NCBI RefSeq assembly: GCF_043381705.1 | Contig: NC_092214.1 | Location: 2,654,579-2,696,283 of the forward strand | Length of the DNA stretch: 41,705 bases | Source of the DNA: Parasteatoda tepidariorum | Taxonomy: Eukaryota | Reading direction: 5' to 3' | Shown: one piece after another, positions 1 through 41,705 of the stretch | How positions within the stretch are numbered: position 1 is the first letter of the stretch | How the letters are laid out: each line of letters opens with the position of its first letter | Position numbers and translations under genes: made by a program | Notes under the pieces: generated by a model | What the model saw: the letters and a program-made list of their open reading frames with translations, nothing else | Database searches by the model: none | Told to the model about the DNA's origin: nothing

Positions 1-31
1 TTTTTTTTTTTTTTTTTGTCCTGCTTTTTAG

Positions 32-164
32 TTCGTGCCTATGCTTCAAAGTCTTCCCACATCTTCAGTTTTACTTTTACAAGAAGTGATTATACAGATG
101 GAGAATGAATATGGATCTATCTTAATTCAATCAGCTCTCACCTTATTGTGCATCACCAAAGAAG
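32..164 (+). CDS. Putative internal exon of the host WD40-repeat gene. A T17/polypyrimidine tract precedes an AG acceptor at 30-31. The frame is open and reads ...MLQSLPTSSVLLLQEVIIQMENEYGSILIQSALTLLCITKEG. The donor is AAG|GTTGGT at 165.
   Basis: A stop-free frame in ~72% AT DNA, a very strong pyrimidine tract plus AG upstream, and a GT donor. The frame stays open beyond 164 to 307, so the 3' boundary is uncertain. Confidence 0.3.
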
Positions 165-901
165 GTTGGTTTTCTCTTTTATATTCTATGTGTTTCACTC
201 TAGTTAAAAAGTGTATTTTTGTTTTAAGTGTGGCAAAAAAGAACAAAGCAGGGATTACAATCTTGAGCCACCAATTTATATGTGTTAGCAAAGCATTTTT
301 CTTTTGATAAGAAAATGGACATCTTTAACTGGGTTATATGTCCCCCTCAATCATTAGAAATTTAAAAAGCCCTTAGTAATTTTAACAAACAGAAAATTCT
401 CAACAATCGTCATTGATGTAAGATCTTTAAAAGTAAAAACAGGAAAGTAAATATCTTTACAGATATTCAACAGATTTGAGAAGCTTATTTTTTATGACTG
501 AAATATAAGGAACTAGTGTGACTGTATTTTATTTTCATCCCCCTCAAAAATAGGACATGTGAGACTCTCAGGGATAGGAATTTTTATTGATCTTTATTCT
601 CAAATAATGTGATTTTTGATTATTTCAATTTTTTTCTTTTGCACTTATATTAACATAAATATTTATTGGTTTGAGTTTGTAAACATTTTTGATCATTTTA
701 CCTTCAATAATCCTTAAATAATGTGTTCCCCTGTAACATGCATAGTTTTTTACTTCATTTTTTGCTTAGATTTTAATGTTTATACTAGGATTTAAAAATA
801 TATATTAGTGATGGTAATTACAGATGTAATTGCTGAAATATCTTAACAATTTTGAAGTTTTGCACCATAATATTTCACTAATCATTAATTCTATTTTACA
901 G

Positions 902-1088
902 GGCTAGATGATAGAGATTTGCATGTTCTTTTAAGTATAGTATTAATGGATAAAGCAAGCAATGCCTCAAACTCTTGGGAAAAAACTATACAAAAATTTA
1001 TTTCACTCAATCCTGACAGTTTAATAAGTCAAGTGACTTTCTGTTCCATGCTCCATTCAATTTGTAATTTTTCATTTAGACAGTCAAG
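902..1088 (+). CDS. Host gene exon, translating as GLDDRDLHVLLSIVLMDKASNASNSWEKTIQKFISLNPDSLISQVTFCSMLHSICNFSFRQSR.
   Basis: Acceptor ctattttacAG|gg at 900-901. The donor CAAG|GTATGT at 1089 matches the consensus well. A 62-codon open frame lies between them. Confidence 0.5.
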
Positions 1089-1382
1089 GTATGTTCTAAC
1101 TGATTATATTTTTCGTTTGTCAGAAATAATATGAAAGCAATTTTAAATTTAGCAATGTTTCAATGTAATTTATTAACAATTTTAAACTACCTATTTTAGA
1201 CATTTATATCTTGATGCAAAAATGTGTTGCTGTACACATTTAAAGCATTCACTTCTCCATAGATTAGTTTGCCTCTGAAAAATCAATCAATCATATAATT
1301 AGCAATTAAGCTTGCCTAAATATTTCTAAGAAATATTAGTATCCTAGTTGCAACAGATTTAAAAAAAAGTCTAAATTAAATA

Positions 1383-1415
1383 CACTATCTAGCCATTAAT
1401 GACCGGACACCCCTT
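1383..1415. repeat. Left terminal inverted repeat of the Tc1 element.
   Basis: Pairs as a reverse complement with 2580-2612 at 32 of 33 positions. Confidence 0.85.
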
Positions 1416-1424
1416 GAGCGGCAG

Positions 1425-2549
1425 GTGGACTCGTCCTGGCGGAATAAATACGGAACCTGTGGTGGGGGAAAGACCATTCGCAAGCAGGCGACGGCCATAC
1501 GAGCCTTAACAGTGAAGATGAGTGGACGGCAAGAGCTGAATGAGGCGGGAAGGGGCATAATCATAGGCGCCCACCTATTTGATCATTCCATACATGCCAT
1601 CTCCGACAAGTTTCAGTTACCACGGTCAACAGTTGGTGACGTCGTGTTGAAATGGGAACGAGAGGGAGTGATAAAACCGCAGTCCCGACCCGGCATGCCC
1701 AAAATAATGTCCGACAGGGATCGACGATCTCTTCGACGTGTAGTGAAGGCAAACCGACAAATGTCGTTGGACACTGTCGCTACCAACCTCCGGGCTGCAT
1801 CTGGCAATGTAGCCAGTACACGTACCATTCATCGGGAGCTGATTGCACAAGGATTCCATGGACGAGCAGCAGCACATAAGCCAAACATCTCTCCATCGAA
1901 CGCCCTCCACCGATTTCAGTGGTGCAGAGCACGTCGCCAGTGGACAGTAGAGCAATGGAAAAGCGTTATGTGGAGTGATGAGTCACGCTACATGTTGTGG
2001 CACTCTGATGGACGGGTGTGGACCTGGCGAATGCCCGGAGAATGGTACCTACTGGAGTGCATTGTCCCCACTGTGAGGTTCGGCGGTGGAGGAATTATGG
2101 TGTGGTCCTGTTTCTCATGGTTTGGCCTTGGACCCTTGGTGTTGGTGCGTGGAACCCTGAAGGTAGAAGGGTATAGAGACATCCTGTATAATTCGGCGCT
2201 TCCCACCCTGTGGCAACAGTTCGGTAATGGCCCGTTTGTGTTTCAACACTATAACGCTGCCATTCATAAAGCACATGCCATCACGGACTGGTTTGATGAA
2301 ATGGGGGTGCAAGAGCTTGACTGGCCATCCCAAAGTCCCGACATCAATCCAATTGAGCATCTCTGGGATGAGTTGGAGCGCCGGTTGAGGGCCAGACCAC
2401 AACGCCCCAAAACCACCACTCAACTCTTCGCCATGTTACAGGAGGAATGGCGGGCAATACCTGCCGCCGTGTACCAACACCTAGTGGATAGCCTTCCTAG
2501 AAGGGTTAAAGCTGTGATTCGGGCGCGTGGCGGCCCTACGCCCTACTGA
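1425..2549 (+). CDS. Tc1-like DD34E-family transposase. The biological start is probably the internal Met near 1518 ([19 protein letters not shown]...), which gives ~344 aa. The ORF is intact, but the second catalytic Asp is replaced by Tyr (FQHYNAAIH).
   Basis: Shows the paired-like HTH N-terminus ([30 protein letters not shown]), the first catalytic D in WSDESRY, and E in [16 protein letters not shown]. The middle motif reads FQHYNAAIH instead of the canonical FQHDNxPxH. There are no internal stops. Confidence 0.85.
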
Positions 2550-2579
2550 CTTGATACTAGCACCTCATGTATCCGAAAT

Positions 2580-2612
2580 GAGGGGTGTCCGGTCATTAAT
2601 GGGTAGATAGTG
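2580..2612. repeat. Right terminal inverted repeat of the Tc1 element.
   Basis: ggggtgtccggtcattaatgggtagatagtg is the reverse complement of the left TIR with a single mismatch. Confidence 0.85.
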
Positions 2613-3544
2613 TAGTTTTCTCTTGAAAAGATAGTCAGACTGATCACTGAAACATCTAAAACTTGTTTTTTCAGTAATTCAGAATCGTTTTAAAACTCTG
2701 GCATAAATTAAAGCTATAACATTGAAAACTTTATCTATTACTTACCCTAGGTCAAAAAGAAATTGATATTTAAAGAAATGAAACTATCTAGTAAGCACAC
2801 CATATTTTCCATTAAATAAATTTTTAAGAAATCAAATGATGCGAAACAAGTTGTAATAAAAAATTTTGGAAGAGAACTAATTCATCTTTCATTTCAAGTG
2901 TGTTGCATTTATGCAAAAATACTCTATAATTATGCATTGTCATTTAAGAAAAATATTTGTCATTCATTTGAGAAAGATCAGAGTAGATAGAAAAATTTAC
3001 TTTTTACTTTAATTAGGAAAAATCTTAATAAATTGTGTAATTAATACTTTTCTATATTTAAGGTTTTAAATAGATATAGATGTATTTTCATATAAATTTC
3101 ATATTCAGATTTTTAATAGATTCTTGTATCTCCTAATTTTGAAAAAGAAATTGGGGAAGGGTCAGTCAAAGCACAGTTTACTAAAAAATGTTTTTTTTTT
3201 AAATTATTTTTCCGTTAATCTAAAAATCATCCTAAAAAAATAAGACTTCAAAAAAAAAACACTGCGAAATTCATGATGGAAAAATAATTCTAGAAAAGTT
3301 AGTTTAAGCATGTTATGTTTCAACATACAGGAATCACCATTGTTTTTAATATTTTAGGAACTAATAAAAAATGTGAAAATTAAGCATCAAAAAACATCTT
3401 ATCCATTTCTATCTCTTTTTGTGTTAAATTTGGCATCTGCAAATGCCATTTAGATTCCATAGTACTCAGAGCAACAGCATTGTGATTTTCAAATTCAAAA
3501 TAAACTTTATATCATCAAACCTTATGTGGATCCTTCACCCATAT

Positions 3545-3700
3545 TGCGCCTGCATAATATAGATGTAAAACTTAATCGTCTCAGAACTGGCCACACTCGA
3601 CTCTCCCATCTTCATCTGTTGTTCGGAGAATCTCCTCCCTAATGTAACACTTGTAACATTTTACTTACTGTTCATCACATTTTAACCATTAGTCCTTGTT
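3545..3700 (+). pseudogene. 3' terminal fragment of a non-LTR (jockey/CR1-like) retrotransposon ORF2. It carries the C-terminal RLRTGH...HLH...C..C...H..H.L..CP cysteine/histidine motif and is interrupted by a stop.
   Basis: Translates to LNRLRTGHTRLSHLHLLFGESPP*CNTCNILLTVHHILTISPCF. This is the conserved tail motif of arthropod jockey-like reverse transcriptases, recognised from memory. Confidence 0.45.
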
Positions 3701-4383
3701 TTAACATCTAACCTTTTTTAATAGCACTATTTTATGTATGAAGGATATGTTAGGGAAAATTCATCATCCTAACATTTTCTCATTTCTGAAAGCTATTGGT
3801 ATTCAGGGGTCTATCCAAGCCAAATTTACTACCATTGACCGGTACCTTCACAAATACTACTTTAGGAAAAATGGTAGTTTCACAAAATACTTTATTTTAC
3901 AATTTCATTTTTGTATCTCTTGTAAGAAACGATAAATCCATATTTTTACCATATTTTTGAGTTGATTTTTTAATATAATTTTTAATTTTCACAAATTATG
4001 TCTAAATTTTCACAAAATAGGTACCACCCAGAAAAAACTAGACAGACCCCTGGTATTTTATATTGTATACAACTGTTTTATCTGATTTTATTCACTCTTA
4101 TTTCTAACCCATGTAATGTTTTATCTTTTCTGTGTATTTTATGGAATTACGCTTTTTATCAAACTTTATGAACTTTTAAATATATGTGTCTTGAGATTAA
4201 CCATTTTAGTAGTTTCATTTATTTTATGAAGATGAAATTGTAGTATGCAGTTTACTATTTGATCTGATAAATCAGATCAAATTTTTTGGCACAGCATATC
4301 CTCCTTTAGATCTTGCACCATAAAACTTTATATTCAATCAATAAATCAACCCGCAGTACTCAGAATACACAAACAGTTGGCAT

Positions 4384-4423
4384 ATATCTTATTTTATTAT
4401 ATAATATCTTATTTTATTATATT
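4384..4423. repeat. Two tandem copies of an ~19-bp unit (atatcttattttattatat).
   Basis: A direct adjacent duplication visible in the sequence. Confidence 0.7.
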
Positions 4424-4975
4424 TATGGTGCTAACCCCATTCAAAAAATAGTTACATGCTTTGTCATCCTTTTCTCAACTTACTATAGAAAAATCAGAAA
4501 TTCTTTTAAGAACTGATAAATATTTAATATTGCTGATAACAAACTAAAAATAAAATTATAGTTTAGTAACAAACAAAATTTGCTTATGTTTAATTGTGTA
4601 ATGTTAACATTTGCAGTTTGGGTTTTTAAATGTCTTATGATGTAAGCTATATAATATCTAACTAATTAATTGATGTTACACCTTGACTTCAAATTCTATT
4701 GCTACCAATTACTTGCTTCCATTCAGTGTGATAAAAAAAAACTAAATATCTGAATAACTTAATTTTTGATAAGTAGACTTCTAATAAACTTGTTTGTTTT
4801 TTTTAAATGCATATTTAATAGAAATTTTTAAATAATTAGAATATTCTGGAAAATTTTACGAAGTCTTAAGATGTTCTTAATTATTAGTCTTCTTACTGTT
4901 TCTTGATGAAAAAAAATTCTTGATTGTTAGTATCCTTATTATTTTTGCTCAATTAAAGTTTACTTTTTTATTAAG

Positions 4976-5085
4976 ACCATCAAGCTTGAGTCTGGCTGGA
5001 TCAGAACTGGAGAAAGCCGTGAAAAAGTACTACTTGAATAAAAATTATTCCAATTTTCAGAAAAGCATGCATTTTCTTTTAGCAG
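4976..5085 (+). CDS. Possible host exon reading PSSLSLAGSELEKAVKKYYLNKNYSNFQKSMHFLLAG.
   Basis: Acceptor ttttattaAG at 4974-4975 and donor GCAG|GTAATT at 5086. The reading frame is open, but a competing acceptor sits at 5060, so this is weak. Confidence 0.3.
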
Positions 5086-5425
5086 GTAATTTTTATTTAT
5101 ACAATTATAAAAGGGCACATTATATTTCTTTAAAAACTGATTTTTCATTTTTTAGCAATTTTTTCCTTTTTAAAGTAACTTTGATTAATGATATTTATAA
5201 AGAAAAGTTTTTGTTTCAATTTGTGATTAGTATAAATAAATTTAATATTAACTTGATTAACTACTAGCTCAAGTTACCAGAAAAGTTATCAAAAAACTAT
5301 CTTTTAAAAAAAACATTTTTTTCTCAAAAAGTTCATCAAAACACTTTTCATTTTTAATAATGGTTCGAGTGTGTAGAATTCTAATTCCTACTAGTTACAA
5401 AGATAGTTATACAAAATCTCTCTCT

Positions 5426-5450
5426 ATATATACATATGTATGTATGTATA
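5426..5450. repeat. (TATG)n/(TATA)n microsatellite immediately 5' of the mariner insertion.
   Basis: Reads tctctctatatatacatatgtatgtatgtata. Confidence 0.7.
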
Positions 5451-5642
5451 CAAGGGAGAGTCTATAAATTCCACATTTGGTTGTCTACATTCATGTAGGT
5501 GTTCGCAGGAGAGGAAATATTTTTTAGAGGTTGGCAGCACTAATAAAAACATACAGCCACCTGGAATTCATTCCCGGTTATGCCGGCATTAGCTGCAAAT
5601 GATTTCTGACGTAGCGAATTTTTTTATTTATTAGACTTTGAA

Positions 5643-5831
5643 ATGTTGTCTTTAGAGCAGTATGCAAACATCAAATTTTGTGTTTTTCTCGAGAAATTAC
5701 CTTCTGAGATGCTGATGAAAGCATACGGAAATGATGCCATGAAAAAAACGGCTGTGTACCAGGAGCATAAGCGTTTTTATGAAGGGCACGCAAGCATCAG
5801 AGATAACCCTCGCATCTTCCACCGCAGATGA
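5643..5831 (+). pseudogene. N-terminal HTH fragment of a mariner transposase (LEQYANIKFCVFLEKLPSEMLMKAYGNDAMKKTAVYQEHKRFYEGHASIRDNPR).
   Basis: Matches the canonical mariner N-terminus (EQRANIKFC...ML..AYG..A.....V..W..RF..G). Confidence 0.75.
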
Positions 5832-5968
5832 GAATGGGTGATCAAAAACTGCCTATTCTAAACATTCCACTGCGTGTTCGAAAAATCGTGTATGTGGATG
5901 AATGAATAACCATTGATGCTATTGTCTTTAAACATCGAATTTTACATAAGAGGTTCACAACATTCTGC

Positions 5969-6322
5969 ATGATGATTTTAACATGCATTGTTTTTGTTTG
6001 CACATGGTTCCTTTTGCACGACAATATTCCACCACATTGCACTCTGATTGTGAACAAGATACACCTTATGAGACACTGTTATACCACTCTGGAACACCCT
6101 CCTTATTCTCCTGACCTTGAACCAATGGATTTTTATCTGTTCTCACAACTGAAAATGAAATTGAAGGTAAACTATTTTGTGAATTACGATGAAGTAATCG
6201 AAAATACAATGAAGCAAGTGAAGGACCACTCAAAAAATGGATTCAAGGAATGTTTTCAACAGTTATACAGACGTTGGAAGAAGTGTGTAGATACAGGAAG
6301 AAAATACTTTGAAGGTCAATAA
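5969..6322 (+). pseudogene. C-terminal fragment of a mariner transposase, carrying the 2nd and 3rd catalytic D (HDNIPPH ... PPYSPDLEPMDFYLF).
   Basis: HDNxxPH and PYSPDLxPxDFxLF are DD34D mariner signatures. The region joining this fragment to the N-terminal fragment has been deleted. Confidence 0.8.
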
Positions 6323-6392
6323 AAAATTATTGTCCTATTTTTTATAGTAATTTGTACTTGACCTATTCCGGGAACTTTTTGACCCTACCTTG

Positions 6393-6432
6393 TATGTATG
6401 TATGTAGGTAGGTACGTACGTACGTATAATCA
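6393..6432. repeat. (TATG)n/(GTAC)n microsatellite 3' of the mariner insertion.
   Basis: Reads tatgtatgtatgtaggtaggtacgtacgtacgtata. Confidence 0.7.
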
Positions 6433-6563
6433 TTATATCAAAGTAATTTAAACTTTTAATATGAATAAAGTCATTATACTCAAATAAACGTCCATATAAG
6501 AAGCGGATGAAAATGAAAGCATATATAATATAAAAATGCAAAAAAGAAAGCAATATTAGGAAA

Positions 6564-9185
6564 ATGTATAGACAAATATTAATTAATTCTCCAGATCAAA
6601 GTTATCAAAGAATTGTTGAGAGAAATAATTATAATTCAAAAATAAAAGTGTATAAATTGTGTACTGTAACTTATGGTACTTCTTCGGCATCATTTTTAGC
6701 TACTAGATATTTGCATCAAATTGCTATTGATAATAGAAACAAAAATCCTAGTTGTATTTGTTCTATTAATTGTAAGCAAATAATCGAACAAATTTCTGCC
6801 AACAAAAATGAATCATTTGTTACAGACATTTCTGCAGATGATTCTTCCAAAATATTAGATCTTCAATGGGGTTTGAATTTTGATAATTTATTATTAAGGT
6901 TAAATTTAATATTGAATCTTCCTTCACCAAGCAAAATATTCTTTCTCACTCAAAACGTTTATTTGATTCATTGGAATTATTATCTCCTTGTACGTTTCTA
7001 ATTAAGATTTTTTATTAAAAAATGTGGCTTGAAAAACTTAATTTGGATGATAATTTACCTTCTAAATTACATCAAAAGCGGATTAAATTGTAGGAAGAAT
7101 TTATTTGTACACAGATTAAAATACCTAGTTTATTACGTATTTATCGTGATGATATTGACTTACATGAGCTTAGTGATTCATCTAAGTCTGCATATGCAGC
7201 TGTAGCGTTATTACTGGCAAAAGGATAAAAATAATTGAAATAATTGTATAAATGTAAACTTAGTGCGTTCTGAAACAAAGGTAGCTCCAATTAAATAAAT
7301 TTCATTCCCAAGATTAGAACTTAAAGGCGCATTATTACATGTGAGACTTATTAAATTAATTTTAAATATTTTTTGTTAAACATAATTTCAAAGTGTTTGC
7401 TTGGTGTCACTCAAAGGCTCTATTGACATGGCTTGCTTCCCATCCTCATGGATGGAACACTTTTGTAGGTAATTGTATTAGTGAAATATTAATGCTGTAT
7501 GTCATATCTTATGACAAATATCATAGTGTTAAGTCTACAGATAATCTAGCAGATAGGTGGCTAAATCTCATATCATTATCAATTTTGATTTGTGGTGGGC
7601 TAAACCTTCATGGCTAAAAGAAAACCAAAACGATTTGCTTTTGAACATTGTTAAATCTAATGATTCTGAGGAATGGTCTAAGCAATCATTGTCTTCTCCA
7701 GCCAGTATTAGTTATGATATAATTCAGTATATATTTGAAATTGATTCTTCGTTAAGCAAAATTGTTTGTATTTTATCTTATTGCATGAAATTTATTCATC
7801 ATGTAGAAATAAGCTTGGGAAAGAAAAAATTGGTTCCTGTGTCAGATAATACAAAGATGAGTATTCCTTTATCTTTAAAGGAAGAAAATGTTGTTTTCAT
7901 TTATATTTTATCTTATGAGCAGAAAAAATTGCTTGCTTATGAGTTGAAATATTAAAAAAGATAAGCTATTAAATAAAAGGTTCTTTAAGTTCATTGTTAC
8001 CTTTCACTGATGATGAAGGTATCTTGTCAGTAGGAGGACGTTTTCAAAACTCTCCTTTTAAATATGATTAGCATCCAATAATTTTACCTCATCAGCATAA
8101 ATTTAGTATATTGGCAAAACAATTTCATGTTTCAACTGTCTTACCAAACATTATTCGCCAGTCTTTTGGATTAATGTTTGTAGAAAACTAATGCTAAGTA
8201 ATATTCATAAATACTTATATGTTGTAGATATAGAGCTTATTCCCAACAAATTATGGGAAATCTTCCGACAAATCGAGTTAAATTGAATAGAGTATTTCTA
8301 GTTTGTGGTGTGGACTATGCTGGTCCAATTTATCTGAAAACTCTAAAAAAAAAGACGCACAAAATTAATTAACAGTTATATTTTGCTTAGTTTGAATACA
8401 TTTCCACTAAAGCTGTTCATATTGAGACTGTTAGTGATCTTTCAACAAATGCATTTATTGCTGTTTTTCTTTTTTCATCACGTTGAGGTGCTCCTAAGCA
8501 TATTTACAGTGATAATGCTACGAATTTTGTAGGTGCAAAATTTAAACTGTCTGAAATGGGTAGAATTGCCATTGAGATAAATATCGATAAAAATTAATCT
8601 TATTTCCTCAATCAAAATTCAATTAAGTGGCATATGGTAGCGCCTGCTTCTCCCTATTATGGCGGTGCCTGGGATAAAATCAGTTAAATTTCATTTGCAT
8701 TGAGTTCTAGGTGATGCATCTTTAATATTTGAGGAATTAAGTACTTTATTAACTTGAATTGAAGCAGTTTTAAATTCGAAACCTCTTACTCCAGTTAGTG
8801 ATAATGATATAAATAATTTAGATGAATCAACTCTTTCTCATTTCTTATTAGGGAAAATAATATCATCTCCCCCTGAAAAATTAGATTTGGACGATATGAG
8901 TTATCATACATGCTGGGAACTTATTCAAAAATTAAAAAACTGGTTTTGGAAGCAATGGCATACAAAATATTTAAATTAATTTCGGTAGCAAAACATATGG
9001 GAAAACAGACAATATTTTTCTATTAGTAATATAGTACTGCTGAGAGAAGACAATCTTCCACCTGCTACTTGACCTGTAGGCAGAATTATTGGAGTATATT
9101 CAGGAAAAGATGATATTGTTCGAGTTGTTACAGTGAAAACTGCAAAAAGACTTTGCAAGCGATTAATAGTTAAATTAAGTTACCA
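6564..9185 (+). pseudogene. Decayed pol region of a BEL/Pao-family LTR retrotransposon, running from RT/RNase H to the integrase C-terminus. It is broken by many stops and frameshifts. No LTRs were identified.
   Basis: Conceptual translation across three frames gives VTYGTSSASFLATRYLHQ, HELSDSSKSAYAAVALL, WKTFV-like HPHGWNTFVGNCISEI and HPIILPHQHKFS. It also gives the integrase core VCGVDYAGPIYLK ... TKAVHIETVSDLSTNAFIAVF ... GAPKHIYSDNATNFVGA, then WHMVAPASPYYGGAWDK and the C-terminal DIVRVVTVKTAKRLCKRLIVKLSYQ*. These are recognised BEL/Pao pol motifs. Confidence 0.7.
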
Positions 9186-10143
9186 GTGAATCAAGAATGA
9201 ATTCTTCATTGAATAGGAGAATGTTCAAGACAACTCATAGGCGCCATAATTTCTGCATCTATAATTGTATTACAATTACATTTCATTTTCTGTTCTTCAC
9301 TTCTTCTCAGACATTTGTGATGAGGTTGTCAAATTTTAATTCTCATGTTTTAAATAAGCTATTTTTGTTATAACTGTTTTTTAGACTGCTATAAAAAATA
9401 AACTGTTTTTTAGTGATTTGTTTAAACCACATGCATCTTGTACAATGTGTTTCATTACATTGAATATGTAAGTAAAGTTTTAATTATGGACAAAACTAGG
9501 GGGAAACAATTCTATTTATTAGAAATGAAAAAGTGTAAAAAATTCACTGGCTTGTAATCTACATAACATTAAGCATAATGATAGAGTTCAATGAACAAAG
9601 GGAAGAAGAAAATACCAGCTAGAACTAGTGCAGTTTTGAGTTGCCAGTATATATACAATTCCTACTATGAGATATATCATTTGCCTATTTGCATTTAGGC
9701 GGTAGGGCAAAAAGAATACTTGTCCTTTCTGTGCTTTACTTGCACAGAATTTTTATTTCAATCTATGAAACTTTTTAAGGTCTTCTCTTTTCAGTTATCT
9801 TAATTGATGAATTTAAAATTTTTACCTTATTTCGAGTAAACAATATTAAGTAAACATTTATTATTTATTGTGTTATATTTATGGATCGAAAGATTTCAAT
9901 ACATTTTTTGGACATGTACTGTTTCTACATATTTAGAGTATAGATTTTATGGTAGGAGTATATTCAATTTTCCAATCTTATCATGTGTAGTGCTACATGA
10001 TGAAAAACATGAAATAGTACCCTTTTGCATAAGCACAAGCTGCAAAATATACAATTTTGAGAAATATATTTGTTTTGTTCTTTTTAAGGGGGGCGGGGAG
10101 GCTTTTCAATTTTCATATTTTTTTTTATTTTTTTTGCTTTTAG

Positions 10144-10450
10144 CATACTACTACTCTATTTGTGACCCTGATAATAATGCGAAATTTACAACTCGTTCTG
10201 GCTATGCATTTAGAGGATTACTTTCTCATTTATTCAATGGAAGGTGTACTCCAGAACTTGCTTCTTTGTTGTGTAATCTTCAATTTCTAGAAGCTTGTTT
10301 TTATGTGGATTGTGGCGAAATTCTTCAGGAGTATTATCTAAACATTTTAGAAGAAAAACAGAGAGGGAGGCGAGATACAAAAGAAATAGATTTTGACGTA
10401 TTAGAATCTTACAAAAATTTTGTTTGTCGTAATCTGCATATTTTAAACAG
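10144..10450 (+). CDS. Host gene exon of 307 bp reading ...YYYSICDPDNNAKFTTRSGYAFRGLLSHLFNGRCTPELASLLCNLQFLEACFYVDCGEILQEYYLNILEEKQRGRRDTKEIDFDVLESYKNFVCRNLHILNR.
   Basis: A long pyrimidine tract plus AG at 10142-10143, and a perfect donor CAG|GTAAGT at 10451. The ~100-codon open frame is of non-repetitive composition. Confidence 0.5.
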
Positions 10451-12207
10451 GTAAGTTTATAATTATATATTTTAAGGCTAATTAATTAATTACTAGGCAT
10501 TATTTAAATTTAAACAATAATAAACCATTTACTATTATTAATTATATATTTCAGACACATTATTAACATTTAAATGAAATTATTTTAATTTTACTAATAT
10601 TTTTAACAGGATTACTAATTTTCTGATGTAATCTTTTCAATATGAAAAGGAGCTTTATTTTTTATGTTTTTTCTCTTTATTTTTTAAAAATATTTTAATT
10701 TTTAAGAAAGTGTATTTATAACTTCTGGTGATTATGTGGAAAGTTAATGTGTGCGAGCTATTAACACTTAAATCAATTTTTTTCTAGCCAACCACAGCAG
10801 AGACTTTATTTACAGTATTATGTCATCTCAAAATCCGTTCATTATTATTGTTTGTTTTCAATCATTATTTTGTAACTAATTTTATGTAAAGAGCATGGAA
10901 AAGTACACATATTTAAAATTTAATTTATTTGCCACATTATAAAAGTACAATATATATATAATTTAATTTTCTAAGCTGTATTCAGCTTCGCACAATAATG
11001 TTTAATATCTGTGTCTCTCAGACTTGATTGCAATGAATTAATATGCGTGTAATACAATACACAGAGATGACACAAAGTTAGACTGGTGGGTAAAACTTTT
11101 TCCTTTATATAAAGCAATAAATTAGATAAAAAAAATTCTAACAATAGTAACAAAACACCAGTAGGTAAATTTTAATAGTAGAAAAATATGACGAAATTGT
11201 AATTCAACATTTTCTTCCCAAGTTCTAGGTAAAATAAGTGATTCTGTTGATATCTTTTCTTCTCCCTGGTTGTTCAGATAACATTAATTCATTGCCAAAA
11301 TATAACTTATTATAATAAACATGGAAAGATCACTTAAATACTTGAGTTTACAAATCTCAAAAGAAAAAAACAAACAATTCCAAACAATGTGTAACAACTA
11401 GTTGACTTTTTAAATCGAAAGTTACTACATGGCATTTTTGTAACTTTGAAAAAAAAGTTTGATGAAATTCCAAACCACTAACCATGTGACAAATCACAAT
11501 TGAAAACGGACAACAATATGCATTTTAATAAAATATGGCAGCAGTATATAAGTTTATAAAATCTCTAAAATATTATTAATTGTAATGTTATAAAAATAAA
11601 TCAAAGTAGGAAGAAAGATAGTCTGAAGCAGTAAATAGAAGCTTGTTTGGAAATAGAAGACATCTGACTGTTCCTGATTGTTTGTAAAGTCATTCTACCT
11701 GTAGAACTTGAAAATTGTGGATATTTTGAGGCCCTCGATGCCTCAGGTATACAAACAGACCTATTACGTTCTGGTAAATAATTAACTAATAATTAGTAAA
11801 TTCTAGTAAATGATTAGTTAGCTAATAAATAATTTTTTTAATTAACCTTTTAAATACAAAGTTACTTTAGTTAAAACTAAAATGTTTGCAAGTTTATTAC
11901 AAACTAAGTCATTATTTAACTAAGTAACAAGCAATCTTAGTTAATTCCTGAGTTAGATATTTGGTTACCTAGCAATTTGTTGTTTCTTTGTAACTAAAAT
12001 AAAGCTATTAAGTAAATGGGTATTTTACTTATTAATTTTTAAATTAGTAACTAAAAAACTAACTAACTTTAAAAATCACTGATTACTGAATAAGCAGTAT
12101 TGAAATTTAAGTATTCAAGTAACTATTCGTTTTTTATTTATTTTTAGACTGCAGTTGCTTTTATATTGTTGTTATTTTGTGAATACACGCATATAGGTAT
12201 AGATATG

Positions 12208-13113
12208 CAGGGTGTTTATAAAGTCCCGAACCCATTTTGATGTTTAATAACTCATAAAATAATAAAGATAGATTAAAATTAATAACATAAATGGTTAGAT
12301 AGACTCAAAAAGTTTCATGACCCTTGTCAATGAACTTCCACGTGTGCCCCCTTCATCACAAGGAGAATATCAAGTCGATAGTCAATTTCATGCCAGGTAG
12401 CGGCAAGCATGTCGGCATCCACAGAGGCTATTGCTGTTGTAATTATGGCTTTTAGGTCATCAATGTTCAACACGATCCTCCTGTAAACATTGTCCTTTAT
12501 AAATCCCCAAAGAAAAAGTTCAGCGGCTTTATATCAGGTGATCTGGATGGCCAAGAAATTGGACCTCCTCGCCTACAGAAAAGACGGTCTCATCAGTCAT
12601 ACACTTAGACACGGTGGAAAACTTCGTTTTTCCACAACTAGAAGAGCTTCAGCCACATGTCTTTTTGCAACAAGATAGTGCACCATCTCATTGGGGTATC
12701 ATCGTTCGTAGTTCTTTGGATGACCATTTTCTAGGAAGATGGATTGGGCGAGGAGGTCCAATTCCTTGGCCACCCAGATCACCTGATATAACGCCGCTGG
12801 ACTTTTTTCTTTGGGGATTTATAAAGGACAATGTTTACAGGAGGATCGTGTCGCACATTGATGACCTAAAAACCAGAATTACAACCGCAATAGCCTCTGT
12901 GGATGCCGACATGCTTGCCGCTACCTGGCGTGAAATTGACTATCAACTTGATATTCTCCATGCGATGAAGGGGGCACACGTGGAAGTTCATTGACAAGGG
13001 TCATGAAACTTTTTGAGTCTATCTAACCATTTATGTTATTAATTTTAATCTATCTTTATTATTTTATGAGTTATTAAACATCAAAATGGGTCCGGGACTT
13101 TATACACACCCTG
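12208..13113 (+). mobile_element. Foldback (near-palindromic) derivative of a mariner/Tc1-superfamily element. Two inverted arms of ~390 bp each (12208-~12600 and ~12710-13113) are built from the 3' end of the transposase gene plus the TIR. Only a ~100-bp unique centre separates them.
   Basis: Terminal 30 bp cagggtgtttataaagtcccgaaccc pairs with the reverse complement of gggtccgggactttatacacaccctg. Internal arm segments (e.g. 12393-12421 against 12900-12928, and 12478-12573 against 12749-12845) are reverse complements at roughly 90-95% identity. Confidence 0.75.
12614..12994 (+). pseudogene. C-terminal transposase fragment of the foldback element (Tc1/mariner superfamily), containing the 2nd and 3rd catalytic-region motifs.
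   Basis: Reads FLQQDSAPSHW ... GRGGPIPWPPRSPDITPLDFFLWGFIKDNVY. The QQDxAPxH and PPRSPDxTPLDFFLWG motifs resemble those of insect mariner-like transposases, from memory. The N-terminal two thirds of the gene are absent. Confidence 0.7.
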
Positions 13114-14778
13114 TATATTTAATAAATCAAATAAGAATTCAAAGCTACAATCAAAAGAAAAAATAGCTGCTAAATCACCAATTTCTTTGAGGTACTAATC
13201 TGGGTTATCAAATTAGAAGTTAAAATGGGTTAAGTATCAATATAAAATTTTCCATTCTAATTATTTTGTTTTAAGTACCTTTTAGCACTATCAGTTTTTC
13301 AATGAAATTTAACTTATACATCCTTTAAATGAAAATATTCTACTAAACTTACTTACATATACTGTACTATGCGTAGTAAATCTCAAACTTGTATATGGTT
13401 TAATAGAGTAAAAAAATTAAATCTAATTTGTTCATTATTTTCATTTTCTATCGATATGTACTACTAGAAGGAGTTATTTCCTCATTTGTGTTCTGATCAA
13501 TGGTCTTACGAAATCTTAGGCATAAATGCATGAAAAAAAGATAGCTCTTCAGACTTTATATACTTACCAATTTAATCATTATCTCAAAGTCACATATTTT
13601 TCAAAAATATAATAGTATAAAAAATAAAAAACAAAAATAAATATAATTGTTAGTTTAATTTTAAATAATTCCATAGTGAAAATCCCTGTAGTGTTTTCTG
13701 TTAAAGTTATCTCTATAATACTCATACAAAACAAATTGTGGGCTAATTGATGAGACTGTAGTGGAAAATGTAGCTGTGGGAAACAAATTACAGGGTAACC
13801 AAAAAAATAATGGAGGTGTTAGTGATTGTGCAAATTTTTGCTTTTTAATTCAAGTTTTTTTACTATCAGAATGTTTGCTTTCTTAGTTTTATATAAGACA
13901 GTTTTACGTTTTGAAAAGAAACCATGTACATTCTAACTTTAGATTTCTCAGGCCATATACATTCTAATTTTTTATTTTGAGATATTGCATTGAAAATATA
14001 ATGAATAATAACGATGAAAAGAATACAACTGACATATAAAATTTTTTTTCAGTTTTATCAGTCTTTAGAAAAAATTCATTTAATAACTGAATACCCTATT
14101 GGGAATAATCTAACAAAATGCATTTCTCCATTTTATAATTCTTGATAAAATAAAAAAAAAATGAGCTGACAATATTTTTTAGTTTTCAAAAATTTCTGGG
14201 AGATTAAAAAAACTGGGTAGAACAATCGCATTCACCAAACATTTATTGAAAAGAAAGTGAATTTATGTCTGAAATTTTGGTGATACATGACTTGAAAGTC
14301 GGTAGTCATAATGATAAGTTTTTTGCTGTTTGTATATTTTATCAAGAACTTTTATAGTTTTGGCTATTTTTATAGTTTTTTTTAATTTTCTGTATTTTTT
14401 ATCACAATTCCTTTAACTTATCTCTCTCTTTTATGAAAAATCTGAAAATTAATCTAACATTAGTGTTAAAATCAACTTTGTGGCTTTTAGTGAGATTCTA
14501 ATGAATTTTGTGTCATAGATTGAAAAGTAGTTTTAACATGTTAATTTCTAAACATCTTTAAAAAAATATTTATTAATTCTGCAGTTTAATCTGAAATTAT
14601 TACATCTTTCGAAACATAACATTATTGATTTAAATAGAGTTTTAAATTGTGTAAATATGCTTTTGTTTATAAGAATTATAATTAAATATTATTTATATTA
14701 TCAGAATTTCTGCACAAATATTTAACCCAATATCTTCTGTTATATTTGCTTATGAACTAGTTTGCTTTATTATTTCAG

Positions 14779-14932
14779 ACATCCAGAATTAACACAACAA
14801 CAAGCATATAATGAACCAACCGGATCTCATGTGAAAATAGATGTTGGTGATATCAAATCTTTAATAATTGCTTGTGTCTCTGAACCTATTGTGTCTGATC
14901 ACAGGCTATCTACACTTAATGGCTTTATACAG
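14779..14932 (+). CDS. Host gene exon reading HPELTQQQAYNEPTGSHVKIDVGDIKSLIIACVSEPIVSDHRLSTLNGFIQ.
   Basis: Acceptor tattatttcAG at 14777-14778 and donor CAG|GTTAAGT at 14933. The frame is open. Confidence 0.55.
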
Positions 14933-16488
14933 GTTAAGTACCATAATTTCTTTATTTATTTAATTGTTATCCTTGTATTTTATATTAAATTGCTCTAATT
15001 AAAAGATGGTATAACACAAAATTTTATGAAATGCAATGTACCAACTTTTATTGTTTGTGTTATGAAGATCTTCTCTATATATCAAAATAATCATTGAGTT
15101 AATAAGAGAAACACAAAAATAAAGTGAAGACTGAAAGAATTATTAATTTTGGTTATTAAAAAAAAGCTATTGACATGAATTTAGAGAGGTCATTTAAAAA
15201 GAAGAGAGTAGGTTAAAACAGATCATTATTTGTTTATTTATTATCAAATGCTAGTTGCTTGGCCACTAGGCCATTAGACTATGACCTCTCTAATGTTTCT
15301 CCACTTGACTAGAGAAAGCAGATAGTGCAGGGCACTTGTCCAAATGCAAAACTGAAAAGTCATACAAAGAGAACATGTAGGAGGGTCAAAAATTTTTAAA
15401 CAAAAAATTTGGGCACAAAGACAATCAGGTCTTATCAAGAGTCTAACAGTTGCAACTGCAGCTACATAAGGTGATTCAAGAACAAGTTATGGTTTAGGAA
15501 GGAGTACATTCCAAGATCTTCCCATTTAAATGTATAATGTTGTTTCACAGAGAAAACACTTTGAAGTCATAGCAATTTCCAAATTAAATTAATGGAATCC
15601 TAAAATTCCGGTAGGTTTCTGGGGAATTAAAGATTAATTTGAAACAACATCATTTTTCATTTAAATTAAAATGTAATTTTTTTACATTCTATAATTGTAT
15701 TTTATATCGATTGCGGGTCTGTCAACTTCCTATGGTTTTTAGAAAAATTTCTTCTAGTGGTAGCTAAATTTACATTTTAATATATGATTCTTTGTTCTGT
15801 AAAACTGATTTTAAAGTTATTTTCCATACCACAAAATGTAAATATTTCAAAAGATCATATGAAAGGCAACTTTGTTCCAGATTTCTTGTGGTGAAACTTT
15901 TAAAATTTCGGAAAAATTACCAATTATTCTGAAAGCTTTGGTTTTTAGTGAGCAACCACTCTAAAAATTATTTTTCAAATAGTGTAGTAGTTAGCAACCC
16001 TGTATGAGTAGAAGTAGTTATTATCTGTAACTAAATTATATTTCAAGTATATATCTATAAACTTCCATTTTTGTCAGATTGAAACATTTTTTTTTAATTC
16101 TGTAAAAGTTAAGTAATTTAATAAAAATGATTTTATAACCCTTTACAACTGGATGTAATTTGGAAGTACTTATTTCTCTCATATAAAATACTCAAAATGT
16201 AAAAATTGGTGAAAACTAATTCAATACGAGAGGATTAATCTAAGAAATAAAAAATAACCAATGCCCACTAGAAAACTTTAATAATTTTAAAATCTATGTT
16301 TATGTTTGCTATGACTATTTTAAAAATTAAAATGGTTGACAAGAGAGGAACATTTTTTATAGTTTAGACATGCTTTGAAACATGTATATATTACCACTTT
16401 TTATATATTATACCTAACCCGCACAATGGTACAGGTTTGGCCATAAAAGGATTAAAAAAATTTAATATATTTTAAATATCCATTTCAG

Positions 16489-16585
16489 CCTATTACTGCA
16501 GTTTCTTATGAAGAGTCGAGAAGAATCGCTGTTTTAGGAAGTAAAGATGGATATCTGAAAATACTTGATTACTCATCTAAAAGAG
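16489..16585 (+). CDS. Host gene exon (PITAVSYEESRRIAVLGSKDGYLKILDYSSKR), a WD40-like blade segment.
   Basis: Acceptor ccatttcAG at 16487-16488 and donor AAGAG|GTAATA at 16586. The ...AVLGSKDGYLKILD sequence is a WD40-repeat signature. Confidence 0.55.
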
Positions 16586-17637
16586 TAATAAATTTTATTT
16601 TAAATGCATATCTATAAATAATGTGTGATTGTAAAATGATGAACCAGGTAAAATTAATTACCAAAATAGAAAAGAGAAAGAAAAATTAATATTATAAAAT
16701 TTAAACCCTGACAAATTAAATATGTTAAGAACATTTTATTCCGCTTAATATAATATTGAACAATAAGCATAATACTGAATAATAATTGATTTCACGAAAT
16801 AAACTGAAATTAATTTTTGTAGCAGAAATCAAGTTATTAATAAGATAGCAGCAATATTTATTTAGTTAATTAAAACATGAAAACGATTTCAGCTCAGCGA
16901 TTGACAACAAAACATAGAATATATGACTCACCTCGAAATTAATATAGCTAATCATAATAGCTATCAAAACATAGCAATTAATCCTTGAAACATCTTTTGG
17001 GAGTTGTTCCCGAGAGAAAATATTCTAAGCATCTACAACACATCAAACTCGTAATTAACTCACGCCCTGGCGAAAAAACAAGGTAAAGGTACAGGAAAAA
17101 ATTTAATATTGCGCTGTCCTACACAAATTTAAGATAGTGCTGACATCTCTGAATTAGAATTAAAACTAAAATAAACTAGATTCAATGAACTAATGTTGCT
17201 ATCTTTTAAAAAGTTACAATTAAGTTTAAAACACTAAATTTAAATTGAAAATTAAATATTAATGAAAAAAATATTACCTAATCAATGATAAATTTTTAAA
17301 ACTAAACACCTATTATATTTTTAAAATACAGTAGAGCCCCGATTATCCGAATTAATGTGGACCAAGACTAACTCGGATAACCGAAAAACTCGGTAAAAGC
17401 GAAAAATGTAAATTAAGATAAATCCTGTAGGTTTAAATGTATATTTTAACAAATACAAAGGTTATACAGATACACCACATGCAATTCATATTTTTACGAT
17501 AATTAAAGAATTCTTACTTAAAAAAGTCCTTAATTGTTTTTTGCATAACTTTACTTTGGCATTTTTCTGCAGCAATGTTTCGCCATTTTTTTAAAGATAA
17601 CAGGATTGCTGGTGTTGCTTCTTCTTGTTCTATGTAT

Positions 17638-18435
17638 TCAATAGCACTTTCGATAGCTTTTAATCCATCTGTATGTGAAAATATATCGATTTTCATCCTC
17701 ACTGTCTTCATCACTAGATTCCTTTTCCTTATTCACAGTATTGATGATCATTTCATCCGTAATTTCTTGTTGTTCGTCAGCATTTATCCAGTCACGTATA
17801 TCCTCTTCGTTTATTGGCTCAGCTAGTGGCAGTTTAATGACTAAATCCAAAAGCTCATCACTACATTCATTGGACTTTCCGTGATGTTCTGTACTCTGTG
17901 TATCAATAATTTTCCTCAACAACTTTTTTATGGTGTCTGATTTTACTTCATCCCATGCCTCAGCTATCCAGTAGACAGCATCCTTTACATTTAAACTTTT
18001 AATTGTCTCAGGAACACTTTTATTTTCCTCAATTCCTTCAATAAGAAATTTTAGTAATTTCTTTCGATAATTTCTCTTCATGTTCTCCAAAACACCTTGA
18101 TCTAAAGGCTGAATAAGTGATGTGACATTGGGCGGCAAAAAAAGAACTTTAATGTTGCCACTCGCCAATTCATCATCATTCGGATGACATGGAGCATTGT
18201 CAAGCATTAATATTGCTTTCCTTGGAAGATTTTGATTTTTTAAGAATGTCTCTACGTTAGGAACGAATTCATCAAAAAACCATTTTTTGAGCAAATCCGC
18301 ATCCATCCAAGAACTTTTTTGATTTTTGTAATACACTGGTAAACTTGGAATATGAATGTTCTTAAATGCTCTAGGTTTTTTCGACTTGCCAATCAACATT
18401 ATCTTAGTTTTAGGTTTCCAGATGCATTCAAACAT
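17638..18435 (-). pseudogene. pogo/Tigger DDE_1 catalytic domain and C-terminal tail (265 aa), which ends in an acidic stretch.
   Basis: Reads LDNAPCHPNDDELASGNIKVLFLPPNVTSLIQPLDQGVLENMKRNYRKKLL, the hallmark DDE_1 motif of pogo/Tigger/CENP-B-like proteins. This frame overlaps the upstream ORF 18399-18587, which indicates a frameshift. Confidence 0.8.
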
Positions 18436-18540
18436 GCTAATATTGTTACCCTTTCTTTACTTATCTTGTACCCCGGAGCTGACCTTTCATTCTTTGCCGC
18501 AAGAGTTTTTGAAGGCAACATTCTAAAGTTAAGTCCTGTT

Positions 18541-18831
18541 TCATCGCAATTGAAAAGTTTCTCCATTTTCAGATTTTTTTTTTGCAATGAGATTTTTAAA
18601 ACTTTCTTTGAATTTAATCACCTCCTCACAGTCAACTGATAATTTTTCTCCCGATATATTTAATTGACGAATTCCATATCTCTTTTTCCAACAATCCAAC
18701 CATCCACTTCTAGCAGTGAAATCTTCTCCAGCATAAAGAAGTTTATTAAAGTCCAATGCTTTTGCTTGTAGCATAAGCCCTGATATGGGACTTCCCTTTT
18801 CTCTCAATTTCGGATGTTTTTTCAAATTCAC
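18541..18831 (-). pseudogene. pogo transposase second HTH (HTH_Tnp_Tc5 / CENP-B-like) segment. It is in a different frame from the neighbouring pieces.
   Basis: Reads FTARSGWLDCWKKRYGIRQLNISGEKLSVD, matching the conserved F.AS.GWL..FK.RHGI motif of pogo/Tigger transposases. Confidence 0.7.
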
Positions 18832-18877
18832 ACTTTTTCATTATTTTTCGTAAACTGCAATTAGCCTTTTCTGCACT

Positions 18878-19144
18878 TCATATTTCTATTTCATTTCTCT
18901 TCCTTTTCCAGTCGCCAACAGTAACAGCTCCTACTCCGAGAACTCTCGCTACTTTCCTTATTGATTCACCTTTATCTAATCTTTGAATTGCTTCTAATTT
19001 TGTTTCTAAAGAAGCAACAACTCGCTTTCTCTTTTTGCTACTCATTTCGAATCTGTAGAATTGACTGAATGTAGCCACTGTACTTTTTCCCGCAAAACAA
19101 TTTCCCGATTCCAGGGAGGGAATCATGTGACCAGTCGAAACCAT
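18878..19144 (-). pseudogene. pogo transposase N-terminal psq/CENP-B-type HTH segment (MSSKKRKRVVASLETKLEAIQRLDKGESIRKVARVLGVGAVTVGDWKRKRNEIE).
   Basis: Shows the classic CENPB-N/psq helix-turn-helix pattern (K.R..L....K...I...E.G.S...VA...GV...TV..W.K.R). Confidence 0.75.
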
Positions 19145-21995
19145 TTGGTAGTAAGGGGGGATGGGTCATTTGACTAGACAACGAAAACAATTCAGCATAC
19201 TCTCTTTCGTTTCATGCTTCTCTTTTTGAACCCTGAAACTGAGAAGAAGACCAGCCCTCATAGGCCCCCATGTAAACCTGTTCCGGAGGCAACGGTTACC
19301 TCCATCAAGGTGGGGAAGTATTGCTAGGAAAACAACCTGCCTCCTTACAGAGGGTCCCTCCGTCCTTACCCCGTAAGCAACCCCATTCCTCTCCGCTAAT
19401 GTAAACAGATAATAAAAAGTGACTCAAACCCCGTCTGCTTTTGTTCTTTACAGACTTCTATGGTTTTGAAAAAGGTTTGCTTATTAAGCAAGGAAAATAT
19501 TCACTTGTGACGAATTCATTAAAAGATAAATATAATTTATTATTTTAACTTAGGTGTATAATTTAAACAGATATCCGTCACTTAAAGATGTCACTTTAAA
19601 GATGGCGAAAAATTTGTTGTTAAACAAGTTTAGAGACGCTATGATGGATGAAAGATCTGCGCATGCGTCAGCTCAAAAAACCTTGGTGCGTTTCTTGTCA
19701 TACAGAGTGACATTGCTGGCCCTTGCTACGTATAGGAGAAGCTAGCTGAGTGTCGCAATATTCTTCTTTCAAAAGATGGGGAGGGGTGGAGCGGTGCGTG
19801 ATACAATGCAAAGTAAGCGGAGTAGTGCTGATGGATTTTGTTTTCCTGAGTGTTTGTGAGATCAAGTTCAGAATTTTTTTCGGTAGTTTAAAAAAGTAGG
19901 AAATGTAGAAGCAAAGCCAAAAAAAAAACTTACAGATATTTGACAGCTTGGTTAAAGTGGAGACTCGGATAATCGGGGCTCGGATAACCGGGGTTTTACT
20001 GTTACTGTTTTTCTTATACTTGGAGGAAAACTAATTTTAAATTAACTCTAACAAAAATTAATTTTCTTGTTCTCAGAGGAAAATTAATTAATTTTAAAGT
20101 ACCTTTAAAAAGTTTCAAAGAGAAATATAACAAATTTTTTTAATATCTGAAATTACTTGTTAATAATTTTTTTTTTACTAGTTATGTATTTTTTTTCAGA
20201 ATCGACAATTAAAATTATGAGTTAATGCAAATTTAAATAAATGTAAGCTCAAATTTCCTAATATATCATTATTTATTTATGCGATGAATAATCATAAAGC
20301 CTTTTGTAAATGAAACAATAAGTAAATATTTTTTTTAAAGTTTCAAACCATTGGAGATTTCCAAAAATTGGGCCTACTATTTTTAATGCTGTCTTATGTA
20401 TAGCCTTTTTGTTAAAAGAAATGTTCTTGTTATGTTCACAAAGAATACCTGAATCTCTGACATAAACCTCATTGTAACTTATGATATCATTACTTAATCT
20501 TAGATGAATTGATTATGCAGTTTGTTAGGCAAAACAGGAATCCAACTTATGTGATAAACTATTTTATTGGTGAATCACAGCGTTTCTTAAATTATAACTA
20601 ATAAAAAATTTTAATAAGAGAAATTCAGTCTCCGAAAAAAACACATTAGAATTAATTGTGGCTAAAAGTTTTTAAACAATTGTTGTTCTGGAAATATTAA
20701 TCTTAACCTTGCTATAAGTATTAAAATTATGTTTTTTAGCCGTTCTTATGACGCCTACTTAAAATATTTTAATAAACTTATGTCAAAAGTAGTCTTATAC
20801 ATTATTGGCAATCAAAATGGGCTACAGGTGGCATAGAGCAGAATTCTCTACCTATGGCAACCCTTAGTATGCTTTCACCATTAGCGTGTGGAGAGTCATA
20901 TGAGAAAAAAACGTGTTAGTTTCTGTCTTGATTTTCAAATAGGTTAAAAACTTTTAAGTTAGGAACTATATGGAACTGAAAACTACATTCAACATGGATC
21001 TAAAATGAAAACATGGAAATTTTAAAAAAATAATTTTGACAGGTAAAAACGAAAAACATTAGGAAACGGAAAAATATCGTAGTACATTTCTATACAACTG
21101 AAAAGAGAAGGAAAGGGAAGGGGAGGATCAATACATGGAACCAGTCTTCTCCCCAGATAGCTTATTCAAGCATTGCGATCGTGAATATTTTACTATAAAT
21201 TTGTGTATTCAACTCTTATATAAAACAAATGTAACTCATTTTTCTCACAAATTATAATATATCTTCAAATTTGATGTAAATTTAATGCAAAGTAATGTTT
21301 TAATTTCTTTCTGTTTTTTTTAATATCTGTTGCACTGTTTTGTATTGGATAGAGAATCAATTTTAAATGCTATATTTTTAACTATATTGGTAAATGCATG
21401 AAACTTAATCGTTTGATTTCTTTACTTACAAGTTATATAAAAACCAGACACTGTATTTAAGGGGAAAATTATAGACAATAAATTAGCAGCATTTATTTGT
21501 TATTAATGGCATTAATTTTTTGTTTGTTTGTTTTATACTCTCACAGTAATTTCTTTAGTGTAATTTGCTATAATATGGATCAGAAAGCATAATAATAATT
21601 CATAAAAATCTATATAATGTATAGATTTGTTTTGAAATTGTTGCATGATTGAAATGAAAATGCTAGGCCATGCTTGACATCTTAATATTTAATTTCTTTG
21701 TTTATTTCTTGTTGTTAGTCATATTACTCTCAATTGTAATTACCTTTTCATGTCTGTTTTATTCCTTACTGTATAACGTGTATCTGGCTTATAAATCTAT
21801 TTATCTTAATTTTCTACGAAAAAAATATATCTTATTAGAATGTGAAATTTGGTGTTTTCCTTTTACTTTGACAACTTGGTTTCAAATTTTAAAGTTAGTT
21901 TAATATTGTTTTTATCTGTGTGACAAGATAATCAATATTTCCTAAAAATATTTTTCATTCATCATTATACTATTTTAAATAATGTTTGTATTTAG

Positions 21996-22120
21996 GTCAT
22001 ACGAAATCTCAAAAGCCACACATCAGCCATAACATTTGTTTGTTTTGGTGGAAAAAGTAGAATCTGCACAGCCTCAAATGATACAACCTTAAATATTTGG
22101 AGTAGTGAAGATTACAGTTT
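21996..22120 (+). CDS. Host gene exon encoding a WD40 repeat (VIRNLKSHTSAITFVCFGGKSRICTASNDTTLNIWSSEDYS).
   Basis: Acceptor tgtatttAG at 21994-21995 and donor TTT|GTATGT at 22121. The SH...I......G..I.T.S.D.T..IW pattern is a WD40 repeat. Confidence 0.55.
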
Positions 22121-22342
22121 GTATGTTACATTTTGAATTAGTTTAAAAGAAAATCGTAATTTCTAATTTTTTTCCTTTTGAATATTATGTAATGATACTT
22201 TCTTATTTAAACATAAAAATGTACTAACCTATTTCCTATTATGTTTACACAGAGAAAGTTTATTTATAAGTAAATTGTTTAAAACTTCACTATATATCTT
22301 AAATTAAATAAATATAATTGATTTGCATATGTATGAATAAAC

Positions 22343-22367
22343 TCTCTCTCTCTCTCTCTCTCAAATA
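22343..22367. repeat. (CT)11 microsatellite.
   Basis: Reads actctctctctctctctctctctca. Confidence 0.8.
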
Positions 22368-23892
22368 ATGAATTACCAAATGTAATAATTTCTCAATAAT
22401 TCTGATTTTCTAGTGAATATATTTATTACAAGTGAAAATAAATGTTTACATTTAGGATTTAATTTTTTCCTCAAAAAAGGATTAATTTTATTTCTGTTGC
22501 TGAAGAGTAGCAAAAATTTACAATTTTGTGTAAAATATTCCTGTGACAATATCTGAAAATGTAAGCTATGAACTACCTTTTTTAAATATGAAACTTATTC
22601 CTATTATAAAGTGCTAGATGTGAGCAATATATCTAGCTAATGTCATATATTCAAAATTAATATAATATACTTAGCTCACCAAATAAAACATTTTGTCCAT
22701 TAAGAGGTTTGTCCATCAGAAGGTATATTTTTATATACTAAAATGAGTAATTTAATTAGAAATTCAGTTTATATCAAGTTTTTAAAAATGATGTTTAAAT
22801 AACGTCTCATGTAGCCACCTATATCTGAGGGATATCCAAACACATCTGGTATGCATCCAAATATCCAGTAGATATTTAGATATGTTAGAGGCATCGTACA
22901 GATATCAAAATAAGTTTGAGTATGAATTTAAATATTGTCAATGTCTCTGAAATATCATTCATGGTTATCTGGAAGATTTGGATATTGTTGAAATGACCAG
23001 GCATACCGAAGTCCCAGATAATAGCTATTGATATGTTTTAGATATTAGTTGGTTGTTTATGGAATGCTTTGAAGATATTTCAATGTTTACTTAATATTTG
23101 ATACAGATCCAGTTTTTTGATATTTCAGAGATTTACATTTTAGGACATTGTTAAGATTTGTCTTATTTATTTCAAAATTTGTCAATTGTTTCATGATTTC
23201 CTTTAATAAATAAATAACTATTATTACTTGTGTTTTTAATTAAGATTTATATTTAATAAAATTTTAACTAGAAATCGCATTTATTCTTTAGTGGTAACAA
23301 TATCTGAACTTCATATCTTCATGTTGTTTTCACCATTTTATTCAACTTAAGTTTAATTGTTTTTCCATGTAGTGTATTACGCAACTTTGGCCTTTATTAC
23401 AGAATCTCTCATTAAATATTTTATTCAAATAAGTATTATGGTTCTTGTATATAATAGAGCAAGAAAGTTCAACTTATGTTATCTATTAGTGAACTTAGGA
23501 TTGGAATTATGGCAATTTTACACCACCAGGGAAAGATTACTTCATTTCCAAGTATGATTCAAAAACAGTTGTAAATTTACATGTTTTCTAAAACAGCATG
23601 ATGTAGTAAATAGTAATAACACTGAGTTATTAAGTCAGAGAGATTATTAAATCAGATCAATAAATATTAGATGTTGGGATTTTTTGCATTTTGAAGTAGA
23701 TATGTGTTATTAATAAAATCAGTTAGCTTCAGTGTCACACATGTCTATTGGGAAACCCTTTGACATGCCTATGTTTTTTAATCTAGTTTAGGCTATTAAA
23801 AATGCTATTAATGACTTTTTTTTAAAACAATTTTTAAGAAAAAAGATGCTTTTTAATACAAGATATTTTATTTAAATTTTTACATACTGTAT

Positions 23893-23950
23893 TTAATCAA
23901 AATTCTTGTACTAATTCATTTTTCACTCATGTACTAATTCATTTTTCAAC
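23893..23950. repeat. Tandem duplication of an ~27-bp unit (tgtactaattcatttttca...).
   Basis: Reads attcttgtactaattcatttttcactcatgtactaattcatttttcaacg. Confidence 0.6.
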
Positions 23951-25579
23951 GTTTCTCATCACACAGTTAAGAGAAATTTCAGGTTTGCCATGCTATTGGA
24001 TCGACTTACCCAATTTGATTAGAAATTTATAAATGCTTACTTTTTTACTTAAAAGCTTCACTATTTTTTCAATGAAGTCTAATATTGCCGCTGTATTATA
24101 TGGAATTTTAAAAGTGACATTACTCTGTGTCATTTGTACCGCACTATCTCTATCACCTGCTAGTCATTTGTAATTTATCCAGAAAATTATGCAAACTCCA
24201 TTGGATTATTATCCATGTAGCAAATTATTAAACAGAGCTGACTACCTTATTATTTAACTTTGCTTAGTATTTGGCCTATAACCAAATATTCAATTAACTG
24301 AGGACAAAGCCAAATGCTAAAAAGAAAAGTAATAATATTGATTAAACAAATCTGTAATATGAAATATATTTTTTTAATTGAAATTATTTTAATATCTATT
24401 ACTGATGATTTCGTCTTTCATTTTAAAAATTATTGCAATTGGTATAATTAAATAGAAAAAGAATAGACAATTTAGGTCATAGACAATTCACTTGTCTTGC
24501 TCTGCTTATAAGATAAGTGTTATAAAGGGGCATTTTAAATCTGATTTTTTTGACGCAATTGCAATACTCGTAAGTATCTAAAGTAAAAGAAAAAATAATA
24601 ATTGGAAATCTCAATGCTCGTTAAAATGTGTTTTTTTCTTAATTAAATTTTGAAATTGAGGTGTTCAATGAAATAATTTGAGGAAAAGCAAATAACAAAA
24701 CATTTGTTAAAACTTTTTTTCCTGTAAATTGAGAAGGTAGTTGCATATTAAAATTCATATTGTATAGTAAAATGATGTACGAAATTTCTTTTAATTAATC
24801 TTAATACTAAATTTAAAACCACTATGCTTAGAACTAAAAATATTTTTGTTACAAATTTCTTTTATTAATTATTTTTATTATTTATTACTGATAGTTTATC
24901 AAAAAAACAATAATTTTTTATAGATTATTATATATTAAATACTTTTTATAAATTAAAATATAACAAAAAAAATTTTAAAATAAAAAATAGCAAAAAAAAA
25001 AACAAAGAGAAAACACATGATTTAGATAATTTAAAAGTATTTTAATAGAAATTAAGTATATTCTTTTGTTTATATCAATATTTTCTTTAACTTTTTTTCT
25101 TATCTAGTTTAAAATAATAACTTTTAATAACATTGTTGCTCTTGTGCATTGAAATCTTGTTCAGCTTATACAGGTATTCAAAATATTATCCTAAATTACT
25201 GAGCATATTATTATTCGACCAAAGTATGTGTTTGGGGTACTGCAAACTCTATAATATGATATTGTAACAGATTAACCATAAACAAATTTTCTGTTTGCCA
25301 AACAAACAAAGTCAAACTCTAAATATAATAAGAACTGATTCAACAAAGGATAGGATATACTTTGTGCTATGTAGACTTAAGCGAAAAACAACGTGAATAA
25401 AGGACAAATGAAAGTACATTAAAGGACATGTACTATAATTTCGGTTTTATAAGCAAGAACTAGAAAGATCATTAACTAAATGATTAGGACTTCCTGCCAA
25501 ATCCCCTCACTCATGTTTTTTATGTCCCTTTTTCATTTTCTTGTTCAAACTTGTTCCTCTGTCCTTATTGATTGAACTA

Positions 25580-26392
25580 CAGTGAACTCTCACTTATGCA
25601 CTGGTGCAAGGGGCCAACAGAAAACAGCACATAAGTGAAAGAGACGCACAAGTGAAATACTTCTATAACGCAATGTAAATTGCAGTGACAATATGAATAA
25701 ATATGTTTCTAAAGATTAAATGTTAATATTTATACTGTTTTGGTATTTACTATAATTATACAATAAAAAAATATAACATACCTAAAGATAATATATTTTC
25801 TTACAAAATAATCTGTAATACATGTTTGTATTTGTTTTTGCTGACGTATTTCAAAAACAGTTTTTTCCAGTTCATATAAATGGGAAAAGGGAGTTTCAAA
25901 AGCAGAATTAATTTGGAAATTGTCATGAATAGTGTCTAAAGCTTCTAATACTACTGTGTGATTTGGAGGAACTTAATCATCCTCGTCAGTATCATCCACC
26001 ACAGTCTCATTGTCCACAAGTTTAAGTTACATGGAAATGAACAGCTCTTCACAAAAAATTTGAGTTTTATGGAAGGGGGTGAAACATCACTTGATAAATT
26101 TCTAAATAAAGTACTTGATGTCATAATATGCTGCACAATTCAATAGGATCTAACAACATATTTCTTCTTATCTGTAACAAGTATAGCTTATATAATTGCT
26201 TTAATTTATAATTTAAAACCTATTTTTTTTTTAAAAAAAAGAAAAAGAAATATTTAAAGGATAAAAAAACTAAAATGTTAGCCTAAAATTTCGACGCATA
26301 ACTGAAAAATTTATTTTTATGGGACCTATAAAAATCGTCGTATAAATGAAAAAGATGCATAAAAGAGGTGGTGCATAAGTGAGAGGTCACCG
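25580..26392. mobile_element. Short (~810 bp) non-autonomous, MITE-like element with ~22-bp TIRs beginning cagtga. It is probably a pogo-family deletion derivative. A TA lies at 25578-25579.
   Basis: The 5' end cagtgaactctcacttatgcac pairs with the reverse complement of the 3' end, cggtgacctctcacttatgcac, at 20 of 22 positions. The interior on the - strand reads ...KLVDNETVVDDTDEDD, resembling the acidic C-terminal tail of pogo transposases. There is no intact ORF. Confidence 0.5.
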
Positions 26393-26929
26393 ATTTTGCA
26401 TTTGTTTATCTTCTTTACTTTCTCTACCATCATTTGGTCTTTAGACGCTGAGGACGGCTCTTGTTTATAGAACTGAAACTGTAATATGTCCATTTATGTA
26501 CTTTAATTTGTGCTTTATTTTCGTTAGGAACAGATTTTTTATTGAATATACATTTACAATCTATTAATGATGTTATTTAGTCAATTATTATAAAAAATTT
26601 TAACTGCAGTTATAAATAAATTTTTAATGCAATTAGCAAATGGATTTGGGTCATAAATAACTCTCTAGCTTTGCATTGTTTACGTAATTCTTTCTAATTT
26701 TATGATAAAGCATTTCCTTGTAAATAAAGAGAGTTACTAATTTAATGATTGTGTTGCACACTGCAGTTTTATAGCAAAATATGAGAAGTCTTCATGGATT
26801 TTTTTAAAAATATTTTTTGTTTTGCATTTTTTAATTTATTAACTATAAAAAAAATTTGAATATCATGAATTTGCTCTGCAAAATTAAACAATCTGATATT
26901 AGAAGCTTATTTATACTGTACATTGTGGC

Positions 26930-27065
26930 GCAACTACCACTACAAATATTAAATACTGAATCACTAGTATATAAGACATGTTAACTTGATTCCATTTTGA
27001 GGTGCCTTTTGATAGATGAAAGTGGCCATAGCCGATAAATCCCCTCATACATTCTATAATGTTTG
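26930..27065. repeat. Copy of a dispersed repeat that is also present at ~41005-41110.
   Basis: Shares the ~60-bp core cactagtatataagacatgttaac(t/c)(t/c)gattc.at.ttg.gg.gcct.t.atagatga with the other copy. Confidence 0.5.
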
Positions 27066-27439
27066 AAGTAATTTGATTCTTTGAATTATGGGTTGTAAAA
27101 CTTAAGTATTTTCATATTAGATCATTCAATTTAGTAGAAGTAAATTTTTACGGGATTAAGATATCTCTCTGATATCCAATACTAATGCTTCTGAGATAAT
27201 CAGATATTACATACAATTGACATCTGACAGAAGTCCCTTAGATATCAATGTTATGTGCCGGATATCCCTTGGATATATAAGTGATATATATTTCTCAAAT
27301 TACTTTTGGGTATAGTTTTGAATTTTTGACAGATATTTCATGAACATTCAAATGTTTTCTGTTGGATTTAGGAATGTCCAGCTTTTTGTATAAGGGATAT
27401 CTCAAAGATTTTCTGGGAATATTTGTGGCTGTGTGGGGT

Positions 27440-27500
27440 AGAGGTACTTATTTATTTAAAATAATGAAAACGGCAGGTATTTATTTAAAATGATGAAAAT
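27440..27500. repeat. Tandem duplication of a ~35-bp unit (tatttatttaaaat(a/g)atgaaaa...).
   Basis: Direct adjacent copies visible in the sequence. Confidence 0.55.
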
Positions 27501-29767
27501 CCTTACTTCTTCATTTCATAACTTCAGAAATGTATGAAATGACTTTTAATACTGACATAAATTTATTAAAACTATCTCATTGCATGAATTTGTTTTAAGA
27601 TCAGTGCATTAAAAGCTTCTTTTTATGCAAATATCTAAGTGAAAGTATAATATTAAGTCTTTCACTGTCACTGTTTTCTCTGCACTAAGAGCTAACAATT
27701 TTCATGGATTCGTATATTAATTACAAGATGCATTTTAAGACATTTATGTAGTTTTCATGTCATAATTCTCCTGTCTTTTTCTTCATTTTTTCACTGTTTT
27801 ACAAATTTATTACCAGCTATGGCTGAAATAAAATATGCTATCATTAGTATCTTCAGTACATATGTTTCATTGTTTTTTATTTTATATCTTTGCATTGTGG
27901 CCGATTGTGACAATTTCAAGCATTTCAGTTTTGTCTTGGATAATTTCAATGGGGCTATTTAAAACTGTAATTTCAAAGCTTGTTTTATTACAATGGTTTC
28001 AGACATAACTTTGTACTATTTTGGATTGAATATGTATTGTTTTCTTATGAATAGTTATAAATAAATTTAAAAATTTGGCTCGATGATCACTGTTCCTGTA
28101 AATTTCTACACTAAATCTCTCAATCTAAACTTGTCAATTCCTGTTGCATAGCATGCATCAATCTTTAGTTTTCTTATTAATCTTTATTAAACCTGTGCTA
28201 GGTAACGTACATAAAAATAGCTCTTAAGTATAACGCTATTCACTTCTTTTTCTTCCAAGTTCAATCAAGAACTTAAAATTATTAAAATTGACACTTTATA
28301 TACACTATGATTTTGCATAATAATTCAAAAAATTTTCCAAAGATCAATAATGTAAAAAATATACAATACATATGTATACAAAAATATACAATACATATTT
28401 AAGTCGATATGATGATTGTATTAAATTAACAATTCGTAATAATGAAGGAAATTTTAACAGGATGTGCTATTCACTTATTTACATAAGTTATATGATTTAA
28501 TCATGCCTTCTCTGCTTTGTTTACTACATCTTTTAATCATAGTTAAGTGTTAAGGTAATATACAAAACAGAGATTTTTTAAATTTTTGGCATTAAAGATG
28601 AGTTAAGAATTATTCTTTTCTTGGTTACTCTTCTGAGTTCCATCCCTCAATGCAATTTCATTTTTTTTATTCAATAAATTAGTAGTAAAATATTTCGTTT
28701 TTTTCTTCCCCTTTTTTTATTGTTTTAATAATTTTAAAGATGTCTATTCTGATGTCTAAAGCTTAACAAATTGTCTTAATCATTGATTATTATCATTATC
28801 AAATTATTTTAATCATTGACATTAGTATTTTAAATCAATGATTTTATTTATTTAAAAAATAAGATTATTTAAATCGCTAGTTTTGATCTTTTAGACTTGT
28901 TTTGTTGACGATGACTTGTTGAATTTACTTTCCATTTCATTTTTTAAAAAGGATTTTATTTCATCTTAGAAAGTAATTCAGTTTATATAATGTTATAATT
29001 ATATTTATTTATTTATTTGTATTAAAATAATTGATTTTTATTAAACATAAATTTCGTTTTCATAATTTTTTACTTCCTTGGACTTTTATGCAAATTGACC
29101 TGGAAAACTAGCAATAGTCAGGAAAACACTTTTTCCTTCTTAAATATGAACCCTCTATATATTATGACTGTTAAGAATTCATGCTAGTCAAAGATGATTT
29201 ACTCCTCTATAAAATACGGTAGATATGAAACTGTTTACTTATACTTCTTTCTCTTTTTCAGGTAAGTTACAGCCCTATATAAAATGTCATTTTGATTGCA
29301 CAAGTTACTTTTTCCAAGATTTCTTATTTTCCTTCTTCAAATTATTTTTTAAAGGAAAATAATGAACTTTCCCTTTTATTGCTCTATTTTCATTAATTGA
29401 ACACAAACTTTTAAAATTCTAAATATTATTAACTTGCAATGTTTCTGTTGAATATTTCTTAATTTATTTATTTCTATAGCTCATATTTTCACACCCTTTT
29501 CATTATCCCATAAATATAGTGCCAAGTGCCCTTTTATAGAGGCGAGTACAGAAGGTCCCTATTCAAGGGTTGACACCAATAGAATTGTCCCTCAAATAAA
29601 AGTTTTCCTATTGGAAGCTACAACTGTATAAGCTTATTATTATTAATGCTGAAAAATTGCCTTTGGCTATACCTTAAATCTCTGAATTTTCCTTTTCATA
29701 CTTAGATAACACAAAGCTGTATGAAAAGTTATCGACTAATAAAAATTCTATATTTGTCATATTTCAG

Positions 29768-29914
29768 AATTTCTGTGTTGAAGGGTCACAGGCAAAGTGT
29801 TACTTGTTGCTGTGCTGATCCAACAGGAGGAGTGTTACTGTCTTCCAGTTGGGACAATACTGTTCGCCTGTGGAGTTTACTTGATGGGAGATCAATATCC
29901 ACCATTGATTTTAG
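29768..29914 (+). CDS. Host gene exon encoding a WD40 repeat (ISVLKGHRQSVTCCCADPTGGVLLSSSWDNTVRLWSLLDGRSISTIDFR).
   Basis: Acceptor catatttcAG at 29766-29767 and donor TTAG|GTTTGT at 29915. GH..V.......G..L.S.S.D.TVRLW is the textbook WD40 signature. Confidence 0.65.
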
Positions 29915-30098
29915 GTTTGTTCAATATTCACTCAAATATTTGAATTTATTTTTTCAAAATATAAGCTGAAGGAATTGTTTCAAGCTATAAAATTAAGTTA
30001 CGAAATTTAGCTTTTCTAATTAGCACCCAGAGATGCCAATGAGAGTGTTTCCCCCCACATACAATATTTAAAAATGTTGTGAAATTACAATTTATTAA

Positions 30099-33000
30099 CC
30101 CTCCTGGCGGCAAGCCTGTTATAACACGGGCATGATTTCTATGCTGAAAGCGGCTTGCCCGTGTATGCACGGGTTCACGTTCTAGGTCTAGAGCGGCGAT
30201 CACGTCTTTTTCTGAACTAGAATATTTCCTTCCCCCTCAACCTCCTACTGCTCACAAATTGAGAGACGTATAAGCTGTCATCGTAAATCACCCACTGTTG
30301 TGCTAGAATATTTCTGTTTGAATAGATGTGAATAGTTTGCGTTCTTTTTCATGTTTGAACCCCAATCAAACCAAAAGTTTGCCTGTAAGAAACAGATTAC
30401 ATTTTTATTTTCTCCAACACTTTCGAAATATTGAATTTTGTTTTAAAAAATATATTCATTGCTTAATTTATTATACTAAATCTATGAATAAATAAAATCG
30501 TTTCGTATTTTTAAATTTCAATTAATTTTCGAAAAAGCATTTTTCATTTTAGAGTAAATTGCAGGAAATTATTTTTTGTCTAAACAAATGCAATATTTAA
30601 TGAACTAATTAATGAATTTTTAATATTACTAATTTTCCATAGTATTTAACTAATTTATTTAAATTAGTTAATTTTTTTAAGTATTATGTTGCTTACAAAA
30701 AATTAAAAAAATTTTTATCTGGCAAATGAAGTTAACTCTTAAAACACTCTTTCCTCTTTCTGTAATGTTAAAGACTTTCTCGGCATTTTTCTAAAAATCC
30801 CATCACTCAAAACACTAGTTTTATTTGTACTTTAGTTAAATGATATTAAAGCATTTTCATGGATAGAGAAAAAATCGAAATTCGTCTCATTAGTAAATAC
30901 ATTTCTCATTCATGTGAATGTATAAGTAAATATTTCAGTAATGATAAATAAATTTAATGATAAACTCAAATTTCCTTAATAAATAATAATAAAAAAATGT
31001 ACAAGCTGTTAAAACTCCAAATAACTAAGTGAGTTATAATAAACTAAATATTTTTTTCAAGTCCACAAAATAAATGTAAATATTTTATTCCACTCAAATA
31101 CATTTTAAATATACATACATTTAGATATACATTTTAAAGAAAACGATTTTTTTTAAAAGTATAACTGATTATATTTAAAATATTTAAGTAATCGTTGTGA
31201 AAATTCCAGTAACTAAAATAAAATATTAAAATCATTGCACATTTTATATACTTTAATTGTTGGAACACTTGCAAACAAGATTTTTTTTCTTTCAAAAAGA
31301 TGTTTTATTTTTAATTAAATTCATCATTAATTTGATTCAAAGTACAATTTTTTCTATAATATCATTCGAAATCCAAATAAAAGTGTGTGTAAACTCAAGG
31401 GTGTAAGCTCGAGTTGTGTTGTAATTATCATGTTTGTAAATTTTCCGGAAACCTGGAAAGTAATAACGCTTCGGCGCATTGAATATTCGATAGTCTTAAA
31501 AATCCCTTTTTTTACGATCCGGAATCGAAGGGTTGTTGATAACGAGGGTGAATACATTTTTGATAAAAAATAAAATCTTGGTAACAAATATCAAGTACAT
31601 CGAAATGACATTTCTTTCAGATCTCCCTAATATTTCACGAATTTAAAAGTTGTTCAATCCAGATGGTCGGAAACAACCAACGTAAGTATTACAGTACTGA
31701 CATTCGTACTAAAATATGCATCGATTGATTGTCTGAAATCTAAAGTAGATGATTACATGATGTTTTTGTTAAGTTATTAAAATAGTTTTCAGAAGTTCAA
31801 TTTGAAATGGGGGTGTGCAAAGCGATAAACAAACCCTTATTGTGATGTAAATATAATCTAGACAATACTTATCATACTAGTGTCCAGATATCATACTAGT
31901 GTCCATACGAGTTATCATACAGTTTCATCTAAAGGTCACGTTTTCTTTTCTGTTCATGGTCAAAAATACTGTAAAAGGTGATCTAAAAAACTGGGCGTAT
32001 AGTACTAAAAGTGTATTGCACAAGTTAGAGAAATGCAAAATGTAGAGAAGATTTGTAACTATATTTTCTGCAATTCAATTAAAGTCTAAACTTCGACTGT
32101 AAAAAAAAAACTTAAAATAAGAGCTTAAATAAACTTAAAACAAAAAATAAGAATAAAAGTAAGCTAGAATTAAAAATAAAACATAAATGAACTTAAATAA
32201 AGTACACGACAATTCTGCGAACTTAACAAGTAAAATAATCGAAGTAATGGCTAAAATTTATGATTAAAAGTCACGGAAAATAAAATTCAATAACACTGCA
32301 ACAAAATATCCATTTTGCTTCATCAGTAATCTTTCGATGCATATTGTATGCAGAATTTGCTTTTGGAATAAAAATTAACTCGCTACTTGAATAAAAAGTT
32401 TTAAAAATATTTGGGAACTAAAATGGAAGGCATTACATTATTTTGATTCTTTGGAATTGTATATTTTTGAATTTGTAAATGACGTTATAAACGAATTTAT
32501 AAAACATAATCCAACAAATCATATGTTTAAAAAAAAGCGATAGCAAGTTTTTGTGCCCAACCACAATCTCAATTTCATTCATAATCCACACAATTCATAA
32601 ATATATTGCTATTTATTATAAATACAATATTTTTAAAATATTACTCTTATGAATAGTAAATATGACTATTAAGGGATACAAGTTTTATTATTCTAAATAT
32701 ATTTTACCCCATATAAATTAAAATCACGGATAACATAACTTAATGTTAGTGTTCATTATTAATTATTATAAGAATAATTTTCTTTTAAAAAAAATTTTTA
32801 ATTTAATTTTTCTAGAAAATAAAAAGTTGTTATGACCTTTAATTTATTGATATTTGACCGAAGTAATGCAGAAAATTTTACTTTCCTTATTTCAATAAAT
32901 TTTTCTGCTTATGTTACATAGGTTCTTTGATTTTTTACTGCTAAGCTGCGCACTATAAAAAGTAAAAAAAAAAAACAAAGAAAAAATCCTATATTTATTT

Positions 33001-34703
33001 TATATGCTATTTTCCAATTTTAAAAAAAAAAAATTATTATTTTTTTTAAAAAGCATTTTTGATGTTATTTTATTGCTATACAAAAGGTGTGCATAATCAT
33101 AGTACCTTTTCTTATGTCAAAGCATTTTTATGTCATAACCATTAATTCTAATTCTTGTCAGTTTGTTTCGATGAAGAAGAAACGCAGAACAACGTTTTTT
33201 TCTACTAACAGATAGGGAGAGAAAGTGATGAAGTCCTTTTAACACATTTTTTCAATTTTTCAGGAACTATATTATATAAGCCGAAAACAATTATTGTTGT
33301 TTGTTATTTACCATTGTGTTTATTAGTCGCCATTTTTTACTAGTGTGGAATAGCTGATTCCGTGGAGCAACATGGTGCAAAGAGATGAATTAAAAAAAAA
33401 AAAAAAAGATATTAAATATTTTAAACCAATACTACCGAAAATTTTTGTATAACTACATTTATTTTTGTATATTTAAATTCTGTTACTTCCACGTGATTTT
33501 TTTTCCAAATATATATCATTGCATGATCTATATTGGTAAAATCATTCCTTTGAATTTAACAGCAATGGACAAAACTACAAAGAATCATTATATTTACTTG
33601 TAAAATAATATTCTTGCAACAATTCCTGTACTGATATTTATTCTTTGTATGTAAAATTTCATAAGGTTACGAATTTTTTTAAGCTTTATTATTGATAATA
33701 CCCCATAAAATAAGATAAGAAAATTCACAATAAAAAATGCAGTTTTGCTTAACTAGTGTATATATAAAAATTTATATTTTTAGTCAATTCTATAAAGTGT
33801 AATATGAACAGCTTTTACTTAAATATTTAAAAGACGAATTAAGAATAAATTATCCAAATAACTAGAAATTCAATACGAGCACTATTTAAAGAGTATTAAC
33901 GCACATTAAAAAGTTTTAAGTATGTTTTTAACAATATTCCATCTTTAGAACAGCAGCATCTGCGAAAGCTTTTTTTTTTACTTAATTTCAAAGAAAAAGA
34001 GAAATAAAACAGGAATTAAATAAATAATATCTATTAAACAGCAGTTATTTTTCTAATCGAACATTATTGAAAAAATACTCATTAATTATTTTTTTAAATT
34101 TAGAAATATCAATAATATACTTAAAAGATAAATATGACTTTTTACTAGCTTGTATATTAACAAAATTGTACTTTGAATTCGGAAATGAGGCAATTTAAAA
34201 TGCACACGCAGTTTTAAAATAAAAAACTTAGGCGGTAGCCGCAAATGTATCTGGGAAATAAAAGAAATCACAGGAAACAGGAAGGAAAAATTATCAATCA
34301 CAAGAATCTATTCAGCTCCAATTCATTGAACACTCCTTTGATGTTATATTTCAACTATATCATTGTGAAAAAGCTAAGGACAAGAAAGAATGTAACATAA
34401 CCTGAAAGTAATTATCTTATCAGAACGAAAGAATTGATTGATATTTCAGAGAAAAGTGTAAGATTGTATGAAGTTCAACAACAACTTTCAGAAAAGTGAA
34501 TCACGAAACACAATTCATCCATCAAACTGTCTTGACCCTCCTTGACCACCTAGACCGATAATCACCCCTTTTTACCACAAATTGAAGCAGAAGGGGGAAA
34601 GCATACGTTTTGTCCGACCCTCGACACTTTTGGTAGCATCTTTCTAAAATGTGTCTGCCGCTTGAAGTAAGAAACTAAGAGAGAGGGGAAACGCCAGGAG
34701 GGT
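30099..34703. mobile_element. Putative non-autonomous piggyBac-like element (~4.6 kb). It has 11-bp perfect TIRs (ccctcctggcg / cgccaggaggg) and TTAA flanks at 30095-30098 and 34704-34707.
   Basis: piggyBac-superfamily elements insert at TTAA and have TIRs beginning CCC...GGG. Both termini are locally GC-rich (30099-30360 and 34480-34703) against an AT-rich interior. No transposase ORF is present. A 15-bp inverted match could arise by chance, hence the moderate confidence. Confidence 0.45.
31925..32170. repeat. Copy of a dispersed ~230-bp repeat family, with a second copy at 39330-39545.
   Basis: aagttagagaaatgcaaaatgtagagaagatttgtaactatattttctgcaattc matches aagttagagaaatgtgaaatgtcgagaagatttgtcactatattttctgcaattc at ~90%. 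Upstream similarity also exists (tcaaaaatact.t.aaag.tgatctaaaa). Confidence 0.65.
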
Positions 34704-34851
34704 TAAGTAAAATTGTTTAAAATTTTTCAACACTAATGCATCAACATGATTGTCAGGATGGTATTCATAACTTTGAGTTATTTATTGGCCATGGTGGACA
34801 TAATCATTTCAAATCTTATTAAACCAATTATCAGACATTAAAATCCATATC

Positions 34852-36098
34852 CAGTGGTACCTCGAGATACGAGTGCCCTAACATACGAGTTATTTGAGAT
34901 ACGAGCTGTCGAGCAAGCAAAGTTTTGCTTTGAGATATGAGGAACGGCCATGCAAGCCCTTCTCGTCCTCGGCAATGCTCCTGCTCACCCACCAAGTCTC
35001 GAACAGGACATCCTCGAAGATTTCACGTTTATAAAGTCACGTATATACCACCTAACACCATTCCTATCCTGCAGCTCATGGATCAGCAGGTGATTTCTAA
35101 TTTTAAAAAGCTGTACAGTAAGCACCTGTTCTGGCACTGCTTTGAGGTGACAGAGAACACAAACCTCACCCTTCAAGAGTACTGGAAGGACGACTTTAAC
35201 ATCGTGATGTGCCTCAAAATTATTGATCAGGCCTGGCTGAGTGTTACAACGAGGACCTTGACCTATGCATGGAAAAAGCTGTGGTCTGTAGCTGAAAATT
35301 GTGCTGTCGCCTGAGTCTGTAGCTTCGAAGGATTCGAACCCGAAGTGCCAGTGGAGGTGGAAATAGTGTCTCTTGGAAAATCCATGAACCTGGTGATGGG
35401 TGAGAGAGATGTGAACGAGCTCGCCGAGGAACACTCTCAGGAACTGACGACCAAGGAATTACAAGAGTTACAGTCGCAGCAGCATTCAGGGGTTCTGCAA
35501 GAAATTGGTTTCGAGGAAGAGGTGGAGGAGGTTATCTCTACAAGTGAGATAAAAGAGTTCTTGGGAATGTGGGAGAGAATTTCACTGTTCGTGGAAAAGG
35601 AACACCCCGAAAAAGTTGCAACTGGTCGTACATCGGAGCTATTCAATGACACTTGCCTAACTCATTTCTGCAGCATTCTAAAAAGGAGGGGAAAAAAACC
35701 TCCTTCGACAGTTTTTTTTTATCCGGCTAAAAAAGCAAAAACCAGTGAAGAGAAAAGCAGTCACTAAAATTAAGCATACAGTAGCATTTAAGTTGTGTGT
35801 AAGTTGCATTTAAGTGACCAAAATACAAATATGTATGTACACTTTGTAAAACCAGTTTTTTTTTTTTTGCTTTAAATTTTCTTTTATTATGCTTTTATAC
35901 AATATTTGTCATTTATAAATACATTTTTCTTATCCAAAAACACGTAACAAAAACAATTGGGGGTAGCATTTTTTGGGCTGGAACGGATTAATGGCATTTC
36001 TATTAATTTCAATTGGGAAAATTACTTTGAGATATGAGCAAATTGACATACGAGCTAGGTTACGGAAGGAATTAAACTCGTATCTCGAGGTATCACTG
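34852..36098 (+). mobile_element. Internally deleted Tigger/pogo-family element (~1.25 kb) with 23-bp TIRs (cagtggtacctcgagatacgagt, and cagtgatacctcgagatacgagt as reverse complement). A TA follows the 3' end.
   Basis: The TIRs match at 22 of 23 positions. Internally, the + strand ORFs 34937-35314 and 35345-35767 encode the distal part of a DDE_1 domain (IPPNTIPILQLMDQQVISNFKKLYSKH) and a Tigger-type acidic C-terminal region. Confidence 0.75.
34937..35767 (+). pseudogene. C-terminal third of a Tigger/pogo DDE_1 transposase, in two frames.
   Basis: PPNT.S.LQPMDQGVI..FK..Y-like motif, followed by a Glu-rich tail (EEVEEVISTSEIKEFL). The N-terminal HTH and first catalytic residues are absent. 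Confidence 0.7.
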
Positions 36099-36432
36099 TA
36101 TTCATATATAATATTTTAGAAAAGTTTCTGGCTAAAAGCTTAAGAAGTTGGACGCTTTTAGCACCAATTATGTTTGTATTGTCACCTGAAACTTTTACCT
36201 CTAGAAAATCATATCAACTAATCATTACTATTAAGAATTTAACATTTTCTTACCTAATCTATGATGATCAGTTGATCACACTTGCTAAAAAGATTACCCC
36301 ACATTATATCATCAAAATCAGAGATATATACAATTTTTAATAGTAAAAAGTATTTTTTTTTTCGCTTTAATTGTTTATAGATTTTAATTTAGTTTTCTAT
36401 AATTTTTTTAAGTAAGCAATTTGAAATTTTCA

Positions 36433-36542
36433 GATGCCCAGTGAATTGTATTGATCATCACCCATATAAGCAACAAGTTACTTGTGGTTTGTGGAACAGC
36501 TGCATTGAAGTGTGGGATACAGTTAGTCTAAAGAAAGTATTT
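36433..36542 (+). CDS. Host gene exon encoding a WD40 repeat segment (CPVNCIDHHPYKQQVTCGLWNSCIEVWDTVSLKKVF).
   Basis: Acceptor gaaattttcAG at 36431-36432 and donor TT|GTAAGT at 36543. IEVWD is a WD-repeat terminus. Confidence 0.55.
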
Positions 36543-37134
36543 GTAAGTTGTTAAGCTTATCTATATGTTGTTAGAATTTATATTTGCTGTTTACTCTGAT
36601 GATTTTAACCATTGCATTATAATGGACTTAGGACAGCTTATGTTAGAAAATGAGCTAAAATATATTTGAAATAGTTTTGGAAGAATTTAATACAAAGAAA
36701 AGTTTTATGAAAACAGTAGTTTGTTGCTGATATGGTAACTTATTTTTATCAGTTAATTCATTTCTTCGAGTAAGGGGAGCATGGGAGGTTTAATCAACCC
36801 TATCTTTTTCATACATAAATATTATTTAGCTGATGAGCACCAAATTTGAGAAATTGCCTTTTGTTTCTGTCTATTATTTGCAAGTAATTTGCGAGTAAAA
36901 TAAATCAAGGAGAAATAATTTGGTGATATAATTTTTTTTTTTTTTGGAAAAAAGTTATTTTTTCATAACTCTTTTCTGTACCATCTGTCATAACGGAAAG
37001 CAAAACATTCATTCGATTCAATTATTTACTATAACATTATAATTCGTTATTTACTGTAACTTTTTATTTGTAATATTTTGTTTTTCAAAAAGGTTAAGAG
37101 AGGTCTGACCTATCATACCAAATCCGTGATTTTA

Positions 37135-39163
37135 ATTACCGTATTTTTCAGCGAAAGCGCCGCACATCGATAAAAATAAAATTTTTTAAAAAAAAAGTTA
37201 TAGTAAGCGCCGCAATGACGCTAAACCGCGCATATCAGCATCCTTTTAGAAGAGACCTTTAAATTACCATTTAGAATATCTGCATAAAAAAAATAAAAAA
37301 AATTTATGCATTTCATAAAGTAAAGTTCTAATTTCTAATTATAAATTTCTTTTTCAGCAAAAAAAAAGCAACAAAAAAAGAAAACAGAACAATATAAATA
37401 AAGCACCGCGCCAAAAAGCAGAAGAACAGCAAAAAAATATTTATATGTTCAGTAGCTGAATTAACGCTGAACTGATTACAGAAACCCGTAAAACAATGTA
37501 ATAAGAAAAATAAAATAAAAATTTATTAAAAGAAAGATTTTAAAATTTATTACCGTTAACAATTTGAGGAAAAACTAATACATAATAATGAAACAGCTAA
37601 TAATAACGAAATAACTAATAATAACAAGAATAAGAAATAACTAAGCAGGCCCCAAAAAAATTCTGAAGGAATGAGCGAAGGGGAAATAAGTTTCACTTTC
37701 ACAATCTTTGAGGGTGGAATTTTAGTGGGTAGAATGCCCTCTCCTTCAATGGAAATAACCCAATGTGACTCAACTTAGAAAGAGAGAAGAAAATGTTTAA
37801 AAGAGGGGTGTACCCCACCTCCTCCACGTGTCATTTCTATTGGAGCTGTTTAGGAGGAATCAATCAGTTATATTTTAAAGGGGTTGGGGAAAAGAAAAGG
37901 GTATGGGACCCCTAATCCAGCATTCCAAAATTCGGCACTTAATCTGATCTAATCTTTTTCTTTTTTTTTTTAAGAAATTTATATTGATAAGACAAAAAAA
38001 ATCAGCTATATTCTTTTTATTTGGAATTTTATTCTGTTGAAGTAACTTACTTTATTTTATCTTTTAAAAATAAAAAAGCAGCTTGAAAAAAAAAATCTGT
38101 GTCAAAGGAAACATCTGTTTCTTAAGCAGTTTAAAATAAATTGAGAAGTAAAAACATCTGCATTTCCAATGAACAAAATAAAGAAATGCAAGTTGGAAAA
38201 AACTGATCAATCAATCTTGACAGCTAGGCTTGCACTTTACTGATTCGCCCCCAATTCTCCCTCCTCTGTTTGACCATAAATTGGCCACACCCAGTTGACA
38301 TTGAAACTACCATGTAGACAACAAAATGAATTCTATCCCTTTTGCGGTTTTTTATTCGATTTATTAATTTTTTATTTTGCCGCTTTTTATTAGTTATTAA
38401 CTGCTAATTTGTTTTTTTTCTTGTTAATAGTTGTTTGCTTGTTTTTTTATTTTTTATCTTTATTAGTTTTTAGCTTGTTTTTTGCTTGTTCTTAGCATTA
38501 ATTGTTACATTTTTTTTTTTGTAGTTTCTTGTTAGCTTTTTTTTTTCATGCGAGATTAGCCTCTTTTGTTAAAACAAAATGTTATCTAAAAGAAAAAACG
38601 AGAACTATGATCTTGCTCCAAAGAAGAAACGATTATGTCTTCTTCATAGGATTCGGATTATTTCTTCTTGATTATATTATATAGATTAGTAAAATTTCTT
38701 AAGATGGGCCAGTTTTAAATTCACCCCATCATAATCTACGATCGAAACTTGACTAAATTTATTGGTTTTTCTGAAATTAACAGTGGAATTGAATTATAGT
38801 AATATTTGGGGGCCATATTGGAATTTCCGAAAGAGATCCGAAGTTCGGCATTTCGTCAGTCCCGTGAGTGTTGGATTTAGGGTCCTATTACTTCCTTTTC
38901 TGTTCGCTCAAATTACAATTGCCGATGTTCTGCAGCAGATCGCGATACCGGCGAATATTTCGTCGACTTCGTTATTAATTTTTTTTAATAGTCTTTCTCT
39001 CAGAAAATTATTTAATCTTAAATAACTTTCCTTGAAAAAATTTTTTGCTACTAAAAAATATTTCGTCGGAAGCGCCGCTGCATCGGAAGCGCCACATGTA
39101 GGAAAAAAACAACTTTTTTTTCCATAGCGCCGCGGCGCTTCCGCCGAAAAATACGGTAATCCC
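37135..39163. mobile_element. Non-autonomous TIR element of unassigned family (~2.0 kb). It has 29-bp TIRs (attaccgtatttttcRgcgRaagcgccgc) and GC-rich subterminal direct repeats ((a/g)aagcgccgc, aatatttcgtcg).
   Basis: The 5' end 37135-37163 matches the reverse complement of 39135-39163 at 27 of 29 positions. Additional aagcgccgc copies lie at ~37208, ~39070 and ~39085. The interior is A/T low-complexity with no ORF. No clean TSD is discernible. Confidence 0.55.
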
Positions 39164-39329
39164 AATCAGGATTTTCAGCCCTGTAAAATTGAAAGTCAAA
39201 AGAAGAAAAAATTAAACAAAAAAACTTTGCAAAATATTTAGATGAGATTGAGTGACTGACAGGAAATAATAGAATTGTTATCAAATTGTTTAGTTAAAGG
39301 AAGAATAGAAGAATATTTTTTCCTAAAGT

Positions 39330-39545
39330 GCACGATTTCAATCATTATCAAAAATACTATTAAAGATGATCTAAAAGAAATTGTTATACTGTTGTAAACA
39401 AAATGTATTGCATAAGTTAGAGAAATGTGAAATGTCGAGAAGATTTGTCACTATATTTTCTGCAATTCTTTTGGAGTATTCCTCAACTGCAAGAAATTAT
39501 GAAATTTAAAAAAAAGCTTAAATAAACTTACCGAAGTAGAACTTA
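39330..39545. repeat. Second copy of the dispersed repeat seen at 31925-32170.
   Basis: ~90% identity over the ~55-bp core, with flanking similarity. Confidence 0.65.
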
Positions 39546-40349
39546 ATATTAGATAACATCAGAAAATCTAACGTTATCATGCACACCTTTATAATACTAG
39601 AAAGATACAAAAAATCGCTCTTTTCTCTGCATTATATACCATTAGATTTTAAACAAACTAATATTATCTACCATTCGCCATAGCATTATTTTGCATTGAT
39701 TTTGATGCTATATAATATTAGATTTTGTATTTCTGTTGCATTTTATTTTTAGAGTAAGCAAGGGGAAGATTTGGATGGTAGTAGAATAATTCAGCAATAT
39801 AATTTATTTATTTCCTGTATTGTTGTGAAGCAGTAAGACATGGAACAATAGTTTCATAATGTCATTCCACACATTATTTACTTAGCTATACAGAAAAGCT
39901 AAATAAAATTACAATACTAAGTTCTGCAACCATTAATTTTCCTCTCTCTTATTATAAAGTATATTTTGCGTCCAGTAAATTTTTTGGAATAAATATTTCA
40001 AATATAATTAAGAAATAGTACTTGAGTTGCCTAAACTGTTATTGATATTTTTTTCTGTTCTTTATACAATGTATACTTTATACAATTATTTTTATTAAGG
40101 ATCATGATCTATTAGAATTCGTAAATTACAAAAAAAAAACACTTATAAATTTTAGAATTTTGTGTAAAACATAACTAAGAAGAAAGCTGTTTTAGGAAAC
40201 TTGTTTTTTTGTTTACATTCAGTGAACCATCCATTGAAGAATTTTGATTCATATAAAGAAAACTGTAATGAAGGCTTAGGGCTTAGTGGTAATTAATTGA
40301 AATTGTTAACAATTTGTATTTGCTGATTTATGTTTTGTTTGTCTTCTAG

Positions 40350-40469
40350 ACTGCTAAAAGTCATTGTGGCTCTGTTAAATCAATAGTTTATTCTTCTGAT
40401 GGTGTTAACATAATCTCTTCTTTTATTAATTCTGACATTGTCATTTGGTCTGCAGAAGAAGGGTTAAAG
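40350..40469 (+). CDS. Host gene exon encoding a WD40 repeat (TAKSHCGSVKSIVYSSDGVNIISSFINSDIVIWSAEEGLK).
   Basis: Acceptor tgtcttctAG at 40348-40349 and a perfect donor AAAG|GTAAGT at 40470. The H...V..I..S.DG..I.S...D..I.IW pattern is WD40. Confidence 0.6.
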
Positions 40470-41004
40470 GTAAGTATGTTTTTGTAATTGATTAACTAAT
40501 AGTACTTTTTTTAATATAGTATTTTTTTAATGTCATGTAAAAGAATTCTTGAGAATGTATTACAATTGTTCTCACTTACTTCCATATCGGATAATTTAAT
40601 AATCAGCTTATAAAAACAAAATTTAGTAAATTTATGTGAAACAAATTTTAAATGTTACTTCTTCACTAAATTGCATAATGAAGAGAAAAAATGATTTTCT
40701 TAAAGAAATGTTTTATTAGCTTGAGGGTAATTTTCCATTTTTCAGTTAGGAAAAAAATATTTTACGTAGTTATTTTAATGGGAGCTTATTCATTGTAGCT
40801 CCTAACAAGTGTCAGGGGGCAATTGAAGAATTAGAAGTCATATAGTAATCATGGGAGATTACCTTTCTTTGACCCTATTCACCATTTAACATTTTTTATT
40901 TAGTTATTTTCTGGGGGCCAATTTGTCAAAGCATTTTCCATTTCTACATGATTAAAAAAATTATATGTGAAAATTTACTTTATTGGTGTAGGGTATCTAC
41001 TACT

Positions 41005-41110
41005 ACAAAAATACAATTCCAATTCACTAGTATATAAGACATGTTAACTCGATTCTATGTTGGGGGGCCTTTATATAGATGAGTGTTGACATTGTCAATA
41101 ACTTCTCACC
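41005..41110. repeat. Second copy of the dispersed repeat seen at 26930-27065.
   Basis: Shares the cactagtatataagacatgttaac core. Confidence 0.5.
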
Positions 41111-41269
41111 CCACAATTGGCTCATTTTGTATTTTTGGCACAGAAAGCACAAACATTTTTTCTCTATGTTCATCGATCATCAAATAAAAAGTTTTAGTTA
41201 GTTTTCTATCTCAATTTGGATAATAGCTAGTAAATTGGAAGAAAAGTAGTTTCTTTTTCTGAAATTACC

Positions 41270-41640
41270 AAATCTATTTTACTTTATTGTAGCGAATGTC
41301 AAACTTTCAGAAGGGCATTCAGAACATTATCTTCCTTCTCAATTAAATTTCAGAGGAAAATAAAGTTTTCAATTAGGAAAATAGATTTAAAGTCGAAAAT
41401 GAGAGTTAAATATTAATTTTACTTTATTTTTGCGAATGTCTGAATTTCAGAAGGGGTGAAGTATATTCTTCGCCCCATCACTTTAATTTAAGAGGAAAAT
41501 AAAATTGTCTTTTTGGAAAATAGTTTACACAATTTTGCCCCTCTTACTTTTATATCAGAAGAAAATAAAGTTTTCGACCCCCTCACTATAATTCAAGAGG
41601 AAAATGAAGTTCTCGATTTGGAAAATAGCGTCGAAGTTTT
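41270..41640. repeat. Tandem repeat of about three units with a ~110-135 bp period. Its core is ...c(c)cc.tcac(t)t.aatt.aagaggaaaat(a/g)aagtt.tc.atttggaaaatag.
   Basis: Three successive units begin near 41276, 41408 and 41545, with clearly homologous subsegments (e.g. 41335-41385, 41472-41524 and 41577-41630). The array runs off the window edge. Confidence 0.6.
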
Positions 41641-41705
41641 AAGCAACAATTTTTTTTCTAAAATTTTCAACTTTACTTGATTTTATTCTATTAATGTCTA
41701 AATTT

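Follow-up and report, generated by a model that had tools for sequence, protein, structure and literature searches.

Structure and composition of the element

Positions 1383-2612 of the window (the whole stretch of DNA analysed, 41,705 nucleotides) are occupied by a 1230-bp Tc1 (DD34E) transposon, which was delimited by an inverted-repeat search, a list of open reading frames, and profile and sequence matches. It is the sole transposon of the window with both ends and a whole ORF, and its parts are listed in Table 1. The two arms of the 32-nt terminal inverted repeat, the left of which reads CACTATCTAGCCATTAATGACCGGACACCCCT, match at 31 of 32 positions and have one mismatch; an earlier reading of this DNA, made from the sequence alone (hereafter the sequence-only reading), had given the arms as identical at 32 of 33 positions, and its TA target-site duplications stand as described. 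With the element removed, the flanks of the insertion site read ...TTAAATTAAA-TA-GTTTTCTCTTG.... The ends were searched for elsewhere using the first 31 nt of the inverted repeat, with an ambiguity code at the mismatch; this pattern was found at two sites in the 41.7-kb window, which are the two ends of the element, and at none in 100 shuffles. Sibling copies of the element, described below, are likewise bounded by TA on both sides. Compared with the consensus of these siblings, the 5' inverted repeat carries one change (position 9, G to A) and the 3' inverted repeat two (positions 9 and 10; alignment columns 1223-1224), which amounts to 3 of 64 nt for both ends together.

The transposase ORF starts with the ATG at 1518, which in the alignment is also the start codon used by the sibling copies L005 and L006, and closes with the stop codon at 2547-2549. 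Its uninterrupted frame agrees with what had been claimed earlier; its length, previously put at about 344 codons, is corrected to 343 codons plus the stop.

The element has a GC content of 53.3% (ORF, 53.4%) and the remainder of the window one of 28.3%. In a 200-bp profile, GC rises from 0.24-0.27 to 0.50-0.56 and returns in a sharp step. The sharp island that had been described in flanks of 25-30% GC is therefore present, at these figures instead of the approximately 55% GC originally stated for the element. Other transposon remnants in the window form weaker GC islands (34-46%), and a pogo/Tigger-like remnant at 17638-18435 has 79% identity to a Parasteatoda tepidariorum protein named 'jerky protein homolog-like', with the next match at 52%.

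Table 1. Features of the Tc1 element and its target site (positions within the window)
Feature	Coordinates	Strand	Basis or remark
TA target-site duplication, left copy	1381..1382	.	Direct read of sequence
5' terminal inverted repeat, 32 nt	1383..1414	+	Inverted-repeat search
5' untranslated leader, inverted repeat to start codon	1415..1517	+	Alignment to the L005 and L006 copies
Uninterrupted transposase ORF (343 codons plus stop), predicted catalytically dead	1518..2549	+	ORF list
N-terminal bipartite helix-turn-helix DNA-binding region, residues 5-139	1530..1934	+	Pfam HTH_SB, HTH_Tnp_Tc3_2
First catalytic Asp, D154 (GAT), intact	1977..1979	+	Aligns to Sleeping Beauty D153, WSDES / WSDET
D224Y, GAC to TAT, two nucleotide changes; clade-conserved ILDN motif, not catalytic	2187..2189	+	GAC or GAT in siblings and outgroups
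Y245 (TAT) at second catalytic Asp position	2250..2252	+	Aligns to Sleeping Beauty D244
Catalytic Glu, E280 (GAG), intact	2355..2357	+	Aligns to Sleeping Beauty E279, NPIEHLW / NPIENLW
3' terminal inverted repeat, 32 nt	2581..2612	-	Inverted-repeat search
TA target-site duplication, right copy	2613..2614	.	Direct read of sequence

Transposase domains and catalytic residues

Domains of the encoded protein were identified with Pfam profiles. HTH_Tnp_Tc3_2 matched residues 69-139 at 51.3 bits (cutoff 31.5), DDE_3 matched at 32.7 bits (cutoff 28.6), and HTH_SB matched residues 5-49 at a score under its cutoff. Using phmmer, residues 114-343 were matched to the crystal sequence of the catalytic domain of Sleeping Beauty SB100X (PDB 5cr4) at E = 2e-42. 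The assignment to the Tc1 family that had been made by eye was borne out by the HTH_Tnp_Tc3_2, DDE_3 and SB100X matches.

The catalytic residues of Sleeping Beauty are D153, D244 and E279 (PMC4820933). Its catalytic domain aligns with that of the window protein end to end without large gaps, with D153/D244/E279 corresponding to D154/Y245/E280, and the identity of the two domains is about half at most on a rough reading of the alignment. Homologous proteins were aligned as a set of 23 sequences, which included 21 full-length homologues, and the D154 column is nearly invariant in this alignment. The catalytic positions are spaced by 90 (154 to 245) and 34 (245 to 280). Around the second of them the protein reads FQHYNAAIH, encoded ...cac tat aac... 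with TAT at 2250-2252, and in the phmmer alignment the 10-residue segment around Y245 pairs gap-free with Sleeping Beauty VFQHDNDPKH, which places Y245 on D244. Asp fills the position-245 column in 20 of these full-length homologues; the twenty-first, a degraded fish copy, has His.

Codon 245 is GAT in the siblings L005 and L006, GAC in the siblings L007 and L008, and GAT in the outgroups L001, L002 and L003. Because siblings and outgroups all carry an Asp codon here, the Tyr is private to the window copy, and on these alignments a single private G-to-T transversion at 2250 explains it. The sequence-only reading had identified the Tyr as a replacement of the second catalytic Asp by one change and had asked that its alignment column be verified; both the column and the single change were confirmed. 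A further Asp-to-Tyr replacement, D224Y, lies in a column that is 95% D among homologues. Damage by a Pro-to-Ala change in the same motif as Y245 (DNAPxH versus YNAAIH) was also considered and was discarded, since the Ala after the Asn is a family trait common to all siblings, which read DNAAIH.

Sleeping Beauty D244A has been used as a control defective in transposition (PMC3936723). With Tyr at the second catalytic position both in the Sleeping Beauty alignment and in the homologue column, loss of activity of the window transposase can safely be inferred by analogy with this mutant.

Homologues and sibling copies

At E <= 1e-20 the protein search yielded 190 homologues, many of them named Tc1 or Tcb1 transposase in spiders (Trichonephila, Araneus, Caerostris) and teleost fishes; the best full-length match has 76% identity. 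The protein P0042 (RefSeq 'uncharacterized protein LOC122270693', Parasteatoda tepidariorum) is 91% identical to the window protein over the N-terminal half; it is a frameshifted fragment that ends short of position 245. Of the first 166 residues, 3 in P0042 and 11 in the window copy depart from the sibling consensus. This Tc1, through P0042, and the pogo/Tigger-like remnant are unrelated transposon families of the window that both have their nearest database relative in Parasteatoda tepidariorum, which makes this species, or a close theridiid relative, the probable host.

A back-translated scan identified four JGI metagenome contigs carrying copies 92-96% identical to the window element at the DNA level, and two further contigs, found through protein fragments, represent the same loci in a third sample. 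The copies fall into two lineages. In the first, L005 equals L010, and L006 has the same element and right flank with a different left flank; the 12 mismatches between L006 and L005 all lie in the first 285 bp. In the second, L007 equals L008 and is nearly identical to L011. In all, two to three copies besides the window one were recovered for the family; they have the same ends as the window copy and are 4-8% diverged from it and from each other. One sibling lineage carries a 195-bp internal deletion and a 1-bp deletion, the other 2-bp and 7-bp deletions, with 1 in-frame stop in the former and 4 in the latter. Among the family copies seen, an open frame and a Tyr at 245 occur in the window copy alone.

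The nearest element beyond the sibling group has 76% identity in protein and 78% in DNA. A protein search with the C-terminal half gave no new family copies and returned only ORF fragments of known loci (P0214, from the L005 locus, and P0255, from the L007 locus). No contigs matched the window protein, P0042 or P0121 when their exact sequences were looked up, and no relatives of the element were found in scans of prokaryotic genome and viral contig collections.

Comparison with known Tc1 groups

The window element shows the TA duplication, the inverted ends, the ORF with HTH and DDE domains and the spacing of 34 that define the structure of DD34E/Tc1 elements. The complete D, D, E triad is absent from the window copy owing to Tyr 245 and is present in the family through the Asp of the siblings. 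Because the siblings carry this Asp, the window element is a defective copy of a DD34E family, not a member of a different one. In its length of 1230 bp, its 32-nt ends and its 343-aa transposase with two HTH motifs and DDE_3, the element is like the short-ended DD34E/Tc1 group (Bari, Topi and neoteleost Tc1-like elements), in which elements of ~1.2 kb encode transposases of ~340 aa and have ends of ~30 bp (PMC6875036). Unlike active DD34E/Tc1 members, the window copy has exchanged the second catalytic Asp for Tyr and bears 18 other private replacements.

The motif that reads DNDPKH in Sleeping Beauty is DNAAIH in the window family. The ends of Sleeping Beauty are long IR/DR structures of about 230 bp, in contrast to the 32 nt of the window element. 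Sleeping Beauty, a salmonid Tc1-like transposase, could be obtained only by reconstruction from dead fish copies, and the window copy, like them, was inactivated by point mutations.

A search of the literature on named Tc1 subfamilies in spiders turned up only Incomer (DD36E/IC), which has been reported from many fishes and from spiders such as Parasteatoda tepidariorum and Latrodectus hesperus, and which is ~1.2 kb long with a ~346-aa transposase, 22-32-bp inverted ends and a TA duplication (PMC6875036). Its layout is nearly identical to that of the window element, and its host range of arachnids and ray-finned fishes is the same. Identity with Incomer was nevertheless rejected, as the spacing is 34 and not 36 and the window protein aligns gap-free to Sleeping Beauty (DD34E) across this interval.

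Base composition, age and arrival of the family

From its GC content, the element had been proposed to be a recent arrival, possibly by horizontal transfer. The sibling copies, at 4-8% divergence, have the same GC content of ~53%, in flanks of 26-40% GC. In the more distant relatives L001, L002 and L003 the GC content of the ORF is 52%, 49% and 46%, in flanks of 18-40% GC. Judged from these copies, a GC content of ~50% characterises the clade throughout the hosts sampled, AT-rich ones included. Because distant relatives in AT-rich hosts are GC-rich as well, the island is not evidence of recent horizontal arrival, and this part of the sequence-only reading was abandoned. The same reading had called for a genome-wide search for other copies, and had held that many diverged copies of the same composition would point to an old resident family. 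The two to three siblings recovered from metagenome contigs all have Asp at 245; their composition is indeed that of the window copy, and this expectation was borne out in part.

Substitutions were polarised with the siblings, using an inferred ancestor built from only three lineages; for amino-acid changes, P0042 was included as an extra lineage over the N-terminal half. Across the three lineages together, 35 changes from GC to AT and 13 from AT to GC were counted, which on a per-site basis implies an equilibrium of 0.31 GC, compared with 0.28 in the background and 0.54 in the inferred ancestral element. Since only ~3% of sites have changed, the family GC of ~54% has been eroded by only ~1 percentage point. 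The island is coding transposon sequence with only ~3% of its sites changed, and is not to be described as recently imported.

The window copy carries 28 private substitutions in 1008 polarised sites, a private divergence of 2.8% (2.3% in the region common to all lineages), and the siblings have private divergences of 1.6% and 3.6%. In the 755 bp common to the three lineages, the private counts are 17 for the window copy, 12 for L005 and 27 for L007. As its private divergence falls between theirs, the window copy is, by this measure, of similar age to the siblings and not younger. Part of the private divergence may derive from a distinct source copy instead of decay after insertion; the inverted repeat, for instance, has an A at position 9 on both sides of the window copy and in L006.

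The near-identical inverted ends had also been read as marking the youngest-looking transposon of the window. Insertion makes the two ends identical in LTR elements but not in DNA transposons, so the likeness of the arms gives no measure of age. Dating from the similarity of the two inverted ends was accordingly dropped, the arms not having been copied from one template as LTRs are, and the claim went with it.

That the family recently entered this genome by horizontal transfer, and that the window copy is a fresh insertion, was judged unlikely. Such an entry would be in keeping with the 53% GC of the element in a background of 28%, far from the equilibrium of ~31%, with copies only 1.6-3.6% from their ancestor, and with a patchy distribution over spiders and teleosts of the kind typical of horizontally spreading Tc1 elements; in sister Tc1 families, horizontal transfer is well documented (PMC6875036). 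However, the clade-wide GC content of ~50% is silent on the time of arrival, the window copy is no younger than its siblings, and with the closest non-sibling at 76% identity in protein and 78% in DNA no donor or recipient is visible in databases that are poor in animal genomes. An equally good fit is a resident family whose burst of transposition dates back some millions of years. A horizontal transfer at an earlier time is plausible here by analogy, as it is for any Tc1 family.

Constraint on the open reading frame

Private changes in the ORF of the window copy comprise 15 nonsynonymous and 7 synonymous substitutions. The resulting pN/pS of 0.63 does not differ from 1 (p = 0.31) in a comparison of low power (n = 22 changes), and the dead siblings have values of 0.89 and 0.46. 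A pN/pS below 1 over 22 changes leaves room for moderate constraint on the window ORF.

At the protein level, the window copy has 19 private replacements, D245Y among them. Eleven lie in the DNA-binding region (E11G, M14I, R20L, G22D, R26H, I34L, K60M, F91L, S97N, R105H and R130L). Columns were scored as conserved when at least 90% conserved among homologues, which applies to 37% of columns; 7 of the 19 replacements (R26H, R105H, R176W, K187R, D224Y, D245Y and L276I) fall in such columns, as expected at random.

Survival of the frame was simulated under an AT-biased substitution spectrum. The frame remained free of stops in 0.21 of trials after 22 substitutions and in 0.11 after 30. When indels were added at the rate seen in the siblings (~4 per 48 substitutions), the chance of an intact frame was roughly estimated at 1-2% per copy, a figure that would cause no surprise only in a genome with many copies. 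The open frame is best explained by chance.

A functional account of the frame would be that active siblings are repressed, in dominant-negative fashion or by competition, by a catalytically dead transposase still able to bind the ends. Analogous cases are KP, a repressor of P elements, and the dominant-negative complementation described for mariner. The sequence-only reading had offered a dominant-negative protein and a newly domesticated one as possibilities, and neither was sustained, given the random rate at which conserved columns are struck, the pN/pS of 0.63 and the retention of both ends. Repression could draw on an ORF that is open, an HTH_Tnp_Tc3_2 match still over its Pfam cutoff, the specific loss of an active-site Asp with D154 and E280 kept, and a pN/pS nominally below 1. 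Yet the DNA-binding half, on which a repressor would depend, is the most mutated part of the protein (11 of 166 residues, including R20L, G22D, R26H, R105H, and K60M in the GRPR-like linker), pN/pS is no different from that of siblings with stops and frameshifts, and repression is superfluous as an explanation of the open frame. It was therefore held to be highly improbable. The fuller version, in which the Y245 protein would be expressed, would bind the 32-nt ends and would serve as a natural dead repressor of a still-active spider Tc1 family, is a shade less probable again; if it were true, an element-encoded dominant-negative regulator would have been captured shortly after its origin.

A sequencing or assembly error at 2250, with Asp in the true copy, would concern one single base and was given very little credence, as the 27 other private substitutions have the same GC-to-AT character and include the second Asp-to-Tyr replacement, and as R176W, D224Y, R105H and others remain even with D245 restored. 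Domesticated transposases typically lose the transposon ends and the duplication. Recruitment as a new host gene for a DNA-binding protein is the least credible explanation, for although the frame is intact with catalysis lost and a sibling is listed in RefSeq as a protein of P. tepidariorum (a frameshifted fragment, however), the copy still has its two inverted ends and the TA duplication, a signal of purifying selection was looked for in pN/pS, at low power, and in the conserved columns and none was found, radical changes have struck the nearly invariant residues R176 (R176W), D224 (D224Y) and R105 (R105H), and several paralogous, similarly diverged copies exist.

Proposed history and significance

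The element is very probably an ordinary, neutrally decaying and catalytically dead Tc1 (DD34E) copy in an AT-rich arthropod genome, probably that of the spider Parasteatoda tepidariorum or a close relative. It would have been inserted at a TA dinucleotide while the family was active, and would then have drifted neutrally under the AT-biased mutation of its host. The G-to-T change at 2250, one of the ~28 private substitutions, converted the second metal-binding Asp of the RNase-H-like site to Tyr, and the encoded protein is predicted to be unable to cut or join DNA. The frame would be open only by luck, no stop or indel having struck it so far. By itself the element is predicted to be immobile; because its ends differ from the consensus at just 3 of 64 nt, an active sibling transposase, should there be one, might still mobilise it.

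Point-inactivated copies are the normal end state of Tc1/mariner families, and the loss of this one matters little. For DNA transposons, the locus warns against taking a GC island or closely matching inverted ends as evidence of recent horizontal arrival. The copies provide a clean read-out of the neutral mutation bias of their host (35 versus 13 changes), with an equilibrium of ~31% GC near the background of 28%. Taken together, the window copy and its siblings allow the consensus of this short-ended DD34E family from a spider-like genome to be rebuilt almost completely, and that consensus could be resurrected and tried out as a transposon tool.

Further transposon remnants and ORFs in the window

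Five further features were recorded in the window, and their coordinates are collected in the table.

Transposase-like fragments and an additional ORF in the window
Feature	Window position	Strand	Basis
Pogo/Tigger-like transposase remnant, two frames	17638-18831	-	DDE_1 and HTH_Tnp_Tc5 matches
Second pogo/Tigger-like fragment	34937-35767	+	C-terminal part of DDE_1
ORF fragment, mariner-like C-terminal motifs	5969-6322	+	By eye
ORF fragment, mariner-like C-terminal motifs	12614-12994	+	By eye
194-aa ORF	9870-10454	+	Weak APAF-1 helical domain match

The minus-strand pogo/Tigger-like remnant (34% GC) matched DDE_1 at E = 2.6e-42 and also retained the HTH_Tnp_Tc5 DNA-binding domain; its nearest database protein was a Parasteatoda tepidariorum 'jerky protein homolog-like' entry (79%), with the runner-up at 52%, a result in favor of this spider or a close relative as the probable host. 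The second fragment (DDE_1, E = 1.8e-8) lies in a 46% GC island in which long ORFs overlap on opposite strands, probably as a by-product of GC content. In the two fragments with mariner-like motifs (35% and 45% GC, in table order) 'PPYSPDLEPMDFYLF' and 'PPRSPDITPLDFFLWG' were read by eye, and a Pfam search returned no match at E <= 0.01 for either. The APAF-1 helical domain match of the remaining ORF was sub-threshold (E = 8e-4, 19.7 bits, cutoff 22.8), and this ORF could be a host exon or a chance occurrence.

Sibling copies and a fragment filed under Salmonella

Sibling copies of the Tc1 element were carried on JGI metagenome contigs L005/L010, L006 and L007/L008/L011 (Ga0068630, Ga0115856 and Ga0181466). 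Two AT-rich eukaryotic loci bearing such copies recurred in three metagenome samples at 99.75-100% identity, and these contigs are evidently host DNA from host-associated samples. L006 and L005 share the deletion-bearing element together with its right flank and differ in the left flank. L006 represents either another copy of this deletion derivative or an assembly chimera. A Tc1-like transposase fragment (P0221) with 62% identity to the window protein is labeled 'transposase, partial [Salmonella enterica subsp. enterica serovar Derby]' and lies on a contig of 626 bp; it is almost certainly contaminant animal DNA in a bacterial assembly.

Substitutions in the window copy

In the flanks, CpG observed/expected was very low, at 0.11 to the left (window 1-1380) and 0.32 to the right (2615-5000); within the Tc1 element it was 0.76. 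CpG transitions made up 5 of the 28 private substitutions of the window copy. These figures are consistent with host CpG decay that has barely started in the element. Asp was replaced by Tyr twice in the transposase ORF, at codons 2187-2189 and 2250-2252, each now TAT; D245Y took a single base change, and D224Y, from GAC to TAT, took two. Given a spectrum biased toward G-to-T and C-to-T, the pairing is probably coincidental.

At position 9 of the inverted ends, the window copy has A in both arms (1391 and 2604), where the sibling consensus is G; L006 likewise has A in its 5' arm. Two independent mutations are unlikely to have produced this symmetric change, and the A points to a variant of the source copy (subfamily). 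Some of the 'private' divergence of the window copy may therefore be older than its insertion.

Follow-up and report, generated by a model that had tools for sequence, protein, structure and literature searches.

A dead 3'-3' inverted-duplication derivative of a DD41D Tc1/mariner transposon, probably intronic, in Parasteatoda tepidariorum

Results

Genomic context of the element

The window analysed, a stretch of 41,705 nucleotides from Parasteatoda tepidariorum (GCF_043381705.1 NC_092214.1:2654579-2696283), has a G+C content of approximately 27% and contains many transposon remnants. Scans of it for Rfam families and tRNAs returned no matches. Six exon candidates were identified on the + strand (Table 1), all with a polypyrimidine-AG acceptor and a GT donor and three of the six with the sequence ...AG/GTAAGT. 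The most upstream candidate resembles the helical domain of APAF-1, matching Pfam PF17908 with E values of 9e-4 to 3e-3, below the gathering score. The remaining five candidates match WD40 blades. Concatenated in genomic order, these five pieces aligned to Pfam WD40 with E = 4e-21 and were collinear with whole-propeller models; the piece at 29.8 kb gave E = 3.5e-11 alone. In APAF-1 the helical domain precedes the WD40 repeats, so the marginal upstream match fits the WD40 pieces that follow it. No homologues of the WD40 exon or of the APAF1_C-like exon were recovered in protein database searches, and none of nine window ORFs had an exact-sequence match in the collection. Additionally, no uninterrupted frame could be assembled from the six candidates, implying that small exons are missing from the six-piece model.

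A transposon-derived element lies between the first two exon pieces, a position that makes it probably intronic, with moderate confidence, in a + strand APAF-1-like WD40 gene. The initial annotation had likewise placed it in an intron; this stands insofar as canonically spliced + strand pieces bracket the element, and is tempered by the marginal domain match upstream and the want of a single joined frame.

Table 1. Coordinates of the element, its parts and the surrounding exon candidates, counted from the first letter of the window.
Feature	Coordinates	Strand	Details
Upstream exon candidate, APAF1_C-like (APAF-1 helical domain)	10144..10450	+	Polypyrimidine-TTTTAG acceptor, CAG/GTAAGT donor
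Left target-site dinucleotide	12206..12207	.	TG where TA expected
Left arm, inverted parent 729-1093	12208..12573	-	Transposase C-terminal codons, stop codon, 3' UTR, 3' TIR
Left TIR, ~63 bp	12208..12270	.	Start CAGGGTGTTTATAAAGTCCCG; 91-94% match to parent TIRs, 5' and 3' alike
Left-arm open frame remnant, 68 codons	12330..12533	-	...LFLWGFIKDNVYRRIVLNIDDLK...GAHVEVH; 1-nt deletion cuts frame upstream
Open frame, 150 codons + stop	12542..12994	+ (frame 2)	Transposase homology from 12574 (TEKTVSS...)
Rearrangement junction	12573..12574	.	...GGACCTCCTCGCC/TACAGAAAAGACGG...; no microhomology against sampled parents
Unpaired centre, 173 bp, parent 556-728	12574..12746	+	Contiguous transposase coding sequence including second catalytic Asp (FLQQD)
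Right arm, parent 729-1093, sense	12747..13113	+	Third catalytic Asp (TPLD), stop codon 12992-12994, 3' UTR, 3' TIR
Right TIR, ~63 bp	13051..13113	.	End ...GGGACTTTATACACACCCTG
Right target-site dinucleotide	13114..13115	.	TA
First downstream exon candidate, WD40 blade	16489..16584	+	Pfam WD40, splice sites
WD40 exon candidate	21996..22120	+	Pfam WD40, splice sites
WD40 exon candidate	29768..29914	+	Pfam WD40, splice sites
WD40 exon candidate	36434..36542	+	Pfam WD40, splice sites
WD40 exon candidate	40350..40469	+	Pfam WD40, splice sites

The element is a near-palindrome built from one transposon fragment and its inverted copy

The structure of the element was assessed by self-comparison. Gapped self-alignment returned a single inverted pair, 12208-12573 against 13113-12747 (E ~1e-170), and the same pair, split at an indel, was found by an ungapped repeat search. 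The 906-bp element at 12208-13113 is bounded by CAGGGTG at 12208 and CACCCTG at 13113, and these ends are exactly those of the near-palindromic foldback described in the initial annotation. The internal dimensions given there required correction: the arms, put at ~390 bp, measure 366 and 367 bp, and the centre, put at ~100 bp, measures 173 bp. Over 367 aligned columns the arms are 95.6% identical, differing by 15 substitutions and one 1-nt indel, where an anti-diagonal of ~390 bp at ~90-95% had been anticipated. The contrary outcome named in advance, terminal repeats of <40 bp with no internal inverted homology, did not occur. Self-comparison of the 41.7-kb window revealed no other copies or fragments of the element, and TRF detected no tandem repeats in 12100-13250, the arms being free of tandem subrepeats.

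RNA folding of the element yielded, as foreseen, one long hairpin, with a predicted energy of -669 kcal/mol compared with -223 ± 10 for shuffled sequences (z = -43). The corresponding single-stranded DNA fold was -423 kcal/mol compared with -92 ± 6 (z = -54).

The right arm encodes the peptide ...WPPRSPDITPLDFFLWGFIKDNVY...GAHVEVH, followed by a stop, in + frame 2; the left arm, read on the - strand, encodes it again but with one frameshift. The centre around which the arms are arranged is no neutral spacer; it is transposase coding sequence that continues the right-arm reading frame upstream (TEKTVSSVIHLDTVENFVFPQLEELQPHVFLQQDSAPSHW...) with no interruption at the boundary between centre and right arm. 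The resulting + frame 2 ORF reads ...PTEKTVSSVIHLDTVENFVFPQLEELQPHVFLQQDSAPSHWGIIVRSSLDDHFLGRWIGRGGPIPWPPRSPDITPLDFFLWGFIKDNVY...GAHVEVH up to the stop codon. Since one frame spans centre and right arm, these form a single 3' transposon fragment (12574-13113), ahead of which its final 366 bp recur in inverted orientation (12208-12573). The 40-bp sequence spanning the junction between fragment and inverted copy is ATTGGACCTCCTCGCC/TACAGAAAAGACGGTCTCATCAG. A cryptic acceptor, CCTCCTCGCCTACAG/AAAAG, is found nearby at 12578/12579. Both TIRs of the element are within one mismatch of the consensus.

The parent is a DD41D element of the Tc1/mariner superfamily

A Pfam search with the 132-aa arm plus centre peptide matched no family, and the family was therefore recognised through homologues. 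A search of a large protein collection with the element peptide yielded 514 protein homologues. The best of these, at 76-86% identity, were all 'hypothetical protein, partial' entries from the social spider Stegodyphus mimosarum; next came Araneus ventricosus and many unnamed ENA and JGI sequences. The parent is abundant in S. mimosarum, and the genomic copies from this species (L001, L004, L016 and L018) measure ~1.09-1.13 kb or, as deletion derivatives, less, and share 90-93% DNA identity with the window element. Parent TIRs are 63-70 bp long and start CAGGGTGTTTATAAAGTCCC, with the ends arranged as TA/CAGGG...CCCTG/TA. The TA dinucleotide was present at both ends of all four S. mimosarum copies, which are inserted in the context AAATA/.../TATTT, and at the 3' ends of L002, L003 and L017 (from ENA). 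Indeed, TA occurs on both sides of every complete family copy, whereas the window element is flanked by TG on the left and TA on the right; the left TG is most simply a point mutation of TA.

The S. mimosarum copies contain a 217-aa ORF that begins just before the first catalytic Asp, the DNA-binding domain being absent, so the common ~1.1-kb Stegodyphus form is already non-autonomous. Relatives of full length (347-351 aa) were recovered in an exhaustive profile-free search, the best being P0121 at 57% identity. Three such relatives (P0121, P0124 and P0125) possess an N-terminal DUF4817, HTH_32 or HTH_Tnp_Tc3_2 domain together with a DDE_3 domain. Pfam DDE_3 reaches the cut-off, and the parent protein (P0001) aligns to the catalytic domain of the Sleeping Beauty transposase SB100X (PDB 5cr4, E 2e-5). 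In this alignment the P0001 motifs FSD-E, QQD-GAPPH and TPL-D occupy the three catalytic positions of 5cr4, forming a D/D/D triad, with a 7-residue insertion before the last catalytic residue relative to this DD34E reference. The spacing between the second and third catalytic residues (D2 and D3) is exactly 41 residues in the window ORF, P0001, P0121 and P0125, which marks the parent as a DD41D element.

The family possesses the features that define the Tc1/mariner (IS630-Tc1-mariner) superfamily, namely TA duplication, a DDE/D triad, an N-terminal HTH and TIRs. The D2-D3 interval of mariner sensu stricto is 34 residues, against 41 here. The 'mariner-like' label first applied to the parent thus survives at superfamily level, and gives way at the level of spacing, which is DD41D and not the DD34D of mariner. 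As judged from D2-D3 spacing and TIR start, the parent is a ~1.1-kb non-autonomous DD41D (rosa/Visitor-type) element of the Tc1/mariner superfamily. The window copy retains only D2 and D3; missing D1 and the DNA-binding domain, its ORF cannot encode an active transposase.

Each terminus traces to the 3' end of the parent

The element was mapped onto the parent using coordinates in which L004:25307-26399 equals 1 to 1093. Element positions 367-906 correspond to parent 556-1093 (the last 538 bp) and positions 1-366 to the reverse complement of parent 729-1093 (the last 365 bp). The left arm is 89-92% identical, in reverse orientation, to the 3' ends of the S. mimosarum copies. Mapping onto intact family copies thus bore out the initial proposal that the arms consist of the C-terminal transposase coding region plus the TIR, present once sense and once antisense. 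Across the junction the parent sequence reads TTTTTTACAGAAAAGACGG on one side and, as reverse complement, GGACCTCCTCGCCCAATCC on the other.

In the parent, the 5' TIR is nearly the same as the 3' TIR, with one consistent difference in L001 and L004 at approximately position 56 (G versus A). At this position the left arm has the 3'-type base, A. Both termini of the window element are 3'-end-type TIRs, an inverted 3' end having taken the place of the entire 5' part. The element is a dead DD41D Tc1/mariner derivative, non-autonomous and rearranged into a 3'-3' inverted duplication.

Inverted derivatives and clustered breakpoints elsewhere in the family

L002 and L003, ENA contigs from separate metagenome samples (soil in the case of L003), match the right arm of the window element at 95% identity. 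Each contains an inverted junction that differs from that of the window, joining the reverse complement of the parent (...821→385) to parent 702-1093. The two contigs share 99.6% identity over 498 bp including this junction, and their 3' flanks are unrelated. On these alignments L002 and L003 represent a second, independent 3'-3' inverted derivative, present at two or more sites, and the rearranged form has most simply transposed. The different breakpoints at two unrelated sites point to inverted derivatives of the family arising repeatedly and, probably, moving. The left arm of L002 is incomplete, as the contig stops 121 nt in with a 121-nt exact inverted overlap; a de Bruijn assembler that meets a perfect inverted repeat would be expected to break off in this way.

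Long-read sequencing and MDA are known to generate foldback chimeras, and inverted repeats such as that at the end of the L002 contig confuse assemblers. The window element could on this account be a palindromic chimeric read or a collapse of two copies. Such an artefactual foldback would be a perfect palindrome, however, and the 15 substitutions and one indel are spread along the arms. Furthermore, the element has an asymmetric junction, a 173-bp unique loop and proper TIR ends and flanks. We consider an assembly or sequencing artefact exceedingly improbable.

The remaining copies retrieved, comprising L005-L007 and L017 from ENA together with the four Stegodyphus copies, are in ordinary orientation, several with internal deletions (L005, L016 and L018). 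Among the copies with odd predicted N-termini (P0005, P0018, P0034, P0036, P0016 and P0099) no further foldbacks were found; all are in ordinary orientation with internal deletions only. Three independent breakpoints fall in or near a T6ACAGA4 tract (CTTTCTTTTTTACAG/AAAAGACGG), at parent position 556 in the window element, ~562 in L005 and 564 in L018. Clustering that tight has a chance of about 3.6% for three of 12 uniformly placed breakpoints, and is suggestive of a breakpoint hotspot at 556-564. Separately, the deletion in L005 (501/~562), which ends at the acceptor-like sequence TTTTTTACAG, was considered as a spliced intron or retrocopy and rejected, there being no GT...AG fit; the site has A-run microhomology.

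The evidence from L002 and L003 raises the possibility that the window element is a member of an amplified long-TIR (foldback) subfamily, a functional type of non-autonomous element that arrived as a unit. Both TIRs are intact, to within one mismatch of consensus, and the precise ends abut TA or TG in an AT-rich, partly palindromic site resembling that of other insertions. A rearranged form occupies two unrelated sites at 99.6% identity in the L002/L003 type, and DD41D relatives with ~460-bp TIRs exist (PMC5490172). Against this, the left arm of L002 breaks off with its contig, and no second copy of the 12573/12574 junction was found in the window or the family loci retrieved, nor, with a 22-nt junction sequence, in the JGI metagenome contigs or IMG/VR, sources outside which the host genome at large lies. 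An 18-nt TIR search of the JGI metagenome contigs and IMG/VR returned eight loci, all chance matches with no further similarity. Subfamily membership is, in our view, possible but doubtful.

Divergence of the arms

The history of the two arms was assessed by polarising their 16 differences against five other copies. Eleven changes were assigned to the left arm and four to the right, with one ambiguous. Only three states, including FIKDNVYRRIV, are common to both arms and absent from the five other copies. In this comparison the arms are 95.9% identical to each other, hardly above the 95.1% identity of the right arm to L002. Since the polarising copies all derive from other genomes, these numbers fit either one source copy or two copies of the same subfamily. 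Thus, the asymmetry of the arm changes, the near-equal similarity to L002 and the small number of shared states make a single-source origin no more than likely. All four coding changes specific to the right arm are non-synonymous and the left arm is frameshifted, giving no sign of selection on the reading frame.

Continuation of the inverted repeat into the flanks, as might follow from in-situ fold-back synthesis, was also considered and rejected. Extending the arms to 12200-13121 gave a match at only six of the eight flanking bases, explained by the family's preference for AT-rich, partly palindromic targets.

The arm data bear directly on an alternative origin, in which two copies of the family inserted near each other, head to head (5' to 5'), and a subsequent deletion, sealed by blunt end-joining, took out the 5' part of each along with the intervening host DNA. 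Several observations are compatible with such a history: the junction has no microhomology; the arm changes are asymmetric (11 versus 4), and a copy from another genome matches the arms almost as well as they match each other; the family is rich in copies with internal deletions, such as L005, L016 and L018; and the TG and TA target dinucleotides are as expected from two different insertion sites. Local hopping is, in addition, typical of Tc1/mariner elements. Conversely, two rare events in the right geometry would be required, and the three derived substitutions found in both arms and missing from the five copies of other genomes weigh, weakly, in the opposite direction. L002 and L003 acquired the same architecture independently, with other breakpoints, and moved as a unit, which suggests a one-step process intrinsic to the family. 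An origin by two insertions is, on balance, unlikely.

Discussion

Origin of the inverted duplication

The element is a rearranged copy of a DD41D transposon. We consider it probable that it formed by one-step inverted duplication from a single copy and is now a decaying non-coding insert, probably in an intron. The L002/L003 derivative and the clustering of breakpoints both argue for a process intrinsic to the family. For defective copies of cut-and-paste elements, the accepted sources are abortion, slippage or template switching during gap repair (PMC4168063). DNA synthesis during double-strand-gap or replication repair of one copy may have switched strand to give the inverted duplication. 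Two routes can be envisaged. In the first, synthesis would enter the 5' TIR and the nascent strand would re-pair with the near-identical inverted 3' TIR; copying would then proceed inward to 729, followed by a second, non-homologous jump back to 556. The other route would begin near parent 556, where breakage of the T6ACAGA4 tract would allow fold-back priming at 729. The blunt junction without microhomology is fitted by end-joining as well as, or better than, by templated switching. With transposase-binding TIRs intact at both ends, the product could still be mobilised in trans, and it may have formed in place or arrived at this site already rearranged.

Relationship to known elements

The DD41D signature has been documented for rosa (28-32-bp TIRs), LTIR/Lsra (~460-bp TIRs) and Visitor (PMC5490172). 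The parent resembles these in its DD41D spacing, final Asp and TA duplications, and its TIR start, (C)AGGGTGT, resembles that of the aphid rosa element Apismar4.1, AAGGGTGTCTC... (PMC5490172). The parent TIRs, however, are 63-70 bp long, longer than those of rosa and far shorter than those of LTIR. Within the LTIR clade, TIRs of ~460 bp are found in DD40D/DD41D elements described as potentially autonomous (PMC5490172), whereas the window element is a non-coding relic whose arms are duplicates of coding sequence and not evolved TIRs.

Comparison may also be made with the internal-deletion derivatives and MITEs of Tc1/mariner transposons, which are similarly non-autonomous with both TIRs retained. 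Simple deletion derivatives of the same family (L005, L016 and L018) coexist with the window element and have breakpoints in the same tract; the window element differs in that its repair product was duplicated in inverse orientation. Its 906 bp and 366-bp arms also make it slightly oversize for a MITE, these being usually under ~800 bp, non-coding and present as many near-identical copies of one structure; no second copy with the window junction turned up in the collections covered.

In the large share of its length taken up by inverted arms, and in its strong potential to form a hairpin or cruciform, the element recalls Drosophila FB and the foldback-like Galileo. These belong to a different superfamily and their arms are composed of tandem subrepeats or evolved long TIRs. 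The arms of the window element are instead a recent coding-sequence duplicate without tandem repeats. It is thus not a classical Foldback (FB) element, whose arms are non-coding tandem subrepeats, as its own comprise transposase C-terminal coding sequence, 3' UTR and TIR.

Inverted duplications of fractured transposon fragments are also found in the Ac/Ds composite insertions of maize, where they result from aberrant activity or repair of the transposon itself. Those composites, unlike the window element, arise by alternative transposition and re-replication from two nearby hAT elements and are much larger, and the window element has its breakpoints in the interior rather than at the ends of the transposon. 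In the maize p1-ww-id alleles, a flanking promoter drives transcription of inverted Ac duplications to produce dsRNA and siRNAs that silence Ac (bioRxiv 10.1101/2020.01.07.897926).

The closest analogue is maize Mu killer (Muk), which derives from MuDR by rearrangement and in which part of the transposase gene forms an inverted duplication and gives a hairpin RNA when transcribed from outside (PMC3440606). Both elements have two termini from the same element end, an inverted duplication of a partial transposase gene and the potential for a long hairpin RNA; in the window element the Muk-type structure includes a left arm with the 3'-type base at the sole diagnostic TIR position. The two differ in superfamily (Mutator as opposed to Tc1/mariner) and in the part duplicated, Muk carrying ~1.3 kb of the 5' part of the gene including TIRA and the window element the 3' 366 bp. 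Moreover, silencing by Muk has been proven genetically, while silencing by the window element is hypothetical, and plant silencing proceeds via RdDM whereas an arachnid would use siRNA or piRNA pathways.

A precedent in the same superfamily as the window element is Tc1 of C. elegans, in which transcription from flanking DNA allows the TIRs to fold back, yielding dsRNA that enters germline RNAi (reviewed in PMC3878927). The dsRNA of Tc1 comes from normal 54-bp TIRs and covers the termini only; the 366-bp stem of the window element would cover transposase coding sequence.

Consequences and significance

Host pre-mRNA transcribed across the element should fold into a perfect-type hairpin of ~366 bp containing transposase coding sequence, 3' UTR and TIR. 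By analogy with the systems above, this hairpin may serve Dicer or ADAR as a substrate, directed against the 3' region of the family's transposase. At the DNA level, the element may be a site of cruciform formation or fork stalling. Any activities of the element today are likely to be only passive, and its sequence gives no sign of use as a silencer or of selection.

The element is a fairly ordinary kind of rearrangement, since inverted-duplication derivatives of cut-and-paste transposons are already known. It may prove to be one more decaying rearrangement, though a 0.9-kb near-palindrome inside a host gene can break assemblies, PCR and replication forks. It also provides a base-resolved example of a short-TIR Tc1/mariner element gaining very long TIRs in what would be a single step.

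A far more ambitious proposal, which we regard as a long shot, is that 3'-3' DD41D foldbacks are recurrent at a hotspot and mobile, act as intronic siRNA 'killer' loci in spiders and provide a birth route for long-TIR lineages. If true, the element would be an animal Tc1/mariner counterpart of maize Mu killer, with hairpin RNAs silencing the whole family in spiders. The first recognition of DNA transposons by their hosts is known mostly from a few plant cases (Mu killer and the Ac composite insertions). An inverted transposase duplication in a transcribed arachnid intron, if real, would give a ready-made animal test case, the value of which is strengthened by independent derivatives of the same design in related genomes. 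The added interest of the element lies in the fact that such derivatives recur in the family and appear mobile, and that the idea of a hairpin silencer could easily be checked with host RNA data.

A second inverted derivative and a shared breakpoint tract

Two metagenome-contig copies (L002 and L003) share the architecture RC(parent ...385)|parent 702-1093, where the parent is the ~1.1-kb non-autonomous element of Stegodyphus. The two are 99.6% identical across the junction, yet their 3' flanks are unrelated. This form is an independent second 3'-3' inverted derivative of the family to which the foldback element in the window belongs. The arm boundaries of the two derivatives lie only 27 bp apart, at parent 702 and 729, respectively.

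The tract CTTTCTTTTTTACAG|AAAAGACGG (parent 556-564) is a cluster of breakpoints among independent rearranged copies (P ~0.04 by simulation), and it also resembles a 3' splice acceptor. On the + strand of the window it reads CCTCCTCGCCTACAG|AAAAG, a possible cryptic acceptor within the probable host intron, and is followed by ~138 open codons.

Features of the window and of related copies (numbers without a prefix are window positions; L001, L004 and L018 are Stegodyphus mimosarum genomic copies, the other L handles ENA metagenome-contig copies)
Feature	Position	Strand	Evidence or source
Host exon candidates	10144-10450, 16489-16584, 21996-22120, 29768-29914, 36434-36542, 40350-40469	+	
Breakpoint-tract sites	12560-12585; L005:330-345; L018:2940-2975; L006:1-45		
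3'-3' inverted derivative	L002:1-826		ERZ27240726 k141_539347
3'-3' inverted derivative	L003:1-498		ERZ924899, soil metagenome PRJEB18701
Tc1-like element	1378-2617	+	ORF, domains, inverted repeats
Degraded mariner-type (DD34D-like) remnant	5610-6322	+	Motifs; weak Pfam
LTR-retrotransposon (BEL/Pao-like) debris, probable	6534-9000	+	Motifs; weak DUF5641
Pogo/Tigger-like transposase remnant, three frames	17641-19165	-	Domain matches
Second pogo/Tigger-like fragment	34934-35764	+	DDE_1 C-terminal part, E 2e-8
Direct repeat in 5' non-coding part	L001:3741-4000; L004:25400-25560		
Metagenome copies	L005, L006, L017		ERZ28654087, TARA_SAMEA2619918
Metagenome copy	L007		ERZ976227, PRJEB4352

Probable host gene and neighbouring elements

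The probable host gene comprises one APAF-1 helical-domain-like exon followed by WD40 exons of one blade each, with canonical splice sites at all listed candidates and very long introns (5-8 kb). A search of a 5.8-billion-protein collection for a close homologue found none.

The Tc1-like element is apparently intact. It is bounded by 37-bp inverted repeats (1378-1414 and 2581-2617) and encodes, from the first ATG, a 343-aa ORF (1518-2549) with HTH_Tnp_Tc3_2 and DDE_3 domains and DD34E-type motifs (DESR...NAAIH...SPDINPIE). Its G+C content of ~54%, against a background of ~27%, suggests a recent arrival. The mariner-type remnant retains an N-terminal ...EQYANIKFCVFLEK... and a C-terminal ...LHDNIPPH...HPPYSPDLEPMDFYLF..., with a weak DDE_3 match (E 0.004). 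The three-frame pogo/Tigger-like remnant matches CENP-B_N HTH (E 3e-8), HTH_Tnp_Tc5 (E 2e-10) and DDE_1 (E 2e-42). The second fragment also carries an acidic tail ORF and, at 45-47% G+C, is richer than its surroundings. The motif ...IEAVLNSKPLTPVSDNDINNLD...FWKQWHTKYLN, an example from the probable BEL/Pao-like LTR-retrotransposon debris, has a weak DUF5641 match (E 0.025) as its sole domain hit. A further motif, ...LNRLRTGHTRLSHL... (3463-3639), is presumably typical of non-LTR elements.

Family copies in databases

In the 1.1-kb form from Stegodyphus, the non-coding 5' region carries a direct repeat of ~50-70 bp (TTTGAATATCTTTACTTTTGTAAATATCGTCTGC...). Some annotated 'proteins' (e.g. the homologue P0010) include a translation of the repeat at their N-terminus, and several database entries for the family are therefore gene-model chimeras. 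Tara Oceans marine metagenome assemblies contain copies (L005, L006, L007 and L017) with 86-90% DNA identity to this spider transposon family, as likewise does a soil metagenome; contamination, other hosts or horizontal transfer could each be their source.

Follow-up and report, generated by a model that had tools for sequence, protein, structure and literature searches.

A candidate non-autonomous piggyBac-type transposon within a WD40-repeat gene intron of Parasteatoda tepidariorum

A stretch of 41,705 nucleotides from the genome of Parasteatoda tepidariorum (the window) was analysed for the presence of a transposable element, and the segment from 30099 to 34702 is probably a single non-autonomous piggyBac-type DNA transposon that was inserted at an intronic TTAA of a WD40-repeat gene. 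A preliminary description of the window had proposed a piggyBac interpretation, and most of its basis is retained here (the TTAA, the CCC...GGG ends, the GC-rich blocks edged by TTAAs and the lack of a transposase), but the two ends turned out to be alike over 11 bp only. This short repeat between otherwise dissimilar ends speaks against the piggyBac assignment, as does an interior with the composition of the host background, which could for that reason be ordinary intron between two unrelated fragments.

The candidate is located inside a 6.5-kb intron (29915-36433), and the concatenated exons of the gene match WD40 (PF00400) with an E-value of 4e-21. A homology search with these exons returned no homologue, and exact look-ups of three ORFs of the window gave no entry. 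The same intron contains a remnant of a Tigger element (table 1) with 22-bp terminal repeats (CAGTGGTACCTCGAGATACGAG and CTCGTATCTCGAGGTATCACTG), which explains the GC-rich DNA past the right end of the candidate. The window as a whole is AT-rich and dense in transposons, with at least five Tc1/mariner/pogo elements as the predominant kind. A Tc1 transposase encoded in the window displays 91% identity to a P. tepidariorum protein.

Table 1. Positions of the candidate element, its parts and the neighboring features within the window
Feature	Position	Strand	Evidence
Upstream WD40-repeat exon	29767-29914	+	Acceptor ...tttcag, donor gtttgt
Left TTAA, putative target-site duplication copy	30095-30098	.	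Direct reading; within the exact 15-mer match
Left terminal inverted repeat CCCTCCTGGCG	30099-30109	+	Exact reverse complement of 34692-34702; starts with CCCTC
Left GC-rich subterminal block	30099-30300	+	GC profile, 49.5%; no Pfam or Rfam match
AT-rich interior (~24% GC) without recognisable coding capacity; filler, captured DNA or later insertions possible	30301-34519	.	Pfam, ORF and similarity searches
Short dispersed repeat copy, probably a MITE or SINE	31954-32137	+	blastn, second copy at 39342-39530 in a downstream intron
Right GC-rich subterminal block	34520-34702	+	GC profile, 47%
Right terminal inverted repeat CGCCAGGAGGG; minus strand reads CCCTCCTGGCG	34692-34702	-	Direct reading
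Right TTAA, putative target-site duplication copy	34703-34706	.	Direct reading; included in the exact 15-mer match
Internally deleted pogo/Tigger-like element, 145 bp right of the candidate	34852-36098	+	DDE_1 match, E = 1.8e-8
Next WD40 exon	36434-36542	+	Sequence and Pfam

On direct reading of the sequence, TTAACCCTCCTGGCG occupies 30095-30109 and recurs as its exact reverse complement at 34692-34706. The TTAA-flanked, mirrored termini are therefore as exact as previously proposed, but the right one had been placed one base too far to the right (34693-34707). The TTAA is perfect on both sides and the ends of the candidate read 5'-CCC...GGG-3', each abutting a TTAA, in agreement with the earlier reading. 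The inverted match comprises exactly 11 bp plus the TTAA and stops both inward (GCAAGCC versus TTTCCCC) and outward. Beyond these 11 bp the left and right ends have nothing in common, as a local alignment between them scores 18 compared with a mean of 17.9 for shuffled sequences (250 of 500 shuffles score equally high or higher), and the subterminal repeats that such an alignment had been proposed to reveal are not common to the two ends. A blastn search (word size 7) with both 300-bp ends against the window returned the 15-nt inverted match alone. The window contains six TTAACCC sites, and the four sites besides the candidate ends share 7-11 of 15 positions with the 15-mer.

The second line of evidence is base composition. 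The left block (30099-30300) has a GC content of 49.5% and the right block (34520-34702) of 47.0%, compared with 24.2% in the interior (30400-34450) and 27% in the outside flanks. The outer edges of both blocks are sharp and coincide exactly with the TTAAs, and the GC content declines gradually at the inner edges. The GC-rich termini reported earlier are thus real and contrast with their AT-rich surroundings, but they are shorter (~200 bp) than the 250 bp assigned to them. The composition steps at both outer ends are what an insertion boundary looks like and are independent of the repeat match. Furthermore, the other GC-rich patches of the window that were examined (1500-2500, 12500-13000, and 34850-35770) each overlap a transposase-like ORF, which suggests that the GC-rich blocks may mark transposon-derived DNA.

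Motif clusters within the blocks are local, each within one end only. Three CACGGG/CCCGTG motifs are clustered at 30125-30173 in the left block (CACGGG occurs four times in the whole window, three of them in this block), and a 12-bp direct repeat, CTAGAATATTTC, is present in the left end at 30217 and 30303. In the right block, the end motif recurs a third time in imperfect form (GACCCTCCTTG, 34534-34544) and in left-end orientation. Rfam scans (gathering and E-value thresholds) and a tRNA scan identified no relevant RNA gene in the GC-rich blocks, the predicted DNA folding of the ends is unremarkable (z = -1.28 and, for the right block, 0.13), and no direct repeat of at least 8 bp that might be the signature of a nested insertion was found at the inner edges, between 30230-30520 and 34330-34560.

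The chance occurrence of such an end match was estimated from how often a perfect inverted repeat of 11 bp or more, flanked by TTAA, is found within 15 kb, based on 2000 Markov simulations and 3000 shuffles of 50-bp blocks that keep the composition locally. Any repeat of this kind was found in 26% of the Markov simulations and 35% of the block shuffles, nearly all of them AT-rich, and the real window contains another one at 28273/28737. A version that starts with CCC appeared in one of the 2000 Markov simulations and in none of the 3000 block shuffles, and a version with at least six G/C among the 11 positions appeared in three and one, respectively. A match of the CCC type is thus rare by chance, with a probability of ~1e-3 or less per window.

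These frequencies bear on the explanation that the GC-rich blocks are unrelated fragments (e.g., old transposon debris) within an AT-rich intron and that the 11-bp match arose by coincidence. The frequency of TTAA-flanked perfect repeats among the randomised windows and in the real one argues for a coincidence, as do the very high frequency of TTAA (650 sites in the window), the richness of both blocks in C/T and G/A runs (CCCCCTC, CCCTCC, GGGGGAAAG), which makes a match of the CCCTCC type likelier, and the lack of similarity past 11 bp and of a further copy within the window. In addition, the candidate was picked post hoc from many windows, and at ~3e-4 per window a genome of 1 Gb would contain several chance cases. 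On the other hand, the GC-rich version that starts with CCC is rare in the simulations, and both 15-mers are located exactly at the outer composition boundaries, which chance does not predict. A coincidence is considered unlikely on balance, while it is the most serious competitor of a single inserted element.

The additional motif copy in the right block bears on a different partition of the locus, in which the blocks belong to one family but not to one element. In this view, a self-contained miniature element of ~167 bp with the layout TTGA-CCCTCCTTG...CCAGGAGGG-TTAA would make up the right block (34536-34702). The left block would represent the solitary or truncated end of another family copy, and the 4.2 kb between them would be plain intron. 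The copy GACCCTCCTTG matches at 9 of 11 positions, is inverted relative to the right end and is preceded by TTGA. It is located near the inner edge of the right block, where the GC content per 40 nt increases from 0.30 (34460-34499) to 0.40 (34500-34539) and 0.47 (34540-34579), and the host-like composition of the interior agrees with plain intron. However, the signal of the third copy is weak (chance probability ~0.03-0.04 per block), the right block lacks the hairpin-like fold of a miniature element (z = 0.13 as above), and no separate partner for the left block is present in the window. Moreover, the left and right ends match each other at 11 of 11 positions, whereas within the repeat proper the putative internal partner reaches 8 of 11. 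This arrangement of two separate ends is therefore regarded as very improbable.

Other superfamilies of DNA transposons were compared with the candidate. Since TA is contained in TTAA, the flanks are compatible with a non-autonomous element from a superfamily that duplicates TA (Tc1/mariner/pogo), in which case the repeat would be the 12-bp ACCCTCCTGGCG and the outermost T and A would be incidental. Such elements share short terminal repeats with the candidate, their TA duplication fits the inner TA, they are the most abundant transposons of the window, and an extra outer T...A pair comes cheaply at 27% GC. Nevertheless, the candidate repeat would start with ACCC, unlike the Tc1-like and Tigger-like ends read in this window, which start with CAC... 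or CAGTG... (CACT- or CAGT-type) right after the flank; ACCCTCCTGGCG resembles no Tc1 or pogo end in the window, and the family does not need the full TTAA. CCC...GGG directly at a TTAA is a signature of piggyBac (PMC5381638, PMC10813416), and a TA-duplicating origin is accordingly given only a very small probability. Kolobok, the other superfamily that duplicates TTAA, is defined by 5'-RR...YY-3' termini (PMC9587614); the TTAA is present, but these termini are absent from the candidate, which has 5'-CC...GG-3' instead, and Kolobok was rejected. An origin as a hAT, Mutator, P or PIF/Harbinger element was also rejected, as the 8-9-bp flanks on the two sides of the candidate differ and a 3-bp TWA duplication does not fit as a direct repeat.

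A single element of the piggyBac type agrees with the candidate in several respects. piggyBac elements duplicate TTAA and carry terminal repeats of typically 12-19 bp, or 5-19 bp in structural group SG1 (PMC5381638), so that the 11-bp repeat of the candidate is one below the usual range and inside the observed one. Subterminal repeats are present in groups SG2-SG4 but not in SG1 and are hence not obligatory (PMC5381638); the candidate, with a short terminal repeat and no subterminal repeats common to its ends, resembles SG1. Its length of 4.6 kb is within the reported range of 1.2-9.5 kb (PMC5381638; PMC10813416) and also within the sizes of 1.7-8.5 kb given in PMC5381638. In addition to the TTAA on both sides and the 5'-CCC...GGG-3' ends, it shares the start of many listed types, CCCTC, which belongs to the four 5' motifs that recur in piggyBac terminal repeats (PMC10813416). 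Positions 5-6 of the repeat (CC), by contrast, are outside the motif C[C/A/T][C/A/T][T/G/A][T/A/G][T/G/A] of PMC5381638. The host is a theridiid spider, a group with several catalogued piggyBac types, including PiggyBac-7_Lhes, for which an 11/11 repeat is listed (PMC10813416). It also counts against the assignment that the 12 types listed for Parasteatoda and Latrodectus, which have low copy numbers (1-33), do not include one with a CCCTC start (PMC10813416). Unlike an autonomous piggyBac, the candidate contains neither a DDD transposase (Pfam DDE_Tnp_1_7) nor a remnant of one.

Non-autonomous derivatives and MITEs of piggyBac include MER75/MER85 in human and mPok in Daphnia, and at 4.6 kb the candidate is far bigger than typical piggyBac MITEs. 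A Pfam scan of all six frames of 30095-34706 identified no domain (best E-value 0.2, to an irrelevant family), which confirms that a transposase ORF is absent, as the preliminary description had noted; the candidate can thus only be a non-autonomous member. No piggyBac-like ORF was evident by eye among the long ORFs of the window, and selected ORFs outside 30095-34706 were scanned with Pfam. An ORF of 80 amino acids on the plus strand of the interior (31331-31570) has no relatives in an exhaustive HMMER search of 1.84 billion representative proteins, and the interior ORFs matched only the dispersed repeat when compared with the rest of the window (tblastn). This repeat had been placed at 31925-32170 and was recovered by blastn, with 77% identity over 192 bp between 31954-32137 and 39342-39530 (E = 1.5e-33). 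The GTAAGT donor described for the interior is present as well but at 31682-31687 rather than at 31684. A 17-bp perfect inverted repeat without a flanking duplication is found at 31335/34162.

The suggestion that the interior carries captured host or exon sequence gains no support from these searches, given the lack of a Pfam domain, an ORF without relatives and one short repeat as the sole similarity within the window. A large mobile element of the piggyBac type with a 4.2-kb host-derived interior between ends of ~200 bp, representing a CCCTC-type lineage uncatalogued in theridiids, would be the piggyBac analogue of sequence capture in the style of Pack-MULEs, and its existence is highly doubtful.

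Sequence collections were also screened. Exact scans of the JGI metagenome contigs with the right and left 22-mers returned no match, nor did a protein-proxy search in which every ORF piece across the two ends was used, but both are uninformative because the host genome is outside these collections. The same applies to host copies in an exact scan of the GTDB genomes with the left 22-mer (no match), as that collection is prokaryotic. A degenerate scan of viral contigs returned three matches with a similarity limited to 15-18 nt, as expected by chance, and a literature search for the repeat string retrieved unrelated primers only.

If the candidate is a piggyBac-type transposon, established piggyBac biology suggests how the present organization may have formed. 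A DDD transposase supplied by a different element of the genome would bind the terminal repeats and the subterminal DNA, and the element would be cut out at its flanking TTAAs and pasted into the intronic TTAA, which would be duplicated. Excision would restore a single TTAA (...CAATTTATTAAGTAAAATTG...), and an empty-site allele of the intron would be expected to read ...GTGAAATTACAATTTATTAAGTAAAATTGTTTAAAAT... with a single TTAA. The GC-rich blocks would represent the remains of the ends of a parent element, and the 4.2-kb AT-rich interior might have taken the place of the transposase gene as filler or captured DNA, or might include subsequent insertions, of which the repeat at 31954-32137 would be an example. 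There is no indication of a host function for this copy.

A TTAA-flanked, transposase-less element of the piggyBac type is an ordinary kind of genomic parasite. If real, the candidate would represent a further non-autonomous piggyBac-type family in an arachnid genome already rich in transposons, a finding that would be useful for repeat annotation and would leave existing concepts unchanged. Together with the neighboring Tigger remnant it could have swollen the intron from ~0.66 kb to 6.5 kb. The candidate would be of wider interest only if its interior turned out to be host DNA that had been mobilised, or if there were an autonomous, active partner with the same ends, given the value of piggyBac systems as genetic tools.

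The 4.6-kb TTAA-flanked stretch at 30095-34706 (the candidate) is probably a single non-autonomous piggyBac-type transposon that would have been mobilised by a DDD transposase acting in trans and inserted at a TTAA within an intron. Its ends form an exact inverted match of 11 bp plus the palindromic TTAA, with no extension inward or outward (see table). Both ends carry a GC-rich subterminal block (left 49.5% GC, right 47%), compared with 24% in the interior and 27% in the immediate outside flanks, and each block has a sharp outer edge at the TTAA position and an inner edge that fades gradually. The mirrored TTAA ends and GC-rich termini of the preliminary description were thereby confirmed after small coordinate corrections, the right 15-mer lying one base to the left of the proposed 34693-34707.

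Coordinates of the candidate and of other features in the window
Feature	Position	Strand	Remarks
Left 15-mer	30095-30109	+	TTAACCCTCCTGGCG; sequence read directly
Right 15-mer	34692-34706		exact reverse complement of TTAACCCTCCTGGCG; sequence read directly
Left GC-rich block	30099-30300
Right GC-rich block	34520-34702
CACGGG/CCCGTG cluster	30125-30173		three copies; left end
Third copy of end motif	34534-34544		imperfect; right block
17-bp perfect inverted repeat	31335-31351, 34162-34178		ATTCAAAGTACAATTTT; candidate interior
Dispersed repeat, first family	31954-32137, 39342-39530		~190 bp
Dispersed repeat, second family	26924-27038, 40987-41101
WD40-repeat exons	~21996-22133, 29767-29914, 36434-36542, 40350-40484	+	concatenated: PF00400, E = 4e-21
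ORF upstream of WD40 exons	9840-10451	+	204 aa
Tc1-like element	~1383-2615	+	apparently intact; 34-bp terminal repeats, uninterrupted transposase ORF
pogo/Tigger-like element	17638-19165	-	CENP-B_N, HTH_Tnp_Tc5 and DDE_1 over three ORF pieces
Tigger-like remnant	34852-36098	+	internally deleted; 22-bp terminal repeats, DDE_1 C-terminal fragment
318-bp inverted repeat	12200-12517, 12804-13121		96% identity
Mariner-like C-terminal ORF	12542-12991
Shorter similar ORF	12330-12533	-
Retroelement-like ORF fragments	3463-3639, 6534-9000	+

Beyond the 11-bp repeat the two ends have nothing in common (local alignment score 18, shuffle mean 17.9), and the shared subterminal repeats that the preliminary description proposed looking for were not found by this alignment. 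Each end has its own set of local motifs, and the third copy of the end motif in the right block has a chance probability of ~0.03-0.04. That the two ends come from separate members of one family, the right block perhaps being a 167-bp unit of its own, is considered highly improbable.

Whether unrelated GC-rich fragments could match by chance was evaluated by searching for TTAA-flanked perfect inverted repeats of at least 11 bp with arms within 15 kb. Such repeats are not rare in AT-rich sequence like that of the window: first-order Markov simulation produced them in 26% of runs and shuffling of 50-bp blocks in 35%, and a further, AT-rich pair is present in the window itself at 28273/28737. 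Against chance, 2000 Markov simulations yielded the CCC-starting version once and 3000 block shuffles never; for the version with at least six G/C in 11, the counts were 3 and 1. These estimates apply to a pattern picked post hoc after inspection of the sequence, with C/T-rich runs in both blocks raising the odds of CCCTCC-like matches and a few times 1e-4 per window amounting to a handful of chance cases per gigabase genome. Among the six TTAACCC sites in the window, the four outside the candidate ends lack any continuation of the end motif. Both 15-mers also fall on the outer composition boundaries, which is separate evidence for real insertion ends, and a chance match is judged unlikely.

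piggyBac-like elements (1.7 to 8.5 kb) duplicate TTAA and have terminal repeats with a conserved C-rich 5' end, typically of 12-19 bp, with a range of 5-19 bp in group SG1, whose members are devoid of subterminal repeats (PMC5381638); CACTA, CCCTC, CCCTT and CCCAT are recurrent 5' motifs (PMC10813416). The candidate agrees with these elements in its TTAA, CCC...GGG ends, CCCTC start and size, but its repeat is one base under the usual length and departs from the published motif at positions 5-6 (PMC5381638). None of the piggyBac types catalogued in Parasteatoda tepidariorum (five) and Latrodectus hesperus (seven), with copy numbers of 1-33, starts with CCCTC, and one has an 11/11 repeat (PMC10813416). 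Kolobok, the other TTAA-duplicating superfamily, was ruled out because its ends are 5'-RR...YY-3' (PMC9587614).

A six-frame Pfam scan of the candidate found zero domains and therefore no piggyBac transposase, as the preliminary description had stated, nor any transposase remnant, and no Rfam family or tRNA was found. The dispersed repeat described in the interior is present (77% identity) and is all that the interior shares with other parts of the window. The GTAAGT motif exists (31682-31687), but an exon there lacks any support: a search of 1.84 billion representative proteins gave no homologue for the 80-aa ORF next to it, and the suggestion of captured host or exon sequence as cargo is unsupported. 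The 17-bp inverted repeat, with arms 2.8 kb apart and no flanking duplication, may have arisen by chance or belong to an old nested element. Both dispersed repeat families (~77% identity between copies) are probably MITE- or SINE-like, and their copies lie in separate introns of the host WD40 gene.

End-specific 22-mers (metagenome and prokaryotic genome contigs) and a protein-proxy search with ORFs across the candidate ends gave no matches in collections that exclude the host genome, results that are uninformative rather than negative. Three viral-contig matches to a degenerate end pattern shared only 15-18 nt and were rejected as chance matches.

The second and third WD40 exons place the candidate within a 6.5-kb intron (29915-36433), of which only ~0.66 kb remains without the candidate and the Tigger remnant. 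The concatenated exons had no homologue in collections lacking the host genome, and look-ups of three ORFs from the window found no entry there. For the upstream ORF, Pfam gave a weak match to the APAF-1 helical domain that falls below the cut-off (E = 9e-4). The host gene is possibly Apaf-1-like, of the STAND/WD40 type, with transposon-filled introns of 4-11 kb.

The window (~29% GC) is dense with DNA transposons, including mariner-like fragments. The Tc1-like element (52% GC versus a 27% background; terminal repeats TACACTATCTA(G/C)CCATTAATGACCGGACACCCCT) encodes 343-374 aa with HTH_Tnp_Tc3_2 and DDE_3 domains; its best named relative is a P. tepidariorum protein (91% identity over half its length), with many further spider matches at 50-56%, which makes a theridiid spider the probable source of the window. 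The element may have been recently active. The pogo/Tigger-like element is frameshifted, its domains being split, and is probably dead. The Tigger remnant (CAGTG(G/A)TACCTCGAGATACGAG), 145 bp right of the candidate, accounts for GC-rich DNA continuing past the right end. A TA-duplicating element of Tc1/mariner type would imply an ACCC start, unlike the Tc1 and pogo ends in the window, and is given little credence as an identity for the candidate. The region 12200-13121 has the appearance of a mariner 3' end arranged as a foldback or duplicated in inverted orientation. The retroelement-like fragments, recognised by eye (RLRTGH-type motif, integrase-like tail), had no significant Pfam match.

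For the candidate, the ends are observed, and mobility and piggyBac membership are inferred; if real, it would add to an already well-known kind of element and be of modest interest.

Follow-up and report, generated by a model that had tools for sequence, protein, structure and literature searches.

Inverted-repeat arms and repeated motifs of the unit

In the stretch of DNA analyzed here (the window, 41,705 nt), a span of 2,026 bp, referred to below as the unit, is bounded by two inverted-repeat arms. The left arm (37135 to 37163, plus strand) reads ATTACCGTATTTTTCAGCGAAAGCGCCGC, and the right arm (39132 to 39160, minus strand) reads ATTACCGTATTTTTCGGCGGAAGCGCCGC as its reverse complement; the two agree at 27 of 29 positions, with identical outer 15 nt, and their two mismatches are the R positions in the consensus of the first-pass annotation. 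Inverted pairs of this quality no more than 5 kb apart are expected about 2e-4 times in the window at average composition and about 4e-7 times for the GC-rich composition of the arms, which excludes a chance pairing. The 29-bp inverted repeat reported by the first-pass annotation is thus real, and its right end, given there as 39163, moves 3 nt inward. The architecture of the arms consists of the perfect AT-rich outer 15 nt followed by a GC-rich inner 14-nt palindrome, CGGCG-GAAG-CGCCG, which has an intact 5-bp stem and a GAAG loop in the right arm (39133 to 39146) and is degraded in the left arm (37149 to 37162). GC-rich islands at the ends, also described earlier, are present (34 to 49% GC, compared with 29% for the window), and the observed/expected CpG ratio is 2.6 at the unit ends versus 0.62 window-wide. 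All boundary choices concern one copy and were made after inspection of the sequence.

The repetition of a GC-rich 9-mer at the ends is borne out. With at most one mismatch, AAGCGCCGC has eight matches in the window against 0.66 expected, and none of 100 shuffles reaches eight. Seven of the eight fall inside the unit, on the plus strand at 37155, 37205, 37401, 39070, 39087, and 39125 and on the minus strand at 39132. The array is polar rather than mirrored: the six plus-strand copies are direct with respect to the left arm and inverted with respect to the right arm, as illustrated by the copy at 37205 to 37213, which is 41 nt inward of the left arm and has the same orientation. This arrangement, with six of seven 9-mers on one strand, differs from the subterminal repeats of hAT, P, CACTA, and Mutator elements to which the motifs had been likened. 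A second motif, aatatttcgtcg, said to occur on both sides, has only two exact copies (38954 and 39057), both on the right side.

The copy at 39057 is the beginning of a third, partial arm copy, AATATTTCGTCGGAAGCGCCGC (39057 to 39078, plus strand), which matches at 19 of 22 positions. The outermost 7 nt of the arm are missing from this copy, and it runs in inverted orientation to the right arm next to it. Its AT-rich half is repeated by an isolated AATATTTCGTCG (38954 to 38965, plus strand), and a further degenerate copy of the GC-rich motif, CATCGGAAGCGCCAC, is found at 39081 to 39095 (plus strand). Where the right arm's inner tip meets the neighboring internal 9-mer copy, the two form a perfect 14-nt palindrome, AGCGCCGCGGCGCT (39126 to 39139). 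In addition, the partial arm copy pairs with the right arm in a long imperfect hairpin (39061 to 39148), for which single-stranded DNA folding gave -33.5 kcal/mol (z = -5.5), a stability reached by none of 200 shuffles.

The interior (37164 to 39131) is non-coding, rich in A in its left half and in T in its right half, and contains three islands of moderate GC content as well as short tandem repeats with units of 18 to 21 nt (37569 to 37640) and of 11 and 36 nt (38414 to 38496). Nine of its 15 stop-to-stop frames of at least 40 aa were compared with Pfam at E values up to 10, and no domain was detected as a coding remnant; the only match among the frames run, to SAVED, was sub-threshold (16 bits) and was judged to be noise. 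An Rfam scan of the whole window returned no match. The inverted repeat does not extend inward, where the A-rich left and T-rich right halves share only low-complexity similarity of 60 to 68%.

No second copy was found in the window by blastn (word size 9), and the pattern TACCGTATTTTTCNGCGNAAGCGCC had no match in the metagenome collection. The looser pattern CCGTATTTTTCNGCGNAAGCG matched 37 metagenome, 41 prokaryotic-genome, and 2 viral sequences, which were rejected as chance matches, being single, unrelated, and dissimilar beyond the pattern; those from metagenomes and genomes lack a second arm and are mostly of higher GC content, resembling bacterial coding DNA. A spurious 85-aa ORF running through the right arm, used as a query, retrieved no ORFs on other copies. 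The Tc1 transposase encoded in the window, looked up exactly with two alternative starts, had no identical record; in a homology search its best full-length match was at 76%, a half-length match at 91% came from Parasteatoda tepidariorum, and many further matches were from spiders. Together with the 29% GC of the window, Parasteatoda as the best named TE match suggests that the host is probably a theridiid spider, whereas a WD40 exon from the window had no homologue in the collections searched. Two 20.8-kb araneid spider loci, reached via Tc1 homologues, gave low-complexity matches only. A full-text literature search with the arm sequence returned only unrelated primers, and the arm motifs are absent from the supplements of PMC4067079.

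The presence of three arm-like copies rather than two, with a right end that is itself an inverted duplication, raises the question of whether the arms belong to one transposition unit. Two incomplete family members facing each other could produce the same picture, as could an element reshuffled by recombination or by a nested insertion; the DNA separating the arms would then be unrelated to them. The interior is indeed heterogeneous, its GC-richer islands being apparently unrelated to the ends, and loss of the target-site duplication would be expected after recombination between copies. However, the third copy is far less similar to the full arms than these are to each other, the spacing of the facing arms is what a single non-autonomous element would typically show, and the interior matches no other repeat in the window; we consider such a composite origin unlikely. 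The earlier reading of the unit as a non-autonomous mobile element, with genuine inverted ends at which GC-rich motifs recur, is almost certainly right. The unit is very probably one old, inactive copy of a DNA transposon, mobilized in trans by a protein whose gene lies elsewhere in the genome.

Target site, flanking repeat, and cut-and-paste superfamilies

Target-site duplications were sought at every boundary between 20 nt beyond the arms and 8 nt within them, and none of 2 to 10 bp rose above chance. This agrees with the earlier remark that there was no clear duplication, and the lengths put forward for classification (8, 9 to 10, and 3 bp) are all absent. A paralogous empty site was not found within the window under either boundary model considered below. 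The arms are adjoined by an imperfect direct repeat of 15 to 16 nt (13 matches, 2 mismatches, and 1 gap). Its left copy, CCAAATCCGTGATTTT (37118 to 37133, plus strand), holds the small palindrome AAATC-CGT-GATTT and is separated from the left arm by 1 nt; its right copy, CCCAATCAGGATTTT (39161 to 39175, plus strand), holds AATC-AG-GATT and begins directly after the right arm. The associated p value of about 0.005 to 0.011 is the share of random position pairs that outscore the repeat, and it was obtained after several exploratory tests. Outward, the anchored inverted-repeat extension reached p = 0.025 over 30 nt and p = 0.013 over 100 nt, mostly because the flanking repeat is itself a palindrome.

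Taken at face value, CCAAATCCGTGATTTT and CCCAATCAGGATTTT would be a true duplication of 15 to 16 bp, left by a eukaryotic transposon lineage, so far undescribed, whose ends are 29-nt terminal inverted repeats and whose unusually long staggered cut falls on a target that is itself a short palindrome. The close placement of both copies against the arms fits this idea, only 0.5 to 1.1% of random position pairs score higher, and the symmetry of the target would be in keeping with a dimeric enzyme. Yet a p value near 0.01 carries the exploratory tests that preceded it, the identity of the repeat is about 81% compared with 93% for the arms, and part of the match is made up by the run GATTTT. Moreover, we know of no eukaryotic cut-and-paste superfamily with duplications longer than about 11 bp; long or variable duplications belong to other systems, namely, retroelements, which lack such inverted ends, and casposons, which are prokaryotic. 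In Helitron2, duplications accompany 5′-truncated one-ended copies. A true long duplication would indicate a new insertion mechanism, and we regard it as highly improbable.

A more conventional explanation is a non-autonomous cut-and-paste element, in which the 29-nt arms are true terminal inverted repeats and a DDE transposase supplied from elsewhere would bind the repeated 22-nt site as double-stranded DNA, excise the unit, and reinsert it. Its likeliest version is a TA-targeting element of the Tc1/mariner/pogo type spanning 37139 to 39156, with the ends TA-CCGTATTTTTC...GAAAAATACGG-TA. A near-perfect terminal inverted repeat of 25 to 29 nt is the classic signature of this class, and repeats of the pogo family are mostly no longer than 40 bp and come with a TA duplication; TA is available on both sides here if the palindromic tip ATTA is split. 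The three occurrences of the 22-nt site are those that a protein-binding site might show, and the best-conserved part, the outer 15 nt, is where conservation would be expected beside a cleavage site. Tc1/mariner and pogo-type elements also dominate spider genomes and are present in the window (1378 to 2617, 12200 to 13121, 17641 to 19165, and 34849 to 36101). Inverted repeats of 25 to 29 nt and a possible TA on both sides are what the unit has in common with non-autonomous pogo/Tigger or other Tc1/mariner-type elements.

Several features argue against this assignment. TA, like AT and CG, lies within the palindromic tip ATTA/TAAT, and its direct repetition is therefore automatic and uninformative. 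The tip is CCGT, not the usual CAGT or CAGG, and the arms are unlike the Tc1, mariner-like, and pogo-like ends elsewhere in the window, a mismatch that had already been recognized from inspection. Unlike Tc1/mariner-type elements, the unit has asymmetric ends, with a polar motif array and a hairpin at one end only. Furthermore, GC content is higher in both near flanks than in the DNA farther out, a joint condition found at 0.6% of window positions, and the unit may therefore reach beyond the arms. Cut-and-paste transposition is accordingly a serious possibility, to which we give less than even weight, slightly below that of the rolling-circle model.

The remaining superfamilies fail on the length of the target-site duplication (hAT and P, 8 bp; Mutator, 9 to 10 bp; CACTA and PIF, 3 bp; piggyBac, TTAA). 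The unit resembles hAT elements (Ac/Ds, Hermes), in which transposase binds short subterminal repeats, in being an otherwise AT-rich non-autonomous element with short CG-containing motifs repeated within about 50 to 270 nt of the ends. However, almost all of these motifs share one strand, the arms exceed most hAT repeats in length, the tips are ATTAC rather than YARNG, and the best 8-mer match for symmetric boundaries (5/8) is at chance level. The hAT-like outer tips CAGGGCTGA and GAGGTCTGA, about 23 nt (right) and about 35 nt (left) outside the arms, have no flanking 8-bp duplication, and freely chosen outer boundaries gave only a 7/8 match, as expected by chance, with no inverted repeat at the edges. 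P, Mutator, and Merlin were rejected on the lack of a 7- to 10-bp duplication above chance and CACTA on the lack of CACTA tips; the TTA (left) and TAA (right) that PIF-Harbinger would use are inverted, not direct, and the TTAA of piggyBac is present on the left only. Nor does the MITE-like label proposed at first pass suit the unit, which at 2,026 bp is too long for a usual MITE, as generic MITEs are below about 800 bp and have high copy numbers.

A possible Helentron-type rolling-circle origin

Judged from a single copy, a HINE/DINE-1-like element fits slightly better than a cut-and-paste one. We therefore tentatively favor, at somewhat short of even confidence, a non-autonomous rolling-circle element of the Helentron/Helitron2 type (HLE2), lying on the minus strand at approximately 37087 to 39165; in this model the choice of strand, the precise limits, the enzyme involved, and rolling-circle transposition itself are all inferred. 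The Rep/helicase (HUH nuclease) of an autonomous partner would act on single-stranded DNA, recognizing the 5′ inverted repeat folded onto its downstream complement (the hairpin at 39061 to 39148), and would then copy through the element. Termination would take place where the 3′ inverted repeat (37135 to 37163) gives way to a short tail bearing small palindromes and a run of T, and the product would be inserted into T-rich DNA without a target-site duplication, as is consistent with the scan for duplications of 2 to 10 bp. The published description of Helentron-derived HINE/DINE-1-like elements combines inverted repeats, the lack of such a duplication, palindromes next to the repeats, a single terminal hairpin, and a center of low complexity (PMC4067079).

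The hallmark that the arms themselves contribute is the 14-nt palindrome CGGCG-GAAG-CGCCG, which resembles published arthropod Helentron subTIRs; these have a short CG-containing stem and a GAA, GAAA, or GAAG loop (for instance, GACGTGAAAACGT, CGTCGAAGACGTCA, and GAAGTGAAACTTC; Table S2, PMC4067079). One end only has a complement of the repeat just downstream, as seen in the perfect palindrome and the stable hairpin on the right side, and this one-ended arrangement has been described for Helitron2, DINE-1, and oyster HINEs. The polarity of the 9-mers (six plus, one minus) would suit recognition of one strand. The center is of low complexity with short tandem repeats and has no ORF or Pfam domain. 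However, the inverted repeat of 29 nt exceeds the 8 to 18 nt of published HLE2 elements, no Rep/helicase remnant, second copy, or empty site is present in the window, and the prior for this class is lowered by the dominance of Tc1/mariner and hAT elements in spider genomes.

A candidate 3′ tail, TAAAATCACGGATTTGGTATGATAGGTCAGACCTCTCTTAACCTTTTT (37087 to 37134, minus strand), tentatively assigned to the element, spans 44 to 49 nt. Its two small palindromes are AAATC-ACG-GATTT and AGGTCAGACCT, it finishes with the T run of CCTTTTT (CTCTTAACCTTTTT), and its GC content is 40%, compared with 15% in the DNA further out. Published HINE tails measure 38 to 60 nt and have ends such as ...TCTTGAACCTTTT and ...CACCTTTTT, and the general description of the group places the 3′ repeat 20 to 60 nt before the 3′ terminus; on the minus strand, TT is located 3 nt upstream of the 5′ repeat. 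A CCTTTT end at the distance of the tail occurs at 1.2% of random window positions. Several of the supporting features are common by chance in DNA of 29% GC: a run of at least four T ending at 38 to 60 nt is found at 32% of random window positions and a palindrome with a 5-bp stem within 50 nt at 40%, and none of the small hairpins is individually significant against shuffles. The T runs are best on the plus strand, whereas the secondary structure is best on the minus strand. The Helentron-type model also has no place for the GC-rich 23 nt to the right of the right arm or for the direct repeat of 15 to 16 nt.

Annotation of the unit and comparison with known HINEs

The unit, very probably a dead copy, is non-coding, lies in TE-rich spider DNA that is probably intronic or intergenic, and is most likely an ordinary element; the biological stakes are small, and the practical value is one of annotation. 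Where inverted repeats are not accompanied by a target-site duplication, an element tends to be catalogued as an unknown MITE, and Helentron-derived elements of the kind considered here are often misannotated in this way (Thomas et al. 2014, PMC4067079). If the family is Helentron-derived, it would add a chelicerate lineage with an end repeat about twice the usual length, which current Helitron-finders, with a repeat limit of 18 nt, would miss.

HINE/DINE-1-like elements are non-coding, about 0.3 to 2 kb long, and have inverted repeats with a palindrome near both ends (PMC4067079, PMC3627910, PMC7492417); their 5′ repeat pairs with a downstream complement, their short 3′ tail carries a palindrome and a T run, and they have T-rich flanks, insertion between two T with no target-site duplication, and a low-complexity or tandem-repeat center. 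The unit is like them in its non-coding sequence, inverted repeats with a palindrome, 5′ hairpin, and low-complexity center, has a candidate tail of this kind, and differs in having several extra GC-rich half copies near one end. In addition, the complement that forms the large hairpin is 53 nt away here, compared with 0 to 22 nt in the known elements, whereas a second complement, of 6 nt, is directly adjacent.

Arms, interior and coding capacity of the unit

In the 41,705-bp window (29.1% GC), a left arm at 37135-37163 (+ strand, ATTACCGTATTTTTCAGCGAAAGCGCCGC) and a right arm at 39132-39160 (- strand, reverse complement ATTACCGTATTTTTCGGCGGAAGCGCCGC) are identical at 27 of 29 positions and bound a unit of 2,026 bp. 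At the window composition, ~2e-4 inverted pairs of this type are expected by chance anywhere in the window at a distance of up to 5 kb, and the same 5-kb criterion gives ~4e-7 for an arm as GC-rich as 37135-37163; the inverted repeat reported in the first-pass annotation is therefore not a product of chance, and only its end has to be moved, as the right arm stops at 39160, 3 nt short of the position 39163 assigned to it. Each arm consists of an outer 15 nt that is the same on both sides (ATTACCGTATTTTTC) and an inner 14-nt palindrome, CGGCG-GAAG-CGCCG, which is whole in the right arm (5-bp stem, -7.5 kcal/mol) and broken in the left arm by one of the two arm mismatches. Blastn within the window found no other sequence similar to the unit or to its ends, and the ends are distinct from those of the other transposons in the window, as had been noticed before.

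The interior is A-rich on its left side and T-rich on its right side, with short tandem repeats at 37569-37640 and 38414-38496. Its longest ORF has 87 aa; Pfam (E up to 10) gave no credible match among 9 of the 15 stop-to-stop frames of at least 40 aa, and Rfam gave zero matches over the whole window. Because it has no coding capacity, the unit is non-autonomous, and we regard it as very probably a dead copy of a non-autonomous DNA transposon, for which the earlier term MITE-like is a loose one at a length of 2 kb. The mechanism of transposition is uncertain; whatever it was, the unit is one degraded copy of a new or unidentified family of a known kind of element, which would not surprise a specialist and bears on no long-standing question.

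Flanking sequence and target site

Duplications of 2-10 bp were scanned for at boundaries between 20 nt outside the arms and 8 nt inside them, with an allowed asymmetry of 1 nt, and none stood above the level of random position pairs. The only perfect direct repeats at the arm boundaries are AT, TA, and CG, which arise automatically because they lie within palindromic stretches of the repeat tip; the TA therefore neither supports nor excludes a Tc1/mariner/pogo element. The absent 2-10 bp duplication excludes hAT, P, Mutator, Merlin, CACTA, PIF, and piggyBac for this copy; the proposed analogy to the subterminal repeats of hAT, P, CACTA, and Mutator elements fails as well, since neither the duplications nor the tips that define these families are present and the repeats lack mirror symmetry.

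The earlier statement that there is no clear target-site duplication thus holds for 2-10 bp, but a longer gapped search detected an imperfect 15-16 nt direct repeat immediately next to the arms (left copy, 37118-37133, CCAAATCCGTGATTTT; right copy, 39161-39175, CCCAATCAGGATTTT), with p values of ~0.011 (4,000 random pairs) and 0.005 (GC-matched pairs). The core of this direct repeat forms a small palindrome, which is why the inverted repeat extends outward in blastn. A real 15-16 bp target-site duplication would be the sole striking reading of the unit, if true, and is very improbable.

The near flanks are GC-richer than the DNA beyond them: 40% versus 15% on the left, over 43 nt next to the arm, and 52% versus 23% on the right, over 23 nt. 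Only 0.6% of window positions show this joint pattern, a hint that the mobile unit may reach past the arms. All three exact window matches to TTACTRTAAC fall within 37022-37206, two outside the left arm and one inside it, and a 35-nt inverted pair (83%; 37051-37085 versus 37172-37206) spans the same arm; both may be chance features of AT-rich DNA or mark a unit extending further left.

Polar end motifs and mechanism of transposition

With at most 1 mismatch allowed, the 9-mer AAGCGCCGC has 8 copies in the window versus 0.66 expected, so its enrichment is real; 7 of the 8 lie inside the unit, which bears out the repeated GC-rich end motifs seen at first. The copies at 37155, 37205, 37401, 39070, 39087, and 39125 are on the + strand, and the sole minus-strand copy in the unit lies inside the right arm at 39132; the array is polar rather than mirrored around the unit centre. 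A second motif, AATATTTCGTCG, had been placed on both sides, but both exact copies (38954 and 39057) are found only near the right end. The copy at 39057 begins a partial third arm copy (39057-39078, 19/22) that is without the outermost 7 nt, and the three end-like sequences, when aligned, are related over about 30-60 nt. The unit ends are rich in GC and CpG (CpG observed/expected, 2.6 versus 0.62 window-wide).

The right-arm inner tip and the adjoining + strand 9-mer form a perfect 14-nt palindrome (39126-39139, AGCGCCGCGGCGCT). Since the right arm pairs with the partial arm copy lying 53 nt inward of it, 39061-39148 folds as a long hairpin, with -33.5 kcal/mol as single-stranded DNA (z = -5.5; equalled by 0 of 200 shuffles); the left end has no comparable fold (z = -2.2).

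The main rival, an ordinary cut-and-paste element, most plausibly a TA-targeting one, is favored by how long and well matched the arms are and by Tc1/mariner/pogo elements being dominant both in spiders and in the window; it is weakened by an atypical tip, a polar motif array, and a hairpin on one end only, and is slightly less likely than the reading preferred here. Rearrangement or a composite structure is improbable. We tentatively favor a Helentron/Helitron2-type (HLE2) element resembling HINEs or DINE-1, which are non-autonomous Helentrons, as this description covers more of the unit's anatomy than any cut-and-paste family. In such elements, short inverted repeats lie near both ends and contain or adjoin a palindrome. 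The 5' repeat pairs with a complementary stretch downstream of it, while behind the 3' repeat comes a tail of 20-60 nt that holds a small palindrome and a run of T; simple or tandem repeats occupy the centre, and insertion is into T-rich sites without duplication (PMC4067079, PMC7492417, PMC5148889, PMC3627910). The misannotation of these elements as MITEs was described by Thomas et al. (PMC4067079).

[quoted passage not shown] With a CG-rich stem and a GAAG loop, the palindromic inner half of the arm is built like listed arthropod subTIRs, for example CGTCGAAGACGTCA and GACGTGAAAACGT. The HLE2 assignment, whose boundaries were picked after inspection from one copy, is weakened by a repeat length of 29 nt versus the 8-18 nt published for HLE2, by T runs and 5-bp palindromes that are common by chance in the window, and by small hairpins that are individually not significant; it leaves the flanking direct repeat without explanation.

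Searches for further copies and other elements of the window

Two araneid loci, obtained via Tc1 homologues, contained no sequence related to the unit, and a protein search with a spurious ORF reading through the arm gave no match. Arm DNA patterns retrieved only lone, unrelated matches resembling bacterial or phage coding DNA from metagenome, prokaryotic-genome, and viral collections. The 19-base arm core CCGTATTTTTCNGCGNAAGCG is ~10 times commoner in prokaryotic genomes than expected from uniform composition, the matches being single, unrelated, and apparently coding; short patterns of mixed GC/AT content give numerous false matches in very large collections.

At 1 kb upstream of the unit lies a short, internally deleted pogo-like copy (34849-36101); its inverted repeats are 26 nt long (92%; CAGTGGTACCTCGAGATACGAGT), and of DDE_1 it retains just the C-terminal part. 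Unclassified dispersed repeats of 75-79% identity occur downstream (39342-39530 versus 31929-32137; 40997-41101 versus 26934-27038), followed by three diverged copies of a ~110-nt unit at ~140 nt spacing (41276-41628, also unclassified) that Tandem Repeats Finder did not score. A probable host exon (29768-29915) with AG/GT splice borders encodes one WD40 repeat (Pfam WD40, E = 2e-11) and had no homologue among 5.8 billion proteins, a collection that apparently covers neither the source species nor its near relatives.

A pogo/Tigger-type transposase that is nearly complete (17641-19165, - strand) is spread over three frames and carries DDE_1 (E = 2e-42), HTH_Tnp_Tc5 DNA-binding, and CENP-B N-terminal domains. 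A 318-nt inverted duplication (96%; 12200-12517 versus 12804-13121), in which another inverted pair is nested, surrounds a fragment of a mariner-like ORF (12542-12991); the whole region, 12200-13121, is a rearranged, foldback-like mariner remnant. A Tc1-like element (1378-2617) is flanked by TA at either end, carries 37-nt inverted repeats (95%), and retains an intact transposase ORF (1425-2549; 343-374 aa). The database search with this transposase yielded many spider homologues, fish and spider ones being intermixed; the best full-length match was 76%, and the closest named one, a Parasteatoda tepidariorum protein, was 91% over half the length. Spider genomes have 28.6-33.6% GC, and the window probably comes from a theridiid spider. 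The element has 53% GC and its flanks 26-27%, and this contrast, together with the intact ORF, suggests that it arrived recently, possibly through horizontal transfer.
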